A stretch of 64,000 bases of DNA from a virus. Positions 1 through 64,000 of the stretch are shown piece by piece. The stretch covers positions 43,380-107,379 of IMG/VR virus record IMGVR_UViG_3300045988_092736. The stretch is one strand, 5' to 3'. Each line of letters begins with the position of its first letter. Positions within the stretch are counted from its first letter, which is position 1. The notes below the pieces were generated by a model that saw only the letters and a list, made by a program, of their open reading frames with translations, was not told where the DNA came from and did no database searches. The translations under genes and the position numbers were made by a program.

Positions 1-74
1 TTTGAGATTAGAAAAAATCTTATTGACGATAAGCAGAAGCATGCTATTTGGTTAGCAATCAAAGCTATTGATTA

Positions 75-299
75 TTGTATAAGATTGAGGAAAGGATATT
101 AACAGATAGTAATATGAAAGCAAGTGAGTTGATAGAGCATTTAAAATCTTACATTGACATCACGGGTGGAGATTGTGAAATGCTTGTATTTGACAAAGCA
201 GAAGGTGTTTCTTGTGATATTAACGATACTACCAGTGATGGCGATTATGTGTTTCTGCACATTTCATCTGATAAATACACAACGAAGACACCAGAGTAA
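75..299 (+). CDS. hypothetical protein (74 aa)
   Basis: Intact ORF, co-oriented, directly upstream of the radical-SAM gene. Confidence 0.35.
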   Translation: MYKIEERILTDSNMKASELIEHLKSYIDITGGDCEMLVFDKAEGVSCDINDTTSDGDYVFLHISSDKYTTKTPE

Positions 300-334
300 C
301 CAACCATCCCTTATGGGATATAAATATAAGGAAT

Positions 335-1117
335 ATGAAGGAATTAAGAAAGAAAACATTTAAAAATGGTGTCGTGTATTGCCTTCAATTAGAAGATGGC
401 TTTCTAGTTGAAACTACAGACACGTTCTTACCTTATTACACCAAAGATGCAATAGGCAGACATCAAAACAAGCTTGATAACAATGAGCTTGGCGACCGTA
501 CAGAACGTTGGATGATTGGAGTATCTACAATGAGTGGGTGTCCAGTAAGATGCAAATTTTGCGCTACAGGCAACATGAAACGTTATCGCAATCTTACGGC
601 AGAAGAAATTGTAGAGCAGGTTGAATTTGCCGTCAATAAGGCAGGTGCTGACCCAAGCAAAGCAAAAGAGTTTAAAGTTAACTATACTCGTATGGGCGAG
701 CCATTTCTTAATATTGATGCAGTCAAAGAGGCTATTCGTATTATTACGGAGAAATATCCTAATACTCATCATTATGTATCAACGATTGGTATTAAGGGTA
801 GTGATTTCTCTTTCATTAATGGAAATATCACATTGCAGATTAGTTTGCATTCATTTGATGATGACAAGCGAAATTGGTTGATTCCTTATAAGAACAAAAT
901 GACAATTAAGGAGTTGGGACAGATTCGCACAGAAAGCAATCTGAAGACTACAATCAATCTTACACTTGTTGACACTTCTGATTTTGATGCAGAAAAGCTG
1001 AAAAAATGGTTTGATAAGGAGCATTTCTTCGTGAAGTTGTCTCCTATTAATGTGAATAACATATCAGAGAAAAATCACCTCGGCAATGGTGTTGTAGAAG
1101 GAATTAATTTAGTATGA
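335..1117 (+). CDS. radical SAM protein, RlmN/Cfr fold, lacking the N-terminal HhH domain and both class-A methyl-transfer cysteines
   Basis: 'GCPVRCKFCATG' matches the RlmN CxxxCxxC context (GCALECKFCSTA). 'NLTAEEIVEQV', 'MGEPFLN' and 'ISLHS' align with RlmN 'NLRVSEIIGQVW', 'MGMGEPLLN' and 'ISLHA'. No Cys at the C118- or C355-equivalent positions. Confidence 0.7.
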   Translation: MKELRKKTFKNGVVYCLQLEDGFLVETTDTFLPYYTKDAIGRHQNKLDNNELGDRTERWMIGVSTMSGCPVRCKFCATGNMKRYRNLTAEEIVEQVEFAVNKAGADPSKAKEFKVNYTRMGEPFLNIDAVKEAIRIITEKYPNTHHYVSTIGIKGSDFSFINGNITLQISLHSFDDDKRNWLIPYKNKMTIKELGQIRTESNLKTTINLTLVDTSDFDAEKLKKWFDKEHFFVKLSPINVNNISEKNHLGNGVVEGINLV

Positions 1118-1881
1118 AAAAGGGTATTTTCAGATATAGAATTATCACAAATCTGAATTGCAACATGAACGAAAGTACAGGAGTAAACGGAAATTGTTAC
1201 TTCTGCTACCAAAAGTTTAAGTCACCATTGCGACTGGATTGTGATAAGATGGAGGAAACTTTGAAGAAGGTTGGTGTTCTGAAAAGAGCAACTATCATGG
1301 GTGGTGAGAGTTTACTTAACCCAGAATTGGTAAAGATTGTAAAGATAGTCAGCAACTATACGTCAGATGGTATTTGTCTTGTTACAAATGGAATACTGCT
1401 TAATGAGGACATCATCGTAGCATTGAAAGATGCTGGATTAACTGAGGTTGCTATCAGTGTGTCTTCTATCGAGCAGTACGAAAGACGTAGAGACATGGCA
1501 CTTCAGTGTAAAGAGATTATTCCAAACACAAGAATAAACATTCCTAAGTGTAAGGAAAGCTTGAATCCACAATTGTTGGAAACAATACTGGAAGATGGCT
1601 TCTATAGCATTGTTTGTGAAGATTTACAGGCTAGATATGGTGAGATAAGACTCCCAAAAGGTTCTGTAAAGGTTGGCGATGACGGGTATGGATTTTACGA
1701 TTACAAGTGGAATGGTCATACATTTGGAGTATTTGGCAATTATGGGAAGTACAACCGAAGTGATATTATCGTAACTCCTCTTGGAAATTTCTGCGATTGG
1801 GAAAAGTACTGCAAGGCCGTTAAGAACAATGAACTTGTAAGAAGAAACAATCATATTGATGATGACAAAATTGTGCATTGA
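1114..1881 (+). CDS. second radical-SAM-like protein (MoaA/SPASM-like core, non-canonical Cys spacing)
   Basis: 'CNMNESTGVNGNCYFCY' gives Cx12CxxC. 'MGGESLLNPELV' is GGEP-like, 'LVTNG' and 'AISVSS' resemble core radical-SAM motifs. 4-nt overlap with the upstream gene. Confidence 0.5.
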   Translation: MKKGIFRYRIITNLNCNMNESTGVNGNCYFCYQKFKSPLRLDCDKMEETLKKVGVLKRATIMGGESLLNPELVKIVKIVSNYTSDGICLVTNGILLNEDIIVALKDAGLTEVAISVSSIEQYERRRDMALQCKEIIPNTRINIPKCKESLNPQLLETILEDGFYSIVCEDLQARYGEIRLPKGSVKVGDDGYGFYDYKWNGHTFGVFGNYGKYNRSDIIVTPLGNFCDWEKYCKAVKNNELVRRNNHIDDDKIVH

Positions 1882-2302
1882 TTTCGGGAGTGGCTATAAT
1901 CCAAAGACTGGATATAAAACTTGCGATGTAACAACCCTTCCACAATTGGACTTCCTGTATGATGGAAAAGATGAGATTGTCGGACTAAGAGAAAAATCAG
2001 TAGATGTATTCTATCTAAGAAACGTTGTTCATCATATCCCAGACTTACAGAGAACCTTCACAACCTTGAAGAAGTATCTGAAGGTAGGTGGAAAGCTGGT
2101 TATCATTGACTGCAATCAAGGTCATTACAAGACAAATGTATTTCTTGACAATTTGTGGTATAGATTTGTTGGCAACAACCACGAAATCTTTATCAGTAAA
2201 CAGTATAGAGATTACATCAATGTTTTGATCAAGTTAGGCTTTAAGCAATTATATTATAAATCATTTAAAGAAAAGGAGATTACTAAGTATGAATGCAATT
2301 AA
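1856..2302 (+). CDS. class I SAM-dependent methyltransferase
   Basis: Motif I 'IDFGSGYN', post-II 'DVFYLRNVVHHI', motif III 'LKVGGKLVIID'. Confidence 0.6.
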   Translation: MMMTKLCIDFGSGYNPKTGYKTCDVTTLPQLDFLYDGKDEIVGLREKSVDVFYLRNVVHHIPDLQRTFTTLKKYLKVGGKLVIIDCNQGHYKTNVFLDNLWYRFVGNNHEIFISKQYRDYINVLIKLGFKQLYYKSFKEKEITKYECN

Positions 2303-2458
2303 GAATCAATTGGAAAAGATGGGTTACGATTATGCAGTAGCAATCGCAACAAAGGCTGAAATTGAGAATGGAGCTGCTTGTGGTCAGCTCGCTATTATTT
2401 GTGAGTAAGTAATTAATCACCCTCTCCTGTAAAAGGGAGAGGGTAAAAAGAAAAGAAT

Positions 2459-2707
2459 ATGAGATTAAGTGAATATAAAGCAGGTACTATCTTAGTTGCT
2501 AATGATGGTAAAGTGTTTATCCATGATGGCTTTGTTAACGCTGATGGATATGGTGTGATAATTGGTGAGGATTCTGATGGAATGATTCAGAAATCCAATG
2601 GTATTGGCAATTGGATGAAGTGTCACATTAAAGGTGTTGCGACAAAAGAACAGATTAGTGGGTTCTTTGCCAAGGTTCGTAAAACACAGAAAATTATCAA
2701 TTACTAA
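2459..2707 (+). CDS. hypothetical protein
   Basis: ORF preceded by a perfect hairpin plus the 'GAGGGTAAAAA..ATATG' motif, which recurs before 2729. Confidence 0.4.
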   Translation: MRLSEYKAGTILVANDGKVFIHDGFVNADGYGVIIGEDSDGMIQKSNGIGNWMKCHIKGVATKEQISGFFAKVRKTQKIINY

Positions 2708-2728
2708 GGAGGGTAAAAAAAAGAGAAT

Positions 2729-3025
2729 ATGGATTTAGTAATTACAATATTAGGTTGGATTGCATTAGGCGTTATATCTGCTTATCTGTTAGCAATAGTA
2801 GGTAAAATAATCTTTGATGCTGCAACCGCTGATTATAAGTTATACAAGCATGTAAGATTGTGTCGCAAAAGATTGCTAAGACAGCGATATGAAGATTACG
2901 CTTGGCTGTTATTCCAGTTAGAGAAAGATACGGAAGTTTTCAATCTTACTCATAACACAAGAGATTGGACTTTTGAAGATTGGAGAGAATTTTATCTTAA
3001 AAAAGCAAAGGAGGATAAGCAATGA
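2729..3025 (+). CDS. hypothetical membrane protein (N-terminal TM helix)
   Basis: Hydrophobic N-terminus 'LVITILGWIALGVISAYLLAIVG'. Confidence 0.4.
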   Translation: MDLVITILGWIALGVISAYLLAIVGKIIFDAATADYKLYKHVRLCRKRLLRQRYEDYAWLLFQLEKDTEVFNLTHNTRDWTFEDWREFYLKKAKEDKQ

Positions 3026-3158
3026 GTAAAGAAAAAGCTAAAGAATACATTAATAATTCCATTGAGATTTTGAACTCTATGAATTGGCTTATAAATACTC
3101 AGAGAACTGAAGCTATAATGTATTTAGATAAAGCACTTAAAGAGTTGGAGGATAGAAT

Positions 3159-3503
3159 ATGATAAGAGAAGAAGTAGAAAGGAATATAGAAAAATGGCGA
3201 GAAATCTCCAGACCTTTTATAGATAAAATGGTCAAATTAAATGTAAGACGCGATGAGTTACTTCGAGAAATGGAACAACTTCAAGAAGACTGTATTAAAG
3301 CCTTGCCTGTTAAAATCGGAGATAAAATTATGGATGAAGATGGGCGTGTGGGTTGGCTTTCCAAAATAGTTCCTTATCGTTCACCATCGGAAAGGTTTAT
3401 GAGGTCAACATTACAATTGACTCTCTTCTTCCATATGGAGAAAAAAGATGGTACTCGTGACACTCATGAGGTTTATGTTCATGGTCTCCCAATCAAACTA
3501 TAA
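3159..3503 (+). CDS. hypothetical protein
   Basis: ORF preceded by 'TTGGAGGATAGAATATG', an SD-like sequence. Confidence 0.4.
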   Translation: MIREEVERNIEKWREISRPFIDKMVKLNVRRDELLREMEQLQEDCIKALPVKIGDKIMDEDGRVGWLSKIVPYRSPSERFMRSTLQLTLFFHMEKKDGTRDTHEVYVHGLPIKL

Positions 3504-3681
3504 CTAATATGACAAGAGAAGAATTACAAAATAAACATGGCGATGCTATCTGTGAGTATTGCAACAAGAACATTATTTCAAAATATAACATCGGCATAGG
3601 TGGGCTTTGCGAAGGGCAGTATTGCGAGGAAGCACAAGATGGCTACGCAGCAGAAAATAACATAGAGTTGGAGGATTAATT

Positions 3682-4023
3682 ATGATTCAAAAGCAGTCAT
3701 GGAAGGATGAAATCAGAATTTTAATAACTGATGAAGAAAATCTTGGCTCAGTTCAAATATCTATTCCGTCATATGTTAGTGATATTTTCGGCAAAGCTGA
3801 TGCTCTAATATATGCACTCTTTGTTGATGATGCTCATAGAAGATGTGGCGTTGCAAAACGTCTGTTACAACTTGCCGAACAACAAGCTAAGTTAAATGGA
3901 GTGAAAATAATCGGGTTGGAATTTAATAAAGATGAATCCGAGAGTTTTGTTTTCGAATGGTATCTGAATAATGGTTATAAGCCATTTAATAAGGAAAGTA
4001 ATTTATTAATTAAAAAAATATAG
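3682..4023 (+). CDS. GNAT family N-acetyltransferase
   Basis: Motif A 'HRRCGVAKRLLQLAE' (R/QxxGxG/A) and beta-strand pattern 'ALIYALFVDD'. Confidence 0.6.
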   Translation: MIQKQSWKDEIRILITDEENLGSVQISIPSYVSDIFGKADALIYALFVDDAHRRCGVAKRLLQLAEQQAKLNGVKIIGLEFNKDESESFVFEWYLNNGYKPFNKESNLLIKKI

Positions 4024-4031
4024 TATTAGTT

Positions 4032-4253
4032 ATGTCATGGTTAGCAGTAGATAAAGGTGGCTGTGAACATATTTTTGCAGAAAAACCTTGCAGAAATGAA
4101 AGTAATACATTATGGATTTGCTCTGTCGTATATTTATATGGGCAGAGGTACGCAAATACCGGTTGCTGTTACCTTCCTAAAGGAAGCATTAAGAAGCTCA
4201 TCGGAAAAGAATTGTCTTGGAAAGATGAGCCTGTCGAACTTAAAGGAGAATAA
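4032..4253 (+). CDS. hypothetical protein, C-terminal module shared with the 56459 gene
   Basis: 'LPKGSIKKLIGKELSWKDEPVELKGE' matches 'LPKGSIKKLIGRELTWSDDAVELKKE' at 56459..56935. Confidence 0.35.
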   Translation: MSWLAVDKGGCEHIFAEKPCRNESNTLWICSVVYLYGQRYANTGCCYLPKGSIKKLIGKELSWKDEPVELKGE

Positions 4254-4372
4254 GTAATGAATGAAAAGATTCAAAAATGTCAAACTTGTTATTATGATAA
4301 TAGGTGTTATTGGCAAGAGTTAGCAGACCATATTCCTATGGATTGCAATGACTATAAAAAGAGGGATAGGAA

Positions 4373-4726
4373 ATGAGCAAAATGAACGTCAAAAAGTCTC
4401 TTCTAGATGTTGTTAAAAGCAATAACTTAGAGATACTAAAAATAGATTTATTCAATGATTTTGAGTTGTTCGTAAGGGAAGGCACTAGGGAACGTAATGA
4501 GTATTGCAAGACTTATGCAACATTAGACGATTTGGATTTTGATGTAGAGGCTTTCTTGCTTAATGATGAAGTACGTGGAATTGTATACTGCCAAGATAAA
4601 GACACAAAAGAACCAGTGTGGATTGAACCTTGGAGTGACGAATGCTATTCTTGGTGGCAGATTAGTAGAGTTCCTGCCTTCTATAAGGATAGACTTAAAG
4701 ATTTAAATATGAAAAAATATGAGTAA
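4373..4726 (+). CDS. hypothetical protein
   Basis: Intact ORF in the co-oriented array. Confidence 0.4.
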   Translation: MSKMNVKKSLLDVVKSNNLEILKIDLFNDFELFVREGTRERNEYCKTYATLDDLDFDVEAFLLNDEVRGIVYCQDKDTKEPVWIEPWSDECYSWWQISRVPAFYKDRLKDLNMKKYE

Positions 4727-5046
4727 AGTATCGGCACTAACAATTATTGATGATATGATTGAAAACTATACTAGAATGATGAACGCAGGAAATAAGAAAG
4801 TTCTTGTAGTTCACGCTAGAAGTTTTCTAAAACTAATCAAGCAAGAGTTAGAACTTAAAGAAGAATAGTTATGGCAAGAATATTCGAAGTAAATATTAGA
4901 GTTACTATTGATTCTAAGTGCAATGATAGTGACGATAATATTATAGAAGAACTTATGTATGGAGCAGATAAATATTTCTATCCATATTGTTGTAATAATG
5001 AACATATAGAGCATACTAATAGTACTGCTCATAAATTAAATAAAAA

Positions 5047-5484
5047 ATGAAAAGTATGCACGAAGAATTTATAGGAGCAGGAGTAGCTAACTTGTTTATT
5101 GAACGAATGAAGTTAGAAGGATGGTTGCCCATTAAAGAGTATTTCAAGATGAAAAAACTTGGAATTGAGCTTGATTGGGTAATGGTTCTTACTATGGAGT
5201 ATGATGGATTTATCGCAATACCAATGGTAGCAGAATATCGTGTTCCACATAAAGATAGTGGGCGAAAATCTGGTTGGTATAAAGACGAGATTGATAATCC
5301 AAACAGGAGAATTGATGATTGGACTAATGTAATTATGTTCAAGCTTATAGATAAGCCTTATATTGACGGAATAAGAGATTCTATTCTTGACAAATATAAA
5401 GAGGTTGAAGGTATTACAGATACTGATGCTTATAATTTATCTTTTAATAAGGCTGTTATTAAGCAATGTAATGGAATTAAATAA
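5047..5484 (+). CDS. hypothetical protein
   Basis: Intact ORF. Confidence 0.4.
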   Translation: MKSMHEEFIGAGVANLFIERMKLEGWLPIKEYFKMKKLGIELDWVMVLTMEYDGFIAIPMVAEYRVPHKDSGRKSGWYKDEIDNPNRRIDDWTNVIMFKLIDKPYIDGIRDSILDKYKEVEGITDTDAYNLSFNKAVIKQCNGIK

Positions 5485-5493
5485 TTATAGCTT

Positions 5494-5886
5494 ATGAAAA
5501 TAGAAAATATCAAGTTCAAGGCTAAACGTCTTGACAATGGAGAATGGGTTGGGGGTTCACTTACATACTCTCAGGGAACGGCATTTATCCATCGTAAAGA
5601 AAGTGATGAAGATGATAGATGTTATTTAACTCCTTACGAAGTAATTCCAGAAACGGTCTGCCAGTTCACAGGAATAATGGACGAAGACTGCAATGAAATT
5701 TGGGAAGGCGATATTGTGCGTGATACCGAAGACCTTATTGGTATAGATAATCTCTATGAGGTAGTTTATATTGAAGAAGAAGGAAATTTTGCCTTCAAGA
5801 GTTTAGATAAAGTTGATAATTACGAGCCATTTGTTAATTTATTTAATGCTTGTGTTGTTGGCAATAAATTCGATAAGGAGAAGTAG
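5494..5886 (+). CDS. YopX-like phage protein
   Basis: 'IKFKAKRLDNGEW' and 'CQFTGIMDEDCNEIWEGDIV' match YopX 'KFRAWDKK' and 'QYTGLKDKNGKEIYEGDIV'. Paralog at 57229. Confidence 0.55.
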   Translation: MKIENIKFKAKRLDNGEWVGGSLTYSQGTAFIHRKESDEDDRCYLTPYEVIPETVCQFTGIMDEDCNEIWEGDIVRDTEDLIGIDNLYEVVYIEEEGNFAFKSLDKVDNYEPFVNLFNACVVGNKFDKEK

Positions 5887-5889
5887 CGT

Positions 5890-6213
5890 ATGAATTACAA
5901 AAAGGTACTAACGAGATACATTCAAGGAAGGCTGTCGGAATTATCTAATGTTGACGCTTATGAACCAAACAAGTTAACATTAACTAATCTGTTGTGGTTT
6001 CTTGGCAAGGCTACCAGTAATGAAGTGATTGTCGCAAAGCTTAAAATCATGGTTGATGCAGACATTAAAAGAAAGAAATATCTAAGTAGATACGATGGTA
6101 ATGAATCATTATACGATGATGATTATTCCAAGGCGGTAGGCACTATCGGAAAGAAATGCTTGTCGTATTTACGAAACTGCAAGATGCAAATAAGGCAAGC
6201 CAAGAAGATTTAG
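5890..6213 (+). CDS. hypothetical protein whose 3' end overlaps the start of a KIRQAKKI-family copy
   Basis: Ends 'KMQIRQAKKI' followed by TAG. Confidence 0.4.
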   Translation: MNYKKVLTRYIQGRLSELSNVDAYEPNKLTLTNLLWFLGKATSNEVIVAKLKIMVDADIKRKKYLSRYDGNESLYDDDYSKAVGTIGKKCLSYLRNCKMQIRQAKKI

Positions 6214-6330
6214 AAGATCCGGAATGATTATTGGTGGTCAAGAAGATATTGGTATAAGTTGGGGTTTGACCAATTGTGTTCTAAATGTCATCGAATCACC
6301 AAGGCGATAAATTTAACTAAAAAGAAGTAG
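6184..6330 (+). pseudogene. 'MKIRQAKKIM' family member with an in-frame TAG at codon 10, where paralogs have ATG
   Basis: ATG CAA ATA AGG CAA GCC AAG AAG ATT TAG AAG ... continues in frame to '...CHRITKAINLTKKK' then TAG. Homologous to the copies at 7098, 7429 and 58750. Confidence 0.35.
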
Positions 6331-6333
6331 CGT

Positions 6334-6705
6334 ATGTGTAGATATTTAAATGTTACTATCGGTGAGAAGGAGTTTGATGAAATCAAGCAAGGCAAGGTAA
6401 AAATATTATGTTTACCTTGCATACCACGTTGGTGTCATACTCTTATTGATGGTGTAAAGATAGAAGGTGAACCAAATCAAATAAAAGTCAAAATGATTAA
6501 TGGCGAACCTCATATTCAGTATGGGCGTTCCATATACCATATCTTTAAAAAAATTGATTATGTCCAACTTTTCTGTAGGGTAGGTTCTCAAACAAGAGTT
6601 CTAAGTAAGGATTGCGCAGGTTTCAGTATTGAGACTACTCAAACGAAAAAGGGAAATGGTTTTATCGAGTATAAGCCAAAAAACTTTGTTGTTCATCTAA
6701 AATAA
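6334..6705 (+). CDS. hypothetical protein
   Basis: Starts at an 'AAGAAGTAGCGTATG' junction. Confidence 0.4.
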   Translation: MCRYLNVTIGEKEFDEIKQGKVKILCLPCIPRWCHTLIDGVKIEGEPNQIKVKMINGEPHIQYGRSIYHIFKKIDYVQLFCRVGSQTRVLSKDCAGFSIETTQTKKGNGFIEYKPKNFVVHLK

Positions 6706-6713
6706 TATGACGT

Positions 6714-7094
6714 ATGAATATAGCAATTTTATATCTTAGTATGAGCTTTATCTACATCTTGCTTGTTTGTTTGGATGGAGAAGATGTTAAGCCAAAATGG
6801 AAGCAATGGCTAGCTGACGAATTAGGCATCAAACCGAAGATAGAGGTTAGATACATAAAGCCACAAGTTATTAAGCTTCATTCAAGAGTTGAAATGTCAT
6901 ACTTTGATACGCAGTATTATGGTCGTGATAAATCGGGCATGGAGCAATTGAAGAGAAGAGCAATAGAAAGTGTGTACGATGAAATTCTTAAGGGAATGAA
7001 GAAAAACGGATTGGTTTCCATTTCGCAATATAATGACATTTATAGTAATAACACTATTTATGAGGGGACATGTGAAATTTATAAAAACAAGTAA
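6714..7094 (+). CDS. hypothetical protein with N-terminal TM helix
   Basis: 'MNIAILYLSMSFIYILLVCL'. Confidence 0.4.
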   Translation: MNIAILYLSMSFIYILLVCLDGEDVKPKWKQWLADELGIKPKIEVRYIKPQVIKLHSRVEMSYFDTQYYGRDKSGMEQLKRRAIESVYDEILKGMKKNGLVSISQYNDIYSNNTIYEGTCEIYKNK

Positions 7095-7097
7095 TGT

Positions 7098-7421
7098 ATG
7101 AAGATTAGACAAGCTAAGAAAATTATGAATATGATGGAGAGAGGAACGGACACACGTTACTTCGATTCCAAATATACATTTAAGAAAGAGAGTAGATTCA
7201 TTCCTAGATTAAAGAATCTCTATCAGAAAGCAACTATCAGATGGAATAAGGTAAATATGTCGAGTGCCAACGTTAGTTTGTTTCGTTCAATTTTGAGAAC
7301 TTCAAAGGAATGCAGTCGTTGTAAACATTTCAATGGTATGCTTGCAGGAAGATGTACTAAACTACATAAGTATGTTGAAAGCAGCGATTGGTGTCATGGA
7401 ATTTTTTTTTGCAGAAAGTGA
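7098..7421 (+). CDS. 'MKIRQAKKIM' family protein
   Basis: Shared N-terminus with the copies at 7429 and 58750. Confidence 0.4.
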   Translation: MKIRQAKKIMNMMERGTDTRYFDSKYTFKKESRFIPRLKNLYQKATIRWNKVNMSSANVSLFRSILRTSKECSRCKHFNGMLAGRCTKLHKYVESSDWCHGIFFCRK

Positions 7422-7428
7422 GGTTGAC

Positions 7429-7698
7429 ATGAAAATAAGACAAGCTAAGAAGATAATGAAGGAAGTCTATAAAACCCGATATTGGGCTTATAGGCAAGGC
7501 TATTATTGTGGCAAGATGGATGCAGGAAAGCTAGCCGGAGACCATCGTTTGTTAAAGGCTATGCGTCTTACAAAGAAGTGGGAAAGCCGCAAGATACGAA
7601 ATGATGTGAATAAAATACTGGAGAAGAATCCGTTCAAACCGAGGGATCTTCAACGTAGTGTTTTAAGATTGAAAAGATATGGATGTAGCAAAGCTTAA
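7429..7698 (+). CDS. 'MKIRQAKKIM' family protein
   Basis: ATG at 7429 gives MKIRQAKKIMKEVYKTRYWAYRQ. The upstream in-frame extension from 7333 is probably not translated. Confidence 0.4.
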   Translation: MKIRQAKKIMKEVYKTRYWAYRQGYYCGKMDAGKLAGDHRLLKAMRLTKKWESRKIRNDVNKILEKNPFKPRDLQRSVLRLKRYGCSKA

Positions 7699-8014
7699 TC
7701 AGGAAATTTTAGGCGTAGATTTGGAATACAAAAACGTCTATATTGATGCGGAGAATACGAGGATGATACGTGTCAAATTACCTGATGGGTATTGCGATCT
7801 GGTTCGCACAAATGTGTGGAATGGTCGTGTGAATCATCCGGAAGAGCATGATATTGTAAAATATACGGCAATCTCTTGGTATAGAGAAGAATTTGTCGGT
7901 GGAGTTGATTTAGGTCGCAACTACATGCATGCTAAATATAAGTTCTTCGAGTTGGTTGTGAATAAAAAATATATTTTGGAAATGAAACATAAGAAAAATG
8001 AAAATGCTAGATAA
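7679..8014 (+). CDS. hypothetical protein
   Basis: Intact ORF. Confidence 0.4.
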   Translation: MDVAKLNQEILGVDLEYKNVYIDAENTRMIRVKLPDGYCDLVRTNVWNGRVNHPEEHDIVKYTAISWYREEFVGGVDLGRNYMHAKYKFFELVVNKKYILEMKHKKNENAR

Positions 8015-8426
8015 TAAGTTAATCATAGATATTCCTAAAGGAATGGAAGTGGACATTGAAAAAAGTGACTTGAAAGTGGGCATTATAGCATTCAAGAAGA
8101 GACCATTCAGCTATGAGGATGTTATATCTACTTTAATAGACCGTGGCCTTAGCCCTGTCGTTGCTAATGTTACTAATAGTAATGTAGAGAAAATTGTTGC
8201 ATTGGATAAGTTAATGGATATAGCTAAGTGTTATAATGGAGATTGGAAACCGGATTGGAATTCTAATGAACATAAGTATAATATCATGCGAACCCGTGAA
8301 TATGGTATTACTTCTTGTAGTAGTTATAACGAGGGAGCTATTTACTTCAAGAACAAAGAAGATGCCCAAGCCGTTATTGATAATCCGAATTTCAGAAGCA
8401 TTCTTGATGCAATCTATAAGGACTAA
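7998..8426 (+). CDS. hypothetical protein
   Basis: Intact ORF. Confidence 0.4.
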   Translation: MKMLDNKLIIDIPKGMEVDIEKSDLKVGIIAFKKRPFSYEDVISTLIDRGLSPVVANVTNSNVEKIVALDKLMDIAKCYNGDWKPDWNSNEHKYNIMRTREYGITSCSSYNEGAIYFKNKEDAQAVIDNPNFRSILDAIYKD

Positions 8427-8431
8427 GGCTT

Positions 8432-8671
8432 ATGAAGGAAATGTTCTTTAAAAGTGTAAAGTTCCGTGAAGTTCAGCATTTGGCATTCTCGGATGAATAT
8501 ATAACTGCATACGTATCGGTGAACCATGTTCCTAAGATACACCTAAGTGTAAATACACCTCGTGATGAATATGGGTTTGCGAAAGGTAAATCAAAGCGTT
8601 ACTTTAGAGTGGGGTTTGGAAAATGGCTCACCGAACGAGCGTTTGTTAAGAAATATTTTAGTGAAGAATAA
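8432..8671 (+). CDS. hypothetical protein
   Basis: Intact ORF. Confidence 0.35.
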   Translation: MKEMFFKSVKFREVQHLAFSDEYITAYVSVNHVPKIHLSVNTPRDEYGFAKGKSKRYFRVGFGKWLTERAFVKKYFSEE

Positions 8672-9682
8672 ATGAATATAAAAAAGACAGACATGGAAGA
8701 AAAGATTAATATAGCGGAAATTCTAAAGAATAAGCCGCAAGGAACAAAGTTGTATAATTGGTTATATAATACAAATGTAGAGTTAGATACAATCAGTACA
8801 ACGGATAAAGAAACAGCTATATGGTGTACAAAGCAAAAAGATATTAATACCACCATTTATTTTTCTTTTTCCAAATTAGGAACTATGAAAGGATGGCTTG
8901 ACGGCTTACAGATTCTCCTTCCTTCAAAAGAAATGCGTGACTGGCGCAAATTCGCTTGGAAGAAAGGCGATTTGCTTATCAATAGTAGTGGATTTCAGTG
9001 CATTTTCAAAGAATGGGATTCGGATGATTATACAAAGTTCAACGGATGCTATTCTAATAGCAGGGATGGTTACGAAGACGTATCAAATGCAGAAACAGCT
9101 AAGTTTGACAAGTTAGATAACAATATTGCCTATGGATATGTCAGAGAGATTGAAAGAAAATTAGGTGGCATACTAAACCTTGAAACTTTGGAGATTGAGA
9201 AGGCTCAGCCAGAGTTCAAGGATGGTGATATTGTTTGTATGATGGATAGATTTGATAATTATCGCTTTATATTTATTTATAGAAATGAAGATGATGAAAA
9301 TTTTTATTATCATGCGCATATAACAAGAAATGGTTTTGTAAATTTAGGCGAGAATGAATATCTTAGTAAACCTCGCAATTATTCAGTTCATTTAGCGACA
9401 GACTTAGAAAAGCAGCAGTTATTTGATGCTCTTGCAAAGAAGGGCAAGGCTTGGGATGCTGAGAAGAAAATGATTGTTGATTTGAAGAAAAAAGTCGAGC
9501 TTAAACCTTTTGATAAGGTTGTAGTAAGATGTAGCGAAGCAGATAGATGGTCTATAGATTTCTTTAGTTATAAAGCACCTAACGGATATATATGTGCAGG
9601 AGACGCTTGGTTTGGATATTGTCTTCCTTACAATGAGGAGACTGCAAAGTTAATAGGTACAACTAAAGATATGGAGGTTTAA
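8672..9682 (+). CDS. hypothetical protein, paralog of 50355..51383
   Basis: 'ILKNKPQGTKLYNW' matches 'ILKDKPQGTKLYSS'. C-termini 'PYNEETAKLIGTTKD' and 'PYNEETAHLLGTTDE'. Confidence 0.45.
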   Translation: MNIKKTDMEEKINIAEILKNKPQGTKLYNWLYNTNVELDTISTTDKETAIWCTKQKDINTTIYFSFSKLGTMKGWLDGLQILLPSKEMRDWRKFAWKKGDLLINSSGFQCIFKEWDSDDYTKFNGCYSNSRDGYEDVSNAETAKFDKLDNNIAYGYVREIERKLGGILNLETLEIEKAQPEFKDGDIVCMMDRFDNYRFIFIYRNEDDENFYYHAHITRNGFVNLGENEYLSKPRNYSVHLATDLEKQQLFDALAKKGKAWDAEKKMIVDLKKKVELKPFDKVVVRCSEADRWSIDFFSYKAPNGYICAGDAWFGYCLPYNEETAKLIGTTKDMEV

Positions 9683-9845
9683 GATATGGACGAAGCTTTT
9701 AAGAAAGAACTTATAGAGCATTGTAAAAGACAAATGCAACGCTTTGAGAGAATGGGAAGAACAGATTCTTTCGCATATAAAGAACATACTGTTTTACTTA
9801 GTTTTCTTGAACGTCCATATTTACATTTTTAATACAACAATAGTT

Positions 9846-10244
9846 ATGATAGACATAAAGAAGAAAATCCATGCCGCCAGAGATTACGCAAGCAAAAGCT
9901 ATCGTGTAATCAGAAAGGTTAGCAAAAACGGCTCTTTGGTTCAAAGAGATAAAAATGCCGATAAGCATTTCTTGGATGGCATTGATTGGGCGGAGAAAGA
10001 GATATTCAAAGATTTGATTCATAATGCTAACGAAGTTCCTCAAATTGGAAGAGGAAGGATTCTTGCATACTCAAGAGACTGCGGTTATAGAAATCTTTAC
10101 AACCTATACGATATGATGTACAAGACAGATTGCGGCACATATCAAGAAATGTGGGAAATAGAAGTTAAAGCTTACGATTTGGATGGTTGGATATACGCAG
10201 ATGAATTGTTTGACTTAATTATCAAAGGAGGTGAATGCAAATGA
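9846..10244 (+). CDS. hypothetical protein, paralog of 51525..51878 and 52088..52459
   Basis: 'DGIDWAEKEIFKDLIH', 'TYQEMWEIEV' and 'DELFDLIIKG' recur in the paralogs. A separate 48-aa ORF occupies 9686..9832, so the upstream start at 9744 is rejected. Confidence 0.4.
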   Translation: MIDIKKKIHAARDYASKSYRVIRKVSKNGSLVQRDKNADKHFLDGIDWAEKEIFKDLIHNANEVPQIGRGRILAYSRDCGYRNLYNLYDMMYKTDCGTYQEMWEIEVKAYDLDGWIYADELFDLIIKGGECK

Positions 10245-10622
10245 CCGATGCTGAATTTAATAAGTTTGTGCTTATGCTAGAGAATGAAGCGTTTCGGTTT
10301 GCAAGAAGTCAAAACGTATTTAAGGAACATCGAGGGGTGATAGAGCAGTCTTTCAAGATAGGAGGGCTGTTCATTCTTCGAGAGTTGGAAAAGTATTTTA
10401 ATCAAAAGAAGTAAGCTTATGAAAAAAGTTTCCTTGACTGATGATGAGCTAGATTTGCTTATTATCGGGCTTCATTGCGTAAATAGGTCTAATTATAATA
10501 ATTACGGACGATATTACGATTCATATGACAAAGTGTCGCAAATGAAGGAAGAACTTAGGATTAAACTTAAGAGGGCATTGTATAGTTTTTAGTTTTGAAT
10601 AGTAGTTTATATATATTAAGAT

Positions 10623-10898
10623 ATGGAATTAAAGATAAAAACGCATCATGCGTTACCTTGCCGTACAGAGGTATTCACTATCAATGGAAAAAGTGCTGAA
10701 CAAAATGATTTTGGTGATACATATGACCATCATCATGAAGATGCAGAGCCTTATGCTTGTGCCGATATGCACTTTGACCCAAAGCCTCCAACAAAGGAAG
10801 TACTAAACCGCTATAATATAACGGAAGAAGAATATTATAACATCTGCAACGAATTGGAATGCAAACTATGCGTAGGTAGTTGCGGATGGTGTATTTAA
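10623..10898 (+). CDS. hypothetical Cys/His-rich protein
   Basis: Ends 'CNELECKLCVGSCGWCI'. Confidence 0.35.
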   Translation: MELKIKTHHALPCRTEVFTINGKSAEQNDFGDTYDHHHEDAEPYACADMHFDPKPPTKEVLNRYNITEEEYYNICNELECKLCVGSCGWCI

Positions 10899-11082
10899 TA
10901 GATTTTAGAATAAATAATATAAGCAATGACAAAGGAAGAAATATTGGAAAAGGCATCCGATTTTGAGGATGAAGATGAGTTCGTGAAGTGTGATAGATTG
11001 CCGTTCACTGAGGAATGGTGGCTTTTGCATCACCTAGTGTATATCGGCTTGTCTTGTACCTATACAGGTCGTGGTTATATAA

Positions 11083-11883
11083 TTGAGAAACTTAAAGATT
11101 AGTAAAATGGAAGCAAATGATTATTTGAAAGCCATGCAAGCTATGGACGAATTGGATAGACTTGTAACTAGTGTTTATCCGGATAAGTTCAAGTTGGTCT
11201 GCAAGAAGCATGGAATAGATGAATGCGAGGCGATGAACATGTATTCGTACTTGCAAAAGATGCATAAAGGTCAGTCTTGGTTAGTTAGATACAAGCCATT
11301 GGAATATCTAGAGCGTGTATTAACACTAGCCAAAGAAGCTTATGCGTCTTACATGAACAACGGCTTGATTCTAAGTATGGTCAATTTTGGTGATAAGTAC
11401 ACAAGAATACTTGTAATATTTGAGAAAGATGGCGTAAGAAGCCAACAAGAATTTGACCTTAGAGAGCAAAGAACATATGTTGATATAGCGGACTTTATTG
11501 GAAATGGTTACTCCATCGTATCTGTTATCCGTCAGTCTGACAATGTTGATAGCGAAAAATTTGTTGGAGAAAAGGATGAGCGAAGTCATAGTATTCCTAT
11601 TTACGATGGTGATGTAATGCTTTGTTACGTGAATAAACCGGAATTTTGGAGTTCCGATTGGCGTAATAGCGGACTTTATATTTGTGAGAACGGCTCATAT
11701 CATAGATTGCTATACACCCCGAATAAGGGTTACGTAAGACATGGAGAGCCTGATGTAGATGAAGACTTCACCCTTGATATTGAGGAAGAATCCTTCAGTA
11801 GTTATGTTATGACTTTAGACCAGTCTTGGTATAAGTTGGGTAATGTTTATGCAGGTATAGGCTTTTTGAAGGAGAAAGAATAG
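11083..11883 (+). CDS. hypothetical protein (266 aa)
   Basis: Intact ORF. Confidence 0.45.
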   Translation: MRNLKISKMEANDYLKAMQAMDELDRLVTSVYPDKFKLVCKKHGIDECEAMNMYSYLQKMHKGQSWLVRYKPLEYLERVLTLAKEAYASYMNNGLILSMVNFGDKYTRILVIFEKDGVRSQQEFDLREQRTYVDIADFIGNGYSIVSVIRQSDNVDSEKFVGEKDERSHSIPIYDGDVMLCYVNKPEFWSSDWRNSGLYICENGSYHRLLYTPNKGYVRHGEPDVDEDFTLDIEEESFSSYVMTLDQSWYKLGNVYAGIGFLKEKE

Positions 11884-11904
11884 AAGAGTTAAAGGAGAGG
11901 AATA

Positions 11905-12165
11905 TCATTTCCCCTCCTTAGCCTTAATCTCCAGCTCGATAGGCTTGCCGCAATGAGGGCAAACAAATGTTGGCTTAGATGGCTCTATTTCGTCTTTGAA
12001 GAAGTCGCCAACTTTGCACCCTAATACATCGGCAATACGCTGTAATGTCCTCATCGTAGGGTTACGGCTGAGGTTTTGGGTAAAAGTAAATCTTGTGATA
12101 CCCATTTCTTTTGCTACCTGTTCAATAGTAAAGCCCTTTTCTTTGATAATTGTTTTAACGTCCAT
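11905..12165 (-). CDS. XRE-family HTH regulator with C-terminal zinc ribbon
   Basis: HTH 'FTIEQVAKEMGITRFTFTQNLSRNP...LQRIADVLGCKVGDFF', ribbon 'CPHCGKPIE'. Opposite strand to its neighbours, facing an AATGTGA-repeat region. Confidence 0.6.
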   Translation of the reverse strand: MDVKTIIKEKGFTIEQVAKEMGITRFTFTQNLSRNPTMRTLQRIADVLGCKVGDFFKDEIEPSKPTFVCPHCGKPIELEIKAKEGK

Positions 12166-12377
12166 ATTTCTTATATTTAATAATGTGAGATTTTATTTTG
12201 TGTGCAAAGATAATGAATATAAATGAAACTACCAAATATTTTCTTTGTTTTGTGTAGATAAGTTCTAACAATGTGAATAAAAGTAAAGAATAAAGTCTAA
12301 ACGAGGTTACTAAGTTAATAATTGTTTATATTCTCACATTTTCTTTCAAAACATTTGGTATGTTAGAATATATTTTG

Positions 12378-12385
12378 TATCTTTG
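12378..12385 (+). promoter_or_regulatory. Bacteroidetes -7 promoter element TATCTTTG for the 12474 gene
   Basis: 'tattttgtatctTTGcaatg' matches TAnnTTTG. Confidence 0.45.
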
Positions 12386-12473
12386 CAATGTCTTTAAGAG
12401 ATAAAGGCTTTAAAGTTTAACTATTAATTGCTGTTATGCAGCCGAGTCGGCACTCGTAAAACGGTTTGAGGAT

Positions 12474-12812
12474 ATGACAACTTCAATTAAGAACAAGATG
12501 AGAAAGGTAATGCAGTTGGCACATAGAGCCTATCAGTTGAAATCAAGTTCAATGTCTTGGGTTGAGTGCTTGAAACAGGCTTGGCAGGTCGTAAAGCTTG
12601 AGGCAGCGATGAAGACCAAGGTAGTAGAGTTCTTCTTTATGAAGATGAATGGTGAGGTAAGACAAGCCTTTGGTACTCTCCTTCAGAGCCACATTGACTA
12701 CACTCCAAATGGTACTGGTCATGCAGCATCAAGAGATTGCATCCGCTATTGGGATGAAGAAAAGGGCGCATGGAGACAATTCAAGGCTTACAACTTCTTG
12801 CGAGTTGCATAA
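12474..12812 (+). CDS. hypothetical protein, paralog of 25024..25359
   Basis: About 60% identity by eye: 'MSWVECLKQAWQVVKLE' with 'MSWAECLKQAWQVIKLK', 'KMNGEVRQAFGTL' with 'KMNGEIRQAFGTL'. Shared conserved leader. Confidence 0.5.
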   Translation: MTTSIKNKMRKVMQLAHRAYQLKSSSMSWVECLKQAWQVVKLEAAMKTKVVEFFFMKMNGEVRQAFGTLLQSHIDYTPNGTGHAASRDCIRYWDEEKGAWRQFKAYNFLRVA

Positions 12813-12862
12813 AGATATATACACGTTCTAAGGTGTTTGGCGAGGCTTTAATAGGGGTGAGC

Positions 12863-12890
12863 CTTTAATCACCCCTTTAGTTAAGGACTT
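12863..12890 (+). terminator. hairpin terminator candidate
   Basis: 'GGGGTGAgcctttaaTCACCCCtttag'. Confidence 0.35.
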
Positions 12891-12906
12891 TTAAAGTATT
12901 TGAGAT

Positions 12907-13155
12907 ATGGAGACAATCGCTAAGTGTTTGAAAGAAGTGTTCTACAAAGGGCATCATATTACTAAGGTGGAGGACGTATTTGGTCAGGTATCCGTTCGCA
13001 TTGATAATATTGCTGAACCGGACTATGCTAGCATAGCCGATGCAAAACGAGTAATCAATGGTAAAGCCCCTAAATGGTTTACGGATGGTTACATGTGGGA
13101 CGAAGCCAGTAAGAAGGTCGTAAAAGACCCTAACGCTTTCCGATGGGAGGAGTAA
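12907..13155 (+). CDS. hypothetical protein
   Basis: Intact ORF. Confidence 0.35.
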   Translation: METIAKCLKEVFYKGHHITKVEDVFGQVSVRIDNIAEPDYASIADAKRVINGKAPKWFTDGYMWDEASKKVVKDPNAFRWEE

Positions 13156-13454
13156 GAAAAGATAAGGTAAAGAACTTAATACAATTGATTATGGAAAAGT
13201 TTAATGATGGCAATTATGTATTCGAGACAACAAACGAGTTTCCTGATGGCTATGAGATTTGGGCGATTGGTCGAAGAAATTTCGAGCACAAAGGCTACGT
13301 ACCATTGTGTGAGGTCGATGAGAACTACAACGTAAAAAGAGATACCTTGAAGGCTTTGAAAGTCAAGGATGAAGCATTAGCTTTGACTTTGCTCTATGAA
13401 GCCGTTAAACGAGGTGTTAATAAGAAAAAGTATAACAGAATGATTAATGCATAA
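13143..13454 (+). CDS. hypothetical protein
   Basis: Intact ORF. Confidence 0.35.
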   Translation: MGGVRKDKVKNLIQLIMEKFNDGNYVFETTNEFPDGYEIWAIGRRNFEHKGYVPLCEVDENYNVKRDTLKALKVKDEALALTLLYEAVKRGVNKKKYNRMINA

Positions 13455-13755
13455 GAAAATGGATGAGAATTTTCTGAATGTGCTCTATATCGAGCACACG
13501 GATAAAATAGGTGTTCTAAAGGACGATAAGGACGAAAGGGTATCAATTATCCTTGGGACGGACAAAACGCTTGTAGAACGCAAAAGAGAGGGTAAAACGT
13601 ACCTTCTTGTACCATTGACAAAGAACCACACCTTTGTCTGCAAGGGTAATTGCATTGATGTGGATGGTAAGCGTATCAAGAGTGAAATCTTCTTTCGTAA
13701 GGATGGTACGCAGTGGATTGAGATCGATAAAGAAACGTTATCTAAGGTAGCGTAA
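13447..13755 (+). CDS. hypothetical protein
   Basis: Intact ORF. Confidence 0.35.
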   Translation: MHKKMDENFLNVLYIEHTDKIGVLKDDKDERVSIILGTDKTLVERKREGKTYLLVPLTKNHTFVCKGNCIDVDGKRIKSEIFFRKDGTQWIEIDKETLSKVA

Positions 13756-13773
13756 TAAAAGGAGGTTTAAGCT

Positions 13774-14031
13774 ATGAAAGTATATGTAGTAATTTCTTCG
13801 TACCAACACGGATTGGGTGAAGCTGTTGAGGTTGATGCAGAAGTCTTCGATACCAGAGATAAGGCTAGAAAGGCTATAGGACACAAAGGAATGAACACTT
13901 TGGAGAATTACAAGCGAGTTTTAAATTGCGATGATTATCTATACAATATCTCAGATTCTTTCTTTCATATCTCAGACAGCGAAGGAGAGACGTGGGATAA
14001 TTTTGATATTGTAGAACGAGAAGTAAAGTAA
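13774..14031 (+). CDS. hypothetical protein
   Basis: Intact ORF. Confidence 0.35.
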   Translation: MKVYVVISSYQHGLGEAVEVDAEVFDTRDKARKAIGHKGMNTLENYKRVLNCDDYLYNISDSFFHISDSEGETWDNFDIVEREVK

Positions 14032-14038
14032 TAAGACT

Positions 14039-14284
14039 ATGGATATTAAGATTATCAAAGACATCTTAGATGATGCAAAGGAGTGCGGTTGCATTGCAGG
14101 AATTTCACTCTCTAATGGGCAGTTAACTCATGCAAACTTTAGCAAATCAAAGTTATTTGATTTTACTGCCGATGTTCTTTATAACAAAAAAAAGCATTTG
14201 ATAACTATACTTGGTGAGAACGGAAACAGAGATTACATTGATAGTGACTCTATCATACGTATCTTTATTAGAGAAGGTGTTTAA
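14039..14284 (+). CDS. hypothetical protein
   Basis: Intact ORF. Confidence 0.35.
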   Translation: MDIKIIKDILDDAKECGCIAGISLSNGQLTHANFSKSKLFDFTADVLYNKKKHLITILGENGNRDYIDSDSIIRIFIREGV

Positions 14285-14303
14285 CAATTGATTAGATAAG
14301 AAT

Positions 14304-14552
14304 ATGGATGCAGGTCATGTGAATGTGATATTAGGCGAAGCCGAGGACAAAGGTCTTAGAGGAAATATCAACTTGGTAGGTGGAGCAAAAATAAGTTTCG
14401 ACTTCAATAGTGTTGGTTGTGAAACCTCTTTCAATTGCAATACAAAGAACAGAACACTTATGATTGGAAGTGGAAGTACAGTAGTGTTTACACGTAAATA
14501 TATTGATTGTAGCTCTATCCAGTATATTGAAGTGTTTGAACGTACAAAATAA
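14304..14552 (+). CDS. hypothetical protein
   Basis: Intact ORF. Confidence 0.35.
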   Translation: MDAGHVNVILGEAEDKGLRGNINLVGGAKISFDFNSVGCETSFNCNTKNRTLMIGSGSTVVFTRKYIDCSSIQYIEVFERTK

Positions 14553-14569
14553 TTATAGGAGACAAGAAT

Positions 14570-14854
14570 ATGAATATACTAGACTATTATGAGGTTGTCT
14601 CCTCAAAGATTTTCAAGTTGGAAAGCATGAACGAGGGGCTTGTATTGATAGCACCGGAGCAGGAGGTGGATGGAGTCCGTTCCTTGATGGTGGGATTATA
14701 TGTTCCTGAGCATGAACGATACAAGATGTACACTTTCCGTTCATCTATGAACGAGGGCGAACTTGGCGACAAGTACAAGGCAATGGTCGGCACGATGGAT
14801 GTGCTTAAACCGGATTGGGACAGAATCAGAAAGAAAAGACGGAAGAGGATCTAA
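14570..14854 (+). CDS. hypothetical protein
   Basis: Intact ORF. Confidence 0.35.
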   Translation: MNILDYYEVVSSKIFKLESMNEGLVLIAPEQEVDGVRSLMVGLYVPEHERYKMYTFRSSMNEGELGDKYKAMVGTMDVLKPDWDRIRKKRRKRI

Positions 14855-15039
14855 CCTCTTACCGCCTTTAGGATGCATTCGTTGATGAAGTCACTCTTGT
14901 TTCCGTCTAAGGAATTGAGGATGTCAAGTGTTTCTTCTGTGGCTGAAAAGAACATACGTTTAGCGCATTTCTTCTTGCGTCCACAGCCTTCTCTTGCACC
15001 TCCCCATGACTTGGTTGTCTTTTCTTCATTTGTGCCCAT
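14851..15039 (-). CDS. small DNA-binding protein (possible ribbon-helix-helix)
   Basis: Basic N-terminus 'WGGAREGCGRKKK', then 'FFSATEETLDILNSL'. Convergent with the upstream plus-strand genes. Confidence 0.35.
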   Translation of the reverse strand: MGTNEEKTTKSWGGAREGCGRKKKCAKRMFFSATEETLDILNSLDGNKSDFINECILKAVRG

Positions 15040-15386
15040 ACGTTAAAAATTTGGTGGTTTGAAATAAATTTCGTACCTTTGCAACGAAATCCCAAGGTGG
15101 GAGGCGGTGGTGAGAACACCACCTCCCTGTTGGAAATCTAAGCTTTACAATTCAATTGTAAGAGCAACTTTGATTTTCCAAATCCGAATTGAAATATACA
15201 GTCTCATGCGGCTTTGGGATTTCATTTTACCTACTCTTTCAGGTTTTCGGCATCTCCTTTGCAATCTCTCATTGATTACACAGCAAAGATACGAAAAATA
15301 TTTGAAATATGCAAATTATTTCAAGATTATTTTTAGAAAACATGAAAATAAATTAGAGTTTCCTTGCATTTCTCGAAGGTTTTTGT

Positions 15387-15394
15387 TACCTTTG
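15387..15394 (+). promoter_or_regulatory. -7 promoter element TACCTTTG for the ASCH gene
   Basis: 'tttgttaccTTTGcggatg'. Confidence 0.4.
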
Positions 15395-15422
15395 CGGATG
15401 CAAATAATAAAACAATGAGCTT

Positions 15423-15827
15423 ATGAAAGTATTATCAATTCGCCAGCCGTATGCTTGGTTAATCGCTATCGGCTGCAAGACCATTGAAAACAGAACATGG
15501 AATAGAAAATTCCGTGGCCGTTTCCTTATCCATGCAAGCCAAGCCAAACCCGAAAAGCTTGACGGATGGCAGGAGAGCGCAATGAAGAAATATTGCCAAG
15601 AGCATGGTATTGTTATTCCGGACTTTAAAGACTTGCCAACGTCAGCCATTATCGGCAGCGTAGAGTTGGATGATATTCAGTATCAAGAGGCTTATCCGGA
15701 TGCATTTGCTGAAGATTTCCAATATCATTGGTTCTTGAAGAATGCTAAATTGTTCGATGAGCCGATTAGAAACGTCAAAGGCAAGTTGTTCCTCTGGGAT
15801 TATGAGTATAATGAAGCCGAAATGTAA
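15423..15827 (+). CDS. ASCH domain protein (PUA-like beta-barrel)
   Basis: 'LSIRQPYAWLIAIGCKTIENRTWNRKFRGRFLIHAS' fits the ASCH N-terminal signature. Confidence 0.6.
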   Translation: MKVLSIRQPYAWLIAIGCKTIENRTWNRKFRGRFLIHASQAKPEKLDGWQESAMKKYCQEHGIVIPDFKDLPTSAIIGSVELDDIQYQEAYPDAFAEDFQYHWFLKNAKLFDEPIRNVKGKLFLWDYEYNEAEM

Positions 15828-15942
15828 AATAACAATACTTTTGTAATAAAAATACAAGTCTTTGAAAATTAGCGCAAAAGTCTTTGTTCTCCTATGGGTT
15901 AGATAAGTAGTAAATGTAAATATATTATTAAATGTTTAGAAT

Positions 15943-16506
15943 ATGAAGAAGTTTTTGTTAATGGCATTGATGATGATGTTTGTTACGTTATCATTAATGG
16001 CGCAAGATGTAAAGTTTCACTTTAATTCGAACTTTAAGTTTGTAACTGATGACGAAAAGGAATTTGTTGTTATTCCTATGGATGGTTATTCGCAGGATAG
16101 TTTGTTTCGTGCCGTATCTTCGTATTTGGATAGAAAATATACTTCTAAGACAAATGAGATTACAAAATTTGGAAACGAGCAAGTTACATTGAACGTATTT
16201 ATTACTGATGCTTATTATGAGAAAGTAATGGGGCTTCCTCTTAGAAAGCATATGATTTGCACCTATTCATTTAATTTCAAAGATGGAAAGTTTCGTGTTA
16301 ACGCACCAGTGGTCAATAAAGTTATAACTGGTGCTCCAACGGAATTACCTAGTAGTTTTGCCGGAGACTGTAGTAACTACTTTAAGAATGGAAAGTTGAA
16401 TCCGAAGAAAGAACGTTTATATAATGCAATTAATGACCGTGTCAATTATATTTTAAATGATATTTTAAAAAGTTCTTTTGTAAAGTCAAAGTCTGATGAA
16501 TGGTAA
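15943..16506 (+). CDS. secreted protein with signal peptide
   Basis: 'MKKFLLMALMMMFVTLSLMAQD' with an A-Q cleavage site. Own promoter region, strong terminator downstream. Confidence 0.5.
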   Translation: MKKFLLMALMMMFVTLSLMAQDVKFHFNSNFKFVTDDEKEFVVIPMDGYSQDSLFRAVSSYLDRKYTSKTNEITKFGNEQVTLNVFITDAYYEKVMGLPLRKHMICTYSFNFKDGKFRVNAPVVNKVITGAPTELPSSFAGDCSNYFKNGKLNPKKERLYNAINDRVNYILNDILKSSFVKSKSDEW

Positions 16507-16577
16507 AATTTCAACGAAAATACAGGCTGTTGTGAATTGATTGTCATTATATATAGAAGAAAACAAGTAAGAATTGA

Positions 16578-16610
16578 GCCTTCCGCATGAGAGTGTGGAA
16601 GGCTTTTTTT
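16578..16610 (+). terminator. rho-independent terminator
   Basis: GCCTTCCgcatgagagtgtGGAAGGC followed by TTTTTTT. Confidence 0.7.
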
Positions 16611-16718
16611 GTACCCAGTCTTAATCTTTGCACTTAAATCTTTTGTGAAATAGCATACATTAATTCTTTCGCTATTCCTTCGAATATTAGCTAATTTTGC
16701 CAATAAAAACATATAAGG

Positions 16719-19700
16719 ATGGCACAGCTAGAATTTAACATCAAAGCGAATTTCGACCAAATCAAGCAAGCCAAGCAAGAGCTTGAAAGATTGCGTGGTG
16801 AGTTACAGAAAACAACAAAGGCGACAGATAAGGCGGTGGTTCAGGACCTTACTGACAAATATGCAGAGCAAAAGCAAAAGGTGACAGAGCTTAGTTCCGC
16901 AATGTCTCGCTATGCTTTGGTGATGAGTAGTGATTATGCCAAGAAAATGCAGAATCTTACAAGAGAGGTTTATTCTTTCGAGCTGCAAGCAGACGCATCT
17001 AAGCGAAAGATTGAAAGACTTTCTTCTGAGATTGCAAAGATGCAGTCTAAACTTCGTAAAGGAGGCTTAGATATTGGCACTTCAACAATCCTTAATCGTG
17101 ATATAAGCGAAAATTCCACTATACTCAATGATGAGAAAAGGCGTTATGAGAATCTAACCGGATTAGGTAAGCAGGCAAGAATCGAATTGCAAAACATGCA
17201 AGCAGAGTATGTCCGCTATTCGGGTTCTTCGAGCGCAACTACTGATAACGTAAAGGTGATGACTGATGCCTTTGCCGGAATGATTGAGGAAATGAAGAAA
17301 GTTCCTACTGTCGGTGAGGGTGCAACATCTTTATTTAATCGTCTCGGTGGTGATGCAAAGCAATTAGCAATGAGCCTCGTAGGTGGCCTGGGGTTTGAAC
17401 AATTGGCAGAACACATCTTTAATGTTCGTTCACAATTCCAACAGCTTGAAATTTCATTCACTACAATGCTTGGTAGTGAGCAGAGAGCAGGAGCATTGAT
17501 GAACCAACTTGTTCAAACGGCTGCGAAGACTCCTTTCGACATGAGTTCGATAACAAATGGGGCAAAGCAGTTGTTGGCTTATGGTACGGCTGCAAATGAG
17601 GTTAATGATATTCTTGTTCATCTTGGAGATATTTCGGCAGGTCTGAACGTTCCGTTGAACGATTTGGTGTATTTGTATGGTACAACAATGAGCCAAGGCC
17701 GCATGTACACGATGGACTTGCGTCAGTTTATGGGCAGAGGCATCCCGATGGCTGAGGAGCTTGGTAAAATCATGGGCAAGACAACCCAAGAGGTTCAGCA
17801 AGCGGTTACAGATGGAAAGGTCGGAGCTGATTTGGTGAAAAAAGCTATCATCAACATGACCGAAGAGGGCGGCAAGTTTGGTGGACTGATGGAAAAGCAA
17901 TCCACAACCTTGCAAGGAAAATGGTCTAACATTGGCGATAGCGTTGACCAGATGTTTAACGAACTCGGCAAGAAGTCGCAAGGAATATTTGGCACTGGTT
18001 TAGACTTGATTTCGTCTTTGGTTGACAATTGGGAGACGGTCGTTAAAGTTATTGGTTCGGCTGCGGTAGCCGTAGGCACGTATAAGGCAGGTCTGATGGC
18101 GGCAGCATCCATCCAAAAAGCTCAAAACAAAGCTACACTTGATAGTATTGCAAGTAATCTTGACGAAAAGATAAAAGCGTACAAAGATGAAGCTGAATTG
18201 TATCATTCCTACACCGGAAAAGATACATCCGAATATAAGAGCCAAAGACTTTCGGATTTGAATAAGGCTGTTTCTAATACTGATATGTTGGGTACGGATA
18301 AGGCCGAGGAACTTGTGTCTCTTAAAATCAAAGAGGCTCAGACCGATGGAATCATAACCCAACAAATGGCAGAGCAATTGCAACTTAAACGTGATATGCT
18401 TGTCACTCAGCAACAATCTGCTGCTAAAGAACAGATGGAGGCTTTGGAACTTTCCAAGGGACTTGATGAGAAAATGGCTCAGTTCAAGGAAATGGAAAAT
18501 GATTACCGACATCTTAACGGAAAAGATACCAAAGATTATAAGGCAAGCCGTTATAATGAGTTGGGGAATGCTTTGTCCGATACCGAAAATATCGGTGATG
18601 ATGAAACGGAGAAACGCATATCTAAGCAGATAGAATTAGCGAAATCTGAGGGGTTGATTAGCGAAGAAATGGCTAAACAACTCCAGTTGAAGCGTGACCT
18701 CTTGGTTGAGCAGACAAGACTTGCGGAGAAAGAACAACTCCAATGGCAAAATGCGGTAAACGCCAAAGAAGCCGCAGAAGAAGAGTTGCGTGCAAAAAAA
18801 TCGCAAGAAGACGACATCGCTGCTGCAAATAAGGCTGCGGAACAAGCAAAGGCTGAGGCTGCCCTTAAACAAAAAATAGCCAAGGCAAATGAAACCGCTT
18901 ATGGTAAGGCTCTATTGGAAACTAACGCCTTACAGAAGAAAGTAGACTTGCAGCAAGAGAGTTACGATAAAGCGATGGATGAGGCTCGTGAAAAGAGAAT
19001 AGTCCTTGCTCAACTTGATGAGGAAATAAAAAAGCAGCAGCAAATCATAGAACAGAAAGAAAAGGAATTGGTCTATGATAATGGGGCGGTTGATACGACT
19101 TCATTTGGTGGCTATGCGGATTCTTTTTCGGATAACGAAAATAGTTCAATAGTTCAATACGGGGCAGAACAAGCGAAATTGGAAGAGCTGATGCAAAAGC
19201 GTCAGCAAGCGGATGAGGAATACGAAAGTTCTAACGCAAAGCGTAAGGCTATCCAACAGGAACTTCAGACTACGACTGAGAAGTTGACAGAAGCCGAAGA
19301 GAATGAAACCGAGGTCTATAAAGAGACAGGAGCAGCGGCAGATGAAATTGGGGATATTGTTCAGCAAGGAATAGATATAGAGGATGGTAAGATTAGCATT
19401 ACGGAGGCGGCAACTACTGCTACACAAACCAATACTACTTCTGAAGCTAGCAATGCAACCGCAAAAAGTACTAATGCAAATGCTACTTCTTCGGAAACTA
19501 TTGCTAATACGGCAAACTCGACTTCAAAGACAGCTAATACTGCGGCTACTAATGTAAATACAACGTCCGAGAACGTAAATACAGGAGCAAAGGAACGGAA
19601 TTCCCTTGTTACCTCTATATTATCTGTTGGCACAAAAGGGTTAGCATTAGCTCAAAATGTGTTAACATGGGCTACTAATGCCGTTACCGTTAGTATGAGG

Positions 19701-22700
19701 GAGCTATGGGCTGCAATGCTTGCAAATCCTCTAACTACTATCATTACTCTGGTAACAACCGCAATGTCCGTTTTTGCGATGTTCGGAAGTGACGAGGAAG
19801 ATGTTGCTAAGAAGACTCAAAACATGGGTAATAAGGCTGCTGAGGCTAGTAATAAGGTTCGTTCCTTGTTTGCGGTTTTGGAAAATGGCGAGGCAGAAGA
19901 CCATAAGAACACAATAAATGAATTGAAGTCTGCTTATGAAGAATATGGGGTAAAATTGGATGAGACTAAAATGAAGTCTCAAAGCATGAGTGAGCAAGCT
20001 AATGAGTTAAAGGAGCATGAAGAAGAACTTATCGGTATAATTGAAAAGCGTTCTCTTGAAATGGAGCGTGCAAATCAATTACAAGAGGCTTATGATAATT
20101 ATAATTCTTCAAATGATTCATCTTTCAGCTCATTTAAAGATTCTATAGATGATAAGTTGTCTGATGTAGAAATGGGTACTATTCGAAGTCTCGTAAGTCA
20201 GGATGACATAGACAAGTTAGCTGAACTGCGAAAGGAGATGAATGCTTGTGGTGGAGATTTAAAGGTGTACAACGCATTGAATGCTCAATATTCCCAATTA
20301 CAAGGGGAGTTGAATGTAAAAATAGGAACTTATCTCGAAAATATGCACCATAGCCGTTCTGAGGTGGCTCAGATGATTCCTGATATAAACGACTTTACTG
20401 ATGGGCTTGTTAGCAACAAAGTTGAGTTGGATGGTACGGTTGATTCTATAAATAATAGCGTCAATGCCGCAGAACGTGCGAGAAAAGCCACATCTAAGTT
20501 GACTTATGCGCAAGAGGAACAAGCTTTGAAAAATCAATATGCAAAGAAGAGCTTCAAGGATTTGAATAGTGAAATCCAAGAGACAATAAAGTTGTGCAGT
20601 AGAAAGTTACATCTTGATATTAAGGTTAACTATGATGATAGTGAGCTTCCTGCATGGATTAAGAATATGTCTCAGTCTCAGTTGAAAGCGAGTATGGCTG
20701 TGAGAAAGAACTGGCTTGACGGACACAAAAAAGGGGATGTTCTTCAAGTTGGAGGTCAATATAAGACTTACGAACAGGTCGCAAACGAATTGGCTATGAT
20801 GCAAGCAAGAGGTAACAACATCGAAAGTAAGCCGAAGAAAAGCCAAAAGGAGATAGATAAGGAGAGGAAGGCAAGAGAGAAAGCGGCTAGGGATGCTGAA
20901 AAGGCTAGGAATGATGCCGAGACAAAGGCTGGTAATAAGCGCAAGGCTGAGGAGGACTATGCCAAGTCTATTTCTTCCTATTCGGAGAAAGCTATCCAAG
21001 ACATGACCAAGAACCGCATTAATGCGATGAATGAGGGTTATAGCAAGGAATTGGCTCAGATTACCGAGAATGCCGACAAGGAGAAAAAAGCGGTAGAAGA
21101 TGGTATAGACAAATTGGTTGAGGCTAGGAAAAAGCGTGACCAAGCTGTTTGGGTTAATTCCGGCAAAGGTCGTAAGGCTAATATGTGGAAACAGAGCAAA
21201 ACCGATGAAGAGTACAAGAATGAGGTTTTGAATGAAACCATGAAGGACAGCAAGGGTAATCCGGTTAAGGTAAATGGCATGGAGTTGACCATAGGCATGA
21301 ACGTTGCTAATCAGATGAATGCAATTCGGGATAAGGCTGTAAAGCAGAATGAGGATGTGCTTGCTAAAGAAGCGCAAAGCATGTACGATTATCTGAAGAC
21401 TTATGGTACATTCCAAGAGCAGAAGTTAGCTATTGCTGCCGATTATGCTAAGAGGATTAGCGAGGTTGAAAACTCTACGGATTCGGACTCAAACAAGCAA
21501 TGGAAGATAAAATCTTTGAAAGAAGAGCAGAAGAAAGAGACGGATTCGGTTGAGACTAGTGCTATTATGCAGAAGATAGACTGGTATCAAGTCTTCGGAA
21601 ATGTTGGTGGAATTATGAAAGATGCGCTTGTTCCTTTATTGGCAGATCTGGATAAATTCGTAGGTACGGATAAGTTCCAAAATTTGGGTGCAGACCAGCA
21701 GAAGAGTATAGTTGATGCTATGCAGAATATCCGTAATTCGATTGGTAATACAAGTGATTTGGGTTGGAAAGACCTTGCAAGGGACGTTGTAGCTTATCAG
21801 GAGGCTCTGAAGAATGCGAAAATTGCCCAAGAGGAATATACTGAAACAGAAACCAAGCTTACACCTCGCATTAAGGATTTGCAAAATCAGATAGCGAATG
21901 CGAAAAAGTCGGGCAATGTCGCAGAGCAAGCTAGATTGCAAAATGATTTGAATAAAGTACAAGGTCAGTTAGCGGAGTCCGGAAAGAAGATTGTTACGGC
22001 TAACACAAAAGTCCGTACTAGTGGTCAGAAGTTGGCTCAAACGACACAGAATGTGACGCAACCGATTTCTGCTATCCATGAGTTCCTTTCTACTTCTGGA
22101 CTATCTGATTTAGCATCTCTTTGGGATAGCTTCGATCAGCTTAAAGGTGGAATTGATGGATTGAAAGCTTTGGACGAGGCTAAGAATGCGGCTGATGGTT
22201 TGAAGGATATGGGTAAGGCAGCCGCAGACGCAGCCGCAGCCGCTGGCAAGAAAGCTGGTGATGCGCTAAGTGAAGGATTGTCAAAAGCTGGATTAATAGG
22301 TCAAATCGTATCTGCCATCTTGAAGATACTTGATGTTTTGAAAGATGGTATTGGAACATTGATTAGTAGCTTGATTGATACAGTTCTGAATGCGGTCAAC
22401 GGCATATTAAAGAATATTCTAAGTGGCGATTTTATAACTCAGATTGGAGGGTCTTTGGTAAGCGGCATTGGTAATATTCTCAATACAATATCGTTTGGTG
22501 GATTCAATAGTTTGTTTGGAGTTGGTGGGAACGCAAAAGAAGTAAACCGGACTATAGATAAATTGACGGATAGAAATGAAATCTTGACGGATGCTATAGA
22601 CAAGTTACGAGACTCCATAGACAAGAATAGTGGTATTAAAGCCGTAGAGGACGCTAAAAAAGCCGAAAACCTCCAAAAGGAGAAAGAACAAAATTTAAAG

Positions 22701-23693
22701 AGTATCATGGAGGCGCAAATGGGTTATCATGGCTCTCATCACAGTTTTAACGCTTATTTTCGAGGATTTTCGCAAGAGCAAATCAAAAAGGTGTCCGAAG
22801 CAATAGGCAGACAATGGAATGGTAATCTTAACGACTTGCAATCTGCTGATGAAGCAGCTGCCATTTTGCAGAATCCAGATATGGTTGAGGCTATCAAGAA
22901 TACAGGTAAGGGTGGCTATGGAGGTAGAGTTCTTGAAAAGTTGAAAGACTATGCGGCTGAGGCTGGAACATTAGAGGAAATTGCTGATGACCTTGCAGAA
23001 AGCTTGACGCAAATATCTTTTGATAGTTTGAAGAGCGAGTTCATAGATACTTTGATGGATATGAATTCCTCTGCTCAAGACTTCTCTGATAATTTCTCCA
23101 AGATGCTTATGCAAGCCGTTCTGAAAGCTAAGGTGGATGATTTGTTGGGAAATGATATGCAAGCATTCTATGACGAATGGGCGGAACGAGCTGAGGCAAA
23201 TGGTGGTAAATTGTCAAAGACAGATATAACTGCCTTGAAGGGAAAGTATGATGAAATGGTTCAAGAAGGACTGAAGATTAGAGATGAAGTAGCCGAAATT
23301 ACGGGTTACAAGCAATCTTACGAGCAGTCCGCTTCTTCCGGTTCTTTTGAATCAATGAGTCAAGACACAGGCGATGAGTTGAATGGTCGTTTTACAGCGG
23401 TGCAGATCGCTACGGAGGGAACGTATGAGGAAACAAAACTCATAAATACCAAGTTGGATGCTATTGCGGCTCGTGATGGTGGCGCAGAGGGTAGCTTACT
23501 AACAGCTAGCGTGAATACTATTATGGGTAATGTAGGTAACATTTGGTTAGCTGTTGATGAGGGTAGGACTATCCTTGCACAAAGCTTGATGTACTTGCAG
23601 TCGATTGATGAGAGACAAGAGCGATGGCATAAGCCTATGTTGCAAGCATTCAATGATATACACGAATTGAAAGATAAGATGAGTAGATTGTAA
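16719..23693 (+). CDS. tape-measure-like giant coiled-coil structural protein (2324 aa)
   Basis: Long heptad-rich K/E/Q sequence. Hydrophobic segment 'LTWATNAVTVSMRELWAAMLANPLTTIITLVTTAMSVFAMFG'. T/N/A low-complexity stretch. By far the largest ORF. No catalytic motif seen. Confidence 0.5.
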   Translation: MAQLEFNIKANFDQIKQAKQELERLRGELQKTTKATDKAVVQDLTDKYAEQKQKVTELSSAMSRYALVMSSDYAKKMQNLTREVYSFELQADASKRKIERLSSEIAKMQSKLRKGGLDIGTSTILNRDISENSTILNDEKRRYENLTGLGKQARIELQNMQAEYVRYSGSSSATTDNVKVMTDAFAGMIEEMKKVPTVGEGATSLFNRLGGDAKQLAMSLVGGLGFEQLAEHIFNVRSQFQQLEISFTTMLGSEQRAGALMNQLVQTAAKTPFDMSSITNGAKQLLAYGTAANEVNDILVHLGDISAGLNVPLNDLVYLYGTTMSQGRMYTMDLRQFMGRGIPMAEELGKIMGKTTQEVQQAVTDGKVGADLVKKAIINMTEEGGKFGGLMEKQSTTLQGKWSNIGDSVDQMFNELGKKSQGIFGTGLDLISSLVDNWETVVKVIGSAAVAVGTYKAGLMAAASIQKAQNKATLDSIASNLDEKIKAYKDEAELYHSYTGKDTSEYKSQRLSDLNKAVSNTDMLGTDKAEELVSLKIKEAQTDGIITQQMAEQLQLKRDMLVTQQQSAAKEQMEALELSKGLDEKMAQFKEMENDYRHLNGKDTKDYKASRYNELGNALSDTENIGDDETEKRISKQIELAKSEGLISEEMAKQLQLKRDLLVEQTRLAEKEQLQWQNAVNAKEAAEEELRAKKSQEDDIAAANKAAEQAKAEAALKQKIAKANETAYGKALLETNALQKKVDLQQESYDKAMDEAREKRIVLAQLDEEIKKQQQIIEQKEKELVYDNGAVDTTSFGGYADSFSDNENSSIVQYGAEQAKLEELMQKRQQADEEYESSNAKRKAIQQELQTTTEKLTEAEENETEVYKETGAAADEIGDIVQQGIDIEDGKISITEAATTATQTNTTSEASNATAKSTNANATSSETIANTANSTSKTANTAATNVNTTSENVNTGAKERNSLVTSILSVGTKGLALAQNVLTWATNAVTVSMRELWAAMLANPLTTIITLVTTAMSVFAMFGSDEEDVAKKTQNMGNKAAEASNKVRSLFAVLENGEAEDHKNTINELKSAYEEYGVKLDETKMKSQSMSEQANELKEHEEELIGIIEKRSLEMERANQLQEAYDNYNSSNDSSFSSFKDSIDDKLSDVEMGTIRSLVSQDDIDKLAELRKEMNACGGDLKVYNALNAQYSQLQGELNVKIGTYLENMHHSRSEVAQMIPDINDFTDGLVSNKVELDGTVDSINNSVNAAERARKATSKLTYAQEEQALKNQYAKKSFKDLNSEIQETIKLCSRKLHLDIKVNYDDSELPAWIKNMSQSQLKASMAVRKNWLDGHKKGDVLQVGGQYKTYEQVANELAMMQARGNNIESKPKKSQKEIDKERKAREKAARDAEKARNDAETKAGNKRKAEEDYAKSISSYSEKAIQDMTKNRINAMNEGYSKELAQITENADKEKKAVEDGIDKLVEARKKRDQAVWVNSGKGRKANMWKQSKTDEEYKNEVLNETMKDSKGNPVKVNGMELTIGMNVANQMNAIRDKAVKQNEDVLAKEAQSMYDYLKTYGTFQEQKLAIAADYAKRISEVENSTDSDSNKQWKIKSLKEEQKKETDSVETSAIMQKIDWYQVFGNVGGIMKDALVPLLADLDKFVGTDKFQNLGADQQKSIVDAMQNIRNSIGNTSDLGWKDLARDVVAYQEALKNAKIAQEEYTETETKLTPRIKDLQNQIANAKKSGNVAEQARLQNDLNKVQGQLAESGKKIVTANTKVRTSGQKLAQTTQNVTQPISAIHEFLSTSGLSDLASLWDSFDQLKGGIDGLKALDEAKNAADGLKDMGKAAADAAAAAGKKAGDALSEGLSKAGLIGQIVSAILKILDVLKDGIGTLISSLIDTVLNAVNGILKNILSGDFITQIGGSLVSGIGNILNTISFGGFNSLFGVGGNAKEVNRTIDKLTDRNEILTDAIDKLRDSIDKNSGIKAVEDAKKAENLQKEKEQNLKSIMEAQMGYHGSHHSFNAYFRGFSQEQIKKVSEAIGRQWNGNLNDLQSADEAAAILQNPDMVEAIKNTGKGGYGGRVLEKLKDYAAEAGTLEEIADDLAESLTQISFDSLKSEFIDTLMDMNSSAQDFSDNFSKMLMQAVLKAKVDDLLGNDMQAFYDEWAERAEANGGKLSKTDITALKGKYDEMVQEGLKIRDEVAEITGYKQSYEQSASSGSFESMSQDTGDELNGRFTAVQIATEGTYEETKLINTKLDAIAARDGGAEGSLLTASVNTIMGNVGNIWLAVDEGRTILAQSLMYLQSIDERQERWHKPMLQAFNDIHELKDKMSRL

Positions 23694-23698
23694 ACAAA

Positions 23699-23733
23699 GA
23701 AGAGGAACGTCTGATGCGCTCCTCTTTCTTTTT
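23699..23733. terminator. bidirectional terminator between the 16719 gene (+) and 23732..24205 (-)
   Basis: 'gAAGAGGAacgtctgatgcgcTCCTCTTtctttttat'. Confidence 0.5.
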
Positions 23734-24205
23734 ATAGTTTCTTTTCTTCCAGTAATTCGTCAACTCTCGCTTGAAATGCAAGTTCTGTCTCAGAAAGGCT
23801 GTAGCCAGAGTAGGAATAGCTTGTCCCGATGATGTGGCCATCAAACCTTCCAGTATTGTCATCCTTTGTGAAAGTGCCTTTGTAGCCCTTGTATTGGAAT
23901 ACTATTTCCTTGTTGTCCTCTTGCTCATCCTTGTCGTAAGACTTAGCTATCTTAATCAGGTAGCAGAAGCCGAACATGAATAGGCAAGAGAAAAAGGAAG
24001 AGATTGAGAATCCAACCATTGCCCATCCTATCGCCTTCGTCTCCTGCTCTCCAAAGAAGCCCATCATCAAGCCGATGACAAACAATAAGATAGTTAACCC
24101 TAGTGCTATTACACTAATTAACGAGAGAACACGGAATACCGCTGCACCTCTCAAATTGAAAAAATCTGTCATAGTCGTAAAAGTTTTAATTATTAATACT
24201 TGCAA
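23732..24205 (-). CDS. membrane protein (2 TM helices plus C-terminal soluble domain), co-transcribed with the XRE repressor
   Basis: TM stretches 'VLSLISVIALGLTILLFVIGLMMGFF' and 'IGWAMVGFSISSFFSCLFMFGFCYLI'. Minus-strand operon with 24221..24523. Confidence 0.5.
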   Translation of the reverse strand: MQVLIIKTFTTMTDFFNLRGAAVFRVLSLISVIALGLTILLFVIGLMMGFFGEQETKAIGWAMVGFSISSFFSCLFMFGFCYLIKIAKSYDKDEQEDNKEIVFQYKGYKGTFTKDDNTGRFDGHIIGTSYSYSGYSLSETELAFQARVDELLEEKKL

Positions 24206-24220
24206 GGAATGTTCCTTACG

Positions 24221-24523
24221 TTACTTAACACTTTCCAGCTTGTCCAGCACGTCCCTAGCCTCAGTGATGGATGATGCGGAATACAACTCACCACCTTGCT
24301 TTATTAGGGCGATGAAATCACTCATAGCATCTACTTTGTTCTGCTTATCAAACAATTCTGCTACAGGACAGCCTATAGCGTTTGCTATTTTTTCGATAGT
24401 TGATATACGCAAGTCGTTTTTCTCGCTAAGTAAACGAGAAACCGAAACTCTATTCATACCCATCCGGTCTGCTAAGTCTTGTTGCGTTACACCATATTTA
24501 TTAAGAACATCTTTAAATCTCAT
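24221..24523 (-). CDS. XRE-family HTH transcriptional regulator (repressor-like)
   Basis: 'GVTQQDLADRMGMNRVSVSRLLSEKNDLRISTIEKIANAIGCPVAELF'. Divergent from the rightward genes, operator repeats in the flanking DNA. Confidence 0.65.
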   Translation of the reverse strand: MRFKDVLNKYGVTQQDLADRMGMNRVSVSRLLSEKNDLRISTIEKIANAIGCPVAELFDKQNKVDAMSDFIALIKQGGELYSASSITEARDVLDKLESVK

Positions 24524-24532
24524 AATACATAA

Positions 24533-24715
24533 TACGTTACATTGATATTTTCTTGCAAAGATAAGAATAATATTTAAAATGTAGCATATATACGTAAAAG
24601 TATTAACGAAGTTTAAAGAATAGTACGTTACAAATGAATATCTGTTAATTAACCTAAATACGTTACATTTTCTTTATAAAATATTTGGTAGTATAACGTA
24701 AATACGTTACCTTTG
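24533..24715. promoter_or_regulatory. divergent control region with five TACGTTAC sites and one TACGTAA variant; a sixth TACGTTAC lies at 24217-24224
   Basis: TACGTTAC at 24533, 24624, 24659 and 24703, a TACGTAA variant at 24591, and the inverted pair TAACGTA-aa-TACGTTA at 24694-24709, which overlaps the -7 element TACCTTTG at 24708-24715. Confidence 0.5.
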
Positions 24716-24806
24716 CATCGTGATTAAGAAACAAAGGTCACAATAACATTATTAATTTAGCTGAGGTTGCACCTCCGAGTCGGCACTCGTAAAACGGTAT
24801 AGCAAT

Positions 24807-24989
24807 ATGACTACTTCAATGATAAGAAGAAACTTGATTCAGAAGTTCGTTATGATAGAGTTCGTAAGCAACAGGATAAACACCCAAAAGGACGTTGATA
24901 GAATGTTGAATATGATAACAATAAAGCTCAATATGAACAACGATGAGGCTAAGAGCTTCTTGCGTGAGAGCATCGGACTTGCAAAGTAA
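24807..24989 (+). CDS. small ORF carrying a duplicated leader and N-terminus of the 12474 family
   Basis: Upstream 'CCGAGTCGGCACTCGTAAAACGGT' and start 'ATGACTACTTCAAT' match those of 12474, and the body diverges. Confidence 0.3.
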   Translation: MTTSMIRRNLIQKFVMIEFVSNRINTQKDVDRMLNMITIKLNMNNDEAKSFLRESIGLAK

Positions 24990-25023
24990 GTAATTTAAGT
25001 TTAACGTTTAAAATTGAAAGATT

Positions 25024-25359
25024 ATGGCTACTACATTTAAGAATATGATGAGAGAAGTGATGAATATGGCACACAGAGCCTTTCAGCTTAAAGGTGCTTA
25101 TATGAGTTGGGCAGAATGCTTGAAGCAAGCTTGGCAGGTAATCAAGCTGAAGGCTCGCATGAAGAAGCAGGTTGTTGAGTTCTACTTTCAGAAGATGAAT
25201 GGTGAGATTCGTCAGGCTTTCGGCACTTTGATGGAGAGTCATATTGACTACACTACTAACGGCAAGGGTTACGCTTGCAAGGACTGCACAAAGTATTGGG
25301 ATGAAGTCAAGGGCGAGTGGAGACAATTCAAGAACTACAACTTGATTAGAGTTGCTTAA
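25024..25359 (+). CDS. hypothetical protein, paralog of 12474..12812
   Basis: See 12474. Confidence 0.5.
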   Translation: MATTFKNMMREVMNMAHRAFQLKGAYMSWAECLKQAWQVIKLKARMKKQVVEFYFQKMNGEIRQAFGTLMESHIDYTTNGKGYACKDCTKYWDEVKGEWRQFKNYNLIRVA

Positions 25360-25392
25360 CAAGGTTATTAAGGATTTGAAAAGAAACTAGAT

Positions 25393-25692
25393 ATGAGCGC
25401 AAAGATTATCGTGATGCAAGGCAACATGGTTGCAACCATCGAAGAGACGAACAAGGACGCATTTATCAAGCGTGGTGAGTATAAAGAGACCGAGCTGGAC
25501 AAACGCAAGCGTGAGGTTGATTTCTTGATTACAAGCATCGCAAACCGCTACGAAGTGACATTCAATCACAAGGTAGAGCTGAAAGAAAGCCGAAGCATCA
25601 AGAAAAGCGAATATTTCGATAACATCTACTACGTTACCGAGAATGCATTGAACAAGCTGAAAAAGCAATACTCATACGAGTGTGATTTGTAA
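25393..25692 (+). CDS. hypothetical protein
   Basis: Intact ORF. Confidence 0.4.
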   Translation: MSAKIIVMQGNMVATIEETNKDAFIKRGEYKETELDKRKREVDFLITSIANRYEVTFNHKVELKESRSIKKSEYFDNIYYVTENALNKLKKQYSYECDL

Positions 25693-25880
25693 TAGATTTA
25701 GGCACACGCTAAACTGCACCGGACTTTGGACATTAAATATTTAAGAGATATGGATAAGAATTATGGTGAAAGTTTTTGTTTTTCACAATATAGATAAGTG
25801 TTGTTAAACTGAGTGCTAATTTTTGGTAGAGTGGAATATAATAGCTATCTTTGTGGTCGAATTTCAAAACTTATAAGGAC

Positions 25881-26777
25881 ATGAAGATATTAGAACCAAA
25901 ATATGAAATCCTATCCCAAGGTGAGGGTATGGATGGAGTTTACAAGCAGATAGAGTTATGCGGTCGCACTTGCTATGCGTCAAGTATGAAGATAGACAAA
26001 GACAGTGCAAAGCCTTTCGTTGAGCGTATGGTAAGCAGCAACCATCTTGCCATGTGTGAGCATGGAACGATTTACCTCCATGTAGCCTATGAAGAAGGAT
26101 TTTTTGTGCCGGAGTCTTTATTGGTCAAGCACTATCGTGAGAACAAATATTCAAAGGTGATGCAGATAGGTAACGATTACTATATCACAACCAACTACAG
26201 AGTGATAGTTGAAAATAATTGGTTTGAGGATTTGGACTATATCTGCGAGCCTACGGAATGGCATGAGAAGCGAATAACCGTCCGCTTTACTACTCAGATT
26301 GCGGTAAGTAGAGAGGCTAACAGACATCGTGTAGATTCCGTAGCGGAACAAAGCACTAGATATTGCAACTATAGTAAGGATAAGTTCGGAGGCGAGATTG
26401 CTATCAACAAACCAAAGTGGGTTGGTGAAGATGATGCGGTTAATCCATCGTCTTTTGATGGTGGAACATTTGTTGACCTATCAAAGAACATCGGTAGTTA
26501 TGAGCATTGGAGTCCGGTAGAAAAATGGTGGTTTGCCAATAGAGTATGTGAAATGATGTATTTGTCTTTGGTTAAGGATGATGGTTTAAAGCCACAAGAT
26601 GCGAGAACTGTTCTTCCTCTTGATACCAACACGGAGTTGATTCATACCGCATTCGTGAGTGATTGGCTTCATTTCTTCGATTTGCGATCAAAAGGAACTA
26701 CTGGAAAGCCTCATCCAGATATTGAGGTCTTGGCAACCCCATTGATGAATGAGTTCAAGGAACGAGGTTTGATTTAA
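25881..26777 (+). CDS. thyX: flavin-dependent thymidylate synthase ThyX
   Basis: ThyX signature 'RHRVDSVAEQSTRY' (RHRxxxxxxxSxRY). ATG at 25881 preferred over 25851. Confidence 0.8.
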   Translation: MKILEPKYEILSQGEGMDGVYKQIELCGRTCYASSMKIDKDSAKPFVERMVSSNHLAMCEHGTIYLHVAYEEGFFVPESLLVKHYRENKYSKVMQIGNDYYITTNYRVIVENNWFEDLDYICEPTEWHEKRITVRFTTQIAVSREANRHRVDSVAEQSTRYCNYSKDKFGGEIAINKPKWVGEDDAVNPSSFDGGTFVDLSKNIGSYEHWSPVEKWWFANRVCEMMYLSLVKDDGLKPQDARTVLPLDTNTELIHTAFVSDWLHFFDLRSKGTTGKPHPDIEVLATPLMNEFKERGLI

Positions 26778-26783
26778 TCGCTT

Positions 26784-27254
26784 ATGAAGAAGAAAGCCAA
26801 GCAAATAGCCAATGTGATGAGCAATGACTCTTTGGAGGTTGTTGCTCAGATGATTGTTGATGAGGCTAAAGGTGTGCGCTATGAAGTGTATGCTGATGGC
26901 TCTAGTAAGAACAACAAGTGTGGTTGCGGTTGGCTTGTGCTTCATAAGGGAGCGATTATCAATAGTGGGAAATATACATTTATCACAGCCAAAGTGAACG
27001 ATTCGGTGAGAGCCGAAATAAGGGCGGTCATTCAAGCATTGGGTGATTGCCCTCCTTTGTGTTCTGTTGATGTATATGTGGATTGCCAAGTGGCTATAGA
27101 GAGAATACAGGCTTGCAAGTTAGGAGACTTACAGCCTATATATAATAAGGTAGCGAAAGGCAAGGTGATAAGATACCATTGGGTTAAGGCTCATAGAGGT
27201 AATATGTATAACGAAATGGTGGATTCTTTGGCTTTTTCTGCTACAGAAAGTTAA
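26784..27254 (+). CDS. rnhA: ribonuclease H (RNase HI-like)
   Basis: 'VYADGSS' (D10), 'AEIRAVIQAL' (E48), 'VDVYVDCQ' (D70) and 'WVKAHRGNMYNEMVDSLA' (H124/D134) align with E. coli RNase HI catalytic residues. Confidence 0.75.
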   Translation: MKKKAKQIANVMSNDSLEVVAQMIVDEAKGVRYEVYADGSSKNNKCGCGWLVLHKGAIINSGKYTFITAKVNDSVRAEIRAVIQALGDCPPLCSVDVYVDCQVAIERIQACKLGDLQPIYNKVAKGKVIRYHWVKAHRGNMYNEMVDSLAFSATES

Positions 27255-27300
27255 TTTTGTGCCTACATATATAATAAGCGTTAAAATATAAAAGAAATAC

Positions 27301-27409
27301 ATTAAATAATTTGCATGTTTCAAATATTCTTTGTATCTTTGCATCGTAATTAAGAAACAAGGTTACTAATTTTAAAAGGTGAGACACACCGTAAAAACTG
27401 TGATTCGTT
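27301..27409 (+). promoter_or_regulatory. promoter-leader cassette, family A copy 1 (-7 TATCTTTG at 27334-27341, leader hairpin GGTGagacaCACC)
   Basis: About 95% identical to 48742-48852 over about 110 bp. Also related to 34060-34200. Confidence 0.55.
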
Positions 27410-27631
27410 ATGAATACTAGATTGAGTAAGAAAGAGACAATGGTTTATGGCAACATCGGAGTGATGGCTGACGTAATCGGAGGTAATAAGTACTTTACTT
27501 TTGCAGATTTGTATGATTTCGATTTGGATAATACCAAGGATGAGTTGAAAGAAATATTAAACTCTTTGACCGAGAAAGGTTACTTAAAGAGTTTTAATGA
27601 TTTCGATAAAACTTATCGAGTTTTGAAGTAA
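27410..27631 (+). CDS. hypothetical protein
   Basis: ORF directly downstream of the family A cassette. Confidence 0.4.
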   Translation: MNTRLSKKETMVYGNIGVMADVIGGNKYFTFADLYDFDLDNTKDELKEILNSLTEKGYLKSFNDFDKTYRVLK

Positions 27632-27638
27632 GAACACA

Positions 27639-27664
27639 AAGGGGATCCAAAATCCCCTTATAAT
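27639..27664 (+). terminator. hairpin terminator candidate
   Basis: 'aaGGGGATccaaaATCCCCttat'. Confidence 0.4.
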
Positions 27665-27796
27665 ATAAATTAAGAACGTGAGACACACGTAAAACTGTAT
27701 TGAAAAAATGAAAAAGGTATTCACGATTGAGAATGCATTAACGCTTTTGTTTGCTCTTGAAATAGTATCATTAATATTTTTTCTAGGATAGGGCTT

Positions 27797-28015
27797 ATGC
27801 AGATTAAGTTTGGTAAGATAAAGTTTACAGCGGCTAAGTCCGAAAAAGGATGCCGCTTTGATGCTTGCTACAAAGGTGAGCATGTGGCTTTTGAGAGTGA
27901 AGATATGTCTTTGTATGATGATGTATTTTCTGATAATAACAGAAGAGCAAAGGCTGCAAAGAGAGTGATTTACGAGAATATAAAGCATAAGTATTATGAA
28001 ACTCATAGAGATTAG
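27797..28015 (+). CDS. hypothetical protein
   Basis: Intact ORF. Confidence 0.35.
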   Translation: MQIKFGKIKFTAAKSEKGCRFDACYKGEHVAFESEDMSLYDDVFSDNNRRAKAAKRVIYENIKHKYYETHRD

Positions 28016-28430
28016 CGATTTCAAGGCTGCTGATGAATTTGTCGTTGAGGCAATGATGCATGATGGCAAATTCAAGGTAATAGGCAAGGTTATCACGGAT
28101 AATAATCTTCTGAATGATGATGATTTGGAAACCATCTGGGATTATGCCAACTGGGAGACGAACGGCTATGAAAAGATGGTTGTCTCTAATGGAGTGTACA
28201 AAGGCTTGAAAGCATTCAGCGATGGGCGTTTGTTCTATGTTATCACAGATGATGAGGCTGGAGTGGTAAACGACAATATCATGGTACGTAAGCATTACGA
28301 TGTCAACAATGGCTATTATATTAAGTCTTCAAGGTTGCACAAGGAGCTATCCAAGGATTTGTGGTGCTTCGGTAGCCGTGAGACTATTGAGAACGAATAT
28401 AAGTCTAACCCATTTATTTGTGGTAAGTGA
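27996..28430 (+). CDS. hypothetical protein
   Basis: Intact ORF. Confidence 0.4.
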   Translation: MKLIEISDFKAADEFVVEAMMHDGKFKVIGKVITDNNLLNDDDLETIWDYANWETNGYEKMVVSNGVYKGLKAFSDGRLFYVITDDEAGVVNDNIMVRKHYDVNNGYYIKSSRLHKELSKDLWCFGSRETIENEYKSNPFICGK

Positions 28431-28684
28431 TGGCAAAAAAGATTAATCATGTTAAGCCTTCATTTATTGAAGGCGGTGAAGTCTGGCATGATATTGATAA
28501 GTTCCCGATGCTAGACCATACAATTCTAGTAGAGTTGCAGGTAAAAGGCTCAGACGGATTGATTTACCGGACGCAAGATGTATGTGTTGAGCGTGCGGAT
28601 AGGTTCGTACCTACGATGTCTTTTGTTCCTAAGCGTTGGGCGTATGCAATAGACTTAGCTCAATGCAGGCAACTTGAAGGATAA
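28427..28684 (+). CDS. hypothetical protein
   Basis: Intact ORF. Confidence 0.35.
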   Translation: MMAKKINHVKPSFIEGGEVWHDIDKFPMLDHTILVELQVKGSDGLIYRTQDVCVERADRFVPTMSFVPKRWAYAIDLAQCRQLEG

Positions 28685-29063
28685 AAACAAAATACAAATT
28701 AAGAATAAGCATATGGAAGAATCAAGAGGTGTTTACACATTACCCGTCTTGTATAAAGAACAAAGTGGTAGAAATGAAGGTGTATGTGTCAGAAGTGAAC
28801 TTGGAGTAGTTGTTGCAATTGACAATGAAGATGAGTTTAAAGGTGTTTTTTCAAAGGATGGTGAGGTTGATGTATTCAAGCAGTTACTATCACAAGAAGT
28901 GTATCGTTTCAACACAGAACACCATGCATTCCCAACTGAACCTTTGATTTCTTACAAGATGGATGGCGGCATTATCTTTGATTTCGTTGAAGTAACAATC
29001 GGAAAGATGTATGGCGGTTATGTTTATATCGTGCATTACAACTTTGCAAGCACGGCATCATAA
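28674..29063 (+). CDS. hypothetical protein
   Basis: Intact ORF. Confidence 0.4.
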   Translation: MKDKNKIQIKNKHMEESRGVYTLPVLYKEQSGRNEGVCVRSELGVVVAIDNEDEFKGVFSKDGEVDVFKQLLSQEVYRFNTEHHAFPTEPLISYKMDGGIIFDFVEVTIGKMYGGYVYIVHYNFASTAS

Positions 29064-29237
29064 TAAACAAGTTTGATTATGACAGTAGTAAGAGAAAGAT
29101 TAAAAATTGCGGCTCAGATTGAGGTGCTGGAAGATATTGCTATTGATTATAGGGGAAAGACTATAGATAACATCATCCAACAGCTAGAAGCGAGGTTGAC
29201 TGCGTTGAAGTAAGTTCAAGTTTGAAGTTAAAAGTCT

Positions 29238-29594
29238 ATGAGTGGAGGACGTTTTGATTATGCTCAGTATAGGATTGCTGACATATATACAAAGATAGAA
29301 GATTATGTTGATGGTCATCCGTTGGATGAGGAAGACGAAAGATGCTTTCTCGAAGACCGATGGTTGGAGGAGGATGAAGACAAGTATGTTAGAAAGCATC
29401 ATCATACGATGCCTAACAGATATGGCTTATCTAAAGAGACTATCAAGGAATTCAAAAAGGGTATTGAACTTCTGAAGAAAGCTCAGGTTTATGCCCAAAG
29501 AATTGATTGGCTTCTTTCCGGTGATGATGGAGAAGATAATTTCCATCTACGTTTGAAAGAGGATTTGGCAAATTTAAAAAGTAAGAAAGGATAG
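29238..29594 (+). CDS. hypothetical protein
   Basis: Intact ORF. Confidence 0.4.
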   Translation: MSGGRFDYAQYRIADIYTKIEDYVDGHPLDEEDERCFLEDRWLEEDEDKYVRKHHHTMPNRYGLSKETIKEFKKGIELLKKAQVYAQRIDWLLSGDDGEDNFHLRLKEDLANLKSKKG

Positions 29595-29597
29595 ATT

Positions 29598-30095
29598 ATG
29601 AGTTGGAATTATCGCTTAGATACACCTATGATGCAATTAGCTGAAGAGGTGAACAAGAAATATGATACTGATGCAGGTAAGATGCTTCTTTGCACTTATC
29701 TCTTCATGGTATCAAGTGAAGAGATCAAGGACAAACAAGCTTTCTTTGATTGGGTAGAAGAGCTGAATAAGTCCTGTAAGTGCGATGCGGTAAGGGAGTA
29801 CGTGAAAATCAACGGCAAAGCCGATTGGCTGCATGGTGGATTCAGTAAGCCGATTTACCGACACTATAAGGGCAATTTCTATGTGTACCTTGGTGAGGTT
29901 ACTGATAGCGAGACTTCTGAAGCTAAGGTTGCGTATCAAGCAGTGTGCGGACAGCATGAAGTTTGGGTGCGACCAAAGGAAATGTTCTTTGGTAATGTTG
30001 AGGTAGATGGTAAGCCAGTTCCTCGATTTGAGAAGGTAGATTTAAAAGACTTAGAGAAACAAACCGAGAAGAGCAATGGACAGAAAAAAGATTAA
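29598..30095 (+). CDS. DUF1653-like protein
   Basis: 'YRHYKGNFYVYLGEVTDSETSEAKVAYQAVCGQHEVWVRPKEMF' fits the DUF1653 consensus (YRHYKGG.Y.V...E...VVY...G..WVRP.EMF). Confidence 0.6.
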   Translation: MSWNYRLDTPMMQLAEEVNKKYDTDAGKMLLCTYLFMVSSEEIKDKQAFFDWVEELNKSCKCDAVREYVKINGKADWLHGGFSKPIYRHYKGNFYVYLGEVTDSETSEAKVAYQAVCGQHEVWVRPKEMFFGNVEVDGKPVPRFEKVDLKDLEKQTEKSNGQKKD

Positions 30096-30402
30096 GAGCT
30101 TGTTAGGTCTAGCAATCTTGCGAGTGAATGAAGTCGTACCAGATTTCGAAGACTTGGATAAGGTTCTTCCTTTGCTAGAACAAGCATATGATGAAGCGGA
30201 TAAGTCTGATTGGATTTCTGTAAAGGAGCGTTTGCCGGAGTTTGAAGAAGAAGTTCTTGTTACTAATGAAGAGAATAAGGAAATTTGGTTTTGTCATCGA
30301 AGTAATAACCCGTCGGTAATAACCGCAGAGTATAAGTTTTGTAATTACATGTTGATGCCAGTAACGCATTGGCAAGATATTAAAAAGTTGGATAATGGCT
30401 AA
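30076..30402 (+). CDS. DUF551-like phage protein
   Basis: 'DWISVKERLPEFEEEVLV' matches the W.SV...LP signature. Paralog at 54554. Confidence 0.5.
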   Translation: MDRKKIKSLLGLAILRVNEVVPDFEDLDKVLPLLEQAYDEADKSDWISVKERLPEFEEEVLVTNEENKEIWFCHRSNNPSVITAEYKFCNYMLMPVTHWQDIKKLDNG

Positions 30403-30928
30403 TAAACAGACGATAAAACCAAAGGTAGTTCCCTTTGAAATAGCCAAGCTTCTGAAGGAGGTCGGCTATGATGAGAAGATAGCCGAATTTTGGGCTTACG
30501 CCAGCCCTTGGACAGCAAAGGGTGGTGTTCGTAAGGGTGGAAAATATAGTGAGCATTATGGCAGTTATATTGCTTACTCCAATTCCGAGTGGGAGAAATC
30601 CAATATTGAGTTTTCTGCTGCCTTAAAGTTGAATAGTAAGCATCCGGCAATATCCGCTCCATGCTATGATATGGTGTTAGATTGGCTTTTAGAGCATTTC
30701 GGTTACTATATTTGTGTTGCAAACATTTCGAAATGTAAGTTTTGTTGGCAAACTACATCATGGTGTGTAGAGGAAGGCTTGTGTCATACGGATGGTAAGG
30801 AATATTCCAGTAGATACGAAGCAATGGATGCCGCTTTCAAGAGTATCTTAAAGGCTCGCATTGAGAATAAAGATAACGAGGTAATCAAAAGACTTTCGGA
30901 GGAAATACAAGATGGAAAGACTTTATGA
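30395..30928 (+). CDS. hypothetical protein
   Basis: Intact ORF. Confidence 0.4.
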   Translation: MANKQTIKPKVVPFEIAKLLKEVGYDEKIAEFWAYASPWTAKGGVRKGGKYSEHYGSYIAYSNSEWEKSNIEFSAALKLNSKHPAISAPCYDMVLDWLLEHFGYYICVANISKCKFCWQTTSWCVEEGLCHTDGKEYSSRYEAMDAAFKSILKARIENKDNEVIKRLSEEIQDGKTL

Positions 30929-31247
30929 TACTTTTGTACACGCAATAATGATGAAGTTAGAAGCTCGTTTATGTTCTGAACTCGAATGTGTTTATAAGAA
31001 TATAACAAACAAAATTGTTGAGAAGAAAGGTAAACTCACCAACGAAGACGTAATTGAGTTTCAGAAAAAACTACAGGAGGTGTACGACACGGATGCTGAT
31101 ATTCGTGAACAGATTATTGGTATTAAAGATTTCAAGAATTGCATCTTAACTAAAGAAGCATGTGAAGAGCTAATAAAGCGACTTAGCGTGATTAATATAA
31201 AAGAAAATGAACAAGCAAAGAATGATAGAGTGGATAGCCACTTGTGA
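30912..31247 (+). CDS. hypothetical protein
   Basis: Intact ORF. Confidence 0.35.
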   Translation: MERLYDTFVHAIMMKLEARLCSELECVYKNITNKIVEKKGKLTNEDVIEFQKKLQEVYDTDADIREQIIGIKDFKNCILTKEACEELIKRLSVINIKENEQAKNDRVDSHL

Positions 31248-31590
31248 TACAGGTGTCTCTTCAATGACTATGTGGAGTGCATTGATGGGGGTAAAACGAA
31301 AGAAAGATTTGAATATTCCCAAAGACAATAGTGACTTCCGTAGATGTTATGACATGGTAGAATACGGACACGTAACCTTGGATGAGCTACAAGCTGTGAA
31401 GGAGCAGTATCCTTGGTTTGCTCCTGTTGTTGACAATTGGAAGGAGTTGTCTCTTTTGTTTGAAGAAGAGCTGGACAAACGCTTGTATATGCGTATTCGT
31501 CAGCTATGTGAAGAGTCAGATGCTATCCGGTATGAGAAAAAGGGAGAACTTTATTATGAGAGGAATTTTTGGTATAATATAACACAATAA
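31207..31590 (+). CDS. hypothetical protein
   Basis: Intact ORF. Confidence 0.4.
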   Translation: MNKQRMIEWIATCDTGVSSMTMWSALMGVKRKKDLNIPKDNSDFRRCYDMVEYGHVTLDELQAVKEQYPWFAPVVDNWKELSLLFEEELDKRLYMRIRQLCEESDAIRYEKKGELYYERNFWYNITQ

Positions 31591-31601
31591 TCAAATTAAG
31601 A

Positions 31602-32426
31602 ATGAAGAAAATTATCTTAATGTTTTGTTTTGCGATACTCGGCATGAGTGCGCTTACAAGTTGTCATTCGGTTTCTCCCGATGCAGACGAAGAAGCCGTA
31701 ATCGTAAAGAAGCCTTGGTTTATTGGGCATGGAGGTGTTGAACAGCAAGCAGTGCAGACTGGTCTCACTTGGTGTTGGTGGTCAACGAGTGGTTATTACT
31801 TCAAGATTGTTCCAGTCCGTCATGAGATTACCTTAGATGATTTGTTTAGTGACGATAACACGCCACTTGACTTCCATACTGTAATCATTACTCAGATTGA
31901 GCAAGGCAAGTCCCCAATTCTTTTGCAGAATTATGGAGAGAAATGGTTTGATACTAATCTCAACAATTATTTCTGCAATCTGGTTCGAGACCATATTTCT
32001 CAGCATTCCCCATTTGACTTGATGTCGAATCGGCAAGTGCTTAATCAGATTGACACCAAGATACGCAAGCAGATGCAGGACTATGTGAATGCTCTATCAA
32101 AGAAAAAGCAGATGCCTATCATCATAAAGGAGGTTATCATTGGTAAAGCTACACCAAACAAGGAACAGCTTAATGAAATGAACCGCACGGCAAAGGTCGT
32201 GCAAGCCAAGCAGACACAAGAACGTGAATATGAAGTGCAGATAGCAAGAGAAAAGGCTGAGCGACAAAAGGCAAAGGCAGATAAGGCATATATGGAAGAA
32301 ATGAACCTTTCCGCTGGTCAGTTTATCAACCTTAAGTGGATTGAAACAGTAGCAAATAAGCAAGGAGCTAATATTGATGTTATGGTTGGCCCTGCTGAAA
32401 GCATGTGGAATATAAGACGCAATTAA
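31602..32426 (+). CDS. lipoprotein with SPFH/band-7-like domain
   Basis: Signal peptide plus lipobox 'ALTSC'. C-terminal coiled Ala/Lys/Glu region and 'NIDVMVGP', as in SPFH proteins. Confidence 0.4.
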   Translation: MKKIILMFCFAILGMSALTSCHSVSPDADEEAVIVKKPWFIGHGGVEQQAVQTGLTWCWWSTSGYYFKIVPVRHEITLDDLFSDDNTPLDFHTVIITQIEQGKSPILLQNYGEKWFDTNLNNYFCNLVRDHISQHSPFDLMSNRQVLNQIDTKIRKQMQDYVNALSKKKQMPIIIKEVIIGKATPNKEQLNEMNRTAKVVQAKQTQEREYEVQIAREKAERQKAKADKAYMEEMNLSAGQFINLKWIETVANKQGANIDVMVGPAESMWNIRRN

Positions 32427-32452
32427 TTAATTTATAAATCAAGTAAACAGAA

Positions 32453-32806
32453 ATGAATAAAGACAAATTAAAGGTCAGTTTTGAGATTGATCGTTACAAG
32501 GTGATTGGTATGCTCTCACGAAATTGTGAGAATGCTGAAGAGTACAATGAGATTATGGGTATTCTTGAAGGCAAGAGTGAGTTTGTGCGTGACGCGAATG
32601 GTAGCGAGGAACTTGCAAGCCGCATTTGCAATTATGCTTTAGACTCTATCTTGGTTGAGAATCCAGATTTGGCTCTCCGTAAGCGTTTGGATAAGGAACA
32701 GAAAGGCGAGGATGCTCCTGATGTTTCAAATGTTATCGAAATCAAAGGTGATGACGCAAAGAAACTTGTAGATACCCTTTGTGGTATTCTCCGCAAGGAT
32801 AAGTGA
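32453..32806 (+). CDS. hypothetical protein
   Basis: Intact ORF. Confidence 0.4.
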   Translation: MNKDKLKVSFEIDRYKVIGMLSRNCENAEEYNEIMGILEGKSEFVRDANGSEELASRICNYALDSILVENPDLALRKRLDKEQKGEDAPDVSNVIEIKGDDAKKLVDTLCGILRKDK

Positions 32807-32835
32807 TGTAAAATTCATCAAAAGAATATAAATAA

Positions 32836-32885
32836 ACACTAAAACACTTGCAAGTATAAGAAAAAATGCTTATCTTTGCATCGTG
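32836..32885 (+). promoter_or_regulatory. promoter family B (tRNA operon promoter), -7 TATCTTTG at 32871-32878
   Basis: 'cactaaaacacTTGcaagt...TATCTTTGca'. Related copy at 41509-41558. Confidence 0.5.
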
Positions 32886-33024
32886 TTTGAAACAGATGGC
32901 CTTCTGAGAGGTCGCTTCTACCATAATAAGTCAAGACTTAGGAGTTTACGGCATGGTTTTTGAAATTACCCAGCTCAGCTAGACTATAACAAGGAAACTC
33001 TAATTAGGGTGAGAATCCCTAGAT

Positions 33025-33097
33025 GCTGCATTAGACAAGTGGTTAAGTCGCCAGCTTTTCACGCTGGTATTCAAAGGTTCGAATCCTTTATGCAGTA
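33025..33097 (+). tRNA. tRNA-Glu: tRNA-Glu (anticodon TTC)
   Basis: Cloverleaf: acceptor GCTGCAT/ATGCAGT, anticodon stem CCAGC/GCTGG, loop TTTTCAC, T-arm AAAGG-TTCGAAT-CCTTT. Confidence 0.7.
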
Positions 33098-33103
33098 CTA
33101 AAT

Positions 33104-33174
33104 TGCCCTATGGTGTAATGGCAACACTACAGGTTTTGGTTCTGTCATTAGTGGTTCGAATCCACTTGGGGCAA
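33104..33174 (+). tRNA. tRNA-Gln: tRNA-Gln (anticodon TTG)
   Basis: Acceptor TGCCCTA/TGGGGCA (one G-U), D-stem GTGT/ACAC, anticodon stem ACAGG/TCTGT, loop TTTTGGT, T-arm AGTGG-TTCGAAT-CCACT. Confidence 0.7.
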
Positions 33175-33204
33175 CGAGGAGGAATAGGAGTATGTTCCAC
33201 AAAT

Positions 33205-33289
33205 GGTGCGATATTCAAGCGGTTAAAGAAGATTGACTGTAAATCAATTCCCATAGCGGGTTCGGTGAGTTCGAATCTCCCTTGCACCA
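33205..33289 (+). tRNA. tRNA-Tyr: tRNA-Tyr (anticodon GTA) with long variable arm
   Basis: Acceptor GGTGCGA/TTGCACC, anticodon stem ATTGA/TCAAT, loop CTGTAAA, about 15-nt variable arm, T-loop TTCGAAT. Confidence 0.65.
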
Positions 33290-33311
33290 CAAGTACTTTT
33301 GTCATATTACA

Positions 33312-33385
33312 AGGAATGTAGCTCAGTAGTAGAGCACTTGGCTATGCAACCAAGGGGGCGTTGGTGCAAATCCAACCATTCCTTT
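33312..33385 (+). tRNA. tRNA-Cys: tRNA-Cys-like (GCA) with an apparent 8-nt anticodon loop
   Basis: Acceptor AGGAATG/CATTCCT, U8A9, D-stem GCTC/GAGC, anticodon stem CTTGG/CCAAG enclosing CTATGCAA, T-arm GTTGG-TGCAAAT-CCAAC, discriminator U as in tRNA-Cys. Confidence 0.5.
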
Positions 33386-33387
33386 AC

Positions 33388-33459
33388 GCTTTCGTAGCTC
33401 AGTGGCAGAGCATAGGATTTTTAATCCTAGGGTCGAAGGTTCGAATCCTTCCGTTGGCA
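33388..33459 (+). tRNA. tRNA-Lys: tRNA-Lys (anticodon TTT), two U-U mismatches in the acceptor stem
   Basis: D-arm GCTC-AGTGGCA-GAGC, anticodon stem TAGGA/TCCTA, loop TTTTTAA, T-arm GAAGG-TTCGAAT-CCTTC, acceptor GCTTTCG/CGTTGGC. Confidence 0.55.
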
Positions 33460-33641
33460 CAATGATACACAAGAAGAGAGCCGTGATGTTTGTCCTATTG
33501 GAATCTCGGACATCTGTCAACGGGTAAACGTAGGAAGCAGATGGGACGAATAAAGTTGCGAATAAGTCTATGAACTAGGGAGACAAGCGGAATGGTTCTC
33601 TTTTGTGTTTCGTTTGATGGTTTTACGAAAATTAGAAGAAT

Positions 33642-33911
33642 ATGAAAAGTCCACTAAGAATGGCAGTCGCTTTAGAGAAGAATAATAAAGTATATCCGAA
33701 AGATGTACGGAAGTTCTTGATGGGATTGTATGCCACGTTACATTTGACAGATAATGCAACAGCAAAAGATATGGAGAAGTTGGTTTATTATGCTTTTCGG
33801 AATGGCTATCTGCTAGGTGTTAAGTCTGAAGGTGGTGATGACCAAAAAGCGTATGACAGACTGCCGGATTTGGGAGTAGAAGAAGATATTGGTGATGATT
33901 TAAGAAGATAG
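33642..33911 (+). CDS. hypothetical protein
   Basis: Intact ORF downstream of the tRNA cluster. Confidence 0.4.
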   Translation: MKSPLRMAVALEKNNKVYPKDVRKFLMGLYATLHLTDNATAKDMEKLVYYAFRNGYLLGVKSEGGDDQKAYDRLPDLGVEEDIGDDLRR

Positions 33912-33945
33912 TTGATAAAATTGGTAATTAGTTAGTAAAGTTTTT

Positions 33946-33979
33946 AGGCTTTGGTGTGTGAACATCGAAGCCTTTTTTA
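33946..33979 (+). terminator. rho-independent terminator
   Basis: 'AGGCTTtggtgtgtgaacatcGAAGCCTTTTTT'. Confidence 0.65.
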
Positions 33980-34059
33980 TATATAATAAGGTATATAAAG
34001 AGGGTAATTGTTAATAACGTACATATATCAGTTACCGTAAGTTAAATAAACAAAGAAAA

Positions 34060-34200
34060 ACATTAAAATACTTGCATGTTTCAAAAGTTATTTGTATCTT
34101 TGCATCGTCAATCAAGATAAGTTGGTTGATTTGCCGAGTGACAAGTTTCACTCAATAAGGTGAGAGCGACACCAAGGGGTAAGACCCGAAACAACTAGCA
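34060..34200 (+). promoter_or_regulatory. promoter-leader cassette family A copy 3 (-7 at 34095-34102) with leader hairpins before the amidoligase gene
   Basis: 'acattaaaatacTTGcatgtttcaaaagttattTGTATCTTTGCATCGT', then hairpins GAGTGAcaagttTCACTC and GGTGagagcgaCACC. Confidence 0.5.
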
Positions 34201-34203
34201 CAA

Positions 34204-35139
34204 TTGATTATGTCTAAGCAGACTGGTTTTTCATTCGCAAGTTCAAAGAAGTCATTAATTGAGACTATTGACGAAATCAAGAAGTCAAAGATGTCTCGCA
34301 ACGAAAAGATTGTTGCATTGAAGGCTTGCGGTCTTCGTGAGAAAGAAATCTCCGATATGTTGAAGGTTTGTGTGCCAAGCGGTTCAACTTCAACGAGATT
34401 CGTTTATACATTCGGTGTTGAGATTGAATGTGTTCATGCCGAGCGCAATGCCTTGATAGAGGCAGGTCGTCAGAATGGTGTTGATATTCATTCTGAGGGT
34501 TATAACCACACCGATAACAAGAGCTATTTCAAGATTGTTAGTGATGCTTCAGTTGGTGGTGATGTTGACCCTAACGAGGTTGTAAGTCCGGTATTGAATG
34601 GCAATACAAATGGTATGGCAACTTTGAAGAAGGCTATCAAGTCTTTGGATGCTGTAGGTGCAAGAGTTAATTCTACTTGTGGTCTTCACGTTCATATCGG
34701 TGCAGCTAAGTTGACAGGTGAGCAGTATGTTAACGTTTTCAAGAATTATCAGAAGCTTGAAAGATTGATTGATAGTTTCATGGCTCCTTCAAGAAGAGGT
34801 AATTGCCGTTGGGCAGCCAGCTTGCTTGACAAGGATTTCTCTAATTGCCACGGCAATTACGATATTAGACGTAATGTATTTCATGGAGATAGATATTACA
34901 AGGTAAATGCTGAGAGCTATACACGTCACAAGACTATCGAGTTTCGCCAGCATCAAGGTTCAACCAATTATAAGAAGATTGAAATGTGGGTTAAGTTCTG
35001 CGCAAAGCTTGTCGGTTGGTCTCGAAACAATGTCTTCACTAGTGAGGTTATGAATATCGAAGATATACCTTTCTTGAATAAAGAAGAGAAGGCTTTCTTC
35101 CAGAGCCGTAAGGATGCATTTGCAGCCAATAATGATTAA
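34204..35139 (+). CDS. amidoligase-family enzyme (Amidoligase_2-like)
   Basis: 'FGVEIECVH', 'EVVSPVLNG' and 'TCGLHVHIGA' match the gamma-glutamyl-cysteine-synthetase-like amidoligase motifs of Iyer et al. 2009. Confidence 0.6.
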   Translation: MIMSKQTGFSFASSKKSLIETIDEIKKSKMSRNEKIVALKACGLREKEISDMLKVCVPSGSTSTRFVYTFGVEIECVHAERNALIEAGRQNGVDIHSEGYNHTDNKSYFKIVSDASVGGDVDPNEVVSPVLNGNTNGMATLKKAIKSLDAVGARVNSTCGLHVHIGAAKLTGEQYVNVFKNYQKLERLIDSFMAPSRRGNCRWAASLLDKDFSNCHGNYDIRRNVFHGDRYYKVNAESYTRHKTIEFRQHQGSTNYKKIEMWVKFCAKLVGWSRNNVFTSEVMNIEDIPFLNKEEKAFFQSRKDAFAANND

Positions 35140-35214
35140 TTAATGTAGTCCTAGGGTAAAAGCCCTAGGACACAAAAAACAAAGTATTACAAAGAAAAAA
35201 GAAAGGGTAAAGAT

Positions 35215-35748
35215 ATGTGTGTTATTATTGTATGTCCGAAAGGTGTTGCTTTGCCATCCGTAGATGAGCTGAAGGCTGCATATATGAGAAATCCAGATGG
35301 TTGTGGGTTCGTGAGCGAGTCTGACCATTACAAGAGTTTGCATTTCTCTACATTTATCCGTAGATTGATGAAGCGAGATATAAATGAAAATGTAATCATA
35401 CATTTTAGATTTGCTACTCATGGTTCTGTTTGTGTCAAGAATTGCCATCCATTCTATAAGGCAGGTTATTGGTTTGCACATAATGGAGTGCTCCCGATTT
35501 GCTCCGAGCATGATAAAACGGATAGTCAGATTTGCTTTGAGCGTTTCATTTATCCTACTATCAAGAAATATGGTTGGGGTTCTAATGAACATATGAAAGA
35601 AATGAATAAATGGACAGCTCATGGTTCTAAGTTTGCAATGTTGCATAATGGTGAGATTGTGAAGTCCGGTAAATTCATAGAGCGTGATGGACGGTTTTAT
35701 TCTAATTTGAATCATTTGGGTTATATGCGAAATATTATAAACTTTTAG
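35215..35748 (+). CDS. class II (Ntn-type) glutamine amidotransferase
   Basis: N-terminal 'MCVIIVCPKG' with Cys2 as the Ntn nucleophile. About 177 aa, YafJ-like. Adjacent to the amidoligase. Confidence 0.55.
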   Translation: MCVIIVCPKGVALPSVDELKAAYMRNPDGCGFVSESDHYKSLHFSTFIRRLMKRDINENVIIHFRFATHGSVCVKNCHPFYKAGYWFAHNGVLPICSEHDKTDSQICFERFIYPTIKKYGWGSNEHMKEMNKWTAHGSKFAMLHNGEIVKSGKFIERDGRFYSNLNHLGYMRNIINF

Positions 35749-35970
35749 ATGATTAATGTTTAGGTTCTTTTTATTCGACATGCGTCAGATGTCCGTGAGG
35801 ATGTTTGGCGTTTTTTTTTCGTTATATGCGAGTTTAATTTTGTATTACTACTAGTATACGATTTCATAATAAAATAGCCTTAAATCGCTTGTAAATGCCC
35901 TTATTGCTCACTTTTAGGCAAAAGTGAGATACTTGCAAACAGATTAGTGTGTTAATTATCCTTTTCGTAT

Positions 35971-35978
35971 TATCTTTG
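35971..35978 (+). promoter_or_regulatory. -7 promoter element TATCTTTG upstream of the scaffold-like gene
   Basis: 'cgtattatcTTTGcactag'. Confidence 0.4.
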
Positions 35979-36006
35979 CACTAGTTTTAACAAATATATC
36001 GAAAGA

Positions 36007-36864
36007 ATGAAAGAGAAAATTTTCCAGTTACTAAAACAAGAGTATAAGTCTCTTGGGTTAGGTGATGAAGTTCTTCAGGCACATGCCGAAATGCTTGATA
36101 AGATGGGGCTTGTTACTGATGACAACATCGAGACAGTGGTTGCTAGTCAAAAGGATTTTTTGGAGTCCTTGCAAAAGGACAATGACCGCAGAGTTACCGA
36201 TGCCAAGAAAAAGTTCGAGGAGGCACAGAAGGCTAAAGAAGATGCTGAACGCAAGGCTGCTGAAGAAGAAGCTAAGAAGAAAGCTGAAGAAGAAGCCAAG
36301 AAAGCCGCTGAAGAAGCCGAAAGGAAACGCTTGGAGGAATTGGCAAAGAAAAACGAAATGCCGGACTATCTCAAAAAATACTTTGAAGAGCAGGCAGCAG
36401 AGAAGAAAGCTTCAGAGGAAGCAAGAACCAAGGAACGTGAAGAGTTCAAGAAACTCGTAGAGACCTTGACTCAAAAGAACACCGATCAAGCCAAGACTTA
36501 CAACGAACAGATGGAGACGCAAAGCAAGACCATTAAGGAATTGCAAGAAACTATCCAAAAGCAAGCTGAGGAGGCTAAGGCTAAGGAAGAGGCTGCTGCA
36601 AAGGCAAAGGCAAAGGCAGACCACGATGCGAAGATTTTATCGAAGGCTAAGGAGTTGGGCATTCCCGAAAGTCGTATCAACGAGGGTTTCACCTTGAGCG
36701 ATGATGCTACAGATGAAGCTATCGAAACATACCTCTCCAAGGTAGCGAACAACTACAAGGCGTTGCAACAACCACAATTCGGGGGCAGCTATCGTGCTAG
36801 CGAGGGCGAGCCAACAAAGGAGGACGTTGACAATGTAGCCGCATCATTAGTTCAGTCACTTTAA
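36007..36864 (+). CDS. coiled-coil A/E/K-rich protein, candidate scaffolding protein
   Basis: 'EEAKKKAEEEAKKAAEEAERKRLEE' repeats. Lies upstream of the putative capsid gene. Confidence 0.4.
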   Translation: MKEKIFQLLKQEYKSLGLGDEVLQAHAEMLDKMGLVTDDNIETVVASQKDFLESLQKDNDRRVTDAKKKFEEAQKAKEDAERKAAEEEAKKKAEEEAKKAAEEAERKRLEELAKKNEMPDYLKKYFEEQAAEKKASEEARTKEREEFKKLVETLTQKNTDQAKTYNEQMETQSKTIKELQETIQKQAEEAKAKEEAAAKAKAKADHDAKILSKAKELGIPESRINEGFTLSDDATDEAIETYLSKVANNYKALQQPQFGGSYRASEGEPTKEDVDNVAASLVQSL

Positions 36865-36867
36865 AAA

Positions 36868-37329
36868 TTGAAAAACATGAATCAGGAATTGAAGACTACA
36901 AAAAAGCAAATTGTCTTTGGTGAGGATTCCGTCATTATCCAGAAATGGGAAGGCGACATCAAGGGCGGTCGTGCTTTGGATTGGACAGGCGTAAAAGATG
37001 AAGTTCTTTACGCAGGTCGTGTTATCGTGACAGATGGTAAGGGAACTTACAAGCCATTGCCTATTGAAACAGACAATTATAAGGCTTTGGGTACTGCCAG
37101 CGACCCATTGGAGCATTACAAGTATGCGGGTGTTCTCTATCGTTCCATTCTGAACGGTGAGCCAGCGGCAATTATGACTGCTGGACAAGTTAACAAGGTA
37201 GCAGCTAAGGCTGCAAATGGTGCAGACTATCCGGATGCGTTCCTTACAGCTATGCCAAAGATTGCTTTGGTTAGCGATGAGGATGCAAACAAGTTCGATG
37301 AGTCTGATGCAACCATGGACAAAGACTAA
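36868..37329 (+). CDS. hypothetical virion protein
   Basis: Lies between the scaffold-like and capsid-like genes. Confidence 0.35.
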   Translation: MKNMNQELKTTKKQIVFGEDSVIIQKWEGDIKGGRALDWTGVKDEVLYAGRVIVTDGKGTYKPLPIETDNYKALGTASDPLEHYKYAGVLYRSILNGEPAAIMTAGQVNKVAAKAANGADYPDAFLTAMPKIALVSDEDANKFDESDATMDKD

Positions 37330-37346
37330 AAGAAGGAGGATAACAG

Positions 37347-38435
37347 ATGGAAAAATCACTTTATTTTCAGTTGGTCAATAAATACTTCCCACAACTTGTT
37401 GCAAGTGTAGTAGAGAAGTTGAACGGCAAGAATCAGACTGCATTGACCTATATGTACCGAGACCACTTGACTAACACATATAGTCAGGACGGACGCTGGG
37501 CATCAATTACTGCGGAATACACACGAGTTGCTGCTGATGTTGTATCAATGGATGCAGAACTTCCATTGAAGAGCCGTGATAAGGTTTCAACCGCTGAGGG
37601 TCAAATCCCAAAGGTTGGTATGAAGCTTTACATGTCAGAGAAGCAGCTTAAGGATTTGGATAACATGATTGCGCAACGTTTGCCTCAGCCACAGATTTTG
37701 CGTAACTTGTTTGCAGACCTTCCTCGTTGTATTCAGGCGGTTTACGAGCGTATTGAAGATATGTTCCTCAGTGAGCTGTCAACAGGTGTAGCTTTGGCAA
37801 CTCGTTCCGGTGGTACTGGTATCCGAATTGATGTAGGTTTTGCCGAGAAGAATAAGTTCGGTCACGGTGCTAAGGCTTGGGACGCAGAGGATGCAACTCC
37901 TCTTGATGACATCCAATTGGTTTACGACAAGGCGATGGAAGACCAAAATACCATCACTACTTGTTATCTTGATGATTACACAATCAAGTTGCTTGGCAAG
38001 AACAAGCAGGTTCGTGCTCAGTTTGCCTTCAATCAAGGCATTGCAACCAATAGTAATAGCAATATTCCTATTTTGAGCTTTGAGCAGATTGCTTCTATCT
38101 TCAGAAATAAGTGGCAGACTAACTTGGTACGTGTAGCCCGTACAATCAAGACCGAGATTAACGGCAAGAAGGGAACACACAACCCTTGGGCTAAGGGTCA
38201 CATGACCTTTACATGCTATGATAACCTTGGTGATTTGTTCTGGACTAACGTAGCCGAAGCTACAAGACCAGTTGCAGGTGTTACTTATCAGTCAGCCGAT
38301 GAGTATATCTTGGCTAGTCGTTATTCTACCAACGACCCACTCCGTGAGTTCACCAGCTCACAAGCAATGGTTGTTCCTATCTTGAATAACGTTGATGCTA
38401 TCTATTCTTTGGACTCAACACAAGCAGTAGGTTAG
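37347..38435 (+). CDS. putative major capsid protein (362 aa)
   Basis: Size and position after the scaffold-like gene. No motif-level proof. Confidence 0.35.
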   Translation: MEKSLYFQLVNKYFPQLVASVVEKLNGKNQTALTYMYRDHLTNTYSQDGRWASITAEYTRVAADVVSMDAELPLKSRDKVSTAEGQIPKVGMKLYMSEKQLKDLDNMIAQRLPQPQILRNLFADLPRCIQAVYERIEDMFLSELSTGVALATRSGGTGIRIDVGFAEKNKFGHGAKAWDAEDATPLDDIQLVYDKAMEDQNTITTCYLDDYTIKLLGKNKQVRAQFAFNQGIATNSNSNIPILSFEQIASIFRNKWQTNLVRVARTIKTEINGKKGTHNPWAKGHMTFTCYDNLGDLFWTNVAEATRPVAGVTYQSADEYILASRYSTNDPLREFTSSQAMVVPILNNVDAIYSLDSTQAVG

Positions 38436-38439
38436 GCTT

Positions 38440-38898
38440 ATGAGAGGTGAGGTAATTAGTCCGTTCCGTGATAAGTTCCATTTTAACACCATCTATGAAG
38501 TAGGTGCAATCTTGGACTTTGACGAAGAACGCATGAACTCCCTTATCGAACGTAAGCTTTGCAAGATGTTGGAGGTGCAGAACGATAATAGTTCTGCATC
38601 TCCAAAAGACGATAAGGAAATTAAAGATACTCCTAAAAAGGAAGTCTTGAATGATGGAAAAGAAAATCCTAAAGAGGATGAAGATAAAAAATCAGAAGAG
38701 ACACCTAAGAAGGAAGTCTTAAAGGAGAAGAAGGAGAGCAAGACTAAAAAGGAGAAAACCCCAAAAAAGGATGCTGCCGAGTCAACCGAAGAGACTTCTG
38801 AAAAGGAGAATGTAGAAGAGGAACTTGACGAAAAGGCTAAGAGCGAGCAAGAGGCTGCAAAGAAAATCGCTGAGGCTATGAGTCAGGCTCAGAAATAA
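38440..38898 (+). CDS. K/E-rich acidic protein with internal 'TPKKEVL' repeat
   Basis: Low-complexity charged sequence in the structural block. Confidence 0.35.
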   Translation: MRGEVISPFRDKFHFNTIYEVGAILDFDEERMNSLIERKLCKMLEVQNDNSSASPKDDKEIKDTPKKEVLNDGKENPKEDEDKKSEETPKKEVLKEKKESKTKKEKTPKKDAAESTEETSEKENVEEELDEKAKSEQEAAKKIAEAMSQAQK

Positions 38899-38907
38899 TG
38901 ATGTCAC

Positions 38908-39243
38908 ATGAAGATAAGAGAATACATTTCGCAGAAGTTGCGTGCTTGGAATATAACGGATGCTCAATTGGAAGATATTTCGTTAGGTATAGACCTTGAC
39001 GAAGAATATACGTCTGATAATTCGCAGGTTGTAGGCAAGGCGATGATTTCCGTAATCGAGGAACTTATGCTTGCCCCATATATGAGCAATGTGAACGAAA
39101 ATGGATTCTCTGTCTCTTGGGACTACTCTAGGATAGGACAATACTATATGTGGCTTTGCCGTAAGTATGGTGTTACTCCGGATAATGAAGTGGTGGCAGC
39201 TTTAGGGCTTTCCACTATCACGGATAAGTCTGATATTTGGTAA
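38908..39243 (+). CDS. hypothetical structural-module protein
   Basis: Intact ORF. Confidence 0.35.
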   Translation: MKIREYISQKLRAWNITDAQLEDISLGIDLDEEYTSDNSQVVGKAMISVIEELMLAPYMSNVNENGFSVSWDYSRIGQYYMWLCRKYGVTPDNEVVAALGLSTITDKSDIW

Positions 39244-39254
39244 ATGTCTAGGTT

Positions 39255-39569
39255 ATGTTATATTCCCCTCATATATTAAAGAAAAAGTTCGTGAATAAGG
39301 TTGTCAACAAGTACAACGAGGTCATTAGCTCTTCTGAGGAATGGAAAGAAATGGGGCGTTGTCGGTGCGATGACAACTCTACCGAGCATTTCACTACCGA
39401 TAATGGTAGCATATATACACCGAAATATCATATTGTTTGTGACAAGTGCCAGATTTCCGAAGGTGATGAAGTCAAAGTATATTCCGATGATGGAAGTTAC
39501 CGAGGAGGTGGAAAGGTCTATAATGCCCCTAAGTGCAATTATCTTGGTTATATGAGTATCTATGTCTGA
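39255..39569 (+). CDS. hypothetical protein
   Basis: Intact ORF. Confidence 0.35.
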   Translation: MLYSPHILKKKFVNKVVNKYNEVISSSEEWKEMGRCRCDDNSTEHFTTDNGSIYTPKYHIVCDKCQISEGDEVKVYSDDGSYRGGGKVYNAPKCNYLGYMSIYV

Positions 39570-39852
39570 TGTTATAAAGGATGAGATAGACGCTTTCTTT
39601 GCACAGGGAGAAAGGGAAGTAGATGAATTTCTTGACAGGTTAGGTAAAACTGCTGTTGAGCTTGATAAGGCTAACGGAAACTACCGAAACCGCACAGGTA
39701 ATCTCAGAAGGTCTAACTATAGTAATGTACATGACCACACCTTGACCCTTGGCAACAAAGCGGAATATGCGTCTGATGTTTCCTCTAGGGGATATGATGT
39801 TATAGATTCGGGTATTCAGTATATCAAGAAAGAAATCGAGGATATGCGATGA
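39562..39852 (+). CDS. hypothetical protein
   Basis: Intact ORF, 8-nt overlap with the upstream gene. Confidence 0.35.
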   Translation: MSDVIKDEIDAFFAQGEREVDEFLDRLGKTAVELDKANGNYRNRTGNLRRSNYSNVHDHTLTLGNKAEYASDVSSRGYDVIDSGIQYIKKEIEDMR

Positions 39853-40277
39853 TAACAGAAATAGATGCTGGTCATGTAATCTATGATGACTTGGAACTTA
39901 TGGGATTGGAACGAAGACTGAAAGGACATCTGACAAAGGGTGGACTTGAGGGGGAAAGACCTTTGGTCGGTGAGAAGATTCCTGATGAAGGCATGATAGT
40001 AATCATTCCTAAGCGCATGAGTGCAGACAAGACATATTTCAACGATTGTACTATAGAGGTAAACATATTGCTCAAAGATATAGAGGGCGAGGCTAATCCT
40101 CAATTGAACGAGCTTTTAAAGAAGGCTATTCAAACCCTGTCCGACAATGAGGTCGGAAAAGCTGAGGATGTATGGTATCGCTATTCTATCCGTTCCCACG
40201 GCATAGAGCAAGAGAGTAGGTTGAGTTGCCATTACGCAAACATTACTATTGATTTTGAAACATTAAACGTAAGATAA
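39849..40277 (+). CDS. hypothetical protein (possible head-tail joining)
   Basis: 4-nt overlap chain of ORFs typical of morphogenesis operons. Confidence 0.35.
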   Translation: MITEIDAGHVIYDDLELMGLERRLKGHLTKGGLEGERPLVGEKIPDEGMIVIIPKRMSADKTYFNDCTIEVNILLKDIEGEANPQLNELLKKAIQTLSDNEVGKAEDVWYRYSIRSHGIEQESRLSCHYANITIDFETLNVR

Positions 40278-40278
40278 G

Positions 40279-40836
40279 ATGAAACCATTTATTGGAATCA
40301 AGAGAATTTGGTATGGTGCTCCTCTTACCGAGGCAAATACACCTGCTAAGTTGGCTACATGGTTGAAAACCGCTACAGAGGTTAAGAACAGCCATGAGGG
40401 AACATGGGGATATTCTCAGGATGACCCTAGTGTTACCGAGTACAAGAACGAGCTGAACGGACAGGTTTACTATCGTGACAAGACCGATGAGGGTGCTAAG
40501 ACAATTACATTCTCTATTGGTGTCTTTTCATGGAAGAATAAGGTAGACTTGCAGGGTGGTAAGATGTACAAGGCAACTGGAGAAGAGACTACAACGGAGG
40601 CAGATGCAGTAGGTTGGTCTTCTAGCCAAGATTTGGCTAATATCAACAAGTGTATCGTTGCTCAGACCAAGACAGGGAACTACATCGTTTTCTCAAATGC
40701 GGCTATCGTTGCCAAGGGTGACCAGCAGGATAAGAATATCACTTTGGGTATTTCTGCCGTTGCTATGGAAAGCGAGATCGATGGTGTGGCTGGCGAGTAC
40801 CAATGGGAAGGCTCTGCGGTTGTAGAACAAGAATAA
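40279..40836 (+). CDS. putative major tail or major virion protein (185 aa)
   Basis: Size and composition; followed by a strong terminator, which suggests high expression. Confidence 0.3.
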   Translation: MKPFIGIKRIWYGAPLTEANTPAKLATWLKTATEVKNSHEGTWGYSQDDPSVTEYKNELNGQVYYRDKTDEGAKTITFSIGVFSWKNKVDLQGGKMYKATGEETTTEADAVGWSSSQDLANINKCIVAQTKTGNYIVFSNAAIVAKGDQQDKNITLGISAVAMESEIDGVAGEYQWEGSAVVEQE

Positions 40837-40858
40837 GACATAGGCAACAAATGATAGA

Positions 40859-40890
40859 GGGGGATGGTGTTAATGCCGTTCCCCTTTTTT
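40859..40890 (+). terminator. rho-independent terminator
   Basis: 'GGGGGAtggtgttaatgccgtTCCCCTTTTTT'. Confidence 0.65.
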
Positions 40891-40903
40891 AATATTCAGA
40901 ACC

Positions 40904-41287
40904 ATGAGTAAGGCAAGTAAATTAGTTACGGATGCAATTCTTGGAGAGGACACCGTAACGATAATCGTGAATGGAAGGGCTTATTACGTTTCACCACCTA
41001 CAATTATAAAATTGGTCAAGGCGGCTAAATACCTTGATAGTTTCGAAGAGGGCAAGACCTTAGCGGAAGTCTTATGCATGCTTAAGAATTTGGATGATGC
41101 TTGCAAGGCGTTGTCCGTATTCATACAAGGCGATGAATCCATTAGTGATGAATTATCTAAAGGAACGCTTGAAGAGGTTGTCAATGGCTTACAAACGGCT
41201 TATTCCTTAATCTCTATAAAGGATTTTCAGACGCTATCAATTTTGGCGAAGAGTGCGGCAAGGATGATAGCAAAACCACGACCATAG
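40904..41287 (+). CDS. hypothetical protein
   Basis: Intact ORF. Confidence 0.4.
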   Translation: MSKASKLVTDAILGEDTVTIIVNGRAYYVSPPTIIKLVKAAKYLDSFEEGKTLAEVLCMLKNLDDACKALSVFIQGDESISDELSKGTLEEVVNGLQTAYSLISIKDFQTLSILAKSAARMIAKPRP

Positions 41288-41508
41288 GTAACGATACACT
41301 CTTAGGACAGATTGCATCTTTTATGGATAGTCTGCACTTATCTTACCAAGAAGTCGTGAAAGAGATACCTTATAGAAATTTATTACTGATGGCAAAAGAC
41401 AAGCAAAGAGTAGCATGTGGTGATGTAATGTATGAGGTAACGGAAGAAGAGTTTGGAATGAACTTCAAAAAAGGATAAGTTTAAAATAATGCAAATAAAG
41501 TATTAAAA

Positions 41509-41558
41509 GCACTAAAACGCTTGCAAGTTAGCGAAATATTATTTATCTTTGCAAGCGC
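41509..41558 (+). promoter_or_regulatory. promoter family B copy 2 (-7 TATCTTTG at 41544-41551)
   Basis: 'cactaaaacgcTTGcaagtt...tatttATCTTTGcaagcgc', matching the tRNA-operon promoter. Confidence 0.5.
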
Positions 41559-41564
41559 AGAACA

Positions 41565-41700
41565 AAAAAGGATAAAATGGCGATTTAAGAAATTGATAAG
41601 ATATTAGAGACACGAAACCCGATGGACTATACCGAAAGGCAGTCCGAGTCACTATTCCTTTGACTTTGCAATCGGTAGTTTCGTGTTTTTGTGTTTAAAA
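41565..41700 (+). ncRNA. candidate structured RNA: small RNA or transcription attenuator
   Basis: Nested inverted repeats ACACGAAAC...GTTTCGTGT, CCGAT...ATCGG and GGACT...AGTCC, ending in TTTTTGTGTTT, 8 nt upstream of the 41705 ATG. Confidence 0.35.
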
Positions 41701-41704
41701 TAAG

Positions 41705-42007
41705 ATGCAAGACGTAAGGTTGATATTCGAGATACTGGTTTCCATGTTGCTTTGCGTTTGTCTCATATTGCTTGCTGTAAGTAGATATAGGCAAAAGAAA
41801 AAGCGTGAAGAACCGGAGCGAAAGGAAATGGACTTGATAGACTTCTTTTCTTTGGGAGGAGTTGCCTATTATTGGAACAAAGGTGGTAAGCAGCAGAAAT
41901 GCTACACATACGAAGAATTTCTGAAAATCAAGGCTGACTACGTGGAGCTTTGGTTGAATCAGAATAGATATATTTTTAACTCTCAATTAGATTGCGATGA
42001 TATATAG
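41705..42007 (+). CDS. small membrane protein
   Basis: TM 'LIFEILVSMLLCVCLILLAV'. Confidence 0.4.
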   Translation: MQDVRLIFEILVSMLLCVCLILLAVSRYRQKKKREEPERKEMDLIDFFSLGGVAYYWNKGGKQQKCYTYEEFLKIKADYVELWLNQNRYIFNSQLDCDDI

Positions 42008-42227
42008 AGTATTTGTTTTGTTTCCGACAATAGTTGTATCAGATAGTATTGTCGGTATAGCTTGGCTAGGAAAGGTCTTTGGCTGGCGATATGGAAAGAA
42101 CAAGAAAAAGAGCAAGAATGTGTCCTTAATGATAGGATATAACACAGGAATGTCTCTTAAGTCGAAAATAGATGATAACGCAGCGGATGATTATTTAAGA
42201 CGCATTGCCGAAGAAAACAGAATCTAA
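41997..42227 (+). CDS. small membrane protein
   Basis: TM 'VFVLFPTIVVSDSIVGIAWL'. Confidence 0.35.
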   Translation: MIYRVFVLFPTIVVSDSIVGIAWLGKVFGWRYGKNKKKSKNVSLMIGYNTGMSLKSKIDDNAADDYLRRIAEENRI

Positions 42228-42231
42228 ATTC

Positions 42232-42252
42232 AAGGGTTAGAGTCCCTTTTTT
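42232..42252 (+). terminator. rho-independent terminator
   Basis: 'AAGGGttagagtCCCTTTTTT'. Confidence 0.6.
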
Positions 42253-42321
42253 ACAACCATATTACTTGTGGTTATTTTTATACATCGGTTTTTATTAACG
42301 ATTGTTTTTTATGGTAGATAA

Positions 42322-43428
42322 ATGTATAAAAACGAGCACAAGTTCCCTTATAGATGGACTAAAAAAGATGCTAATTTTACAAAAGACAAAGGTAAGGTGA
42401 TGTCTTGCTTTTGTTGTGGAGGTGGAAGTTCCTTTGGTTACAAACTAGCTGGATACGATGTTGTAGCCTGTAATGAGATAGACCCAAAGGTTATGAAGAT
42501 GTACTTGAAAAATCACGATGTCAAGTACGCTTTCAATTGTGATATTCGTGAGTTGATTACCAATATCAATATGGGGGGGCATATTATGAAAGAAGAGTTG
42601 CATAATTTGGATATATTGGATGCTAGTTTCCCATGTTCTGTATTCAGTATTGCAGGTGACCGCCAAAAGGCTTGGGGAAAGGAAAAAGTATTCCGAGAAG
42701 GTCAGAAGGCGCAAAGGCTTGACGATTTGGCTTTCTACTCTATTGACCTTGCTAAAGAACTAAAGCCAAAGGTGGTGGTTTTTGAGAATGTCCAAGGTTT
42801 GTTGCAAGGTGAAGCTATCGAGTACGTGAAAGAGATTTACAAGCAGATGGATAATGCCGGATATATCTTGCAGCATTGGTTGCTTAATGCACGTAATATG
42901 GGTGTTCCTCAGAATCGACCTAGGGTGTTCTTTCTAGGATTACGCAAAGACCTTTGCGAGCCGTTTATGGTTCAGAAGGATTTGTTCGAGCGAGTGCCTA
43001 AGATAGATATGGACTTCAACGAGAAAGAAATTGTCTTGGATGAGTTCTCGGACTATAATGGAAGACAGATTCCTAAAGGAATGATGAAGTATTGGGAGTA
43101 TAGAAACGAAAAGGACAATTCTATCGGTGATATTGTCAAGCGGATGGATAATCGTCTTTCTATGTTCAATAATATGTTTCTTAAAAAGAACAAGGTATGC
43201 AATACCATATCAGCAATGGAAGATAGACTTGTGTATTATGATAATCCAAGTTATCTTTCAGCACATGATACGATTTTAGCATCAACATTTCCGATGGATT
43301 ATGACTTTAATGGCATGAAACCTTGGTTTGCTTGCGGAATGTGTGTTCCTCCTGTTATGATGGCTAATGTAGCTACAAGAATCTGGGATTGTTGGTTATC
43401 AAAGATTAAAAAGGAGGAATGCGCATGA
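42322..43428 (+). CDS. DNA (cytosine-5)-methyltransferase
   Basis: Motif I 'FCCGGGSSFG', motif IV 'FPCSVFSIAG' (PC), motif VI 'VVVFENVQGLL' (ENV). Confidence 0.8.
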   Translation: MYKNEHKFPYRWTKKDANFTKDKGKVMSCFCCGGGSSFGYKLAGYDVVACNEIDPKVMKMYLKNHDVKYAFNCDIRELITNINMGGHIMKEELHNLDILDASFPCSVFSIAGDRQKAWGKEKVFREGQKAQRLDDLAFYSIDLAKELKPKVVVFENVQGLLQGEAIEYVKEIYKQMDNAGYILQHWLLNARNMGVPQNRPRVFFLGLRKDLCEPFMVQKDLFERVPKIDMDFNEKEIVLDEFSDYNGRQIPKGMMKYWEYRNEKDNSIGDIVKRMDNRLSMFNNMFLKKNKVCNTISAMEDRLVYYDNPSYLSAHDTILASTFPMDYDFNGMKPWFACGMCVPPVMMANVATRIWDCWLSKIKKEECA

Positions 43429-44162
43429 TAACAGCAAGTATGACATCGGGAGAGATGCGTAGAGTACGAAACTTAGATGAAGCTAGAATCTATGAGTTTC
43501 AGATGCGAAAAGCTAATGAGCTTAAACGTGAAATGAGAAAGCAGAACGTAAGACAAATAACAAAGACCTTTGAGCTTGCTACACCTAATGCCGATTATTT
43601 CATCGTTGTAGGTGTAAAACATGGCGATGTATTTGCTTCCGGTTTGTTCATTTATCTGAAGGAAACCAACGAGTATATTCCTATGAGTAGAAACGAGGGG
43701 TATAGCGAAGATTGTTTTGCTATGAGCGTTCATTTTCTGAAGAGATTTGCAGAAAGGTTTTTGAAAAAAGACTTACCGATTCTCAAGATATTGCAAAAGA
43801 TATATACATCGTTTACAGGTGCTGTTCAGCTCTATAGTGATGACAAGACAAGAAGAGTGGTATTTGCTATTCCGGAAGGGCTTATACTCACAGAATACGA
43901 GCAAGAAAAGCATATCATCCATTACAAAACCTTTGTAAGCATGGATATGCTAAAGAAGACACAGAAGCGGAGTTATGAGAAGATAAGTGCATTTCTCATG
44001 GAGTCTTGTCAGCAAATAGCTAAAGCAAGAGACACCGGAAATGACGAAAGGCTGTGCGTTGTGTACAGAAGGTTTTACAATGATATTGATTTGCTAGATA
44101 CAAAGGAGGCGCAAACCATATATTCAAGTTTCTTTGAAAAAGGAGGTAACAATGAAAGATAA
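43419..44162 (+). CDS. hypothetical protein
   Basis: Intact ORF. Confidence 0.4.
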   Translation: MRMITASMTSGEMRRVRNLDEARIYEFQMRKANELKREMRKQNVRQITKTFELATPNADYFIVVGVKHGDVFASGLFIYLKETNEYIPMSRNEGYSEDCFAMSVHFLKRFAERFLKKDLPILKILQKIYTSFTGAVQLYSDDKTRRVVFAIPEGLILTEYEQEKHIIHYKTFVSMDMLKKTQKRSYEKISAFLMESCQQIAKARDTGNDERLCVVYRRFYNDIDLLDTKEAQTIYSSFFEKGGNNER

Positions 44163-44655
44163 ATGTATAACAAGGTTTCTTGGTGATATAAAGCCTATAA
44201 AGAATTACGAAAGGTATTATGTTAGCAAGCTGGGACATGTTTTTACTATTGGGAGAACGTCTCAATTAAAGGAAATCGTACCTTGCAAGACACCAAAAGG
44301 TTATCTGAAGGTATGGCTTTACAAGAACGGAAAGCGCAAGATGTTTTATATCCATCGTTTGGTAGCTCAGGCTTTCTTGAAGAATCCAGAAGCGTTGCCG
44401 ATGGTGAATCATAAGGATTTCGACAAGACGAATAACGATGTAGACAACTTGGAGTATTGCACCGCAAGATACAATGTGATTTATTCTGCTATAGCAAAGA
44501 AGACTTCATCTGTATACTTGGGCGTGACGTGGAATAAGAACAACAGAAAATGGCAAGCTCAGTACCAGATAGGTAAGAAGAAAATTTATATCGGATGCTT
44601 TGGGACGCAAGAAGAAGCTCACGAAGCTTATGTTAACGCTATTAAAGAGATTTGA
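44152..44655 (+). CDS. HNH-AP2 homing endonuclease
   Basis: HNH_3 'VNHKDFDKTNNDVDNLEYCTARYN' plus AP2 'YLGVTWNKNNRKWQAQYQIGKKKIYIGCFGTQEEAHEAYVNAI'. ATG at 44152. Confidence 0.7.
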   Translation: MKDKCITRFLGDIKPIKNYERYYVSKLGHVFTIGRTSQLKEIVPCKTPKGYLKVWLYKNGKRKMFYIHRLVAQAFLKNPEALPMVNHKDFDKTNNDVDNLEYCTARYNVIYSAIAKKTSSVYLGVTWNKNNRKWQAQYQIGKKKIYIGCFGTQEEAHEAYVNAIKEI

Positions 44656-44656
44656 T

Positions 44657-45370
44657 ATGCTAGAATTAAACAGAATATACAATTCCGACTGTATAGAAGG
44701 AATGAAGCAAATAGAGAGTGGGGAGGTGGATTTGATTGTTACTGACCCTCCGTATTGCATAGCCTACAAGACTGGGTGGAGAGCTGACGACCATCGTTTC
44801 TCTAAGGAAATACTCAATGATGATAATGAGCAATTGATTATTGATTATATGAGCGAATGCTACCGGATTTTAAAGGATGATAGTGCTGCTTATATTTTCT
44901 GTAGTGCCAAGACCTTAGACTTTTTTATGCAACAAGCGAGGAATGCAGGGTTTACCATTAAGAATGTGCTCATTTGGCGAAAGAACAACCATACGGCTGG
45001 AGATTTAGAGGCGCAATATGGTCAATGTTACGAGCCAATCCTGTACTTGAATAAAGGCAGACGAACCATAAACGGCAAGCGTTTGGAGGACGTATGGGAC
45101 TTTGATAGAGTTCCATCAGATAAATTGGTACATCAGAACGAGAAGCCAATCCCCTTGCTTATGCAATGCATCTTGAAATCATCGAACGAAGGAGATTTGG
45201 TGTTTGATGGCTTTATGGGCAGCGCAAGTACTGCTCTGGCTTGTATGCGGACAAATCGGAATTACCTTGGTTTTGAATTGGATGAGGATTATTTCAAGGT
45301 GGCACAAAGAAGAATTAAGGAAGAATTGTTTAATCAAAAAGATATGTTTGGATATGCTGGAGTTAAATAG
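44657..45370 (+). CDS. DNA methyltransferase, N6-adenine/N4-cytosine class
   Basis: 'DLIVTDPPY', then 'EKPIPLLMQCI' and 'GDLVFDGFMGSASTALAC'. Start 'MLELNRIY' at 44657. Confidence 0.8.
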   Translation: MLELNRIYNSDCIEGMKQIESGEVDLIVTDPPYCIAYKTGWRADDHRFSKEILNDDNEQLIIDYMSECYRILKDDSAAYIFCSAKTLDFFMQQARNAGFTIKNVLIWRKNNHTAGDLEAQYGQCYEPILYLNKGRRTINGKRLEDVWDFDRVPSDKLVHQNEKPIPLLMQCILKSSNEGDLVFDGFMGSASTALACMRTNRNYLGFELDEDYFKVAQRRIKEELFNQKDMFGYAGVK

Positions 45371-46070
45371 AATTTATCAAGGTGATTGTCGAAAGCTTTT
45401 AAAGCTGATTGATAGTGATAGCATAGACCTCGTATGTTCCGATGTGGCTTATCCGGTTCAGTCTAGGGGTGGCTCAGGGAGTATGGGAGGATATTGGACG
45501 GAATCTCAAACAAGAAAGGGCAAAATATTCAAGAGTAACGATATTGATATTTCGGACTACATCAATGATTTGTACCGGATATTAAAGGACAGGTCGCATT
45601 GCTATCTTATGTGTAATGATTATAATTTAATGCACTTTCTTGATGTGGTAGGAAAGAGTGAGTTCCATTTTACCAAATGCTTAATATGGGATAAGTGCGC
45701 AAAAATATGTGGCCGCTATTATATGGCACAGAAAGAGTATATCATCATGCTACGCAAAGGTGGTGATAGACCGATAAATGAATGTGGTACATCTGACATT
45801 CTGAGTGTTCCTATTCCAACCAACAAGCGCAAGGATAAGGATGGTTTGATTAATCAGACTGAAAAACCTGTAAAGTTGATGGAGATATTAATTAGAAACT
45901 CGACAAATGTTGGTGATGTTGTTCTAGACCCATTCATGGGGAGCGGTACAACGGCAAGAGCTTGCGTAAACCTTGAAAGAAAGTATATAGGCTTTGAAAT
46001 AGACCAGCGTCAAGTAGATTTTGCTAATAACGAATTAAAGAATATGAGTAGGCAGTTAAGTCTGTTTTGA
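45354..46070 (+). CDS. second tandem paralogous DNA methyltransferase (same class)
   Basis: Starts 'MLELNRIYQGDC'. 'TEKPVKLMEILI' and 'GDVVLDPFMGSGTTARAC'. Variant catalytic motif 'SDVAYP'. Confidence 0.75.
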   Translation: MLELNRIYQGDCRKLLKLIDSDSIDLVCSDVAYPVQSRGGSGSMGGYWTESQTRKGKIFKSNDIDISDYINDLYRILKDRSHCYLMCNDYNLMHFLDVVGKSEFHFTKCLIWDKCAKICGRYYMAQKEYIIMLRKGGDRPINECGTSDILSVPIPTNKRKDKDGLINQTEKPVKLMEILIRNSTNVGDVVLDPFMGSGTTARACVNLERKYIGFEIDQRQVDFANNELKNMSRQLSLF

Positions 46071-46074
46071 AACT

Positions 46075-46299
46075 ATGGATATGTGCAAGGTGTTTTGTTG
46101 CAATCCTGTTGTAAGAAATGGGAATAAAGAAACAACGGATGCTCTTATAAGAGCTATGAGAGACGAAGCCTTAAAACGAGGGTTGGTACGTGATGAATTG
46201 ATAGGTTTTTGCAACCGATTCTTGAGAGAAGGCGAAATCAAAGCTTGTATAGAGCATTTGCTAGATAATTTCAAACGTTATTTTTGGAGGTATCATTGA
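46075..46299 (+). CDS. hypothetical protein
   Basis: Intact ORF. Confidence 0.35.
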   Translation: MDMCKVFCCNPVVRNGNKETTDALIRAMRDEALKRGLVRDELIGFCNRFLREGEIKACIEHLLDNFKRYFWRYH

Positions 46300-46300
46300 T

Positions 46301-46930
46301 ATGAGAAGAAGAAAGTTGAACAAGTCTCCAGTGCTAGGCTTCTGCGGATTTGTTATCGGTTACGAGTGCAAGGAAAAGGAAATAAAGCTGATGGAGTGCG
46401 ATAAGGCGCAAGCAGATGCAATCATAGTTCCTCATCACTTTTCACACAAGGTAACGAAGAATAGTTGCTTGAATCTTTTGGTATTGTACAAAGGCAAGAT
46501 TAGGGGTGCAATGCAAATAGGGTATGGAATCCGACCGCACATCAAGACTGAAAAGGGCGAAGTGTTGGATTACCATCAAGTAAGGGAATTTGACAGAATG
46601 TGGTTGTCTGATGATATGCCAAAGTATAGCGAGACGATTTGTCTTTCTCTCTTGCACAAGTATATAAGGGCAACGCATAAGGAAATCAAATACCTTATAT
46701 CTTATGCCGATACGTCCATAGGTAACAAGGGAATAATATATAAAGCTGCAAACTATGAGCATATTGATACCATTAAGGCAGATTTCTATGTATTACCAAG
46801 TGGTGAGCGTGTGCATCCGGTAACTATGTGGCATCGGCACAAGACAAGAGCATGGGAGGTTCTAACGGAACTATACCCAGGAATAAAAAAGGCAGAAGGG
46901 TTTCAACTTAAATTTCTGAAGAAGTTATGA
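46301..46930 (+). CDS. hypothetical protein in the methyltransferase island
   Basis: 209-aa ORF with no motif I recognise, tightly linked to the methyltransferases. Confidence 0.4.
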   Translation: MRRRKLNKSPVLGFCGFVIGYECKEKEIKLMECDKAQADAIIVPHHFSHKVTKNSCLNLLVLYKGKIRGAMQIGYGIRPHIKTEKGEVLDYHQVREFDRMWLSDDMPKYSETICLSLLHKYIRATHKEIKYLISYADTSIGNKGIIYKAANYEHIDTIKADFYVLPSGERVHPVTMWHRHKTRAWEVLTELYPGIKKAEGFQLKFLKKL

Positions 46931-47145
46931 ACAAAAGAAATAAAAATATTCCTTGTCATTTGCATCCAGATCCTGAGCATCGGGTTAGAAAAGGTCAATC
47001 TTGGAAGGCGAAGGTCGCATACGAGACTGAGGATGATGCTTGGGAGTTTCTGAATCATAATCCGAAGTTACGGGCACAAGGTATGGCGGTGTATCGGTGT
47101 AGGATATGCAACAAATATCATATAGGGCACAAGAATAACAAATAA
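46927..47145 (+). CDS. small zinc-ribbon protein
   Basis: 'CHLH...' and 'CRICNKYH' form a C/H ligand set. Confidence 0.4.
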   Translation: MNKRNKNIPCHLHPDPEHRVRKGQSWKAKVAYETEDDAWEFLNHNPKLRAQGMAVYRCRICNKYHIGHKNNK

Positions 47146-47160
47146 AAAATATAAACAGCA

Positions 47161-47442
47161 ATGATAGTAATAAAAATCAAAACATGGAAAGACTGGAAGA
47201 AGGACTTTCTTGATTGGGTGCAAGCACCTCGGCGCAGTACTTGCAAGGAGTACGTAGATTATATGGAGGCTTTACAAAATCAGGTTCTCTACAAAGTAAT
47301 AAACGACACCTGCGATAAATACGGCAATATGCGTGAGGGGCAAATTCAAGGCATCACCGAGGCAGTCGAGAGATGCGTGGCTGAGTGTGCTAAAGAAGCA
47401 CGCAAGTTAATCGATGAATGTCAGCCCGTAAAATTCTTCTAA
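47161..47442 (+). CDS. hypothetical protein
   Basis: Intact ORF. Confidence 0.35.
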   Translation: MIVIKIKTWKDWKKDFLDWVQAPRRSTCKEYVDYMEALQNQVLYKVINDTCDKYGNMREGQIQGITEAVERCVAECAKEARKLIDECQPVKFF

Positions 47443-47525
47443 GGCTGTAACTCTCATTACAAGCAACACAAACTCTACACAACAAGCGCAGTCAGCGTTA
47501 TTTTAAAACATAAATAGTTGAGAAT

Positions 47526-47912
47526 ATGAAAAAAGAAGATAGACTTAAAATATATCGCAAATACGATGGGCATTGTGCTTATTGCGGCAAGAGTATAGAG
47601 TATAAGGATATGCAGGTTGACCATCTTGTTCCGAAGAATCGAGGGTGTTACTCTCGGTGGAGCGACAAGGAGGGAAAGTTTGTCGTATCCCATGGCGATG
47701 ATTCCATGGAGAACTATATGCCATCTTGCAGATCTTGTAATCTTCGTAAGCGTGATATGAGTTTGGAACAATTTCGCTCAGAGATTACTAGACAGGCTAA
47801 AGGATTGCTTAATGGTAAGGCTTCTTTCCAAGTAAAGATGTCGCTTGCTTATGGTTTAATCGAAGAGCACTTTGATAGACAAATTGAGTTCTACTTTGAG
47901 AAATTTAAATAG
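47526..47912 (+). CDS. HNH endonuclease
   Basis: 'CAYCGK...DHLVPKNRG...NYMPSCRSCNLRKRD'. Confidence 0.7.
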   Translation: MKKEDRLKIYRKYDGHCAYCGKSIEYKDMQVDHLVPKNRGCYSRWSDKEGKFVVSHGDDSMENYMPSCRSCNLRKRDMSLEQFRSEITRQAKGLLNGKASFQVKMSLAYGLIEEHFDRQIEFYFEKFK

Positions 47913-47920
47913 TTGAGAAT

Positions 47921-48205
47921 ATGAAGAAGTTTAAGAAGTCGATAGAGATTAGCACTGAGAATATTTCAGACGTTCTTCAAGTGCCAATTGTTACAAGTTT
48001 ATACAAGACTAAGAATTTTAAAAACCCTTGTCTTGAAGGTCGTAGCGTTCCTTATGATACTATAGCAGTGATGTATGTTCATATTGAAGGCTTTGATAGC
48101 GATTTTTGTATTGACCAAGGCAACATTCTCGCTCTTGATATTTGTGATACTTGGTATGCTTTTTCGAGGCATGGATGGGAAGAACATAAAAACGATGAGA
48201 TATGA
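47921..48205 (+). CDS. hypothetical protein
   Basis: Intact ORF. Confidence 0.35.
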   Translation: MKKFKKSIEISTENISDVLQVPIVTSLYKTKNFKNPCLEGRSVPYDTIAVMYVHIEGFDSDFCIDQGNILALDICDTWYAFSRHGWEEHKNDEI

Positions 48206-48609
48206 AGAAGAAAGGATATTACGAATACGACCCTGTTATCTATCCAAGGATGTTGTGTGTCGCTATTGGTATGAACCAAGAGGACGCTAACAAGTGTTTT
48301 GAAGGTAGAAATGGCGGGGTTTTGAGGGTTGATTTCTCTAATGCTGACGCAATAACCTACGATAAAGTTAGAGAAAAATCGAATAAGAAGCTTTGTTCAT
48401 TTATTAATTTTGCAAGCAAGAATTCTATGAGGATGGGAGTTTGTTGCCATGAAGCTTCTCACGCCTGCGATGCCATCGAGGGTGCTATTGGTATGGAGCA
48501 CGGAGGCGAGCCTTCTGCCTATCTGATAGGTTGGATTGCGTCTTGCATCAACAAGGCTCGTTTGGGAATTGGCAATTTCGTTGAAATTAAAGATAAGGAA
48601 GAAAAGTAG
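48202..48609 (+). CDS. small HExxH metallopeptidase-like protein
   Basis: 'CCHEASHACDAIEGAIGMEHGGE': HExxH plus a downstream Glu. Confidence 0.35.
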   Translation: MKKKGYYEYDPVIYPRMLCVAIGMNQEDANKCFEGRNGGVLRVDFSNADAITYDKVREKSNKKLCSFINFASKNSMRMGVCCHEASHACDAIEGAIGMEHGGEPSAYLIGWIASCINKARLGIGNFVEIKDKEEK

Positions 48610-48638
48610 CCCAAAGACAAAATACCCTTGGGTGTTTG

Positions 48639-48680
48639 CCCCATCACTATATATAATAATGTAGTGGTGGGGATTTTTAT
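48639..48680 (+). terminator. rho-independent terminator
   Basis: 'CCCCATCACTatatataataatgtAGTGGTGGGGATTTTTAT'. Confidence 0.55.
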
Positions 48681-48741
48681 GTTAACGTCAGCAAATTATT
48701 TGTTAGCGGTATTATAGAGTGTTAAAAGATAAAAGATATAC

Positions 48742-48852
48742 ATTAAATAATTTGCATGTTTCAAATATTCTTTGTATCTTTGCATCGTAATTAAGAAATA
48801 AAGGTTACTAATTTTAAAAGGTGAGACACACCATAAAAACTGTAAGAAGAAA
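48742..48852 (+). promoter_or_regulatory. promoter-leader cassette family A copy 2 (-7 TATCTTTG at 48775-48782)
   Basis: Near-identical to 27301-27409, including the leader hairpin GGTGagacaCACC. Confidence 0.55.
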
Positions 48853-49227
48853 ATGAAAAAGTTTTTTGAAAACTTATCTGAAAATATTAATGATGCGGCT
48901 TTTGAGGCGCAGCTTGATGATTTTACTTGCGAGTTTGATGCTATTAACAAACCTGCTGAAATCGTGGTGTCCGTTAAGAGTAGAAAGGTTATCCATTCAG
49001 ATGGGAATATTTCTTCTTATCCATATTACAATGTAGATAAGATTAATATCTATGATGAAGACGGAGAAGACGTTTCTTCAAAATATCCTTTGTTCTGCCA
49101 AAGAGTTAAGGATTGCGTGCCTTCTTATAAAGATGTAGAGAATGACTTGACGGAGGCAAATATGAGCGATACCGAGCTTTATTTCGGCTCAGAGGCTAAT
49201 TATTTGCATTACAAGTATGGTAACTAA
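48853..49227 (+). CDS. hypothetical protein
   Basis: Downstream of family A cassette copy 2. Confidence 0.4.
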   Translation: MKKFFENLSENINDAAFEAQLDDFTCEFDAINKPAEIVVSVKSRKVIHSDGNISSYPYYNVDKINIYDEDGEDVSSKYPLFCQRVKDCVPSYKDVENDLTEANMSDTELYFGSEANYLHYKYGN

Positions 49228-49385
49228 ATGGTTTGGATATGGAGTACGAAAATAACTTTGTAGGTCTTTTATCTGTAACTAGTCACGCCCTTGAAATATT
49301 AAGGTATGAACTAGAGTATGGATGGACATTGGCTCTTATGCCAAATGATGTGTGGTACAACTAATTACTTTTAAAATTTCAAATT

Positions 49386-49625
49386 ATGGCATATTATAAT
49401 GTTAGTGTAGATGTATCGGATTTATTCGATGATATGCTCGTCCAAGCACAGAAGAGTTTTCTTATTGACAAGTTTTGTTCTTTAGCAACAGACCAGCAGA
49501 TAGAGGTAGTAAGCGAAATGCTGGAGAACCTTAATGGCGATCAGACAGCTAAAGTTATAGAAGACGCTTTTGACAACTTGCATGAGCGAGCTCAAGAGCA
49601 TGTAATCAACTATGTGAACGAATAA
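49386..49625 (+). CDS. hypothetical protein
   Basis: Intact ORF. Confidence 0.35.
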   Translation: MAYYNVSVDVSDLFDDMLVQAQKSFLIDKFCSLATDQQIEVVSEMLENLNGDQTAKVIEDAFDNLHERAQEHVINYVNE

Positions 49626-49630
49626 AGGCT

Positions 49631-49831
49631 ATGATGTCCGACAAACAATATAGAGTTGCTCGCAAGGGTGTTGTCGAGCAACTTAAATTAGCTCAGAAAC
49701 TTCATTGCAAGCACATGGAGCAGAAGTATAAAGAGGCTTTGGAGAAGTTAGAGAAACGCTTCTTAAAGCCGGATGCCGTGGGATGCTTCAATTTGGGCGC
49801 AAGGGTATCAAATAGTTATTATCATCTTTAA
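49631..49831 (+). CDS. hypothetical protein
   Basis: Intact ORF. Confidence 0.3.
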   Translation: MMSDKQYRVARKGVVEQLKLAQKLHCKHMEQKYKEALEKLEKRFLKPDAVGCFNLGARVSNSYYHL

Positions 49832-50095
49832 ATGGTTAAGGTTATGGCTACAGTAAATTTTGAAATTGGAAATAAAGAGTTTGAGGTACGTTTCATACGA
49901 GAATCAGGTTATCCTCCAACAAAGAATGAACGTGGTTCTTCATTGGTTGAGTATGATGTAACTACATACAAAGATAATCAGCCAATGATAAAGAAGTTCA
50001 ATCAAAAGAGGCGTGTTTATTTTGACCTTGAAGGTAATGTTTATAAGGATAAGCAGAGCAACAAGGTATGGTTCAATCTATATAAAGCAAGCTAA
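49832..50095 (+). CDS. hypothetical protein
   Basis: Intact ORF. Confidence 0.35.
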   Translation: MVKVMATVNFEIGNKEFEVRFIRESGYPPTKNERGSSLVEYDVTTYKDNQPMIKKFNQKRRVYFDLEGNVYKDKQSNKVWFNLYKAS

Positions 50096-50379
50096 TGGTT
50101 ATGGGAACAAAAGTAGAAGTAAGAACTATTCCTTTGCATGGATTGTTTATTCATCGCAAGCAGGTTTGGCGGTCACTTGGTAAGCTTAGAGCTGAAAGCC
50201 ATTCTACGACAGCGCAAAAGGTGTTTATGAATGAGCATGATACCGAGGTATCAACTGAGAATGCTGATTTCATTGATGGCTTGAAAGTCACTCCTTATGA
50301 TGGTGAGCTGCCAAAAATATCAAAAAACGTTGGTAGTATGAGTTACTACCAGTATTGTTTAACGCAAAAATTGGTTTAG
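50095..50379 (+). CDS. hypothetical protein
   Basis: Intact ORF. Confidence 0.35.
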   Translation: MVMGTKVEVRTIPLHGLFIHRKQVWRSLGKLRAESHSTTAQKVFMNEHDTEVSTENADFIDGLKVTPYDGELPKISKNVGSMSYYQYCLTQKLV

Positions 50380-51383
50380 TTATGGAAACTGAGATTAATA
50401 TAGTGGAAATCCTAAAGGATAAGCCGCAAGGAACGAAGTTATATTCTTCCGCTTGTGGTAAATGCAGGTTAGAAGAAGTGGATGATAAAAGTTTCAAAAT
50501 ATCCTTCTATAATTCAAAGTTTGGTCTTATGAACGGTGGAGAAGGGTATCTTGATAAAAATGGCAAATTGTATGATGACGGAGAATGTGTTGTTTTTCCA
50601 TCAAAGGAAATGCGTGATTGGTCTAAGTTCGCTTGGAAGAAGGGAGACGTGCTGGTAAGTAATGATGGTGGCACAGAGGTTATCTTTGACAAATGGTACG
50701 ATGATACCTATACCAATTTCTATGGTAGGCATTACCTTAATAGTGAAGAAAAAAATAATGTTAAGTATAATGAAACTTTCCTTTGTACAACTGAAAGATA
50801 CGCTCTTGAAGATAAGAATGCTGCTAAGACTTACCTCAAAACCATTGAGGAACGTTTGGGTGGAAAACTTAATCTCGAAACTTGGGAAATAGAAAAGCCT
50901 AAGTTCAAGAATGGGGATATAGTAGCCCTTGTGGTACAAAAATGTACACATATTGCTATATTCCAATCGAGACAAGGAGCATATATAGGATTCCATGCAG
51001 TTCTTTGCCAGAATGATGAGCTTCTTCTAGAAGAACCATTCAGAGAAGATGTTGGAGATATTGAACTTCGCCTTGCTACGGACTCAGAGAAGCAGCAACT
51101 CTTTGATGCTCTAGCCAAAGAAGGCAAAGTTTGGGATGCTGAGAAGAAACAGATTGTGGATTTGTCAAAGAAGTGTGAGTTCAAGCCTATGGATTGGTGC
51201 TTGATGAGAGATATTCGTGGAGAAGAATGTTTTGCTTGGAGTCTCTGCCAGTTTGCATATCAACTTAAACGTGGAAAGTATGAAGCTGTAGGAGGTATGC
51301 GTTTTGATGAGTGCATCCCTTACAACGAGGAAACTGCACACCTTCTTGGCACAACTGATGAATGGAAAGGAGGTGAGGGATGA
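50355..51383 (+). CDS. hypothetical protein, paralog of 8672..9682
   Basis: See 8672. Confidence 0.45.
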   Translation: MFNAKIGLVMETEINIVEILKDKPQGTKLYSSACGKCRLEEVDDKSFKISFYNSKFGLMNGGEGYLDKNGKLYDDGECVVFPSKEMRDWSKFAWKKGDVLVSNDGGTEVIFDKWYDDTYTNFYGRHYLNSEEKNNVKYNETFLCTTERYALEDKNAAKTYLKTIEERLGGKLNLETWEIEKPKFKNGDIVALVVQKCTHIAIFQSRQGAYIGFHAVLCQNDELLLEEPFREDVGDIELRLATDSEKQQLFDALAKEGKVWDAEKKQIVDLSKKCEFKPMDWCLMRDIRGEECFAWSLCQFAYQLKRGKYEAVGGMRFDECIPYNEETAHLLGTTDEWKGGEG

Positions 51384-51524
51384 AAATTAAAATAATAGCA
51401 TTATTTACGTCTTTCGCATTTATTAGTGTAGGATTAGGGTTAATATTCGGTTCTGTGGGCGCAGGTATGTTATCATTTGGCATAGCGTCAGCATGGGCTA
51501 TATTTGTTATTGTAGGTACAGGTT

Positions 51525-51878
51525 ATGATAGATGAAAAGAAAATAGAAGAGGCTGCACAAGCTATCTGTTTTGATGATAAGATGTCTTATGACAGTTATT
51601 GTAAAATAGAAGGCTTTAGAAAAGGTGCTGAGTGGGCTATCAACGAGTTTCTGAAGGACTTGTTTTATCCAGCTAGCGAAGTTCCACGTAATGACAACGG
51701 AAAGGTTCTTGCGTTCTCAAGAAAAGTCGGTTTTAGAAAGCTCTACGATATGAACGATGAACTTGATAAAACCACTTGCGATACATATCAAGAAATGTGG
51801 GAAGAGCAAGTCCATATGTTCAAATTGTCTGATTGGATATTCGTAGATGAGTTGTTTGATTTAATTATCAGGAGGTGA
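51525..51878 (+). CDS. hypothetical protein, paralog of 9846..10244
   Basis: 'EWAINEFLKDLFYPASEVPRNDNGKVLAFSRKVGFRKLYDM...TYQEMWEEQV...DELFDLIIRR'. Confidence 0.4.
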   Translation: MIDEKKIEEAAQAICFDDKMSYDSYCKIEGFRKGAEWAINEFLKDLFYPASEVPRNDNGKVLAFSRKVGFRKLYDMNDELDKTTCDTYQEMWEEQVHMFKLSDWIFVDELFDLIIRR

Positions 51879-51881
51879 GTA

Positions 51882-52091
51882 ATGATTAGAGACGAAGCAA
51901 AGATAATTGTAACACCAACTGGTGTATCACTTAAAGAAGCCTTGATTAAAGAAGTAGTTAAGGCACTCGATGAAGAAGCTTCCATCTATAAAATCCCAGA
52001 AGTAAAGCTTGGTGGCAACCCTCCTAGTGGCAAGGAAAGCCGTAGAACTAGGAGAATGTTAGAACTTAGAAAAAGAAAGGGTAGATTATGA
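51882..52091 (+). CDS. hypothetical protein
   Basis: Preceded by 'GGAGGTGAGTAATG'. Confidence 0.35.
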   Translation: MIRDEAKIIVTPTGVSLKEALIKEVVKALDEEASIYKIPEVKLGGNPPSGKESRRTRRMLELRKRKGRL

Positions 52092-52459
52092 TAGACGATA
52101 AGAAAATAGAAGCTGCAAAGGAAGAAATCTATGAAGATAGATTTCTATTAAATGGTGAAGAAGTAGTCTTCGATAATGATGCTAAAGAGGAAATGTTCTA
52201 CAAAGAGGACATCAAAGAAGCTATCGGGCTTGGTGCTAAGTGGGCTATCAATGAGTTTTTGAAGAACTTGTGGCATCCTGCTAGTGAAAAACCTCTACTA
52301 CGAAGTGGAAAATGCTTAGTAGTATACAACGGTGGCACAATTGGTATATTTAAAATATCTTTTGTCTATGAAATGCTTTCTAATTATGGTAAAAATGGTA
52401 TGGGCTGGAAATACTGGTGTTATGTATCCGATTTATTCCCAAAGCAAGGAGGTGAGTAA
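52088..52459 (+). CDS. hypothetical protein, third member of the 9846/51525 family
   Basis: 'LGAKWAINEFLKNLWHPASEKPLLRSGKCLVVYNGG'. Confidence 0.4.
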   Translation: MIDDKKIEAAKEEIYEDRFLLNGEEVVFDNDAKEEMFYKEDIKEAIGLGAKWAINEFLKNLWHPASEKPLLRSGKCLVVYNGGTIGIFKISFVYEMLSNYGKNGMGWKYWCYVSDLFPKQGGE

Positions 52460-52794
52460 TGAAAGAGCTTAAAGATTTAGTTGAGGGCGATGAAGTACTA
52501 GTTACAGGTATGTATCATAGACATATCGCCAAGGTTGATAAAGTGACAAAGACTCAAATTATTGTTAATAACGCTAGATTTAAAAGAGATTCTGGCTGGC
52601 AATGCGGTAGTGATAGATGGAATGTTAGACAAATATCTGTTCCTACAGAAAAGGAAATATCAGATGTTAAAGAAGAGAATCTTCGTAATACTCTCGTCTA
52701 CGCTATCAGTTCTTTTGATTTCAAACGCTTATCAACAGATGAGTTAAAACAAGTGTACAATATTGTAAAAGGCAAAGAAAATGAAAGAAAATAA
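52459..52794 (+). CDS. hypothetical protein
   Basis: Preceded by 'GGAGGTGAGTAATG'. Confidence 0.35.
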   Translation: MKELKDLVEGDEVLVTGMYHRHIAKVDKVTKTQIIVNNARFKRDSGWQCGSDRWNVRQISVPTEKEISDVKEENLRNTLVYAISSFDFKRLSTDELKQVYNIVKGKENERK

Positions 52795-53125
52795 ACACTC
52801 GTTAAAGATAAGTCGTAGCTACTTTGGCGAAACTACCCTTGATGGTTATCCTATAGCTACATATTCAAATGATGAATTAAAGATTCTAAAGAACCTGCTA
52901 GAAAAGGTTCTGTGTGAAGTAAATGAATATATAAAAGACTAGGCGTATGAAACAGAAGTTGAAAATGATATGGCGAATCCTCCGTGACAGACAGGTTGTA
53001 GTAATAACCGAAGACCACGGAAGAATGTACTATAATTGGAGCACTAGAAGTATATCAGACGTACTTCAAATGTGTCACAAGGTATGTGAAATGGCTCTTA
53101 TGATGGATAATAAAAAGTAAAACGT

Positions 53126-53560
53126 ATGGATAAATTAGAATATATTCCAGGAGATATAGTAAAAATTGAATATGGAAAAGCTACTGGAAAAATAGGTTTC
53201 GTAACAATTACTTTTTTAAGAAGAAAAGGTTGCTATAGTCTTGTTGTATTTATTGGTAAAGGGTTTCAAGGTTCTTCTAAAGACGATTGGATTCAAACTT
53301 ATAATGATGAGGTATCTCCGATTCCTCTCACTACTGAGATTCTAGAGAAGAATGGATGGAGAACACAAAACAGATGGTACTATTACTTAGATGTAGCAGA
53401 AGGGTTTATTTCTTATATTGGGATAGACTTTAAGCATAAATCTAATAAAGGTCATCTATATGTAGAGGTTGATGGAAATAATATGGTAGAGATACAATAC
53501 TGCCACGAACTCCAGCATTTTCTCTTCGGTCTAGGACTTAACTCAGAAATGGAGGTGTAG
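53126..53560 (+). CDS. hypothetical protein
   Basis: Intact ORF. Confidence 0.4.
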   Translation: MDKLEYIPGDIVKIEYGKATGKIGFVTITFLRRKGCYSLVVFIGKGFQGSSKDDWIQTYNDEVSPIPLTTEILEKNGWRTQNRWYYYLDVAEGFISYIGIDFKHKSNKGHLYVEVDGNNMVEIQYCHELQHFLFGLGLNSEMEV

Positions 53561-53684
53561 GTATGAGTGTAGCAACACAAGTAAATTACCATTGCCCTTT
53601 CTACGGAAGAAAATGTTACCAATGCGGTTATTGGAATCGTAGAGGAAATGAATGTGAGATAATAACTCATCAAGACAGAAAGAT

Positions 53685-54017
53685 TTGATGTTTAACCTAA
53701 CATTTAAAGATATGACAAAAGAAGAATTAGAAGCAAAGGTTACTAAGAAACAAAATCTTATTAATGCTATAAATGACGAGATTCTTTCTTACGTAACGGA
53801 ATACATTGAGGGCTTACCATACAAGGTTGGCGATAAAGTTAGCTGCTCTAGATGTGATGTTTGTTGGATTGAGACCATCACACCAGAACAATATAATAGT
53901 TACTATACAGGCGATATTGTAATAAGAATCAACCCAGCCAAGAAAGATGGCACTCGCTCGAATAGATTGTTTGTACTATTTGGCATGGAAATCGATAGCA
54001 TCAAGAAGATTGATTAA
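53685..54017 (+). CDS. hypothetical protein
   Basis: Intact ORF. Confidence 0.35.
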   Translation: MMFNLTFKDMTKEELEAKVTKKQNLINAINDEILSYVTEYIEGLPYKVGDKVSCSRCDVCWIETITPEQYNSYYTGDIVIRINPAKKDGTRSNRLFVLFGMEIDSIKKID

Positions 54018-54155
54018 CCATCCTGCAAAGGATATAAATAGATAGTAATATGGAAATAATACCAGCTTGTATCAACTGTAAGCATATAAAACGACAATAT
54101 GGCGTCTTATATTGTGATGTTGATAAGTCAAGAGTAGAAGAATCTGATTGTTGCG

Positions 54156-54557
54156 ATGGTGATAATTGGAATTTTGAAAGTATATTTAAATAAACTAACC
54201 ACCCTCTACTTGGCAACAGGGAGGGGGGAGGGAAGAAGAGAAAATGGAAGTATGGATAAGAAAGAGAAATCAATCAATAGTCATATTGGTAAGGCTATAG
54301 GCTATTCAGATAAAGCTCATTACGAGTTGCAAACCGCTCTAAATATTGCTTTGGAAGGAAAAGGGCTTAGTGACGAGGAAAAGGAACTTCTAAGCGTTGA
54401 CTTTGCAACGGGACCAGAAGAAGCCGTAGAGCGTGTTGCTGATGGTAGTTGTAATGATGAACATACCAGTGCCTGGGATAGCTCAATTAGAGACTGCCGA
54501 ATATCTGAGGTATATCACATGACAGGTGAGCAGATACGTGAATATTTTAATTTGTGA
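54156..54557 (+). CDS. hypothetical protein
   Basis: Intact ORF. Confidence 0.35.
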   Translation: MVIIGILKVYLNKLTTLYLATGRGEGRRENGSMDKKEKSINSHIGKAIGYSDKAHYELQTALNIALEGKGLSDEEKELLSVDFATGPEEAVERVADGSCNDEHTSAWDSSIRDCRISEVYHMTGEQIREYFNL

Positions 54558-54913
54558 CAACTATGAATAAGAAGAAAGTTAAAGGGCTGATACAAGAAGT
54601 TATCAGCAGCAATATTGATAGCTTGGAGTTTGGAAGCGATAAGCATAATGCTCCTTTGAGAAAGGCAAATAGCTTATTGCATGATGCTTTGATAGAGTTA
54701 GGAAAGTCAGACTGGGTATCTGTTGAGGATGAGTTGCCACCTTACGGAGAAGAAGTCTTTGTAACAAGCAAGATGGCTCCTGATAATGTTTTCAAAAACA
54801 GAAGAGTGGAATGCACTACCGTCTCAAAAGATGGTAATGACTTCATCGTCTTATGGGAAGGGAGAATGGCTCGTATCACTCATTGGAAACCTATTGAAAA
54901 GTTGGAGGAATAA
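54554..54913 (+). CDS. DUF551-like phage protein, paralog of 30076..30402
   Basis: 'DWVSVEDELPPYGEEVFVTS...ITHWKPIEKL' matches 'DWISVKERLPEFEEEVLVTN...VTHWQDIKKL'. Confidence 0.5.
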   Translation: MTTMNKKKVKGLIQEVISSNIDSLEFGSDKHNAPLRKANSLLHDALIELGKSDWVSVEDELPPYGEEVFVTSKMAPDNVFKNRRVECTTVSKDGNDFIVLWEGRMARITHWKPIEKLEE

Positions 54914-54915
54914 GT

Positions 54916-55281
54916 ATGCATAATAAAGTTAAAGAAGCATTAGGTAGTGCAAGCTACCTTACATATCACTGGAGCCAGTACACCTTCGAGCAGCTTGAAA
55001 AAGAAATGGCTAGAGTGTGCGGACTATGTAACAAGGCTTTAGGCGTTTCTAAAGATGATAGTATTACTGATTTTGAGCGTGGACAATGGTCAGTTATTCA
55101 AAACATAATTGGCTACGTAAAATATTATGGATTAGCAGCAGAACTTTTCCGTGAAGCTGGCATCGGTTACAAGAAAATAAAGGCTCTCCAGAAGGATTGC
55201 GGTTGTTCCTACAAGGAAGAAGTTTATGACTTCCTGAAGGAAAGTCGTAACGGTGGGGCTTATTTAAAATTGGAGGATTAG
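54916..55281 (+). CDS. hypothetical protein
   Basis: Intact ORF ending 'LKLED*' at a TTGGAGGATTA junction. Confidence 0.4.
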   Translation: MHNKVKEALGSASYLTYHWSQYTFEQLEKEMARVCGLCNKALGVSKDDSITDFERGQWSVIQNIIGYVKYYGLAAELFREAGIGYKKIKALQKDCGCSYKEEVYDFLKESRNGGAYLKLED

Positions 55282-55284
55282 CCT

Positions 55285-55524
55285 ATGATTATAGAAGATA
55301 TAATCAACGAAAAGTGTGTAACCTTTATGACTGAAGAGCCTATGGATAATATCCAATCTGCTGAGTACTTCAAGGAAAATATCCTACCAAATGAAGTAGA
55401 GATTACACACGATGATGGTAACTATTTTGAGGTTTCTGTTAATTGTAAATCATATAGTTGTGACGTATATGGCAATGGTGATTTTTATCACTCTATTGCC
55501 GAGTTTAAATTATTGGAGGATTGA
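55285..55524 (+). CDS. hypothetical protein
   Basis: Intact ORF ending 'LLED*'. Confidence 0.35.
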   Translation: MIIEDIINEKCVTFMTEEPMDNIQSAEYFKENILPNEVEITHDDGNYFEVSVNCKSYSCDVYGNGDFYHSIAEFKLLED

Positions 55525-55851
55525 TTATGACAAAATTTAAAGTAGTTAGATATTGGGATACATATCCCGATAGAGTCATTGCAACTTGCGATACAGAGGA
55601 AGAGGCAGAAAAGATATGTAATGAATATCGTAGAAACCGCAAGTCTATGTATGACTATTTAGTCAGAAAGGATGGCGAATAATGACTAGAGAAGAGTTAA
55701 GAAATAATTATGGAAATGAAATCTGTGAGTTATGCCACCGAGAGTATTATACTAGCAGAGCACTCCCAGAATCACTTTGCGAAGGTCAGTTTTGCGAAGA
55801 GGCAGAAGATTATTTCGCAGATGAACATAATATAAAATTGGAGGATTGATT

Positions 55852-56253
55852 ATGAATCGTAAAGAAGCAGCAGAGTTATCGCCATTTATTAAGGCGTTTG
55901 GCGAAGGAAGGATTATCGAATTTTCTAGTATTACTGATGTAAGTAAGGCATGGAGAGAAGTTACAGATTTTCCTATTGGAATGATTAAAAATTTCAAGTT
56001 CCGCATCAAGCCAGCGCCAAAGTACAGACCTTTTGCCAATGCAGAAGAGTGCTGGGCAGAAATGCTCAAACACCAGCCGTTTGGTGTTGTTAAAGACAAG
56101 TACTTTGCTAATTATCAGACACATCGTGCATTTACATGCTTAGTTACTAATGGTTGTCACTTCCGTGGATATGAAGATGAGACATTTGAAAGTAGCTTTA
56201 AGAATTTGTTATTTGCCGATGGCACTCCATTTGGTATTAAAGTGGAGGAATAG
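55852..56253 (+). CDS. hypothetical protein
   Basis: ATG at 55852 after 'TTGGAGGATTGATT'. The listed 55846 start is a TTG. Confidence 0.4.
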   Translation: MNRKEAAELSPFIKAFGEGRIIEFSSITDVSKAWREVTDFPIGMIKNFKFRIKPAPKYRPFANAEECWAEMLKHQPFGVVKDKYFANYQTHRAFTCLVTNGCHFRGYEDETFESSFKNLLFADGTPFGIKVEE

Positions 56254-56256
56254 CAT

Positions 56257-56442
56257 ATGATATTGTATCAGATTTGGTGTAAACGTACTTATGTTAGTGG
56301 CGGTTTCTGTGAAGGCGAAGATGAGCCAACACAACTAATATTTACTACATTAGATAAGGCACGTTCAAAAATACCAAAAGACCATTATAGTAAAGAAAAT
56401 GGTTCACGTGAATACTACATTAAAAAGATTGAAATTGAATAA
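56257..56442 (+). CDS. hypothetical protein
   Basis: Intact ORF. Confidence 0.3.
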   Translation: MILYQIWCKRTYVSGGFCEGEDEPTQLIFTTLDKARSKIPKDHYSKENGSREYYIKKIEIE

Positions 56443-56458
56443 AAATGGAGGAATAGTT

Positions 56459-56935
56459 ATGGTAATTTCAAGAAAGAAACAATTAAATTATGTTTTGAAC
56501 CTTGATTATCCAATTATTGGTAATAAAGTTCAAATAGATTTGGATGATACAGATAGTATCACCTTTTCTCGCTTTGTATCAAAAAAGGCAGTAGTAATGT
56601 GTGCAAATAGGTTAGAGTATATTTTGGCTAACAACCCAGATAACTTTGACCTTGATATAGAGTTAAGCAATTTGCATGAAACCTTGCGATTTGCAGAGAA
56701 GAATCTTAAAGTCGCAGGTGGAATAGAAGAATGGAATGGGAATACAGCATGGCTATGTGTTAATTCTTTCGGCATGGAACTTATGTTTGCATCTAAACCT
56801 AAAAAGATTGATGATAGTTGGCGAGATGATAATGGATGTTGTAAGTGTTTAGAACTACCTAAAGGCAGTATCAAGAAACTCATCGGAAGAGAACTTACTT
56901 GGAGCGATGATGCTGTAGAACTTAAAAAAGAATAG
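56459..56935 (+). CDS. hypothetical protein, shares C-terminal module with the 4032 gene
   Basis: ATG at 56459 after 'ATGGAGGAATAGTT'. See 4032. Confidence 0.4.
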   Translation: MVISRKKQLNYVLNLDYPIIGNKVQIDLDDTDSITFSRFVSKKAVVMCANRLEYILANNPDNFDLDIELSNLHETLRFAEKNLKVAGGIEEWNGNTAWLCVNSFGMELMFASKPKKIDDSWRDDNGCCKCLELPKGSIKKLIGRELTWSDDAVELKKE

Positions 56936-56937
56936 TT

Positions 56938-57225
56938 ATGACAAAACCTTACAGAATCAAGCATAAGGCTAGTGGATATTTCTACCAACGTTACAACGGA
57001 AGTAACCTTGGCAAGAAAGGCAAGGTGTATATGAATAATCAATCACCACTTACAATGTGTGATAATGAGAACTTTATACGTATTCAGATTCGTCACAACA
57101 CTTTAGCTTATAAGGCATTGAGAGATACGCTTGCCAAATATGTTATAGGTAAAGATGATGAGTGTGAATGGCATAGTACATCTTACAGAGTTCCGAAAAG
57201 TGAATTTGAAAAAGAAGAATTATAG
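56938..57225 (+). CDS. hypothetical protein
   Basis: Intact ORF. Confidence 0.35.
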   Translation: MTKPYRIKHKASGYFYQRYNGSNLGKKGKVYMNNQSPLTMCDNENFIRIQIRHNTLAYKALRDTLAKYVIGKDDECEWHSTSYRVPKSEFEKEEL

Positions 57226-57228
57226 CTT

Positions 57229-57609
57229 ATGAAAGTAGAAAATATCAAGTTTAAGGCAAAACGTCTTGACAACGGAGAATGGATAATCGGAAGCTTTGTT
57301 GTAATGAAGATTCCTGCACTTAGCAAAACTACTATAGGTATCGTAGAAGCAGGCGGTGCAACGCTTCATGAAATTGACCCTGTTACTGTCTGCCAGTTCA
57401 CAGGGCTGACAGATTGTGAAGGTAAAGAATTGTTTGAACACGACCTAATACATTTCGTAGGGTATAAGCCTATAGGCGAAGTGATTTGGTCAGAAGAGAA
57501 CTATGCTTTTATGGTAGTCAGCGGAAATGAACCTTTTTATTGGCTTTCAGAAGTTCTGGAAATTGGTAAGATAGAAAGAGTTGGCAATAAATTCGATAAA
57601 AAGAAGTAG
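57229..57609 (+). CDS. YopX-like phage protein, paralog of 5494..5886
   Basis: 'MKVENIKFKAKRLDNGEW...VCQFTGLTDCEGKELFEHDLI...GNKFDKKK'. Confidence 0.55.
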   Translation: MKVENIKFKAKRLDNGEWIIGSFVVMKIPALSKTTIGIVEAGGATLHEIDPVTVCQFTGLTDCEGKELFEHDLIHFVGYKPIGEVIWSEENYAFMVVSGNEPFYWLSEVLEIGKIERVGNKFDKKK

Positions 57610-57945
57610 CGTATGAAGCGTATAAAAAGTATATTCTCTATGTTTGCTTATTGGGATAGAGTACATCAATTCCCAGACGGGCATATTAAAGTAGAAAATA
57701 ATTTAGCTTGGAGAAGAAAACATATGCATGTTCGCAGTAGTAATAAACAAATACCTTTTTAGCGTATGAAAAAAGAAACAAGAAATGTAGTAGTTCTCGA
57801 TTGGGAGGATAAAATTAAGCTACAACAATTTATCAAGGATTTGGAACAAATCTCTGAGACTTACCAAAGGCCTTGTAAGGAACTTACAGGTATCAATAAT
57901 ACAATTTACTATCTCAAAACGATTGAGGAGGAAATTAATTAAGAT

Positions 57946-58203
57946 ATGAGACTTTTAAAGAAAGATAAGCTAACGGCATATTGGGATAAGAAAGAGAACT
58001 GCATTGGTGCTTATCATCCTCTAGGGTTTATGACTCAAACAGATGCTCATTATCTTTTCGATAAGGTCTTCACCAAAGAGTTTGTCAAAGAAATGACTGA
58101 TAGAGGATATGATGTTACAACGATGAAGTTTGAAATCTCTCCCAAGTTGCCGAACTATGAGCGATTCAACGGCTTATCAGAGAAGTATTACGGAAAGAAA
58201 TAG
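57946..58203 (+). CDS. hypothetical protein
   Basis: Ends at a TAGTAGCGTATG junction. Confidence 0.35.
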   Translation: MRLLKKDKLTAYWDKKENCIGAYHPLGFMTQTDAHYLFDKVFTKEFVKEMTDRGYDVTTMKFEISPKLPNYERFNGLSEKYYGKK

Positions 58204-58209
58204 TAGCGT

Positions 58210-58443
58210 ATGAAGAATAAGATTTTAGACTTAACCAAGTCAGCCGTTTGGTTGGTCTTGTGTCTGATTGTTGGTGCATTGATATGTGAGGGCATTTGCT
58301 CATTGGCTAATATCAATAAACCAGCAAAGAGAGTTGGTATATCTGTAATCACAGAAGAAGAGCACGATTATCTGGTTGTGGACACGAAACATGGTGTTTG
58401 CGTTATCCACGCTGAGAGTTGCCCTTGTCGTAAAAAGAAGTAG
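58210..58443 (+). CDS. small membrane protein
   Basis: TM 'AVWLVLCLIVGALICEGICSLA'. Confidence 0.35.
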   Translation: MKNKILDLTKSAVWLVLCLIVGALICEGICSLANINKPAKRVGISVITEEEHDYLVVDTKHGVCVIHAESCPCRKKK

Positions 58444-58446
58444 CGT

Positions 58447-58752
58447 ATGGAAAATAATATGTTTGAAGATATTGTTGCTGAAGGCAATATAGTTGTGATA
58501 AATAATAATTGGATTGTGTTATGTAAGTGTTGGAAACCAGAATATCATAATCTGTTCTGTTATCTTTATCTCCATAAGGAATATAAGAATTTAATGGTAG
58601 GCTCTCATTTCACAATGACCGAGGATAAAAAGAAATCTACTCGGTTGGCTACCAACGAGGAGCGTCTTATGCTTTTTGATGAAATGTTCAAGTATGGAAT
58701 TACTTTCGATAAGCACGAACATCGTTTGATTGGAAAGTTAGTTGGTGTATGA
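58447..58752 (+). CDS. hypothetical protein
   Basis: Intact ORF. Confidence 0.35.
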   Translation: MENNMFEDIVAEGNIVVINNNWIVLCKCWKPEYHNLFCYLYLHKEYKNLMVGSHFTMTEDKKKSTRLATNEERLMLFDEMFKYGITFDKHEHRLIGKLVGV

Positions 58753-58926
58753 AGATTAGATTAGCTAAGAAGATAATGAAGCAAGCTCGTCATCTAAGTA
58801 CGGCAAGTGATTATTGGTACAGAAGATTAAGAGATTTTGAGTACAAAATATGCTATGGTTTTGTTGGTAAAAAAGACCACCGCATCACCAAGGCGATAAG
58901 TTTAACAAGTAAAAAGAGAAAAATAT
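58750..58926 (+). CDS. 'MKIRLAKKIM' family small protein (58 aa, below the ORF-track cutoff)
   Basis: ATG AAG ATT AGA TTA GCT AAG AAG ATA ATG ... '...HRITKAISLTSKKRKI'. Homolog of 7098, 7429 and 6184. Confidence 0.4.
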
Positions 58927-59149
58927 GAAGAAGTATGAATGGGAATATATGGTAACTTCAATAGTTGTTAATAAAGCTGACGAGATAGCTCAGGTTCTAT
59001 CTAGTAGATTTAATAAAGAAGGCTATGATGGTTGGGAGCTAGTACAATGGAACTTAATACCTCCATCTGCATTAGCAACTGAATCTACAACACCTTGTAG
59101 TGGTTCAATCTATATTCTTGCAACATTTAAGAAGAAGTTGAGAGTGTAA
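58925..59149 (+). CDS. hypothetical protein
   Basis: Intact ORF. Confidence 0.35.
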   Translation: MKKYEWEYMVTSIVVNKADEIAQVLSSRFNKEGYDGWELVQWNLIPPSALATESTTPCSGSIYILATFKKKLRV

Positions 59150-59327
59150 TGGTAAGCAATGATACTGAGCTTAGAATGATAGCTGCACAGATAACTATGA
59201 AGGCTTCTGTTGGAGCAGAAGACTTATGTAGCCGTTATAGTAGTGTATCACGTATGTTAGGTAATATGTTTAATGATGTGTATTACATTCTCCAAGATGT
59301 AAGATACAGATATAAATACAAGTAGTT

Positions 59328-59522
59328 ATGAGCAAGCAAACATTTGACTTCTCGGAGGCTTTAAAGCGTATGAGAAAAGGAAAGCTCGTAAAGCGTGAAA
59401 ATGGGCTTTATCCGTTTGGTATTGACGAGGAAGGAATATTCTATCATTATGGGCATCATATATTCAAGGAAGATAGAATGCTCTCAGAGGATATACTTGC
59501 AATAGACTGGGAGGAGGTGTAA
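59328..59522 (+). CDS. DUF2829 / Tad2-like small protein
   Basis: 'FDFSEALKRMRKGKLVKRENG' and C-terminal 'EDILAIDWEEV' match the DUF2829 pattern (F.FSEAL.ALK.GK.V.R..W ... DLLAEDWEIV). Confidence 0.55.
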   Translation: MSKQTFDFSEALKRMRKGKLVKRENGLYPFGIDEEGIFYHYGHHIFKEDRMLSEDILAIDWEEV

Positions 59523-59524
59523 GG

Positions 59525-60268
59525 ATGAAAAAGAAAATATTGACTCTCACCATCAGCAAGCAGTGGTTTGATATGATTGTGGCTGGCGAAAAGACTGAGG
59601 AATACAGAGCTGTCAAATCGTATTGGATAAACCGCTTAATTCAAGCAAAATACGGAGGAAGTGATGAATATCGCAAGGTTACAATGCACCCAGAGTTTGA
59701 TATGCTTATAAGCAATTCAAAGCTCAAAGAGTTGCTTGAAAAGAAAACCGCTAGGTTCATCCCTTACACCTACGTCCGATTCTTCTGCGGTTATGCGAAA
59801 AATCGTCCGATGATAGAAAAGAAAATCGAAGGTATCACCTTTGGAAAGCCGAAAAATGGCTTGATACTGAGTTTTTTATTATTAAATTTAAGTGATATGA
59901 AAATAAAGAATTTACCAAAGAAGATTTACCTCAATATCTGTAGCAATGAAGATGAGGTAGATTACAATGAGCTTAACGGAGTAACGTTCAGTACAGAAAT
60001 GGTTGGTGTTACCGATTGTGATACGGAAAACGTTCCTTACGTGAATGCTGCATCATTATGGCACGACCTAAAAGAAGATAAGCCACCTTTAAAAAAGTGG
60101 GTAATGTTCCGATATAGTGGAGGTGGCGTAAATCCTACGGCTCTTCATTATGGAGCAATGAGTGACGATATATGGGTTGTCACAAGAGGAGACGGAACAC
60201 AGCGTATCGAAGTTCTGTATGAGTGCTACGATAAGATTGAGTGGCTTGACTTTGATGAACTAAAATAG
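59525..60268 (+). CDS. ASCH/DUF3850-like PUA-fold domain protein with C-terminal extension
   Basis: N-terminus 'LTLTISKQWFDMIVAGEKTEEYRAVKSYW' matches the ASCH/DUF3850 signature. Confidence 0.4.
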   Translation: MKKKILTLTISKQWFDMIVAGEKTEEYRAVKSYWINRLIQAKYGGSDEYRKVTMHPEFDMLISNSKLKELLEKKTARFIPYTYVRFFCGYAKNRPMIEKKIEGITFGKPKNGLILSFLLLNLSDMKIKNLPKKIYLNICSNEDEVDYNELNGVTFSTEMVGVTDCDTENVPYVNAASLWHDLKEDKPPLKKWVMFRYSGGGVNPTALHYGAMSDDIWVVTRGDGTQRIEVLYECYDKIEWLDFDELK

Positions 60269-60277
60269 CGATAGCGT

Positions 60278-60505
60278 ATGACAAATAAAGATTTTTTTAA
60301 TGCGTATCGTGGAGAGCCTGTTCTTTATAAAGGTAATGATATTGGTGCATACGTTGCAGGGTATGTAGAGGAAAAGTATATTATCCTTGGGTTCTATGAT
60401 GATAAAGGATGTATCCTTGCCTTTAATACAGATGTGAATGTAGATAAGATATATGTATCATACAGATTCGCAAAATTAAAGTATTTGGAAGTAGTAAAAC
60501 ATTAG
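60278..60505 (+). CDS. hypothetical protein
   Basis: Starts at a TAGCGATAGCGTATG junction. Confidence 0.35.
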   Translation: MTNKDFFNAYRGEPVLYKGNDIGAYVAGYVEEKYIILGFYDDKGCILAFNTDVNVDKIYVSYRFAKLKYLEVVKH

Positions 60506-60509
60506 TAAT

Positions 60510-60851
60510 ATGGAAAAAGATAACAGTTGTTTTAAGCTTTTATTTGTTCTTTTTATATTAGGAATTTTTGCTTATATGGGTGTTAACGATAGGTCTCATA
60601 AAGGTAAAACTTTTTGGTATGAAGTAATAGATAAACGAGAGTCTGTAGGAAGTCACTTCTCAATTATTAACAAGGGAGTGAGGACAGATTATAATATAAT
60701 ATTCAAACGAATTGATAACGGAAAGCTGTTCCCATGTAAAGATGTGGAGTATGGAGACTATATTCAATATCAGTTAAACTACAAGTACTCCATAACAGAG
60801 GAAGATATGCAAAGGCTTTCAGGTATTTATAATAGGGATTTCTATAAGTAA
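60510..60851 (+). CDS. membrane-anchored hypothetical protein
   Basis: TM 'CFKLLFVLFILGIFAYMGV'. Confidence 0.35.
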   Translation: MEKDNSCFKLLFVLFILGIFAYMGVNDRSHKGKTFWYEVIDKRESVGSHFSIINKGVRTDYNIIFKRIDNGKLFPCKDVEYGDYIQYQLNYKYSITEEDMQRLSGIYNRDFYK

Positions 60852-60864
60852 TAAAAAAGAGAAT

Positions 60865-61236
60865 ATGAAGAAATATAAATATACGAACAAAGAGGAAAGA
60901 CCAATACCCAAATATAAGAATGGTGATATTGCTTGGTATATTGATGGATGGTTTGATGCCCCACAACGCTGTATAGTAAAGGGATGCTGCAACGTATCTT
61001 GGTTTGAGGGGAACGAATTTAATTCTTCGGGTTGGTGGATAGATTATAGATACAAACCCGACCATTGTAAACGAACCGTACAGCATACAATTAGAGAAGA
61101 AGAGCTTTTTGATACCGAGCAAGAGGCTTTAATTGCATTGTTCGAGAAGTTTAAAGATAAAGTAAAACGTAAAATAGAATTCTTTAATAAAGAGTCAAAA
61201 AAACTTGGTATTAAACAAGAGTTGCGATTGCTTTAA
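60865..61236 (+). CDS. hypothetical protein
   Basis: Intact ORF. Confidence 0.4.
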   Translation: MKKYKYTNKEERPIPKYKNGDIAWYIDGWFDAPQRCIVKGCCNVSWFEGNEFNSSGWWIDYRYKPDHCKRTVQHTIREEELFDTEQEALIALFEKFKDKVKRKIEFFNKESKKLGIKQELRLL

Positions 61237-61239
61237 AAA

Positions 61240-61278
61240 GGGTAGGGAAAGTTATTCTTCCCCTATCTCTTTTAAACC
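61240..61278. terminator. bidirectional hairpin between convergent genes
   Basis: 'aaaaAGGGTAGGGAAAGttattCTTCCCCTATCTcttttaaa'. Confidence 0.4.
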
Positions 61279-61689
61279 CAAATCTATTAATAGCTTATCC
61301 AATATCTCATTCACGTCATTACGGAAACTTCGGTAAGTAACATAATAGAAACTGATGTTTTTGTAATCATGGCTTACATTAGAACATGTACACCCCAAAA
61401 CCTTAGCGATTTTTTCTCTTAACCCTCTTCTCATCTTAGAACCGCCAAGGGCACTAGGAGAATAAAGATAAAGAATAACAAAGATAAATTGCTTGCGTAC
61501 CATTGTGGAATTTCGTCCGGCATGATAGCTCATAAACTTATCGTAAATATTGCCTACTTGCGATAAGTCTTGCATCAATGGAATGGAAAGACTTATTTCT
61601 TCCTTGGATAAGATGGCCTTAGTTTCTCTAATCCATTTTATGCGTTCCATGATTTTCTTTAGATTCATTTCAATGTCTGGTTCTTTCAT
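61252..61689 (-). CDS. hypothetical protein
   Basis: Minus-strand block at the window end. Confidence 0.4.
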   Translation of the reverse strand: MKEPDIEMNLKKIMERIKWIRETKAILSKEEISLSIPLMQDLSQVGNIYDKFMSYHAGRNSTMVRKQFIFVILYLYSPSALGGSKMRRGLREKIAKVLGCTCSNVSHDYKNISFYYVTYRSFRNDVNEILDKLLIDLGLKEIGEE

Positions 61690-61844
61690 TCTTTTCTATT
61701 TTTAATCCAACATTTCATAGACGAAGTTAACCGCGTCTGCATCTATTTGTTTCCTAAACTTTTCTATGTTAGAAACTATCAACGAGCAGTGCTCAAATGA
61801 ACTCTGCCCATTGATAACTTTTTCTATTCTCGTTATTCGGTATC

Positions 61845-62387
61845 TCATTTTATTTCGATAAGAGTTAAAATGCAATAACCTAACAAGTCTTTATAGCTGT
61901 CTATGACAGGCTCTTCTTTAGCATCCTCGTTCAAAGTCAGCAAAGAGCAAATACGATTAATCTTCTCTTGCAAATGACCGAATGCATACGGATAACCATC
62001 CTTAGAGAAACATTCCGAGAAAGCGTTTCCATACCGCTTATTCTTGGTTTTGAAAAGCTCGATTTGCGACCCGATGATGTCGTTATAATCAGAAACAATA
62101 TACCAAGAGAGCGTAAGCAAGGCTTCCATCGCCATTACGCTGATATGATTTCGTAAGGTTTCTTTGTCTTCAGAAGATGCTCGAATCTCATACATAAGAC
62201 GAAGGAAATTGGCTGCGCTTGAAAATAATCCGAGCTTTCCGAAGTCCTCCCTTAGAGATGAAACGAAAGTGGCATTATCCTTGCATTCAATCATGTCTGC
62301 CAAATGTCTAATCTCAAAGATATACTTGTTAGCATATTCGCAACACCCATTGTTATTTTGCTCCACCATGTCCGTATCCTCCTCCAC
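61845..62387 (-). CDS. hypothetical all-alpha protein (possibly DUF1599/MazG-like, unverified)
   Basis: 'KNKRYGNAFSECF...GHLQEKINRICSLL'. Adjacent to the dUTPase. Confidence 0.3.
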   Translation of the reverse strand: MEEDTDMVEQNNNGCCEYANKYIFEIRHLADMIECKDNATFVSSLREDFGKLGLFSSAANFLRLMYEIRASSEDKETLRNHISVMAMEALLTLSWYIVSDYNDIIGSQIELFKTKNKRYGNAFSECFSKDGYPYAFGHLQEKINRICSLLTLNEDAKEEPVIDSYKDLLGYCILTLIEIK

Positions 62388-62940
62388 GATTATTTTCCAT
62401 ATTCAACTCTCCAAGTATGCAATCTGGATTTTCTACCTTGCGGAATGCCCCCTGACAAATACGAGTACCTTTCTTGACTACGAAAACATAATATTCGTAA
62501 TCTGAATCTAGTTTAAATTTGCTATCCTTTGTCGGCATATAACGGTCGGAATTAACTCTATAAAGCGCACCAATATTGTCCCTATAGTCTTCATCGACCA
62601 GACCTAGACAAATATCAATATCCGCTCTAACATTAGTCATGTAACCAACTTGTGTTTCGTTCTTGCCAATAAAGGCCACATCAACTTGCATACCTTTGTC
62701 AGTAAAGCCGGAACGTGAACGAATATCCAAGCCAACATCTTTAGGAAGTTCAACACCTAAATGCAGATTTATGTGACCTCTTCCCATTTTCACCCAAGGC
62801 ATATTCAATACCACATCTTGTGGACAGTAAAAATCAACTGCCGCAGCATTACCTTCCTTATAAGGAACACGACCACCTCGCAAGTCAAGTACATAAGCCT
62901 TGCCTTGTGCTACTAACTTCTTTATTAACTCCTTATCCAT
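62353..62940 (-). CDS. dut: dUTP diphosphatase (dUTPase)
   Basis: Motif 2 'RSGFTDKG', motif 3 'GLVDEDYRDNIGALY', motif 5 'RGGGYGHGG'. Confidence 0.65.
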   Translation of the reverse strand: MDKELIKKLVAQGKAYVLDLRGGRVPYKEGNAAAVDFYCPQDVVLNMPWVKMGRGHINLHLGVELPKDVGLDIRSRSGFTDKGMQVDVAFIGKNETQVGYMTNVRADIDICLGLVDEDYRDNIGALYRVNSDRYMPTKDSKFKLDSDYEYYVFVVKKGTRICQGAFRKVENPDCILGELNMENNRGGGYGHGGAK

Positions 62941-63080
62941 TGTATATAAAGCCTAAATCATTTAAAGTTCTACAATTCTTAACCAGTCCTTTTGCCCATA
63001 AATTACGCAACTCAGGTAACGGGTCTTTTCCGTACCTATTCTTTATGGTTGCTAAGGTCAAGATTTCCGGTTTAATATGT

Positions 63081-63563
63081 TTATCTCTTTTCTGCTGTCT
63101 TAGCTCCTTCAGAATATTCTCCAAGTTCTCCATTGACGAAATCCTCCATTGTTATATTGTCAACCCCAAATTTATCAGCCAGATCATCGTTCCCAATAAT
63201 CAGCCAATTAGATTTGTCTTTGAGAAACTCTATACTCTCGGTGCTTTTTGCAGCATCAACAAAAGTATCATCAATATTATCAGTAGAGCAATATGGAACT
63301 ACCGCATTAACTGTATACATAGCAATTTCGTATGAAATAACCGATACCATTTTCTTGAATGTTATATCGCTTGAATACATTACTTGGTTCTTGTCATATC
63401 CTAAGATGTTGACACGGACTATATTATTATCTGCTTGCAACGCTCTAAAGAAATCGTGCTTTAGCTGAAAATCCGTAATATCTATAGGATGCTCGTTACC
63501 CGATGGAATACTTATAATATCCAACAGGCTTACAAAAATAACTTTTTTATTCATTGTCTTCAT
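63081..63563 (-). CDS. hypothetical protein
   Basis: Intact minus-strand ORF. Confidence 0.4.
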   Translation of the reverse strand: MKTMNKKVIFVSLLDIISIPSGNEHPIDITDFQLKHDFFRALQADNNIVRVNILGYDKNQVMYSSDITFKKMVSVISYEIAMYTVNAVVPYCSTDNIDDTFVDAAKSTESIEFLKDKSNWLIIGNDDLADKFGVDNITMEDFVNGELGEYSEGAKTAEKR

Positions 63564-63807
63564 CTGTTAATAATTTATCTATTGTTTTTTCTAATTCGTC
63601 TAATCTTAGAGTATAATCCTCTTCGTAAACGCATGTCAATGTAGAAATAAAGAACTTATCATTATCTGTTCTCAATTCAATCTCCATGTATTCCTCGTAA
63701 TAGCTATCATATTTAATTGCTATCGAAAAGGAGTTCATGTAATCTGGGTTGAACCTCCTCTGCAAAGCTTGCGCTCTCGTAAACGCATCATTGAATTCGT
63801 TTGTCAT
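63547..63807 (-). CDS. hypothetical protein
   Basis: Intact minus-strand ORF. Confidence 0.35.
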   Translation of the reverse strand: MTNEFNDAFTRAQALQRRFNPDYMNSFSIAIKYDSYYEEYMEIELRTDNDKFFISTLTCVYEEDYTLRLDELEKTIDKLLTDEDNE

Positions 63808-64000
63808 GGTTCAATATTTTGTGTAAGCATTTCTCTGTTCTTTGCCATTGCATCATGGAAGCCTATATCGTATCTGTCGGTCTGCTCCAGCTCATAGTTC
63901 CGCTTTATAAGTTCACTTGTCTGATACGAACTCTTTGCTAGTTGAATTTTAAAATAGATAAACTCAACAAACATAACCATAAAGCAGATAGCAAAGCCTA

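What the first reader, a model, noticed from the sequence alone, without database searches (positions are those of the whole stretch)
335..2302. RlmN-fold radical SAM lacking both methyl-transfer cysteines, with a second radical-SAM and a SAM methyltransferase
The first gene aligns by eye to RlmN/Cfr through the CxxxCxxC region (GCPVRCKFCATG) and downstream core motifs (MGEPFLN, ISLHS). It lacks the N-terminal HhH RNA-binding domain. It also has no cysteine at the positions of RlmN C118 or C355, which class-A radical-SAM methyltransferases require. It is therefore unlikely to methylate by the RlmN ping-pong mechanism. It sits in an overlapping operon with a second radical-SAM-like gene (Cx12CxxC, GGE, TNG) and a class I SAM methyltransferase. 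A three-enzyme radical-SAM plus methyltransferase operon in a phage fits a nucleobase or nucleic-acid hypermodification pathway, or an RNA-modifying anti-defense function. The cluster continues off the 5' edge of the window.
Basis: partly seen in the sequence, partly recalled or inferred. Interest (0 to 1): 0.75.

Follow-up and report, generated by a model that had tools for sequence, protein, structure and literature searches.

The report
Split RlmN-like radical SAM enzyme module
This layout is common in phages and gut Firmicutes and points to an unstudied variant of radical methylation chemistry.

Summary

- It is homologous to RlmN residues 326-365, and its Cys aligns with C355 (hhalign 91%, E 1e-6).
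- g1 covers RlmN 79-313, so g1 and g4 together tile RlmN.
- g4 accompanies g1 in about 150 loci and is under strong purifying selection.

Phage mini-RlmNs that keep both cysteines in one chain have no g4.

g2 (MoaA/viperin/AbmM-like, Cx11CxxC) and g3 (a small methyltransferase) form an optional cassette, always inserted between g1 and g4. g3 is once fused to g4.

The module does not continue 5' of the window. It also occurs in gut Firmicutes, sometimes inside NAD-salvage operons.

Best reading: a two-piece class-A-type radical SAM enzyme with a detachable cysteine carrier and no resolving cysteine. Its substrate is unknown; an adenine in RNA or in a nucleotide is most likely. This is a new variant of a known kind.

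The parts
335..1117 (+). g1: RlmN/Cfr-fold radical SAM core (260 aa). The cluster cysteines are C69/C73/C76. G62 sits at the RlmN C118 position. There is no N-terminal HhH domain and no C355 loop.
1114..1881 (+). g2: second radical SAM enzyme (255 aa), MoaA/viperin/AbmM-like, with motif C16-x11-C28-x2-C31. C168 and C233 are also invariant and C88 is near-invariant. It forms an optional cassette with g3.
1859..2302 (+). g3: small class I SAM-dependent methyltransferase (147 aa). SAM-binding motif I, IDFGSGYN, starts at residue 8. In L057/L058 it is fused to g4.
2289..2408 (+). g4: 39-aa micro-protein, MNAIKNQLEKMGYDYAVAIATKAEIENGAACGQLAIICE. It is homologous to RlmN residues 326-365 (helix, strand and the C355 loop), and C31 aligns with C355. 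It has its own AAGGAG ribosome-binding site and overlaps the end of g3 by 14 nt.
2419..2444 (+). A perfect 10-bp G+C-rich hairpin directly after g4, probably the 3' boundary of the module transcript. No U-tract follows it.
   Evidence: dG -19 kcal/mol, z -5.1

Best explanation
g1 and g4 together form a two-piece RlmN/Cfr-type (class A) radical SAM enzyme.

Proposed mechanism, step by step:
1. g1 binds the [4Fe-4S] cluster and SAM. This is inferred from conserved motifs.
2. g4 supplies the helix-strand unit that g1 lacks and places its single conserved cysteine (C31, the equivalent of RlmN C355) in the active site. This is inferred from homology and from strict co-occurrence.
3. By analogy with RlmN, C31 is S-methylated by SAM. 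A 5'-deoxyadenosyl radical then abstracts a hydrogen from that methyl group, and the resulting S-CH2 radical attacks an sp2 carbon of the substrate. The most likely substrate is adenine C2 or C8 in RNA or in an adenine nucleotide.
4. The resolving cysteine (RlmN C118) is an invariant glycine. The thioether adduct therefore cannot be released by an internal disulfide. Either an external thiol or partner resolves it, or the peptide is consumed stoichiometrically and stays attached. A detachable carrier would let the core enzyme turn over either way.
5. g2 and g3 are an accessory tailoring pair found only alongside g1 and g4. g2 is a nucleotide-type radical SAM enzyme with extra invariant cysteines; g3 is a small methyltransferase. 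They probably act on g4 or on the adduct. One possibility is that g3 methylates the g4 thiol.

Steps 3 to 5 are inference only.
For: - Tiling of RlmN: g1 1-241 aligns to RlmN 79-313 (hhalign E 6e-53). g4 1-39 aligns to RlmN 326-365 with its Cys on C355 (hhalign prob 90.9%, E 1.2e-6). g4 shares the exact heptapeptide AACGQLA with E. coli RlmN. IMG's own pipeline labels one g4 copy 'adenine C2-methylase RlmN'.
- Obligate linkage: 77 of 79 viral loci found with g1 contain g4. 75 of 78 loci found with g4 contain g1, and two of the three exceptions are cut by a contig end. IMG/VR holds 259 relatives of g1 and 258 of g4. The pair is present in Kehishuvirus, Moorella, Vibrio, Pectobacterium and Yersinia phages and in Firmicutes MAGs.
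- Complementarity: the three single-chain phage mini-RlmNs scanned here that keep C118 and the CGQ loop have no separate g4.
- g4 is a real gene: 38 alleles of the same length, mean pS 0.55 against pN 0.11, with some alleles showing 10 synonymous and 0 non-synonymous changes. It has its own AAGGAG ribosome-binding site. Invariant residues are A18, A20, T21, E24, A29, A30, C31, G32 and Q33. The g1/g4 reading frames vary between lineages, so fusion by readthrough is excluded (coordinates).
- G62 is invariant.
- The role of the two cysteines in RlmN/Cfr is taken from PMC4689488 and the 2025 Cfr structure preprint.
- Hints that the peptide is consumed or acted upon: the g4 unit is tandemly duplicated inside one ORF in Vibrio phage D479, and g3 is fused to g4 in L057/L058.
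- g2-g3 lie between g1 and g4 wherever those two are adjacent. Sister phages with 92-93% identical g1 differ only by this cassette.
Against: - No physical or structural evidence for a g1-g4 complex could be obtained.
- A profile made from g4 alone does not retrieve RlmN from the PDB at E <= 10. The homology rests on the profile-profile comparison, the shared motif and the genomic logic.
- Without a resolving cysteine the RlmN reaction as known cannot complete, so the real chemistry may differ.
- The substrate is not identified. g1 lacks the RNA-binding N-terminal domain and has only a mildly basic pI of 8.5.
- Nothing assigns g2 or g3 a specific step.
Confidence: 0.55

Rival explanations
1. 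g4 is a substrate rather than a subunit. The module would be a RiPP-like pathway in which two radical SAM enzymes and a methyltransferase modify a ribosomally made 39-aa peptide, for example by a thioether or a C-methylation. The peptide would have evolved from the RlmN tail.
Against: The whole peptide is extremely conserved from Proteobacteria phages to Firmicutes, with 9 invariant residues and pN far below pS, whereas RiPP cores diversify. No protease, transporter or immunity gene is consistently nearby. The minimal system is g1 + g4 only. The conserved residues are exactly the catalytic loop of RlmN.
Confidence: 0.12
2. The system acts on an adenine nucleotide of NAD metabolism (NAD+, ADP-ribose or a derived immune signal), not on RNA. 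In phages it would then be part of a counter-defence against NAD-depleting or ADPR-signalling immunity.
For: - The four-gene module sits inside a complete NAD salvage operon, PncA-NAPRT-NUDIX-[module]-NadE-NADK-NMNAT-CinA-NrtR, in two diverged lineages: L059/L074 and L075.
- It lies directly after NUDIX + NAMPT in a phage contig, L055/L056.
- It lies about 3 kb (g1-like radical SAM genes) to 5.4 kb (g2) from an NMNAT-NUDIX gene in a 73.5-kb phage contig. A NADAR gene is nearby in L057.
- A both-cysteine mini-RlmN directly follows NAMPT in Vibrio phage 166E36-1.
- Mini-RlmN is fused to NUDIX (P0403) and to an isochorismatase domain (P0462).
- A g3-like methyltransferase lies 2 kb from a PnuC-like gene in Bacillus phage Nate.
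- g1 lacks the RNA-binding domain, and g2 resembles nucleotide-modifying enzymes.
Against: The window's own phage lineage has no NAD gene within 8 kb of the module, and none was detected anywhere in the window. Most bacterial contexts are unrelated housekeeping genes. Phage accessory regions often mix NAD genes, tRNAs and other auxiliary genes, so adjacency may be incidental. The library holds no paper with both 'radical SAM' and 'NARP2', and none of the NAD-reconstitution or counter-defence papers listed mentions radical SAM. PADLOC gives no hit for g1.
Confidence: 0.15
3. The conserved g4 cysteine is not a methyl carrier but a hydrogen-atom donor or thiyl-radical site, as in spore photoproduct lyase or radical SAM epimerases. 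The pair would then catalyse a non-methylating radical reaction such as repair, isomerisation or reduction.
For: Loss of C118 makes the canonical methyl-transfer cycle impossible. Several other single-chain mini-RlmN families also keep the CGQ cysteine but lack C118, which suggests a chemistry that does not need C118.
Against: The AACGQ loop and the SAM-binding residues of class A methylases are retained almost unchanged. The fusion of a methyltransferase to g4 fits methyl chemistry on the peptide.
Confidence: 0.13
4. One reading: g1 is a truly cysteine-less enzyme that does not use the RlmN mechanism. With g2 and g3 it would form a three-enzyme pathway that hypermodifies phage DNA or nucleobases.
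For: g1's own chain has neither cysteine. The three genes are conserved together. The phage encodes other candidate DNA-modification genes elsewhere: ThyA-like, amidoligase and DNA methyltransferase.
Against: g4 supplies the C355 loop. g1 + g4 occur without g2 and g3 in half of the loci. The module is also chromosomal in Firmicutes, among housekeeping genes. No DNA-precursor enzymes are linked to it.
Confidence: 0.07

Closest known systems
RlmN and Cfr (class A radical SAM methyltransferases; 23S rRNA A2503 and tRNA A37, C2/C8 methylation)
   Different: The cysteine loop is on a separate 39-aa polypeptide. The resolving cysteine C118 is an invariant Gly. The N-terminal HhH RNA-binding domain is absent. 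There is a 20-residue insertion in the N-terminal beta extension. Family scores are far below the curated cutoffs (81 bits against 290).
Uncharacterised phage 'mini-RlmN' proteins (about 310 aa; Stenotrophomonas ANB28, Aeromonas Ahp1, Salmonella Arash, Vibrio 166E36-1)
   Same: They are also phage-borne and N-terminally truncated, and are 31-35% identical to g1. They sit in accessory regions with tRNA genes or NAMPT.
   Different: They keep both C118 and the C355 loop in one chain and have no g4. They probably are ordinary m2A/m8A-type methylases.
GrcA/YfiD, the stand-alone glycyl-radical 'spare part' of pyruvate formate-lyase (from my own knowledge, not tested here)
   Same: In both cases a small separately encoded protein carries the catalytic radical-bearing loop that is normally the C-terminal part of a larger enzyme.
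   Different: GrcA replaces a damaged domain of an otherwise complete enzyme. Here the large partner never has the loop. The fold and chemistry are unrelated.
MoaA, viperin, AbmM and BlsE (nucleotide- or nucleoside-modifying radical SAM enzymes), compared with g2
   Different: g2 has its own C-terminal beta-rich half with invariant C168 (VVCEDLxGRYG) and C233. All family scores are far below cutoffs. There is no full-length homologue in cultured phages.
Radical-SAM RiPP clusters (sactipeptide, ranthipeptide and RaS-RiPP types)
   Same: A short peptide gene lies next to radical SAM enzymes and a methyltransferase.
   Different: The peptide is conserved across phyla and is homologous to an enzyme's active-site loop. 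There are no leader/core architecture, protease or exporter genes.

Membership tests
Class A radical SAM methyltransferase (RlmN/Cfr) | Radical SAM partial-barrel core of the RlmN/Cfr type, with a CxxxCxxC cluster motif and SAM-binding motifs | tested here: met
Class A radical SAM methyltransferase (RlmN/Cfr) | Methyl-carrying cysteine (RlmN C355 / Cfr C338) in a C-terminal loop of the same polypeptide | tested here: not met
   g1 ends about 20 residues after the last barrel strand and has no cysteine after C76. The homologous loop and cysteine are present in trans on g4.
Class A radical SAM methyltransferase (RlmN/Cfr) | Resolving cysteine (RlmN C118 / Cfr C105), seven residues before the first cluster cysteine | tested here: not met
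   G62 occupies this position and is invariant in 55 family members. g4's second cysteine (C38) is not conserved.
Class A radical SAM methyltransferase (RlmN/Cfr) | N-terminal HhH-type RNA-binding domain (Pfam RlmN_N) | tested here: not met
   There is no RlmN_N hit. The alignments begin at about RlmN residue 79.
Class A radical SAM methyltransferase (RlmN/Cfr) | Curated family score (NCBIfam equivalog cutoffs for RlmN or Cfr) | tested here: not met
   81 bits against a cutoff of 290 for RlmN. 53-56 bits against 530-550 for Cfr.
Class A radical SAM methyltransferase (RlmN/Cfr) | C2/C8 methylation of adenosine in rRNA or tRNA through an S-methylcysteine intermediate | not testable with these tools
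   This needs anaerobic reconstitution and mass spectrometry.
Viperin / MoaA-type nucleotide radical SAM enzymes (for g2) | Full-length match including the C-terminal substrate-binding part, at the curated family score | tested here: not met
   Only residues 9-124 match. Scores are 47 bits against cutoffs of 231-325 for MoaA and 40 bits against 180 for viperin. The cluster motif is conserved as CxxxCxxC with a loop insertion.
Radical-SAM RiPP biosynthetic cluster | A precursor peptide with a conserved leader and a variable core, plus export or protease functions | tested here: not met
   g4 is uniformly conserved, with pN 0.11 against pS 0.55 and 9 invariant residues. No such accessory genes appear in the contexts examined.
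Class I SAM-dependent methyltransferase (for g3) | Rossmann-type methyltransferase domain with a glycine-rich motif I | tested here: met
   Methyltransf_11 at 29.6 bits (cutoff 21.2). Methyltransf_23 at 28.6 bits (cutoff 27). phrog_5399 at 4e-27. Motif IDFGSGYN at residues 8-15.

The most novel reading that the evidence does not exclude
g4 is a consumable carrier. Because no resolving cysteine exists, each catalytic cycle leaves the 39-aa peptide covalently joined through a methylene thioether to an adenine. That adenine could be in host or phage RNA, or in an adenine nucleotide such as NAD+/ADP-ribose or an ADPR-derived immune signal. This would be a new kind of enzymatic peptide-nucleobase conjugation. 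In the four-gene version, g2 and g3 would process the adduct further, for example by C-S cleavage followed by S-methylation. In phages the system would remodel translation or neutralise or alter NAD-based immunity.
Probability: 0.15. Interest if true: 0.95.

Novelty: new variant of a known kind. Interest (0 to 1): 0.8.

Why it matters
RlmN and Cfr are the textbook case of radical methylation through a protein-bound S-methylcysteine, and Cfr is a clinically important resistance enzyme. Only these two activities define class A.

This module shows that nature has repeatedly dismantled that machine.
- The methyl-carrier loop has become a free-standing micro-protein.
- The resolving cysteine has been discarded.
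- The RNA-binding domain has been lost.

The resulting pair is abundant. g1 has more than 2,200 clusters at 90% identity, and the exact g4 sequence is on at least 1,000 contigs. It occurs in human and animal gut phages, in phages of Vibrio, Pectobacterium, Yersinia and Moorella, and in gut Firmicutes.

Three things follow.
- It gives enzymologists a natural trans system for dissecting the two half-reactions.
- It raises the possibility of new products, either a peptide-adenine adduct or further-tailored adenines.
- It flags a 39-aa gene that some annotations skip or leave as hypothetical.

The recurrent proximity of this module and its relatives to NAD-salvage genes is a testable lead towards phage counter-defence.

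Tried and rejected
- Stop-codon reassignment as the reason for the few long ORFs in the window. Reading through TAG, TGA or TAA does not lengthen the ORFs meaningfully.
- A crAss-like identity for the window. The Kehishuvirus match concerns g1 only. The window encodes a 2324-aa tape-measure protein and other siphophage-type genes.
- Continuation of the cluster upstream. Only small unrelated ORFs are there.
- An anti-phage defence system. PADLOC gives nothing for g1, only generic N-terminal pVip similarity for g2, and one weak mad2 match for g3 (E 5e-4).
- A riboswitch or other known RNA element upstream of the module, in the window or in eight bacterial loci. Rfam found only tRNAs.
- A g4-only profile against PDB sequences retrieves nothing. 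The earlier positive result was circular, because that alignment contained RlmN itself, and I discard it.
- g4 as a decaying fragment of a formerly full-length gene. This is rejected by purifying selection, the gene's own RBS, a constant length of 39-41 aa in most lineages (longer ORFs in a few phages), and variable frame relative to g1.
- The second cysteine of g4 (C38) as a stand-in for C118. It is not conserved.
- The fusion protein P0365 (a g1-like domain plus a second radical SAM domain) as proof of g1-g2 coupling. Its second domain resembles g2 only weakly (E 0.003).
- The metagenome-contig scan failed with a tool error and could not be repeated. The afdb50 fold library was unavailable.
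- Literature searches found no description of this family, of a split RlmN, or of radical SAM enzymes in phage NAD pathways.
Full report
**Observation**

The window starts with small ORFs. It then carries three overlapping + strand genes: g1 at 335-1117 (260 aa), g2 at 1114-1881 (255 aa) and g3 at 1859-2302 (147 aa).

g1 evidence:
- Pfam Radical_SAM matches at 2e-11.
- The best NCBIfam families are RlmN (TIGR00048, 7.9e-23, 81 bits against a cutoff of 290) and Cfr (4e-15).
- The best solved-structure sequences are RlmN 6fz6 (4.5e-15) and E. coli RlmN.
- A profile of 55 family members aligns with a profile of RlmN and mini-RlmN proteins at E 6e-53. g1 residues 1-241 correspond to E. coli RlmN 79-313.

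RlmN C118 lies seven residues before the first cluster cysteine. The residue there is G62, invariant across the family at 36-93% identity. g1 has no cysteine after C76.

g2 evidence:
- It is a radical SAM protein whose motif is C16-x11-C28-x2-C31.
- In divergent relatives the same three cysteines form a canonical CNQNCYFC. The window lineage simply has an 8-residue loop insertion.
- C168 and C233 are also invariant, and C88 is nearly so.

g3 is a small class I methyltransferase.

A tblastn control with a 179-aa g3 homologue from locus L057 produced a second hit just after g3, at window 2289-2405. The ORF there runs from 2289 to 2408 and encodes 39 aa: MNAIKNQLEKMGYDYAVAIATKAEIENGAACGQLAIICE. 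It overlaps the end of g3 by 14 nt and is preceded by AAGGAG. I call it g4.

Its C-terminal half contains AACGQLA. That is the same heptapeptide that surrounds the methyl-carrying C355 of E. coli RlmN (...[25 protein letters not shown]).

A profile of 13 g4 peptides aligns with the RlmN/mini-RlmN profile at 90.9% probability and E 1.2e-6. g4 1-39 matches RlmN 326-365, with cysteine on cysteine.

Hence g1 (RlmN 79-313) and g4 (RlmN 326-365) tile the RlmN sequence consecutively. g1 stops after the sixth barrel strand, and g4 provides the next helix, the next strand and the cysteine loop.

A g4-only profile is too short to retrieve RlmN from the whole PDB. An earlier positive search was circular and is disregarded. 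Independently, IMG's pipeline named one copy of this 39-aa protein 'adenine C2-methylase RlmN'.

**g4 is a real gene, obligately linked to g1**
- Of 79 viral loci retrieved with g1, 77 contain g4.
- Of 78 loci retrieved with g4, 75 contain g1. Two of the three exceptions are cut by a contig end.
- IMG/VR holds 259 relatives of g1 and 258 of g4.
- The pair is present in Kehishuvirus 'tikkala' (Bacteroides), Moorella phage MTATph1, Vibrio phage D479, Pectobacterium phages Arno18/Wc4, Yersinia phage P778, a 369-kb jumbo-phage contig and many Firmicutes MAG contigs.
- Across 152 occurrences there are 43 distinct peptides. In an alignment of 13 diverse g4 peptides, A18, A20, T21, E24, A29, A30, C31, G32 and Q33 are invariant.
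- Among 38 alleles of the same length, mean pS is 0.55 against pN 0.11. Some alleles carry 10 synonymous and no non-synonymous differences.
- The frame of g4 relative to g1 varies between lineages, so a readthrough fusion is excluded.
- The pattern is complementary. Phage mini-RlmNs of about 310 aa that keep both C118 and the GGGCGQLW loop in one chain have no separate g4. Those scanned are Stenotrophomonas ANB28, Aeromonas Ahp1, Salmonella Arash and Vibrio 166E36-1.

**Architecture**

Two forms exist.
- In 38 of 79 viral loci, g4 follows g1 after about 24 nt.
- In 39 loci the order is g1-g2-g3-g4.

Sister phages whose g1 proteins are 92-93% identical differ only by the g2-g3 cassette. Every locus with a full-length g2, at 43-98% identity, has g1-g2-g3 in the same order. 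These include 18 loci from bacterial genome or MAG assemblies. One decayed locus, L083, keeps only a g2 fragment with g3 and g4 and has lost g1. No cultured phage has a full-length g2.

So g1 + g4 is the core, and g2-g3 is an accessory pair that depends on it.

In L057/L058, g3 and g4 are one polypeptide. In Vibrio phage D479 the g4 unit is duplicated in tandem within one ORF. A perfect 10-bp hairpin (dG -19 kcal/mol, z -5) follows g4 in the window.

Upstream of g1, nearly identical contigs show only small unrelated ORFs. The cluster therefore does not extend beyond the 5' edge.

**g2 and g3**

g3 resembles generic small-molecule methyltransferases only weakly. Stand-alone relatives occur in Bacillus phages.

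**Mechanism**

In RlmN/Cfr, the cycle runs as follows (PMC4689488; the Cfr preprint).
1. C355 (C338 in Cfr) is methylated by SAM.
2. A 5'-deoxyadenosyl radical abstracts a hydrogen from that methyl group.
3. The methylene radical adds to adenine C2 or C8, forming a protein-RNA crosslink.
4. C118 (C105 in Cfr) resolves the crosslink by forming a disulfide.

The g1/g4 system keeps the radical SAM core and the carrier loop but has an invariant glycine in place of the resolving cysteine. The most economical reading is a two-piece class-A-type enzyme whose carrier cysteine is detachable. Either an external thiol or partner resolves the adduct, or the peptide is consumed and stays attached. Either way, splitting the carrier from the core would allow the core to turn over.

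Some observations fit a peptide that is acted upon or used stoichiometrically: the tandem duplication of g4, its strong ribosome-binding site, and the g3-g4 fusion. They do not prove it. Everything beyond 'g4 is the RlmN C355-loop homologue that always accompanies g1' is inference.

**Substrate leads**

g1 lacks the RNA-binding domain. Contexts are mixed.

Some are inside or beside NAD salvage genes:
- PncA-NAPRT-NUDIX-[module]-NadE-NADK-NMNAT-CinA-NrtR in two diverged bacterial lineages.
- NUDIX + NAMPT directly upstream in a phage contig.
- An NMNAT-NUDIX gene 3-5.4 kb away in another phage contig.

Related mini-RlmNs show the same theme. One follows NAMPT in Vibrio phages. Others are fused to NUDIX or isochorismatase domains.

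Other contexts point differently:
- tRNA gene clusters (ANB28).
- Pnkp/RNA-ligase genes.
- Plain housekeeping genes such as HolA, ClpC, TrpRS and FtsZ-like, read by eye.

The window's own lineage has no NAD gene near the module or anywhere in the window. I therefore treat 'adenine in RNA' as the default and 'adenine nucleotide of NAD metabolism' as a serious alternative.

No known riboswitch precedes the module. PADLOC does not recognise g1, and gives only weak or partial matches for g2 and g3.

**Host and setting**

The window is a large long-tailed phage. It encodes a 2324-aa tape-measure protein, a major head protein, a DNA methyltransferase, an amidoligase and a ThyA-like gene. The exact g1, g2 and g3 proteins are deposited from Segatella copri assemblies as RHH85319, RHH85318 and RHH85317. 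A 98% identical module lies on a 135-kb contig of S. copri HF1825. The host is therefore very probably Segatella copri.

**Novelty**

g1 matches only phrog_24834, which has unknown function. g4 matches no Pfam or PHROG family. Seven literature searches found nothing on a split RlmN, on this family, or on radical SAM enzymes in phage NAD pathways.

The family is large: 2,220 clusters at 90% identity for g1, and at least 1,000 contigs carrying the exact g4 sequence. I classify it as a new variant of a known kind, namely class A radical SAM methylases. There is a real chance that the chemistry differs from anything described.

**Verdict**

The 'missing' methyl-transfer cysteine is present in trans. 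Interest 0.8.

Noticed in passing
window 33025-33460: A cluster of five tRNA genes: Glu-TTC, Gln-TTG, Tyr-GTA and Lys-TTT, plus one at 33311-33385. ARAGORN reads that one with a 4-base anticodon 'atgc' and no assigned amino acid. Rfam still scores it as a tRNA (59.6 bits).
   Followed up: partly
window 16719-23693, 25851-26777, 34204-35139, 37347-38435, 42322-43428: A 2324-aa tape-measure protein, which implies a very long tail. Also a ThyA-like protein, an amidoligase, a major head protein and a DNA methyltransferase. The ThyA-like, amidoligase and methyltransferase genes are better candidates for DNA modification than the finding itself.
   Followed up: partly
window 15228-15260 (-): A match to the Rfam cis-regulatory motif DUF805b RNA, above its gathering score (39.6 against 35.6 bits).
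   Followed up: no
window 2410-2461: The hairpin region after g4 is 94% identical over 52 nt to an otherwise unrelated human-faecal phage contig (MT835597.1). It may be a shared terminator or a mobile boundary element.
   Followed up: partly
L001 9197-9997; L003 3455-4672; L128, L133, L136, L138-L140; L064 8550-9389: A Band_7/SPFH (prohibitin-like) gene sits next to g1-g4 in sister phage lineages and in Kehishuvirus. One lies near the mini-RlmN of Stenotrophomonas phage ANB28, and another is in a 73.5-kb phage contig. The association recurs and is unexplained.
   Followed up: partly
P0004 (L001 10001-11317); P0340: Selfish elements target g1. In a 438-aa variant seen on 32 contigs, an HNH endonuclease is fused in frame upstream of g1. 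In another member, an intein with a LAGLIDADG endonuclease is inserted right after the cluster motif.
   Followed up: partly
L062 5800-6081 (Vibrio phage D479): The g4 unit (VKEAGFDAGLAIATDAEVxAGAACGQMAIL) occurs twice in tandem inside one 93-aa ORF.
   Followed up: partly
proteins P0396, P0409, P0412, P0413, P0418, P0432 and others; L169 2872-3879 (Bacteroides phage Versailles): Further single-chain mini-RlmN families, about 300-335 aa long, keep a C355-type (S/T)NCGQ loop but have I, T, V or N instead of C118. So loss of the resolving cysteine is not unique to the split family. The Bacteroides phage Versailles protein (T at the C118 position, TCGN near the C-terminus) is a looser relative.
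   Followed up: partly
L172 1128-3825 (Vibrio phage 166E36-1); P0403; P0462: A both-cysteine mini-RlmN lies directly downstream of nicotinamide phosphoribosyltransferase. Other mini-RlmNs are fused to a NUDIX domain or to an isochorismatase (PncA-like) domain.
   Followed up: partly
L071, L072, L076, L084, upstream of g1: A shared promoter/operator-like motif, TTGAC..(N)..ATGTTATTAATATAATGTTA, lies about 60-100 nt upstream of the module in several Firmicutes loci. It may be a regulator binding site.
   Followed up: no
L049 2099-3094: A third radical-SAM-like ORF (331 aa, CPNKCPWC motif) lies immediately upstream of g1 in a higher-GC relative.
   Followed up: no
window 62001-64000: GC skew changes sign at about 62 kb after being positive throughout. 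This suggests a switch of coding strand or a replication-related boundary.
   Followed up: no

What the first reader, a model, noticed from the sequence alone, without database searches (positions are those of the whole stretch)
5875..6336. Conserved 'AAGAAG-TAG-CGT-ATG' junction motif, first region (5.8-7.1 kb)
Stop and start codons are linked by the same 3-nt spacer, TAG CGT ATG, at 5884-5892 and 6328-6336. The same motif recurs at 57607-57615, 58201/58204-58212, 58441-58449 and 60266-60280. Degenerate versions (TGACGTATG at 6706, TAATGTATG at 7092) also occur. All are in regions carrying paralogous moron genes. The motif constrains the upstream protein to end in Lys-Lys. It may act as a translational-coupling or reinitiation signal, or as a micro-homology for modular gene exchange.
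Basis: seen in the sequence. Interest (0 to 1): 0.5.

Follow-up and report, generated by a model that had tools for sequence, protein, structure and literature searches.

The report
Start-codon junction motif in gut phages
A short sequence (AGCGT directly before the ATG start codon, usually overlapping the previous gene's stop codon) recurs at the boundaries of many unrelated small genes in a large family of uncultured human-gut phages. It most likely acts as a shared translation-start signal that also marks where genes get swapped, much like the still-unexplained "start-associated sequences" of some mycobacteriophages.

Summary
TAGCGTATG occurs 7 times in the window, all on the + strand, against 0.36 expected, and every copy sits at a stop/start junction.

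The fixed 3-nt spacer is only one form of a broader motif. In 80 relatives sampled by protein homology, without selecting for the motif, the invariant core is AGCGT directly abutting ATG. The upstream stop codon fits in three registers: TAG|CGT, TAA|GCGT and TAA|AGCGT.

AGCGT is the commonest 5-mer before junction ATGs: 59 independent gene-family pairs, 29 downstream families, 15 times expectation. It is enriched only when ATG follows, and it lies almost only on the coding strand. A purine-rich block (AAGGAG or AAAAAG) sits 8-9 nt upstream.

The motif drifts at orthologous junctions. It persists where the upstream ORF has decayed. It has no structure, promoter or terminator signature. Cassette swaps and indels do occur at it, but no more often than at other junction types.

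Best reading: a start-associated translation-initiation junction that also serves as an exchange point. The closest analogue is the Cluster K mycobacteriophage SAS, but it is not a sequence member of that family. The mechanism is inferred, not shown. This is a new variant of a known kind, of moderate interest.

The parts
5878..5892 (+). GAGAAG-TAG-CGT-ATG junction: stop of YopX gene 5494-5886, start of gene 5890-6213. AAGGAG (SD-like) lies 9 nt before the ATG.
6322..6336 (+). AAGAAG-TAG-CGT-ATG junction before gene 6334-6705. The upstream frame (6184-6330) is a decayed MKIR-family gene with a premature TAG at 6211-6213.
57601..57615 (+). AAGAAG-TAG-CGT-ATG junction: stop of YopX paralogue 57229-57609, start of gene 57613-57762.
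57760..57768 (+).
58201..58212 (+). TAG-TAG-CGT-ATG junction: stop of 57946-58203, start of 58210-58443. That gene is absent in relative L152, with indel boundaries at this motif copy and the next.
58435..58449 (+). AAGAAG-TAG-CGT-ATG junction: stop of 58210-58443, start of 58447-58752.
60266..60280 (+). TAGCGA-TAGCGT-ATG junction (6-mer doubled): the real stop of 59525-60268 is the first TAG; start of 60278-60505.
52940..52949 (+). Register variant TAG-GCGT-ATG: stop of 52781-52942, start of 52947-53120.
53118..53128 (+). One-mismatch register variant TAA-AACGT-ATG: stop of 52947-53120, start of 53126-53560.
6703..6716 (+). Degenerate variant TAA-tatgACGT-ATG: stop of 6334-6705, start of 6714-7094. 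The TGA at 6708 is not in the upstream frame.
7092..7100 (+). Degenerate variant TAA-TGT-ATG: stop of 6714-7094, start of 7098-7421.
59361..59372 (+). TAA-AGCGT-ATG form inside ORF 59328-59522, with GGAGG 11 nt upstream. This is a possible alternative or true start at 59370.
26022..26030 (+). GAGCGT-ATG: AGCGT-ATG opening a 249-codon frame inside the TTG-started ORF 25851-26777 (thymidylate-synthase-like). Possibly the true start.
5488..5496 (+). Sister motif TAG-CTT-ATG before YopX gene 5494-5886. AGCTT is the commonest one-mismatch neighbour and interconverts with AGCGT at orthologous junctions.
57223..57231 (+). Sister motif TAG-CTT-ATG before YopX paralogue 57229-57609.

Best explanation
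The 9-mer is the commonest form of a start-associated junction sequence used throughout a large family of uncultured human-gut phages. The consensus is an A-rich stretch, a purine block AARRAG, 0-3 nt, TA(G/A), (A)GCGT, ATG, AA.

It belongs to the translation-initiation region of the downstream gene. AGCGT abuts the start codon. The purine block sits where a Shine-Dalgarno sequence would sit, 8-9 nt upstream. The previous gene's stop codon is fitted into the motif in whichever register its reading frame allows. This explains why the normally rarer TAG stop is used when the gap is 3 nt: TAG supplies the A and G of AGCGT.

Proposed mechanism (inferred): in these tightly packed polycistronic arrays of small non-structural genes, ribosomes or 30S subunits that have just finished the upstream gene, or that are held by the purine block, start at the abutting AUG. 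AGCGT together with the A-rich second codon tunes that start.

The same 10-30 nt junction is shared by unrelated cassettes. It is therefore also one of the places where short-homology recombination swaps, inserts and deletes whole genes, and this helps to spread and maintain it.

Shown: position, strand, dependence on ATG, register variation, enrichment across many unrelated gene families, spread across the family, and exchange events at the motif.

Inferred: the effect on translation, what recognises AGCGT, and the contribution of recombination to its maintenance.
For: Enrichment and strand: TAGCGTATG 7 copies against 0.36 expected, and AGCGTATG 10 against 1.29, all on +. In loci sampled by YopX homology rather than by the motif, 88 on + against 11 on -. 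AGCGTATG is +105/-5 in the close YopX group and +154/-12 in the distant YopX group.

Start association: AGCGT is enriched only when ATG follows (269 of 1186 + strand copies; the remainder matches the - strand level). 132 of 154 unique contexts open an ORF of at least 40 codons.

Registers: TAG|CGT 38, TAA|GCGT 9 plus TAG|GCGT 3, TAA|AGCGT 26 unique junctions. One orthologous junction has TAGCGTATGA in which the TAG is out of frame.

Independence from gene ancestry: 29 downstream and 30 upstream families, 59 family pairs. It is the top 5-mer before junction ATGs, at 15 times the position-independent expectation. The consensus is sharp: 59 against 23 for AGCTT and 7 or fewer for every other neighbour.

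Features of an initiation region: a purine block AAGGAG or AAAAAG 8-9 nt upstream, A at -14, -13 and -11, and A at +4 and +5. The window has real SDs with a spacing peak at 6-8 nt.

Location: only in tightly packed blocks of small genes that lack their own promoters or terminators.

Exchange: break fraction 0.77 at these junctions. 12 whole-gene indels are flanked by direct repeats containing the motif. Four different genes follow the same junction in alignment A1.

Analogy: Cluster K SAS have the same anatomy (PMC3203893).
Against: There are no expression or translation data, so the role is inferred from anatomy alone.

Nothing known recognises AGCGT. The C at -3 is the poor choice under the Kozak-like A(-3) rule described for bacteria (PMC6847099).

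Only 23% of these junctions carry a canonical SD 4-mer, against 32% of all junctions.

At orthologous junctions with diverged flanks, positions -2 and -1 are only 0.55-0.65 identical, about the same as synonymous sites (55 pairs in 8 groups). Single-base variants are common. So per-site purifying selection is weak or absent.

22% of motif-preceded genes have no upstream ORF ending at the motif, and copy 6328 follows a decayed gene. Strict coupling therefore cannot be the whole story.

Predicted RNA accessibility is the same as at other junction types.
Confidence: 0.5

Rival explanations
1. Neutral recombination linker. The sequence has no specific role in expression. It is a junction that became common because short-homology recombination between shared junctions yields viable cassette swaps, so any junction shared by many cassettes propagates itself.
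For: Motif presence is predicted equally by the upstream and the downstream gene family (0.38 and 0.33, against a baseline of 0.086). Homology from both sides overlaps across about -15..+15. 165 whole-gene indels are flanked by 4-40 nt direct repeats, and 132 of them span an ATG. Four different downstream genes follow one junction. The motif drifts at a near-neutral rate at orthologous junctions. Other recurrent junction families exist, such as TTGGAGGAT...ATG and TAGTTATG.
Against: The motif is used in indels in proportion to its frequency (7% against 8.6%), so it is not especially prone to recombination. The same sharp consensus is kept in sub-lineages whose YopX proteins differ by about 35%. 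Its position relative to ATG is fixed to the nucleotide, and the ATG is part of it; a pure DNA linker does not need that. No recombinase was found among the 40 proteins scanned with Pfam, although the scan was incomplete.
Confidence: 0.2
2. Operator for a trans-acting factor. A phage- or host-encoded RNA-binding protein (as T4 RegA does on early mRNAs) or a DNA-binding repressor (as at L5 stoperators) recognises the asymmetric site overlapping the start codon and co-regulates a set of small non-structural genes.
For: The site is asymmetric and multi-copy, lies in one orientation relative to transcription, overlaps stop and start codons, and is confined to non-structural gene blocks. The consensus is sharp. 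Candidate RNA-binding proteins are encoded in the window: ProQ C-terminal-like at 52459-52794, ASCH at 15423-15827 and Sm-like WYL_2 at 12474-12812. The resemblance to RegA and to stoperators rests on my own knowledge and on the mention of stoperators in PMC3203893.
Against: No RegA-like protein was detected. The ProQ_C-like hit barely passes its threshold (28.2 against 27 bits). Motif density does not track the presence of any candidate gene in 45 partial genomes, though that test is weak. The motif decays freely at orthologous junctions. No antisense partner exists in the window. Stoperators are not fixed relative to the ATG, whereas this motif is.
Confidence: 0.15
3. Shared ancestry or composition. 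The copies are leftovers of duplicated cassettes (paralogues that kept their junction), or a by-product of Lys-rich C-termini together with the preference for T at -1.
For: The two YopX paralogues both end in AAGTAGCGTATG, and the MKIR-like family is present in both blocks. T at -1 is general, in 68% of junctions. Purine-rich last codons are common at all junctions.
Against: Only two paralogue families link the blocks. The motif flanks 29 downstream and 30 upstream BLAST-unrelated families. It is 15 times above a position-specific composition model. It follows non-Lys-Lys endings as often as Lys-Lys endings. No shuffle reaches the observed count.
Confidence: 0.05
4. Programmed TAG readthrough. 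Because TAG-CGT-ATG keeps the two ORFs in frame, suppression of TAG would fuse neighbouring proteins.
For: The 3-nt form is in frame. There is an in-frame TAG at 6211 inside a gene. The phage carries a tRNA cluster that includes a tRNA with an 8-nt anticodon loop.
Against: The equally conserved 4-nt and 5-nt registers are out of frame. No tRNA with a CUA anticodon is present. Doubled in-frame stops occur at 58201 and 60266. The 6211 TAG lies in a gene that carries further stops in relatives, so that gene is a pseudogene. The large late genes contain no internal TAG.
Confidence: 0.02

Closest known systems
Start-Associated Sequences (SAS) of Cluster K mycobacteriophages (Pope et al. 2011, PMC3203893; survey of 188 genomes in PMC12699233)
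   Same: Both are short asymmetric repeats, about 10-19 per genome, virtually all in one orientation. Both lie immediately upstream of start codons, mostly ATG, and are restricted to non-structural genes of many different gene families. The upstream stop codon often lies inside the repeat. Both are conserved across sub-lineages. The function is proposed to be translational and remains untested.
   Different: The sequence is unrelated: GGGATAGGAGCCC is absent from the window. SAS contains the AGGAG SD core and sits 3-7 bp from the start. Here the specific core AGCGT has no SD character and abuts the ATG with no spacing, and the SD-like purine block is separate and degenerate. No ESAS-like inverted repeats were seen. 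The host phylum and genome G+C content are different. The consensus here is softer and drifts.
Classical translational-coupling junctions (ATGA and TAATG overlaps, or a stop within a few nt of the start with an SD inside the upstream gene); own knowledge
   Same: Stop and start lie 3-5 nt apart in polycistronic arrays. A purine-rich SD-like block is encoded by the last codons of the upstream gene. 74% of copies directly follow a live ORF.
   Different: Ordinary coupling needs no specific spacer sequence. Here a particular CG-containing pentamer is 15 times over-represented across unrelated genes. It is kept when the TAG is not the functional stop, or when the upstream ORF is decayed or absent.
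PeSL regulatory cassettes of T4-type phages (Arbiol et al. 2010, PMC2839356)
   Same: Both are short conserved elements between small non-essential genes in hyperplastic regions. Recombination at them causes insertion, deletion and replacement of whole genes.
   Different: PeSLs are sigma-70-like promoters combined with terminator stem-loops. Here there is no promoter, terminator or stem-loop signal. The element is only about 10-30 nt long and lies within 2-9 nt intergenic gaps. Exchange is not specific to this motif.
Stoperators of mycobacteriophage L5 and Cluster A (cited in PMC3203893; details from own knowledge)
   Same: Both are asymmetric sites present in many copies, in one orientation relative to transcription, in very short intergenic gaps that overlap stop and start codons.
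   Different: Stoperators are 13-bp repressor-binding DNA sites of temperate phages, and they are not fixed relative to the ATG. Here the ATG is part of the motif, and no cognate repressor is known.
T4 RegA translational operators (own knowledge)
   Same: Both are loosely conserved sequences that overlap the AUG of many early mRNAs.
   Different: No RegA homologue was detected, and binding has not been tested.

Membership tests
Cluster K mycobacteriophage SAS | Match to the 13-bp consensus GGGATAGGAGCCC with at most 2 mismatches | tested here: not met
   No match with 2 or fewer mismatches. There are 6 matches at 3 mismatches against 5.37 expected, and none is at a gene start.
Cluster K mycobacteriophage SAS | Located within a few nt (3-7 bp) upstream of start codons, mostly ATG | tested here: met
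   AGCGT abuts the ATG with no spacing. 132 of 154 unique contexts open an ORF of at least 40 codons. The spacing is tighter than in SAS.
Cluster K mycobacteriophage SAS | Asymmetric, and essentially all copies in one orientation | tested here: met
   Window 10 on +, 0 on -. Relatives +105/-5 and +154/-12.
Cluster K mycobacteriophage SAS | Restricted to non-structural genes and associated with many different gene families | tested here: met
   Window copies lie in small-gene blocks and not in the tape-measure or capsid modules. There are 29 downstream families.
Cluster K mycobacteriophage SAS | Contains the SD core AGGAG within the repeat | tested here: not met
   The core AGCGT has no SD character. 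A separate purine block is canonical in only 23% of junctions.
Termination-reinitiation (translational coupling) junction | The upstream stop lies within a few nt of the downstream start, in the same operon | tested here: met
   Gaps of 3-5 nt in 77 of 102 GCGT junctions. 94 of 127 motif-preceded genes follow a live ORF of at least 40 codons.
Termination-reinitiation (translational coupling) junction | Downstream translation depends on translation of the upstream gene | not testable with these tools
   This needs reporter fusions or Ribo-seq. Indirect evidence against strict dependence: 22% of motif-preceded genes lack an upstream ORF, and copy 6328 follows a decayed gene.
PeSL-type mobile regulatory cassette | Strong sigma-70-like promoter combined with a terminator stem-loop | tested here: not met
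   Promoter-like sites are at or near the shuffle expectation and are not at junctions. There are 0 terminators in the first block. There is no structure signal.
PeSL-type mobile regulatory cassette | Sits at the boundaries of gene insertions, deletions and replacements between relatives | tested here: met
   Break fraction 0.77. 12 repeat-flanked indels contain the motif. Four alternative downstream genes follow one junction. The same holds for the other junction types.
   Intergenic gaps are 2-9 nt. No cassette-specific promoters or terminators were found.
L5-type stoperator | Binding site of a phage repressor that blocks transcription elongation | not testable with these tools
   The anatomy is similar (asymmetric, one orientation, at junctions), but no cognate repressor was identified. 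The fixed link to the ATG argues for action at the RNA or translation level.
RegA-type translational operator | Presence of a RegA-family repressor gene | tested here: inconclusive
   No such Pfam hit among the 40 proteins scanned. About 80 small ORFs remain unscanned.
Stop-codon recoding or readthrough | A suppressor tRNA (CUA anticodon), in-frame TAGs in essential genes, and conserved in-frame junctions | tested here: not met
   There is no CUA tRNA. The 4-nt and 5-nt registers are out of frame. The only in-frame TAG seen lies in a pseudogene.

The most novel reading that the evidence does not exclude
AGCGT-AUG is a sequence-specific initiation or regulatory signal of a new type. It would be recognised at the start codon by a phage-encoded factor or a modified ribosome, giving the phage private control over a regulon of small accessory genes. 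This would be especially notable if the host is a Bacteroidales species, whose ribosomes are reported to ignore Shine-Dalgarno sequences, while this phage also carries SDs with canonical spacing.
Probability: 0.12. Interest if true: 0.75.

Novelty: new variant of a known kind. Interest (0 to 1): 0.4.

Why it matters
Start-associated sequences have been known in mycobacteriophages since 2011, and their function is still unproven. This finding gives a second, unrelated example in a very large family of human-gut phages. At least 289 contigs encode the linked YopX gene.

The anatomy differs from SAS in useful ways: the core has no SD character, it abuts the ATG, and the stop codon takes three registers. 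This shows the phenomenon is not peculiar to actinobacteriophages and gives a comparative handle on it.

There are practical uses too. The motif helps gene calling: it suggests start sites at 26028 and 59370 and flags the pseudogene at 6184-6330. It also marks the boundaries of interchangeable accessory-gene cassettes, which is useful for annotating and engineering these uncultured phages.

If the motif proves to be recognised by a dedicated factor, it would be a new mode of phage translational control.

Tried and rejected
1. A 15-mer scan of IMG/VR gave a set selected for the motif, so its upstream logo is biased. I replaced it with a set anchored on YopX protein homology.

2. Conserved RNA structure or special accessibility: none. 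P(unpaired) at -5..-1 is 0.45, against 0.30-0.51 for other junction types.

3. Promoter or terminator at junctions: none.

4. Antisense partner RNA in the window: the + strand has only 4 three-mismatch matches, which is chance level.

5. Rfam: only the tRNAs and a DUF805b hit elsewhere; nothing at the motif.

6. Membership of the SAS sequence family: rejected.

7. Readthrough or fusion reading: rejected because the other registers are out of frame and there is no suppressor tRNA.

8. Kozak-like rules for Bacteroidia (A at -3 and -6): the motif has C at -3, so these rules do not explain it.

9. Pairing of AGCGT with the initiator-tRNA anticodon loop or the 16S 3' tail: I considered this from textbook sequences and found no convincing complementarity. 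It was not tested against the real host rRNA, which is unknown.

10. Phylogenetic profiling of candidate RNA-binding genes against motif density: uninformative with 20-kb partial genomes.

11. Literal-sequence literature search: it returned only primers.

12. Host identification: conflicting evidence (Segatella and Lachnospiraceae MAG bins, Paludibacteraceae prophage-like relatives, cultured relatives on Bacteroidota). It remains unresolved.

13. The selection test at orthologous junctions is underpowered (8 groups) and dominated by one YopX-linked group.
Full report
**1. The observation**

TAGCGTATG occurs seven times in the 64-kb window, all on the + strand. Dinucleotide-preserving shuffles give a mean of 0.36, and none of 100 reaches 7. 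The copies are at 5884, 6328, 57607, 57760, 58204, 58441 and 60272. Each copy lies at the stop of one ORF and the start of the next.

The two doubled forms are as described: TAGTAGCGTATG at 58201 and TAGCGATAGCGTATG at 60266. The 'TGACGTATG' variant is at 6708, not 6706, and its TGA is not the upstream stop, which is TAA at 6703-6705. The AAGAAG prefix is exact in three copies. The upstream protein ends in Lys-Lys in four of the seven.

**2. What the window is**

The window is an uncultured tailed phage from the human gut. The only near matches in GenBank phage records are unannotated 'Bacteriophage sp.' contigs from human faeces.

Annotated features:
- radical-SAM genes at 0.3-1.9 kb
- a 2324-aa tape-measure protein at 16.7-23.7 kb
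- thymidylate-synthase-like and RNase H genes at 25.8-27.3 kb
- five tRNAs at 33.0-33.5 kb
- an amidoligase
- a major head protein at 37.3-38.4 kb
- three DNA methyltransferases and a Mom-like protein at 42-47 kb

The motif copies lie only in blocks of small, tightly packed + strand genes of unknown function, at 5.5-7.4, about 53 and 57-60.5 kb. Intergenic gaps there are 2-9 nt. These blocks have no junction-specific promoters or terminators. The first block has 18 promoter-like sites against 19.2 expected, and no terminators. They are polycistronic arrays, not morons in the strict sense.

Only two paralogue families link the two main blocks: YopX (5494-5886 and 57229-57609, 40% identity) and a small 'MKIRxAKKIM...HRITKAI' family.

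**3. The motif is a trait of the whole phage family**

91 of them share DNA similarity with the window, and many carry several copies on one strand. That set was selected for the motif, so I fetched 80 loci by homology to the YopX protein instead, with 10-kb flanks (289 relatives were found).

In these 1.37 Mb, TAGCGTATG occurs 88 times on the + strand and 11 on the - strand, with about 5 expected per strand, in 54 distinct contexts. The enrichment holds in both sub-lineages. AGCGTATG is +105/-5 where YopX is 81-88% identical and +154/-12 where it is 62-70% identical. It is not seen in distant capsid relatives inside Paludibacteraceae contigs.

**4. The real anatomy**

I catalogued 1182 unique junctions, each defined as the stop of an ORF of at least 45 codons followed within -20..+25 nt by an ATG opening at least 45 codons.

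The conserved element is not 'stop, 3 nt, start'. It is AGCGT directly abutting the ATG. The stop codon occupies three registers: TAG|CGT|ATG (38 unique junctions), TAA|GCGT|ATG (9) plus TAG|GCGT|ATG (3), and TAA|AGCGT|ATG (26). So the otherwise less common TAG is used in the 3-nt register because it supplies the A and G of AGCGT.

In one orthologous group the sequence is TAGCGTATGA. There the TAG is out of frame and the real stop is the ATGA overlap.

AGCGT is enriched only when ATG follows. That is 269 of 1186 + strand copies, and the remaining 917 compare with 1078 on the - strand. 132 of 154 unique contexts open an ORF of at least 40 codons.

Aligned on the ATG, the motif extends in both directions. 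A is 0.96 at -5. A purine block (AAGGAG or AAAAAG) lies 8-9 nt upstream. A is frequent at -14, -13 and -11. The two bases after the ATG are mostly A (0.70 and 0.82). The block is where a Shine-Dalgarno sequence would be, but only 23% of these junctions have a canonical SD 4-mer, against 32% of all junctions.

**5. More than chance, composition or one duplicated gene**

I clustered flanking proteins by BLASTP. The GCGT-ATG junctions precede 29 downstream families and follow 30 upstream families, giving 59 distinct pairings.

After collapsing to family pairs, AGCGT is the most common 5-mer before junction ATGs. It has 59 contexts against 3.9 expected from position-specific base frequencies. Next come TAGTT with 40 and AGCTT with 23. 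The consensus is sharp: AGCTT with 23 is the only frequent one-mismatch neighbour, and all others have 7 or fewer.

TAGCGT follows upstream proteins both with and without a Lys-Lys ending (8 and 16 collapsed contexts).

**6. How it behaves in evolution**

*Soft consensus.* At orthologous junctions whose flanks are 55-90% identical, positions -2 and -1 are only 0.55-0.65 identical, which is similar to neighbouring third-codon positions (55 pairs in 8 groups). TAGCGT interconverts with TAGCGC, TAACGT, TAGCCT, TAGCTT and TAGTGT. The sample is small and dominated by one YopX-linked group.

*Symmetric association.* Motif presence is predicted equally by the upstream and the downstream gene family (0.38 and 0.33, against a baseline of 0.086).

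*Breakpoints.* Homology breakpoints between relatives pile up at gene junctions of every type. The break fraction is 0.77 for GCGT junctions, 0.61 for AGTT, 0.68 for GCTT, 0.49 for ATGA overlaps and 0.58 for the rest. Homology from the two sides overlaps across about -15..+15.

*Indels.* I found 165 distinct whole-gene indels flanked by direct repeats of up to 40 nt. 132 of them span an ATG and 12 (7%) contain GCGTATG. That equals the motif's share of junctions, 8.6%. One example is window gene 58210-58443. It is absent from L152, and both indel boundaries fall at motif copies.

*Inside the finding's own coordinates (alignment A1).* The stretch 6184-6330 before the second copy is a decayed MKIR-family gene. 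Its premature TAG at 6211 is shared with four relatives. Three of those have further stops, and one other relative has TTG at that position. Even so, AAGAAGTAGCGTATG is retained in seven of the eight genomes aligned. Four different downstream genes follow it, and similarity ends right after the ATG.

*Upstream ORFs.* Across the family, 94 of 127 motif-preceded genes abut a live upstream ORF and 28 do not. These proportions match those of other junction types.

**7. Mechanisms tested and not supported**

- **RNA structure:** predicted accessibility is the same as at other junctions.
- **Antisense RNA:** there is no complementary RNA in the window.
- **Known RNA families:** no Rfam family matches at the motif.
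- **TAG readthrough:** excluded, because the 4-nt and 5-nt registers are out of frame and no CUA-anticodon tRNA exists.
- **Kozak-like context:** the rule described for Bacteroidia and E. coli (A at -3 and -6; PMC6847099) does not explain a C at -3.
- **Trans-acting factor:** Pfam scans of 40 proteins found no RegA-like repressor and no recombinase. They did find candidate RNA-binding proteins: ProQ C-terminal-like at 52459-52794 (28.2 against a 27-bit cutoff), ASCH at 15423-15827 and Sm-like WYL_2 at 12474-12812. Motif density does not track any of them in 45 partial genomes, but that test is weak.

**8. Best explanation**

The motif is the core of a shared translation-initiation junction for the small non-structural genes of this phage family. 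It abuts the start codon. A degenerate SD-like block sits at SD distance, and an A-rich second codon follows. The upstream stop is fitted into it.

I infer that it promotes or tunes initiation at the abutting AUG, by ribosomes arriving from the upstream gene in most cases. I also infer that, because unrelated cassettes share the same 10-30 nt, it is one of the sites where short-homology recombination reassorts cassettes, and this helps to keep it common.

The anatomy, the enrichment and the exchange events are shown. The translational effect, the recognising partner and the balance between selection and recombination are inferred. I give this reading about 0.5. The rivals are:
- a purely neutral recombination linker, about 0.2
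- an operator for a trans-acting RNA- or DNA-binding factor, about 0.15
- shared ancestry or composition, about 0.05
- readthrough, about 0.02

**9. Comparison with known systems**

The closest analogue is the Start-Associated Sequence of Cluster K mycobacteriophages. SAS is a 13-bp asymmetric repeat present in 11-19 copies, in one orientation, 3-7 bp from ATG starts of non-structural genes of many families. It sometimes contains the upstream stop, and its function is still unverified (PMC3203893; PMC12699233).

This motif works like an SAS in anatomy but is not a member. The SAS consensus is absent, the core here has no SD character, and the spacing to the ATG is zero.

It resembles T4-type PeSLs in sitting at cassette boundaries (PMC2839356), but it lacks their promoter and terminator. 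It resembles L5 stoperators in orientation and placement at junctions, but it is locked to the ATG. It differs from ordinary coupling junctions in having a specific, strongly over-represented CG-containing pentamer.

**10. Verdict**

This is a real, family-wide, start-associated junction motif. It is a new variant of a known kind. Interest is moderate (0.4). It gives a second, independent system in which the unanswered question of what start-associated sequences do could be addressed, but nothing here demonstrates a new mechanism.

Noticed in passing
window 33311-33385 (+): A tRNA in the phage's five-tRNA cluster has an 8-nt anticodon loop (CTATGCAA). ARAGORN calls a 4-base anticodon 'atgc', and Rfam tRNA scores 59.6 bits. 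It could be a quadruplet decoder or a frameshift-suppressor-like tRNA. The 3:70 pair is G-C, so it does not have alanine identity. No link to the motif was established.
   Followed up: partly
whole window; for example starts at 3022, 10235, 37347, 51380, 51882, 52459, 59525: About 20 genes have GGAGG with a sharp spacing peak 6-8 nt before the ATG (GGAGG +77/-19), so these are real SDs. Yet the capsid's nearest cultured relatives infect Bacteroidota, 51% relatives sit in large Paludibacteraceae contigs, and a 98% copy is in a Segatella copri MAG bin. Bacteroidia ribosomes are reported to ignore SDs. Either the host is a Firmicute (Lachnospiraceae MAG bins also hit) or this is a Bacteroidales phage that uses SDs, which would be interesting in itself.
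   Followed up: partly
window 6184-6330 (+), with 5890-6213: This is a decayed copy of the small MKIR-family gene. Its premature in-frame TAG at 6211-6213 is shared with relatives L041, L136, L142 and L123; the last three carry further stops, and L135 has TTG at that position. The window and L041 also lack a 14-nt segment containing GGAGG, which fuses the MNYKK ORF in frame to the MQIR start.
   Followed up: yes
window 3159, 3682, 54916, 55285, 55521, 55846, 56257 (+): A second recurrent junction family, (T)TGGAGGA(T/A)-N5-6-ATG with a strong SD, is shared by unrelated genes. It also flanks whole-gene indels between relatives (for example TTGGAGGATTGAGTATGACAAAA).
   Followed up: partly
L119-L198 and window: There are 165 distinct whole-gene insertions or deletions between relatives, flanked by 4-40 nt direct repeats, and 132 of them span a start codon. 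Cassette gain and loss by short-homology recombination at translation-start regions is a general property of this phage family.
   Followed up: yes
window 26028 and 59370 (+): AGCGT-ATG suggests revised starts. The thymidylate-synthase-like ORF 25851-26777 (TTG start) may begin at 26028, giving 249 codons. ORF 59328-59522 may begin at 59370, with GGAGG 11 nt upstream.
   Followed up: no
window 15228-15260 (-): Rfam DUF805b RNA motif hit (39.6 bits, gathering score 35.6) on the minus strand, in a region of + strand genes.
   Followed up: no
window 52459-52794, 15423-15827, 12474-12812, 24807-24989 (+): Candidate nucleic-acid-binding small proteins: ProQ C-terminal-like (borderline), ASCH domain, and WYL_2 Sm-like. 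A second gene at 24807 begins MTTS after a near-identical upstream leader (gcactcgtaaaacggt...), like the WYL_2 gene at 12474.
   Followed up: no
window 57609-57626 and 60266-60277 (+): Local duplications of the motif's own bases: GCGTATGAAGCGTATA right after the 57607 copy, and the tandem TAGCGA-TAGCGT at 60266. The tandem form is conserved in relatives (6 unique contexts).
   Followed up: no
window 42322-46930 (+) and 335-2302 (+): There is a dense DNA-modification load: three DNA methyltransferases, a Mom-like protein, two radical-SAM proteins and a small SAM-methyltransferase-domain protein. An HNH endonuclease is at 47526-47912 and a GNAT acetyltransferase at 3682-4023.
   Followed up: no
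window 61243-61265: A bidirectional terminator-like hairpin lies where the + strand small-gene array meets the minus-strand genes (61.2-64 kb). It probably marks the end of the operon that carries the second motif cluster.
   Followed up: no

Follow-up and report, generated by a model that had tools for sequence, protein, structure and literature searches.

Bacteroides and other Bacteroidota reportedly transcribe their genes from sigma-A promoters with a TTTG box at -33 and a TAnnTTTG box at -7. Small hairpins with a conserved neighbouring sequence serve several purposes: the leaders of rrn operons carry a boxB hairpin followed by a linear boxA, 5' hairpins stabilise mRNAs such as those of ompA and SP82, and REPs and the ends of IS200/IS605 elements consist of a hairpin with a conserved short flank. 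In Bacteroidetes, translation is stimulated by adenines at positions -11 to -14, near protein S1, and for F. johnsoniae A-12 is reported to be among the two positions that matter most (PMC6847099). The leaders of capsule operons in B. fragilis combine a pause hairpin with an ops-like site, the class 2 start codon being at +9 from the pause, and the consensus elemental pause is reported to work for Bacteroides RNA polymerase (PMC11685472). Here we compare with these systems a repeated cassette in a 64,000-nt stretch of viral DNA (IMG/VR record IMGVR_UViG_3300045988_092736, positions 43,380 to 107,379; hereafter, the window).

The first-pass annotation had recognised a promoter-plus-leader cassette of about 110 bp at 27301 and 48742. 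This repeat is genuine, and a chance match is excluded: the segments 27301-27401 and 48742-48843 are ~97% identical upon alignment (two substitutions and one indel) and differ otherwise just in the final 8-9 nt before the ATG codons at 27410 and 48853; a repeat search of the window returned the pairs 27277-27377/48718-48818 and 27359-27401/48801-48843 at 98%; and the 37-nt promoter pattern has exact matches at 27311-27347, 34072-34108 and 48752-48788, with none in 100 shuffled sequences. The diverged copy placed at 34060-34200 shares the promoter and the first six bases of the leader, the rest of the leader being different. An open reading frame (ORF) does follow the copies at 27410 and 48853, and the start of the third is likely ATG 34210 rather than TTG 34204. 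The statement that a terminator precedes each copy holds in part only: a terminator-like hairpin with a T-run (33946-33973) lies upstream of the copy at 34060, and a hairpin, then ATTTTTAT, upstream of that at 48742, with none found before 27301; the hairpin taken for a terminator ahead of the supposed remnant at 27669 lacks a T-run on the plus strand.

The promoter half of the earlier reading is supported by sequence, inasmuch as TTTG, 20 nt and TATCTTTG make a textbook Bacteroidota promoter. In all three copies, the boxes, namely TTTG or TTG at -33 and TATCTTTG at -7 with a 20-nt spacer, conform to the sigma-A arrangement (boxes ~19-21 nt apart); the promoter proper shows no difference from Bacteroides sigma-A promoters, and the cassette adds a clade-specific conserved ACATTAAA block upstream and a CATCGT start region. 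By pattern search, the same -33/-7 boxes occur at about ten further intergenic sites in the window. The promoter of copy 1 is conserved across 48 distinct cassette sequences from related phages, and we infer that transcription starts at about 27346-27349. A hairpin promoter of the crAss-like or N4-like kind was considered and dropped: the 2324-aa ORF matches tape-measure families, not virion RNA polymerase, and the hairpin, moreover, is located downstream of a host-type promoter. The cassette is a portable expression cassette, host-type promoter plus short leader, of a large gut Bacteroidota phage, whose host is probably Prevotella/Segatella. As such, the duplicated promoter cassette is unremarkable, a strong promoter of the host type having been reused before at least four different early genes.

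Table 1. Positions of the promoters, leaders, hairpin-tail modules and adjacent features in the window.
Feature	Position	Strand	Description
Family B variant module	12443..12465	+	CGAGT-CGGC-ACTCG, then TAAAACGGT; 8 nt to ATG 12474
Family B variant, second copy	24776..24798	+	same hairpin and tail; 8 nt to ATG 24807 of a 60-aa ORF
Copy 1, promoter	27300..27347	+	upstream ACATTAAATAA block; sequence, pattern search
Copy 1, promoter boxes	27310-27313 (-33); 27334-27341 (-7)	+	TTTG; TATCTTTG, then CATCGT; pattern search
Copy 1, 5' part of leader	27348..27377	+	AATTAAGAAACAAGGTTACTAATTTTAAAAG; conserved within this phage clade only
Copy 1, module	27378..27401	+	GGTG 27378-27381, AGACA 27382-27386, CACC 27387-27390
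Copy 1, tail of module	27391-27401	+	GTAAAAACTGT; 8 nt (27402-27409) to ATG 27410
73-aa ORF served by copy 1	27410..27631	+	replication-initiator family matched weakly in PHROG, E = 0.0045
Strong hairpin	27639..27659	+	AAGGGGATCCAAAATCCCCTT; just past the stop of the 73-aa ORF; no T-run on the plus strand
Stand-alone module	27676..27699	+	ACGTG-AGACA-CACGT, tail (T)AAAACTGTA; 30.4 bits, E = 4.8e-6
Copy 3, promoter only	34061..34108	+	-33 (C)TTG 34071-34074; -7 TATCTTTG 34095-34102
Copy 3, leader (different, more structured)	34109..34209	+	fold z = -2.57
Copy 2, promoter	48741..48788	+	-33 TTTG 48751-48754; -7 TATCTTTG 48775-48782
Copy 2, module	48820..48843	+	GGTG 48820-48823, AGACA 48824-48828, CACC 48829-48832, tail ATAAAAACTGT 48833-48843

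The leader of the cassette ends with a 4-bp stem, an AGACA loop and a single-stranded stretch (N)UAAAA(A)CUGU, 8-9 nt ahead of the AUG. The hairpin is only half of the module, since the conserved single-stranded UAAAACUGU tail belongs with it. A covariance model of this hairpin-tail module gives three strong hits only in the window, all on the plus strand, the next best scoring 13 bits; GTGAGACACAC is present three times (27379, 27678 and 48821). The hit in copy 1 (27377-27402; 30.8 bits, E = 3.8e-6) has the G of CUG 9 nt from ATG 27410, and its hairpin appears in the minimum-free-energy fold, with no significant fold of its own in the 5' part of the leader (z = -0.17); in copy 2 (hit 48819-48844; 33.3 bits, E = 7.4e-7), 9 nt separate the tail from the ATG of a 124-aa ORF (48853-49227). 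The segment 27669-27699, previously described as a truncated, leader-only remnant, holds a complete third instance of the module with a score comparable to those of the other two (Table 1); no promoter box is found upstream of it, and 8 nt (27700-27707) separate it from the ATG of a 27-aa hydrophobic ORF (27708-27791). As an intrinsic terminator the module does not qualify, its tail being A-rich; the 27676-27690 hairpin is a weak candidate on the minus strand only.

The leader of copy 3 contains three or four other hairpins, including GGTG-AGAGCGA-CACC (34159-34173) and GGG-UAAGA-CCC (34177-34187) followed by GAAACAACUAG. The latter could at most be related to the module in degenerate form, and the covariance model of the module does not detect this leader; ATG 34210 downstream opens an amidoligase-like ORF (PHROG/Pfam Amidoligase_2). 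The two family B modules, by their contig names, look confined to this phage clade in their CGGC-loop form. One precedes the start of a WYL_2/DUF2693 protein, and the 60-aa ORF behind the other is followed by a WYL_2 paralogue (25024-25359). WYL_2/DUF2693 was considered as a binding partner of the module and set aside, the locus search having yielded only relatives 97-100% identical and the variant looking confined to the clade.

Beyond the window, the module is present in more than 190 fetched loci. Pattern scans yielded at least 118 viral loci and 81 loci from contigs taken one genome per species; about 10 of these 81 look like chance matches, and the rest belong to Lachnospiraceae/Clostridia and Bacteroidota. 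In phages, prophages and mobile elements of Bacteroidota, the module is single and follows TAnnTTTG promoters or lies between genes. In prophages of Lachnospiraceae/Clostridia, it forms tandem arrays of up to three AGACA units, headed by a hairpin with a CGAA loop and placed immediately before the Shine-Dalgarno (SD) site of scaffold genes; Blautia prophages, as in Blautia hominis KB1 and Blautia sp. MSJ-19, are examples of array carriers. The 52 Clostridia loci gave 123 model hits, every one of them within a single array per locus with all units on the same strand. Conservation in the array units extends to local hairpins only, the tails being unpaired (RNAalifold, 19 arrays), and neither this analysis nor single-sequence folds gave any long-range structure. 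Among phage GenBank records, the module or the full cassette occurs in four uncultured 'Bacteriophage sp.' records only, crAss-like and Microviridae records give weak partial matches to the promoter region only, and the Clostridia array has no match. The module is far older than the cassette and more widely distributed, spanning two bacterial phyla.

No Rfam 15 family matches the hairpin-tail module (cmscan). At gathering thresholds, the whole window contains only five tRNAs and one DUF805b motif, the last located elsewhere; no relevant family was found in 27200-27800 at E up to 10, and none in six array loci at E up to 1. The DUF805 and DUF805b motifs (RF03081 and RF02914, clan CL00115) resemble the module as small cis-regulatory candidates in which a hairpin precedes an A-rich stretch (...CCAC UuaAAAAAC...), and the genuine DUF805b copy of the window (15228-15260, minus strand) lies behind a similar promoter. 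DUF805b was nevertheless rejected as the identity of the module, the consensus showing a different motif: the conserved 3' GAGUAGG of the DUF805 motifs is absent from the module, the loop is different, the best module score for the clan was 14.4 bits (one array unit) against a gathering threshold of 51.1, and the cassette window 27200-27800 gave no hit to the clan at E up to 10. In the literature, we found no description of the motif sequence, the AGACA pentaloop or the tandem prophage hairpins.

The module is conserved, its stems covary, it occurs on the sense strand only and its distance to the start codon is fixed. All five stem pairs have changes in either strand of the stem, and covariation scores 0.73 as compared to 0.19 in shuffled alignments, none of 500 shuffles scoring as high; since GTGAGACACAC served as the seed for sampling and close relatives are numerous among the loci, this covariation is mostly between paralogous units, not within one orthologous lineage. 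Among 222 distinct units defined by loop and tail, with no stem required, pairs 1-3 are 86-88% Watson-Crick, and pair 4 shows 22 G-U against 3 A-C combinations, which indicates a sense RNA; a module antisense to the adjacent gene was never seen among the loci examined. In 55 of 78 non-SD instances (70%), an ORF starts 8-10 nt after CUG, as compared to 4% for random positions, and in the SD-type instances the SD sits between the tail and the AUG. Exceptions to this spacing are some instances where the main ORF is ~95 nt away, and the TnpB leaders (16 nt). The module follows a promoter in 66 of 88 cases and lies in an intercistronic gap with no promoter box in 12, so it tracks start codons, not the 5' ends of transcripts. 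The genes downstream fall into 30 clusters, among which Pfam identifies a scaffold protein, a KilAC antirepressor, ParB and a helicase; SSB, HigA and TnpB were assigned by reading protein sequences only. The possibility that CUG is part of a start-stop mini-ORF was discarded: of 31 distinct contexts, only about half have a stop as the triplet after CUG. The suggestion of a shared post-transcriptional element, made when the cassette was first noticed, fits a hairpin that is conserved, covarying and sense-strand-only in both 5' leaders and intercistronic spaces.

We argue that the module may work as an RNA element within the translation-initiation region, boosting or controlling expression via a partner, a reading to which the sequence comparisons lead us to assign a probability of about 45%. 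Under this scenario, a host sigma-A promoter (-33 TTTG, -7 TAnnTTTG) would drive a leader of ~60-70 nt, the final 24 nt of which make up a self-contained RNA module: its stem has 3-5 bp and is free in sequence, its loop is invariably AGACA, and its single-stranded tail reads (N)UAAAA(A)CUGU(A), the whole ending 8-10 nt upstream of the start codon. With its A-run at about -13 to -17, the tail overlaps the A-rich -11 to -14 determinant favoured by SD-less Bacteroidota ribosomes (PMC6847099), and in Clostridia prophages it abuts the SD site. The hairpin could keep the A-rich stretch exposed and insulated from the upstream sequence, and the invariant loop together with CUG could offer a recognition surface for a trans-acting partner. 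The two phyla would have this partner in common, as they do the ribosome or other core factors, or else the elements would bring it with them. As a net result, translation would be high or controlled, and the mRNA possibly protected as well, for genes that need strong output, such as phage early genes and those of the scaffold protein, SSB and antitoxin.

With the Bacteroidetes determinant (PMC6847099) the module shares a single-stranded A-run just before an SD-less start codon; it differs in having, in addition, a hairpin whose loop does not vary and a likewise invariant CUGU(A), and in being present also in prophages of SD-using Clostridia. Furthermore, it has C and U at -12 and -11, so that the match to the A-rich determinant is only partial. 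Other considerations also count against the translation-initiation reading: a structural or insulating role would leave the invariant AGACA loop and the CUG unexplained, a simple enhancer would not need three tandem AGACA units with a leading hairpin, and the instances at ~95 or 16 nt depart from the spacing. A bolder version, which we consider distinctly doubtful, is that the AGACA hairpin with UAAAACUG is a compact, SD-independent enhancer that recruits or docks the ribosome; it could have been moved between phyla by phages and mobile elements because its partner would be a universally conserved part of the 30S subunit. The loop might, for example, mimic the conserved UGAGACAC loop of helix 13 in 16S rRNA and dock through A-minor contacts of the same kind, helix 13 being reported to dock on helix 44, and the arrays before scaffold genes would multiply the effect.

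Several features of the module could also reflect RNA processing or mRNA stability. An endonuclease would cut the single-stranded A-rich tail, or between units, leaving the next hairpin at the new 5' end to protect the downstream mRNA and uncouple it from the upstream transcript. Such a role, which we regard as unlikely yet worth serious attention, would agree with the placement of the arrays after an intrinsic terminator and before the most highly expressed structural genes, with the position of the hairpin at the extreme 5' end of the transcript (11-20 nt past the -7 box) in several Bacteroidota loci, and with the stabilising 5' hairpins of ompA and SP82; however, it requires neither the fixed 8-10 nt distance to AUG nor an invariant loop, and we know of no nuclease of such specificity that is common to Bacteroidota and Clostridia. 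Somewhat less plausible still is a transcription-elongation signal, whereby the nascent hairpin and the sequence behind it would program a pause of RNA polymerase at C-U|G before the start codon. The pause would serve to load a factor for elongation or antitermination, be it a NusG paralogue or a protein resembling N or Q, or to couple the first ribosome to the polymerase. The order of hairpin and linear element is that of boxB and boxA in rrn leaders, and in CUG the Y(-1) G(+1) part of the consensus elemental pause is matched. With rrn leaders and lambdoid nut sites the module further shares a short hairpin of free stem sequence, a conserved purine-rich pentaloop, an adjoining conserved linear element and a location in leaders and between genes; yet lambda nut sites have the opposite order, with the linear element first, and neither system has the fixed start-codon distance and the tandem arrays. 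A boxA consensus (GCUCUUUA-like) is absent 5' of the hairpins, where the sequences are unrelated and vary between loci, as is a boxA-like GCUCUUU, and no N-like protein is recognisable, N proteins being too short and divergent for family searches. The leaders with opsX in Bacteroides capsule operons (PMC11685472) are alike in combining a hairpin and a conserved sequence with a class 2 start codon 9 nt downstream, to be compared with 9-10 nt after CUG here. Against such a loading site, where the hairpin is 11-12 nt upstream, the foot of the module hairpin is only 8-9 nt from the U of CUG, where the putative pause would have its 3' end; a G at -10, YGCGNAGCR and a non-template hairpin of the GCGNAGC type are all absent, and the module occurs also in Clostridia, in tandem arrays. 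Several tandem pause sites would be without precedent, the arrays are downstream of terminators, not upstream, and no NusG or KOW was seen among the 25 of 38 Pfam families listed for the 113 ORFs of the window, itself part of the genome.

The two remaining alternatives must both contend with the start-codon spacing. The units could be decoys that imitate a cellular RNA, such as the helix 13 loop of 16S rRNA, the substrate of a toxin or a CRISPR repeat with ...UAAAAC at its end; a host factor or defence nuclease would thereby be titrated or recruited. The UGAGACAC 8-mer of the commonest unit is identical to the conserved helix 13 hairpin loop, and the tandem arrangement is reminiscent of RNAs that act as sponges or decoys. 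However, matching 16S over a 7-mer is insignificant alone (0.27 matches are expected from shuffles, and 49 of 200 shuffles have at least one), the loop in the Rfam bacterial SSU consensus (CUGAGAcACG) has 10 nt and is not a 5-nt loop closed by G-C, a decoy needs no fixed distance to the start codon, and the variable stems imply that no single cellular RNA was copied; the same variability presumably argues against mimicry of Cas13/CRISPR repeats by the UAAAAC of the tail. We consider imitation highly improbable. A type III antitoxin (ToxI-like) does not fit either, the array units differing in their stems and the downstream gene encoding a scaffold protein, not a ToxN-like one. The least probable option, by a shade, is that the element acts as DNA, namely as a single-strand hairpin of the REP or IS200/IS605-end type or as an operator or promoter for a DNA-binding protein, which would have spread as a mobile sequence and be located near start codons only incidentally. 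The module does occur in unrelated phages, prophages and mobile elements of two phyla; as in REPs and the subterminal hairpins of IS200/IS605, a small hairpin with a covarying stem and a conserved short flank is found in many copies on mobile DNA; and, in relatives of this phage, ORFs that read as putative IS605-type TnpB stand directly after an AAAAACTG tail and carry their own promoter and module in three different flanks. In contrast to REPs, which would be expected in both orientations with no link to start codons, the units tolerate G-U, are never antisense to the adjacent gene, keep to one strand within an array as direct, never inverted, repeats, and show the tight spacing documented above; the G-U excess at pair 4 points to sense RNA, duplex operators do not evolve with free stem sequence and an invariant loop, and no Y1 transposase was seen.

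Taken together, the data suggest that the module is a widespread RNA motif with no Rfam match, located just upstream of start codons in phages of two phyla. If the translation-level reading is true, these 24 nucleotides would be a host-independent expression signal of gut phages that serves both SD-less Bacteroidota and SD-using Clostridia, they would provide a direct handle on how translation starts with no Shine-Dalgarno pairing, and they would have a practical use as a part when Bacteroides and Lachnospiraceae are engineered. If the module binds a specific factor, the two would constitute a new regulator-operator pair common to many gut phages. For annotation, the module serves as a mark of true start codons and operon starts in the genomes of uncultured phages.

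The family A repeat, a promoter followed by a leader, is a real and ordinary host-type promoter cassette. The sequence quoted for it in the first-pass annotation lies where it had been placed, and a 37-nt promoter pattern is found only at 27311-27347, 34072-34108 and 48752-48788 of the window, as against none in 100 shuffles. Between the copies starting at 27301 and 48742 there are two substitutions and one indel as far as ...AAAAACTGT, beyond which the final 8-9 nt preceding their respective ATGs diverge. The third, at 34060, shares with them the promoter and CATCGT, but its leader is unrelated and more structured, and its ORF, previously thought to start at 34204, more probably begins at ATG 34210. 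The terminator that had been placed ahead of every copy is not recognisable ahead of the one at 27301; no T-run follows the hairpin at 27639-27659 on the + strand. The window has a GC content of 38% and carries nearly all genes of this phage DNA on the + strand; its 26-36 kb stretch is 94.6% identical to a record of an uncultured human faecal phage and, judging from relatives, it is probably one part of a genome of 110-135 kb. Duplication in this genome extends beyond the promoter cassettes, since blocks of paralogous genes are duplicated too (see the table), with 12-52 kb between partners and 72-95% identity.

Each family A copy carries TTTG (or CTTG), 20 nt and TATCTTTG; the promoter half is of the -33/-7 type that Bayley et al. 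reportedly described in 2000 for the Bacteroidota primary sigma factor. In a simple scan of the window, the same boxes were found at about a dozen further intergenic sites, one of which, at 32871, precedes a cluster of five tRNAs; therefore, the phage uses the host RNA polymerase here, and family A is one sub-family among its promoters. Among related phages (48 distinct sequences), the boxes, an upstream ACATTAAA block, the leader start, the hairpin and the tail are invariant, and at least four different genes have this cassette in front of them, so that it behaves as a portable module.

Several features of the surroundings deserve mention. One of the five clustered tRNAs (33311-33385; 59.6 bits with the Rfam tRNA model) has an 8-nt anticodon loop (CUAUGCAA) and is reported by ARAGORN as tRNA-??? 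with the four-base anticodon atgc; it could be unusual in some way, for instance in resembling a frameshift suppressor. In the region 41544-41704, some 150 non-coding nt with hairpin-prone segments separate a Bacteroidota-type promoter (TATCTTTGCAAGCG) from ORF 41705 and might serve as a long leader or yield a small RNA. Another conserved motif, TATATATAATAA(G/T)G, is present 45-170 nt 5' of each family A promoter; with up to two mismatches allowed, it has 10 matches where 3.0 would be expected. Its copy within 48641-48672 makes up the loop of a long hairpin (CCCCATCACTA...TAGTGGTGGGG), after which comes ATTTTTAT. The motif may belong to the terminators or mark promoters of a different class.

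Coordinates of promoter boxes, hairpin-tail modules and other repeated features in the window
Feature	Position	Strand	Basis
Bacteroidota-type promoter boxes	12378, 15074, 15387, 24708, 25846, 32871, 41544	+	simple scan
Bacteroidota-type promoter boxes	12212, 15291	-	simple scan
Module, AGACA loop	27378, 27677, 48820	+	3'-flank search
Variant module, CGAGT-CGGC-ACTCG stems	12443, 24776	+	3'-flank search
Motif TATATATAATAA(G/T)G, exact	27137-27150, 33978-33991, 48648-48661		
Motif TATATATAATAA(G/T)G, two mismatches	27266-27279		
Duplicated paralogous gene blocks	8693-9682 vs 50382-51383; 5480-5894 vs 57215-57617; 12473-12812 vs 25023-25359		

The leader half of the cassette ends in what we call a hairpin-tail module: a short stem, an AGACA loop and a single-stranded A-rich tail. 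At all five intergenic + strand sites returned by a search for the 3' flank, TAAAA(A)C(T/G)GT comes after the hairpin, and an ATG lies 8-9 nt past this flank, that is, 9-10 nt past the G of CUG. The sequence GTGAGACACAC is present three times, the third copy being at 27678. A covariance model built on 77 diverse units and applied in full at every window position gave exactly three strong matches, at 48819-48844, 27377-27402 and 27676-27699, with 30-33 bits each, the best score elsewhere being 13 bits. The last of these had been taken for a truncated, leader-only remnant; given its score, it is a complete promoterless module between two ORFs. The gene it serves is a 27-aa hydrophobic mini-ORF (27708-27791; MKKVFTIENALTLLFALEIVSLIFFLG), which is kept in related phages. 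The variant module (CGAGU-CGGC-ACUCG, then UAAAACGGU) belongs to a second cassette family, B, at 12348-12473 and 24657-24806, and seems, going by contig names, confined to this phage clade. Family B precedes two paralogous WYL_2/DUF2693 proteins (ORFs 12474-12812 and 25024-25359; E ~1e-17) with an Sm-like fold; an Sm-like protein encoded behind such a leader might control its own expression or be a candidate for the binding partner.

The hairpin itself withstood a covariation check. In the 77-unit alignment, for which the inner three pairs had been a selection criterion and where covariation is mostly among paralogous units, the score was 0.73 versus 0.19 in shuffles, none of 500 reaching 0.73; double changes occur at all five stem pairs, and slid registers collapse. 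In a repeat census of 222 distinct units, chosen by loop and tail alone, pairs 1-3 are Watson-Crick in 86-88%, and pair 4 is Watson-Crick in 132 units, G-U in 22 and A-C in 3, the excess of G-U over A-C pointing to the sense RNA strand. Four flanking pairs are found at 46 of 2178 AGACA sites without the tail versus 177 of 224 with it, a contrast that the seed exaggerates. In the 402 kb of 52 Clostridia loci, the model matches all fall in one single-strand array per locus (123/123), and RNAalifold, applied to 19 arrays, yields local hairpins only, with the tails unpaired.

In 55 of 78 instances that lack a Shine-Dalgarno sequence (SD), the distance from the G of CUG to an ORF start is 8-10 nt, versus 4% of random positions in the same loci; the tail reaches UAAAACUGUA (31 distinct contexts), and in SD-type instances the SD is placed between the tail and the AUG. 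A promoter-like box lies within 70 nt in 66 of 88 single non-SD units, and 12 of the 88 are intercistronic and boxless, so that the modules track start codons, not transcript 5' ends.

The pattern GTGAGACACAC-N1-2-TAAAA was found at no fewer than 118 loci on viral contigs and, with one genome per species, at 81 loci, some 10 of which look like chance matches; a single stem type served as the seed, close relatives are numerous among the loci, and model E-values are rough. In Bacteroidota and their phages (Bacteroides, Segatella/Prevotella, Parabacteroides, Paludibacteraceae, Chitinophagales), there is one unit, usually 11-37 nt 3' of a TAnnTTTG box and 8-10 nt 5' of the ATG. The genes served are very diverse: the downstream proteins form 30 clusters, including the Pfam-identified KilAC antirepressor, ParB and helicase, the putative SSB, HigA-like antitoxin (following HigB) and IS605-type TnpB, assigned by reading their sequences, and many small proteins of unknown function. 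In prophages of Lachnospiraceae and other Clostridia (Blautia, Eubacterium, Lachnospira and others), the units form tandem arrays that begin immediately 3' of an intrinsic terminator with GCC-CGAA-GGC and nUAAAACUAC, continue with up to three AGACA units of differing stems (CGG/CCG, GUG/CAC, GUGC/GCAC, GGG/CCC and GAG/CUC, among others) and stop directly at an AAAGGAG SD. The gene behind them encodes a ~210-aa protein matching Pfam Phage_scaffold at 30.1 bits, below the curated cut-off of 35. A scan for GG/CC stems added two lineages; in one phage lineage (loci L392, L397, L401, L402, L404, L407, L411 and L412), AGUGG-AGACA-CCACU and ACAAAACUGU sit behind a possible TTGACA-type -35 element, and the module may thus reach hosts beyond Bacteroidota and Clostridia.

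As for the host of this phage, module sequence lies within a CRISPR spacer, with repeats on both sides, in a Prevotella sp. MAG (L131) and a Paraprevotella MAG (L165), and the window's own 27.6-kb region is found on a Segatella copri MAG contig (L141); the spacers and this contig suggest Prevotella/Segatella.

The module matches no Rfam 15 family, and no description of it was found in the literature searched. The nearest Rfam elements are the DUF805 and DUF805b candidates, in which an A-rich run likewise comes after a hairpin; the module scores 14.4 bits, where 51.1 is the threshold, and lacks their conserved GAGUAGG. The window also holds a true DUF805b RNA (RF02914; 15228-15260, - strand; 39.6 bits, gathering score 35.6), downstream of a family-A-like promoter (-7 box 15291-15284) and upstream of a 62-aa ORF (14851-15039, - strand).

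What could such a module do? A hairpin-stabilised pause or loading site has a real parallel in the class 2 opsX sites of B. fragilis, with the start codon at +9 (PMC11685472), but the hairpin is too near the putative pause, its sequence is unlike opsX, and the arrays lie 3' of terminators. Those post-terminator arrays, together with hairpins at the extreme 5' end, would fit a processing or stabiliser site. A hairpin acting at the DNA level, REP or IS200/IS605-like, is brought to mind by the TnpB-like ORFs that adjoin the tail in relatives, yet strand bias, G-U pairing and the distance to start codons speak against it. These 378-aa ORFs, read as IS605-type, are seen at differing insertion places in loci L040, L052, L053, L095 and L107 and not in the window; in three different flanks, a Bacteroidota promoter and an AGACA module of their own accompany them, and shorter copies start immediately 3' of AAAAACTG or AAAGTG, which suggests that the target or transposon-adjacent motif may resemble the module tail. 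Finally, the 8-mer UGAGACAC occurs both in the unit and in the conserved helix 13 loop of 16S rRNA, raising the thought of a mimic or decoy, although this match alone is not significant.

We favour, at a probability of roughly 0.45, an RNA element within the translation-initiation region, either an enhancer or an operator, because of the placement of the A-run and the kinds of genes served. In SD-less mRNAs of F. johnsoniae, translation is stimulated by A at -11 to -14, chiefly -12/-13, near protein S1 (PMC6847099); the observed spacing puts the module A-run at about -13 to -17, and in Clostridia it lies directly 5' of the SD. The genes served call for translation at a high or privileged level: early genes with strong promoters, a scaffold protein, SSB and an antitoxin following its toxin. 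The hairpin would keep the tail exposed and insulated, and the partner recognising the invariant loop and CUG would have to be either common to both phyla or borne by the elements. By sequence comparison, the leader hairpin of this phage belongs to a widespread, cross-phylum hairpin-tail RNA module just 5' of start codons, with no match in Rfam and no description in the literature searched.
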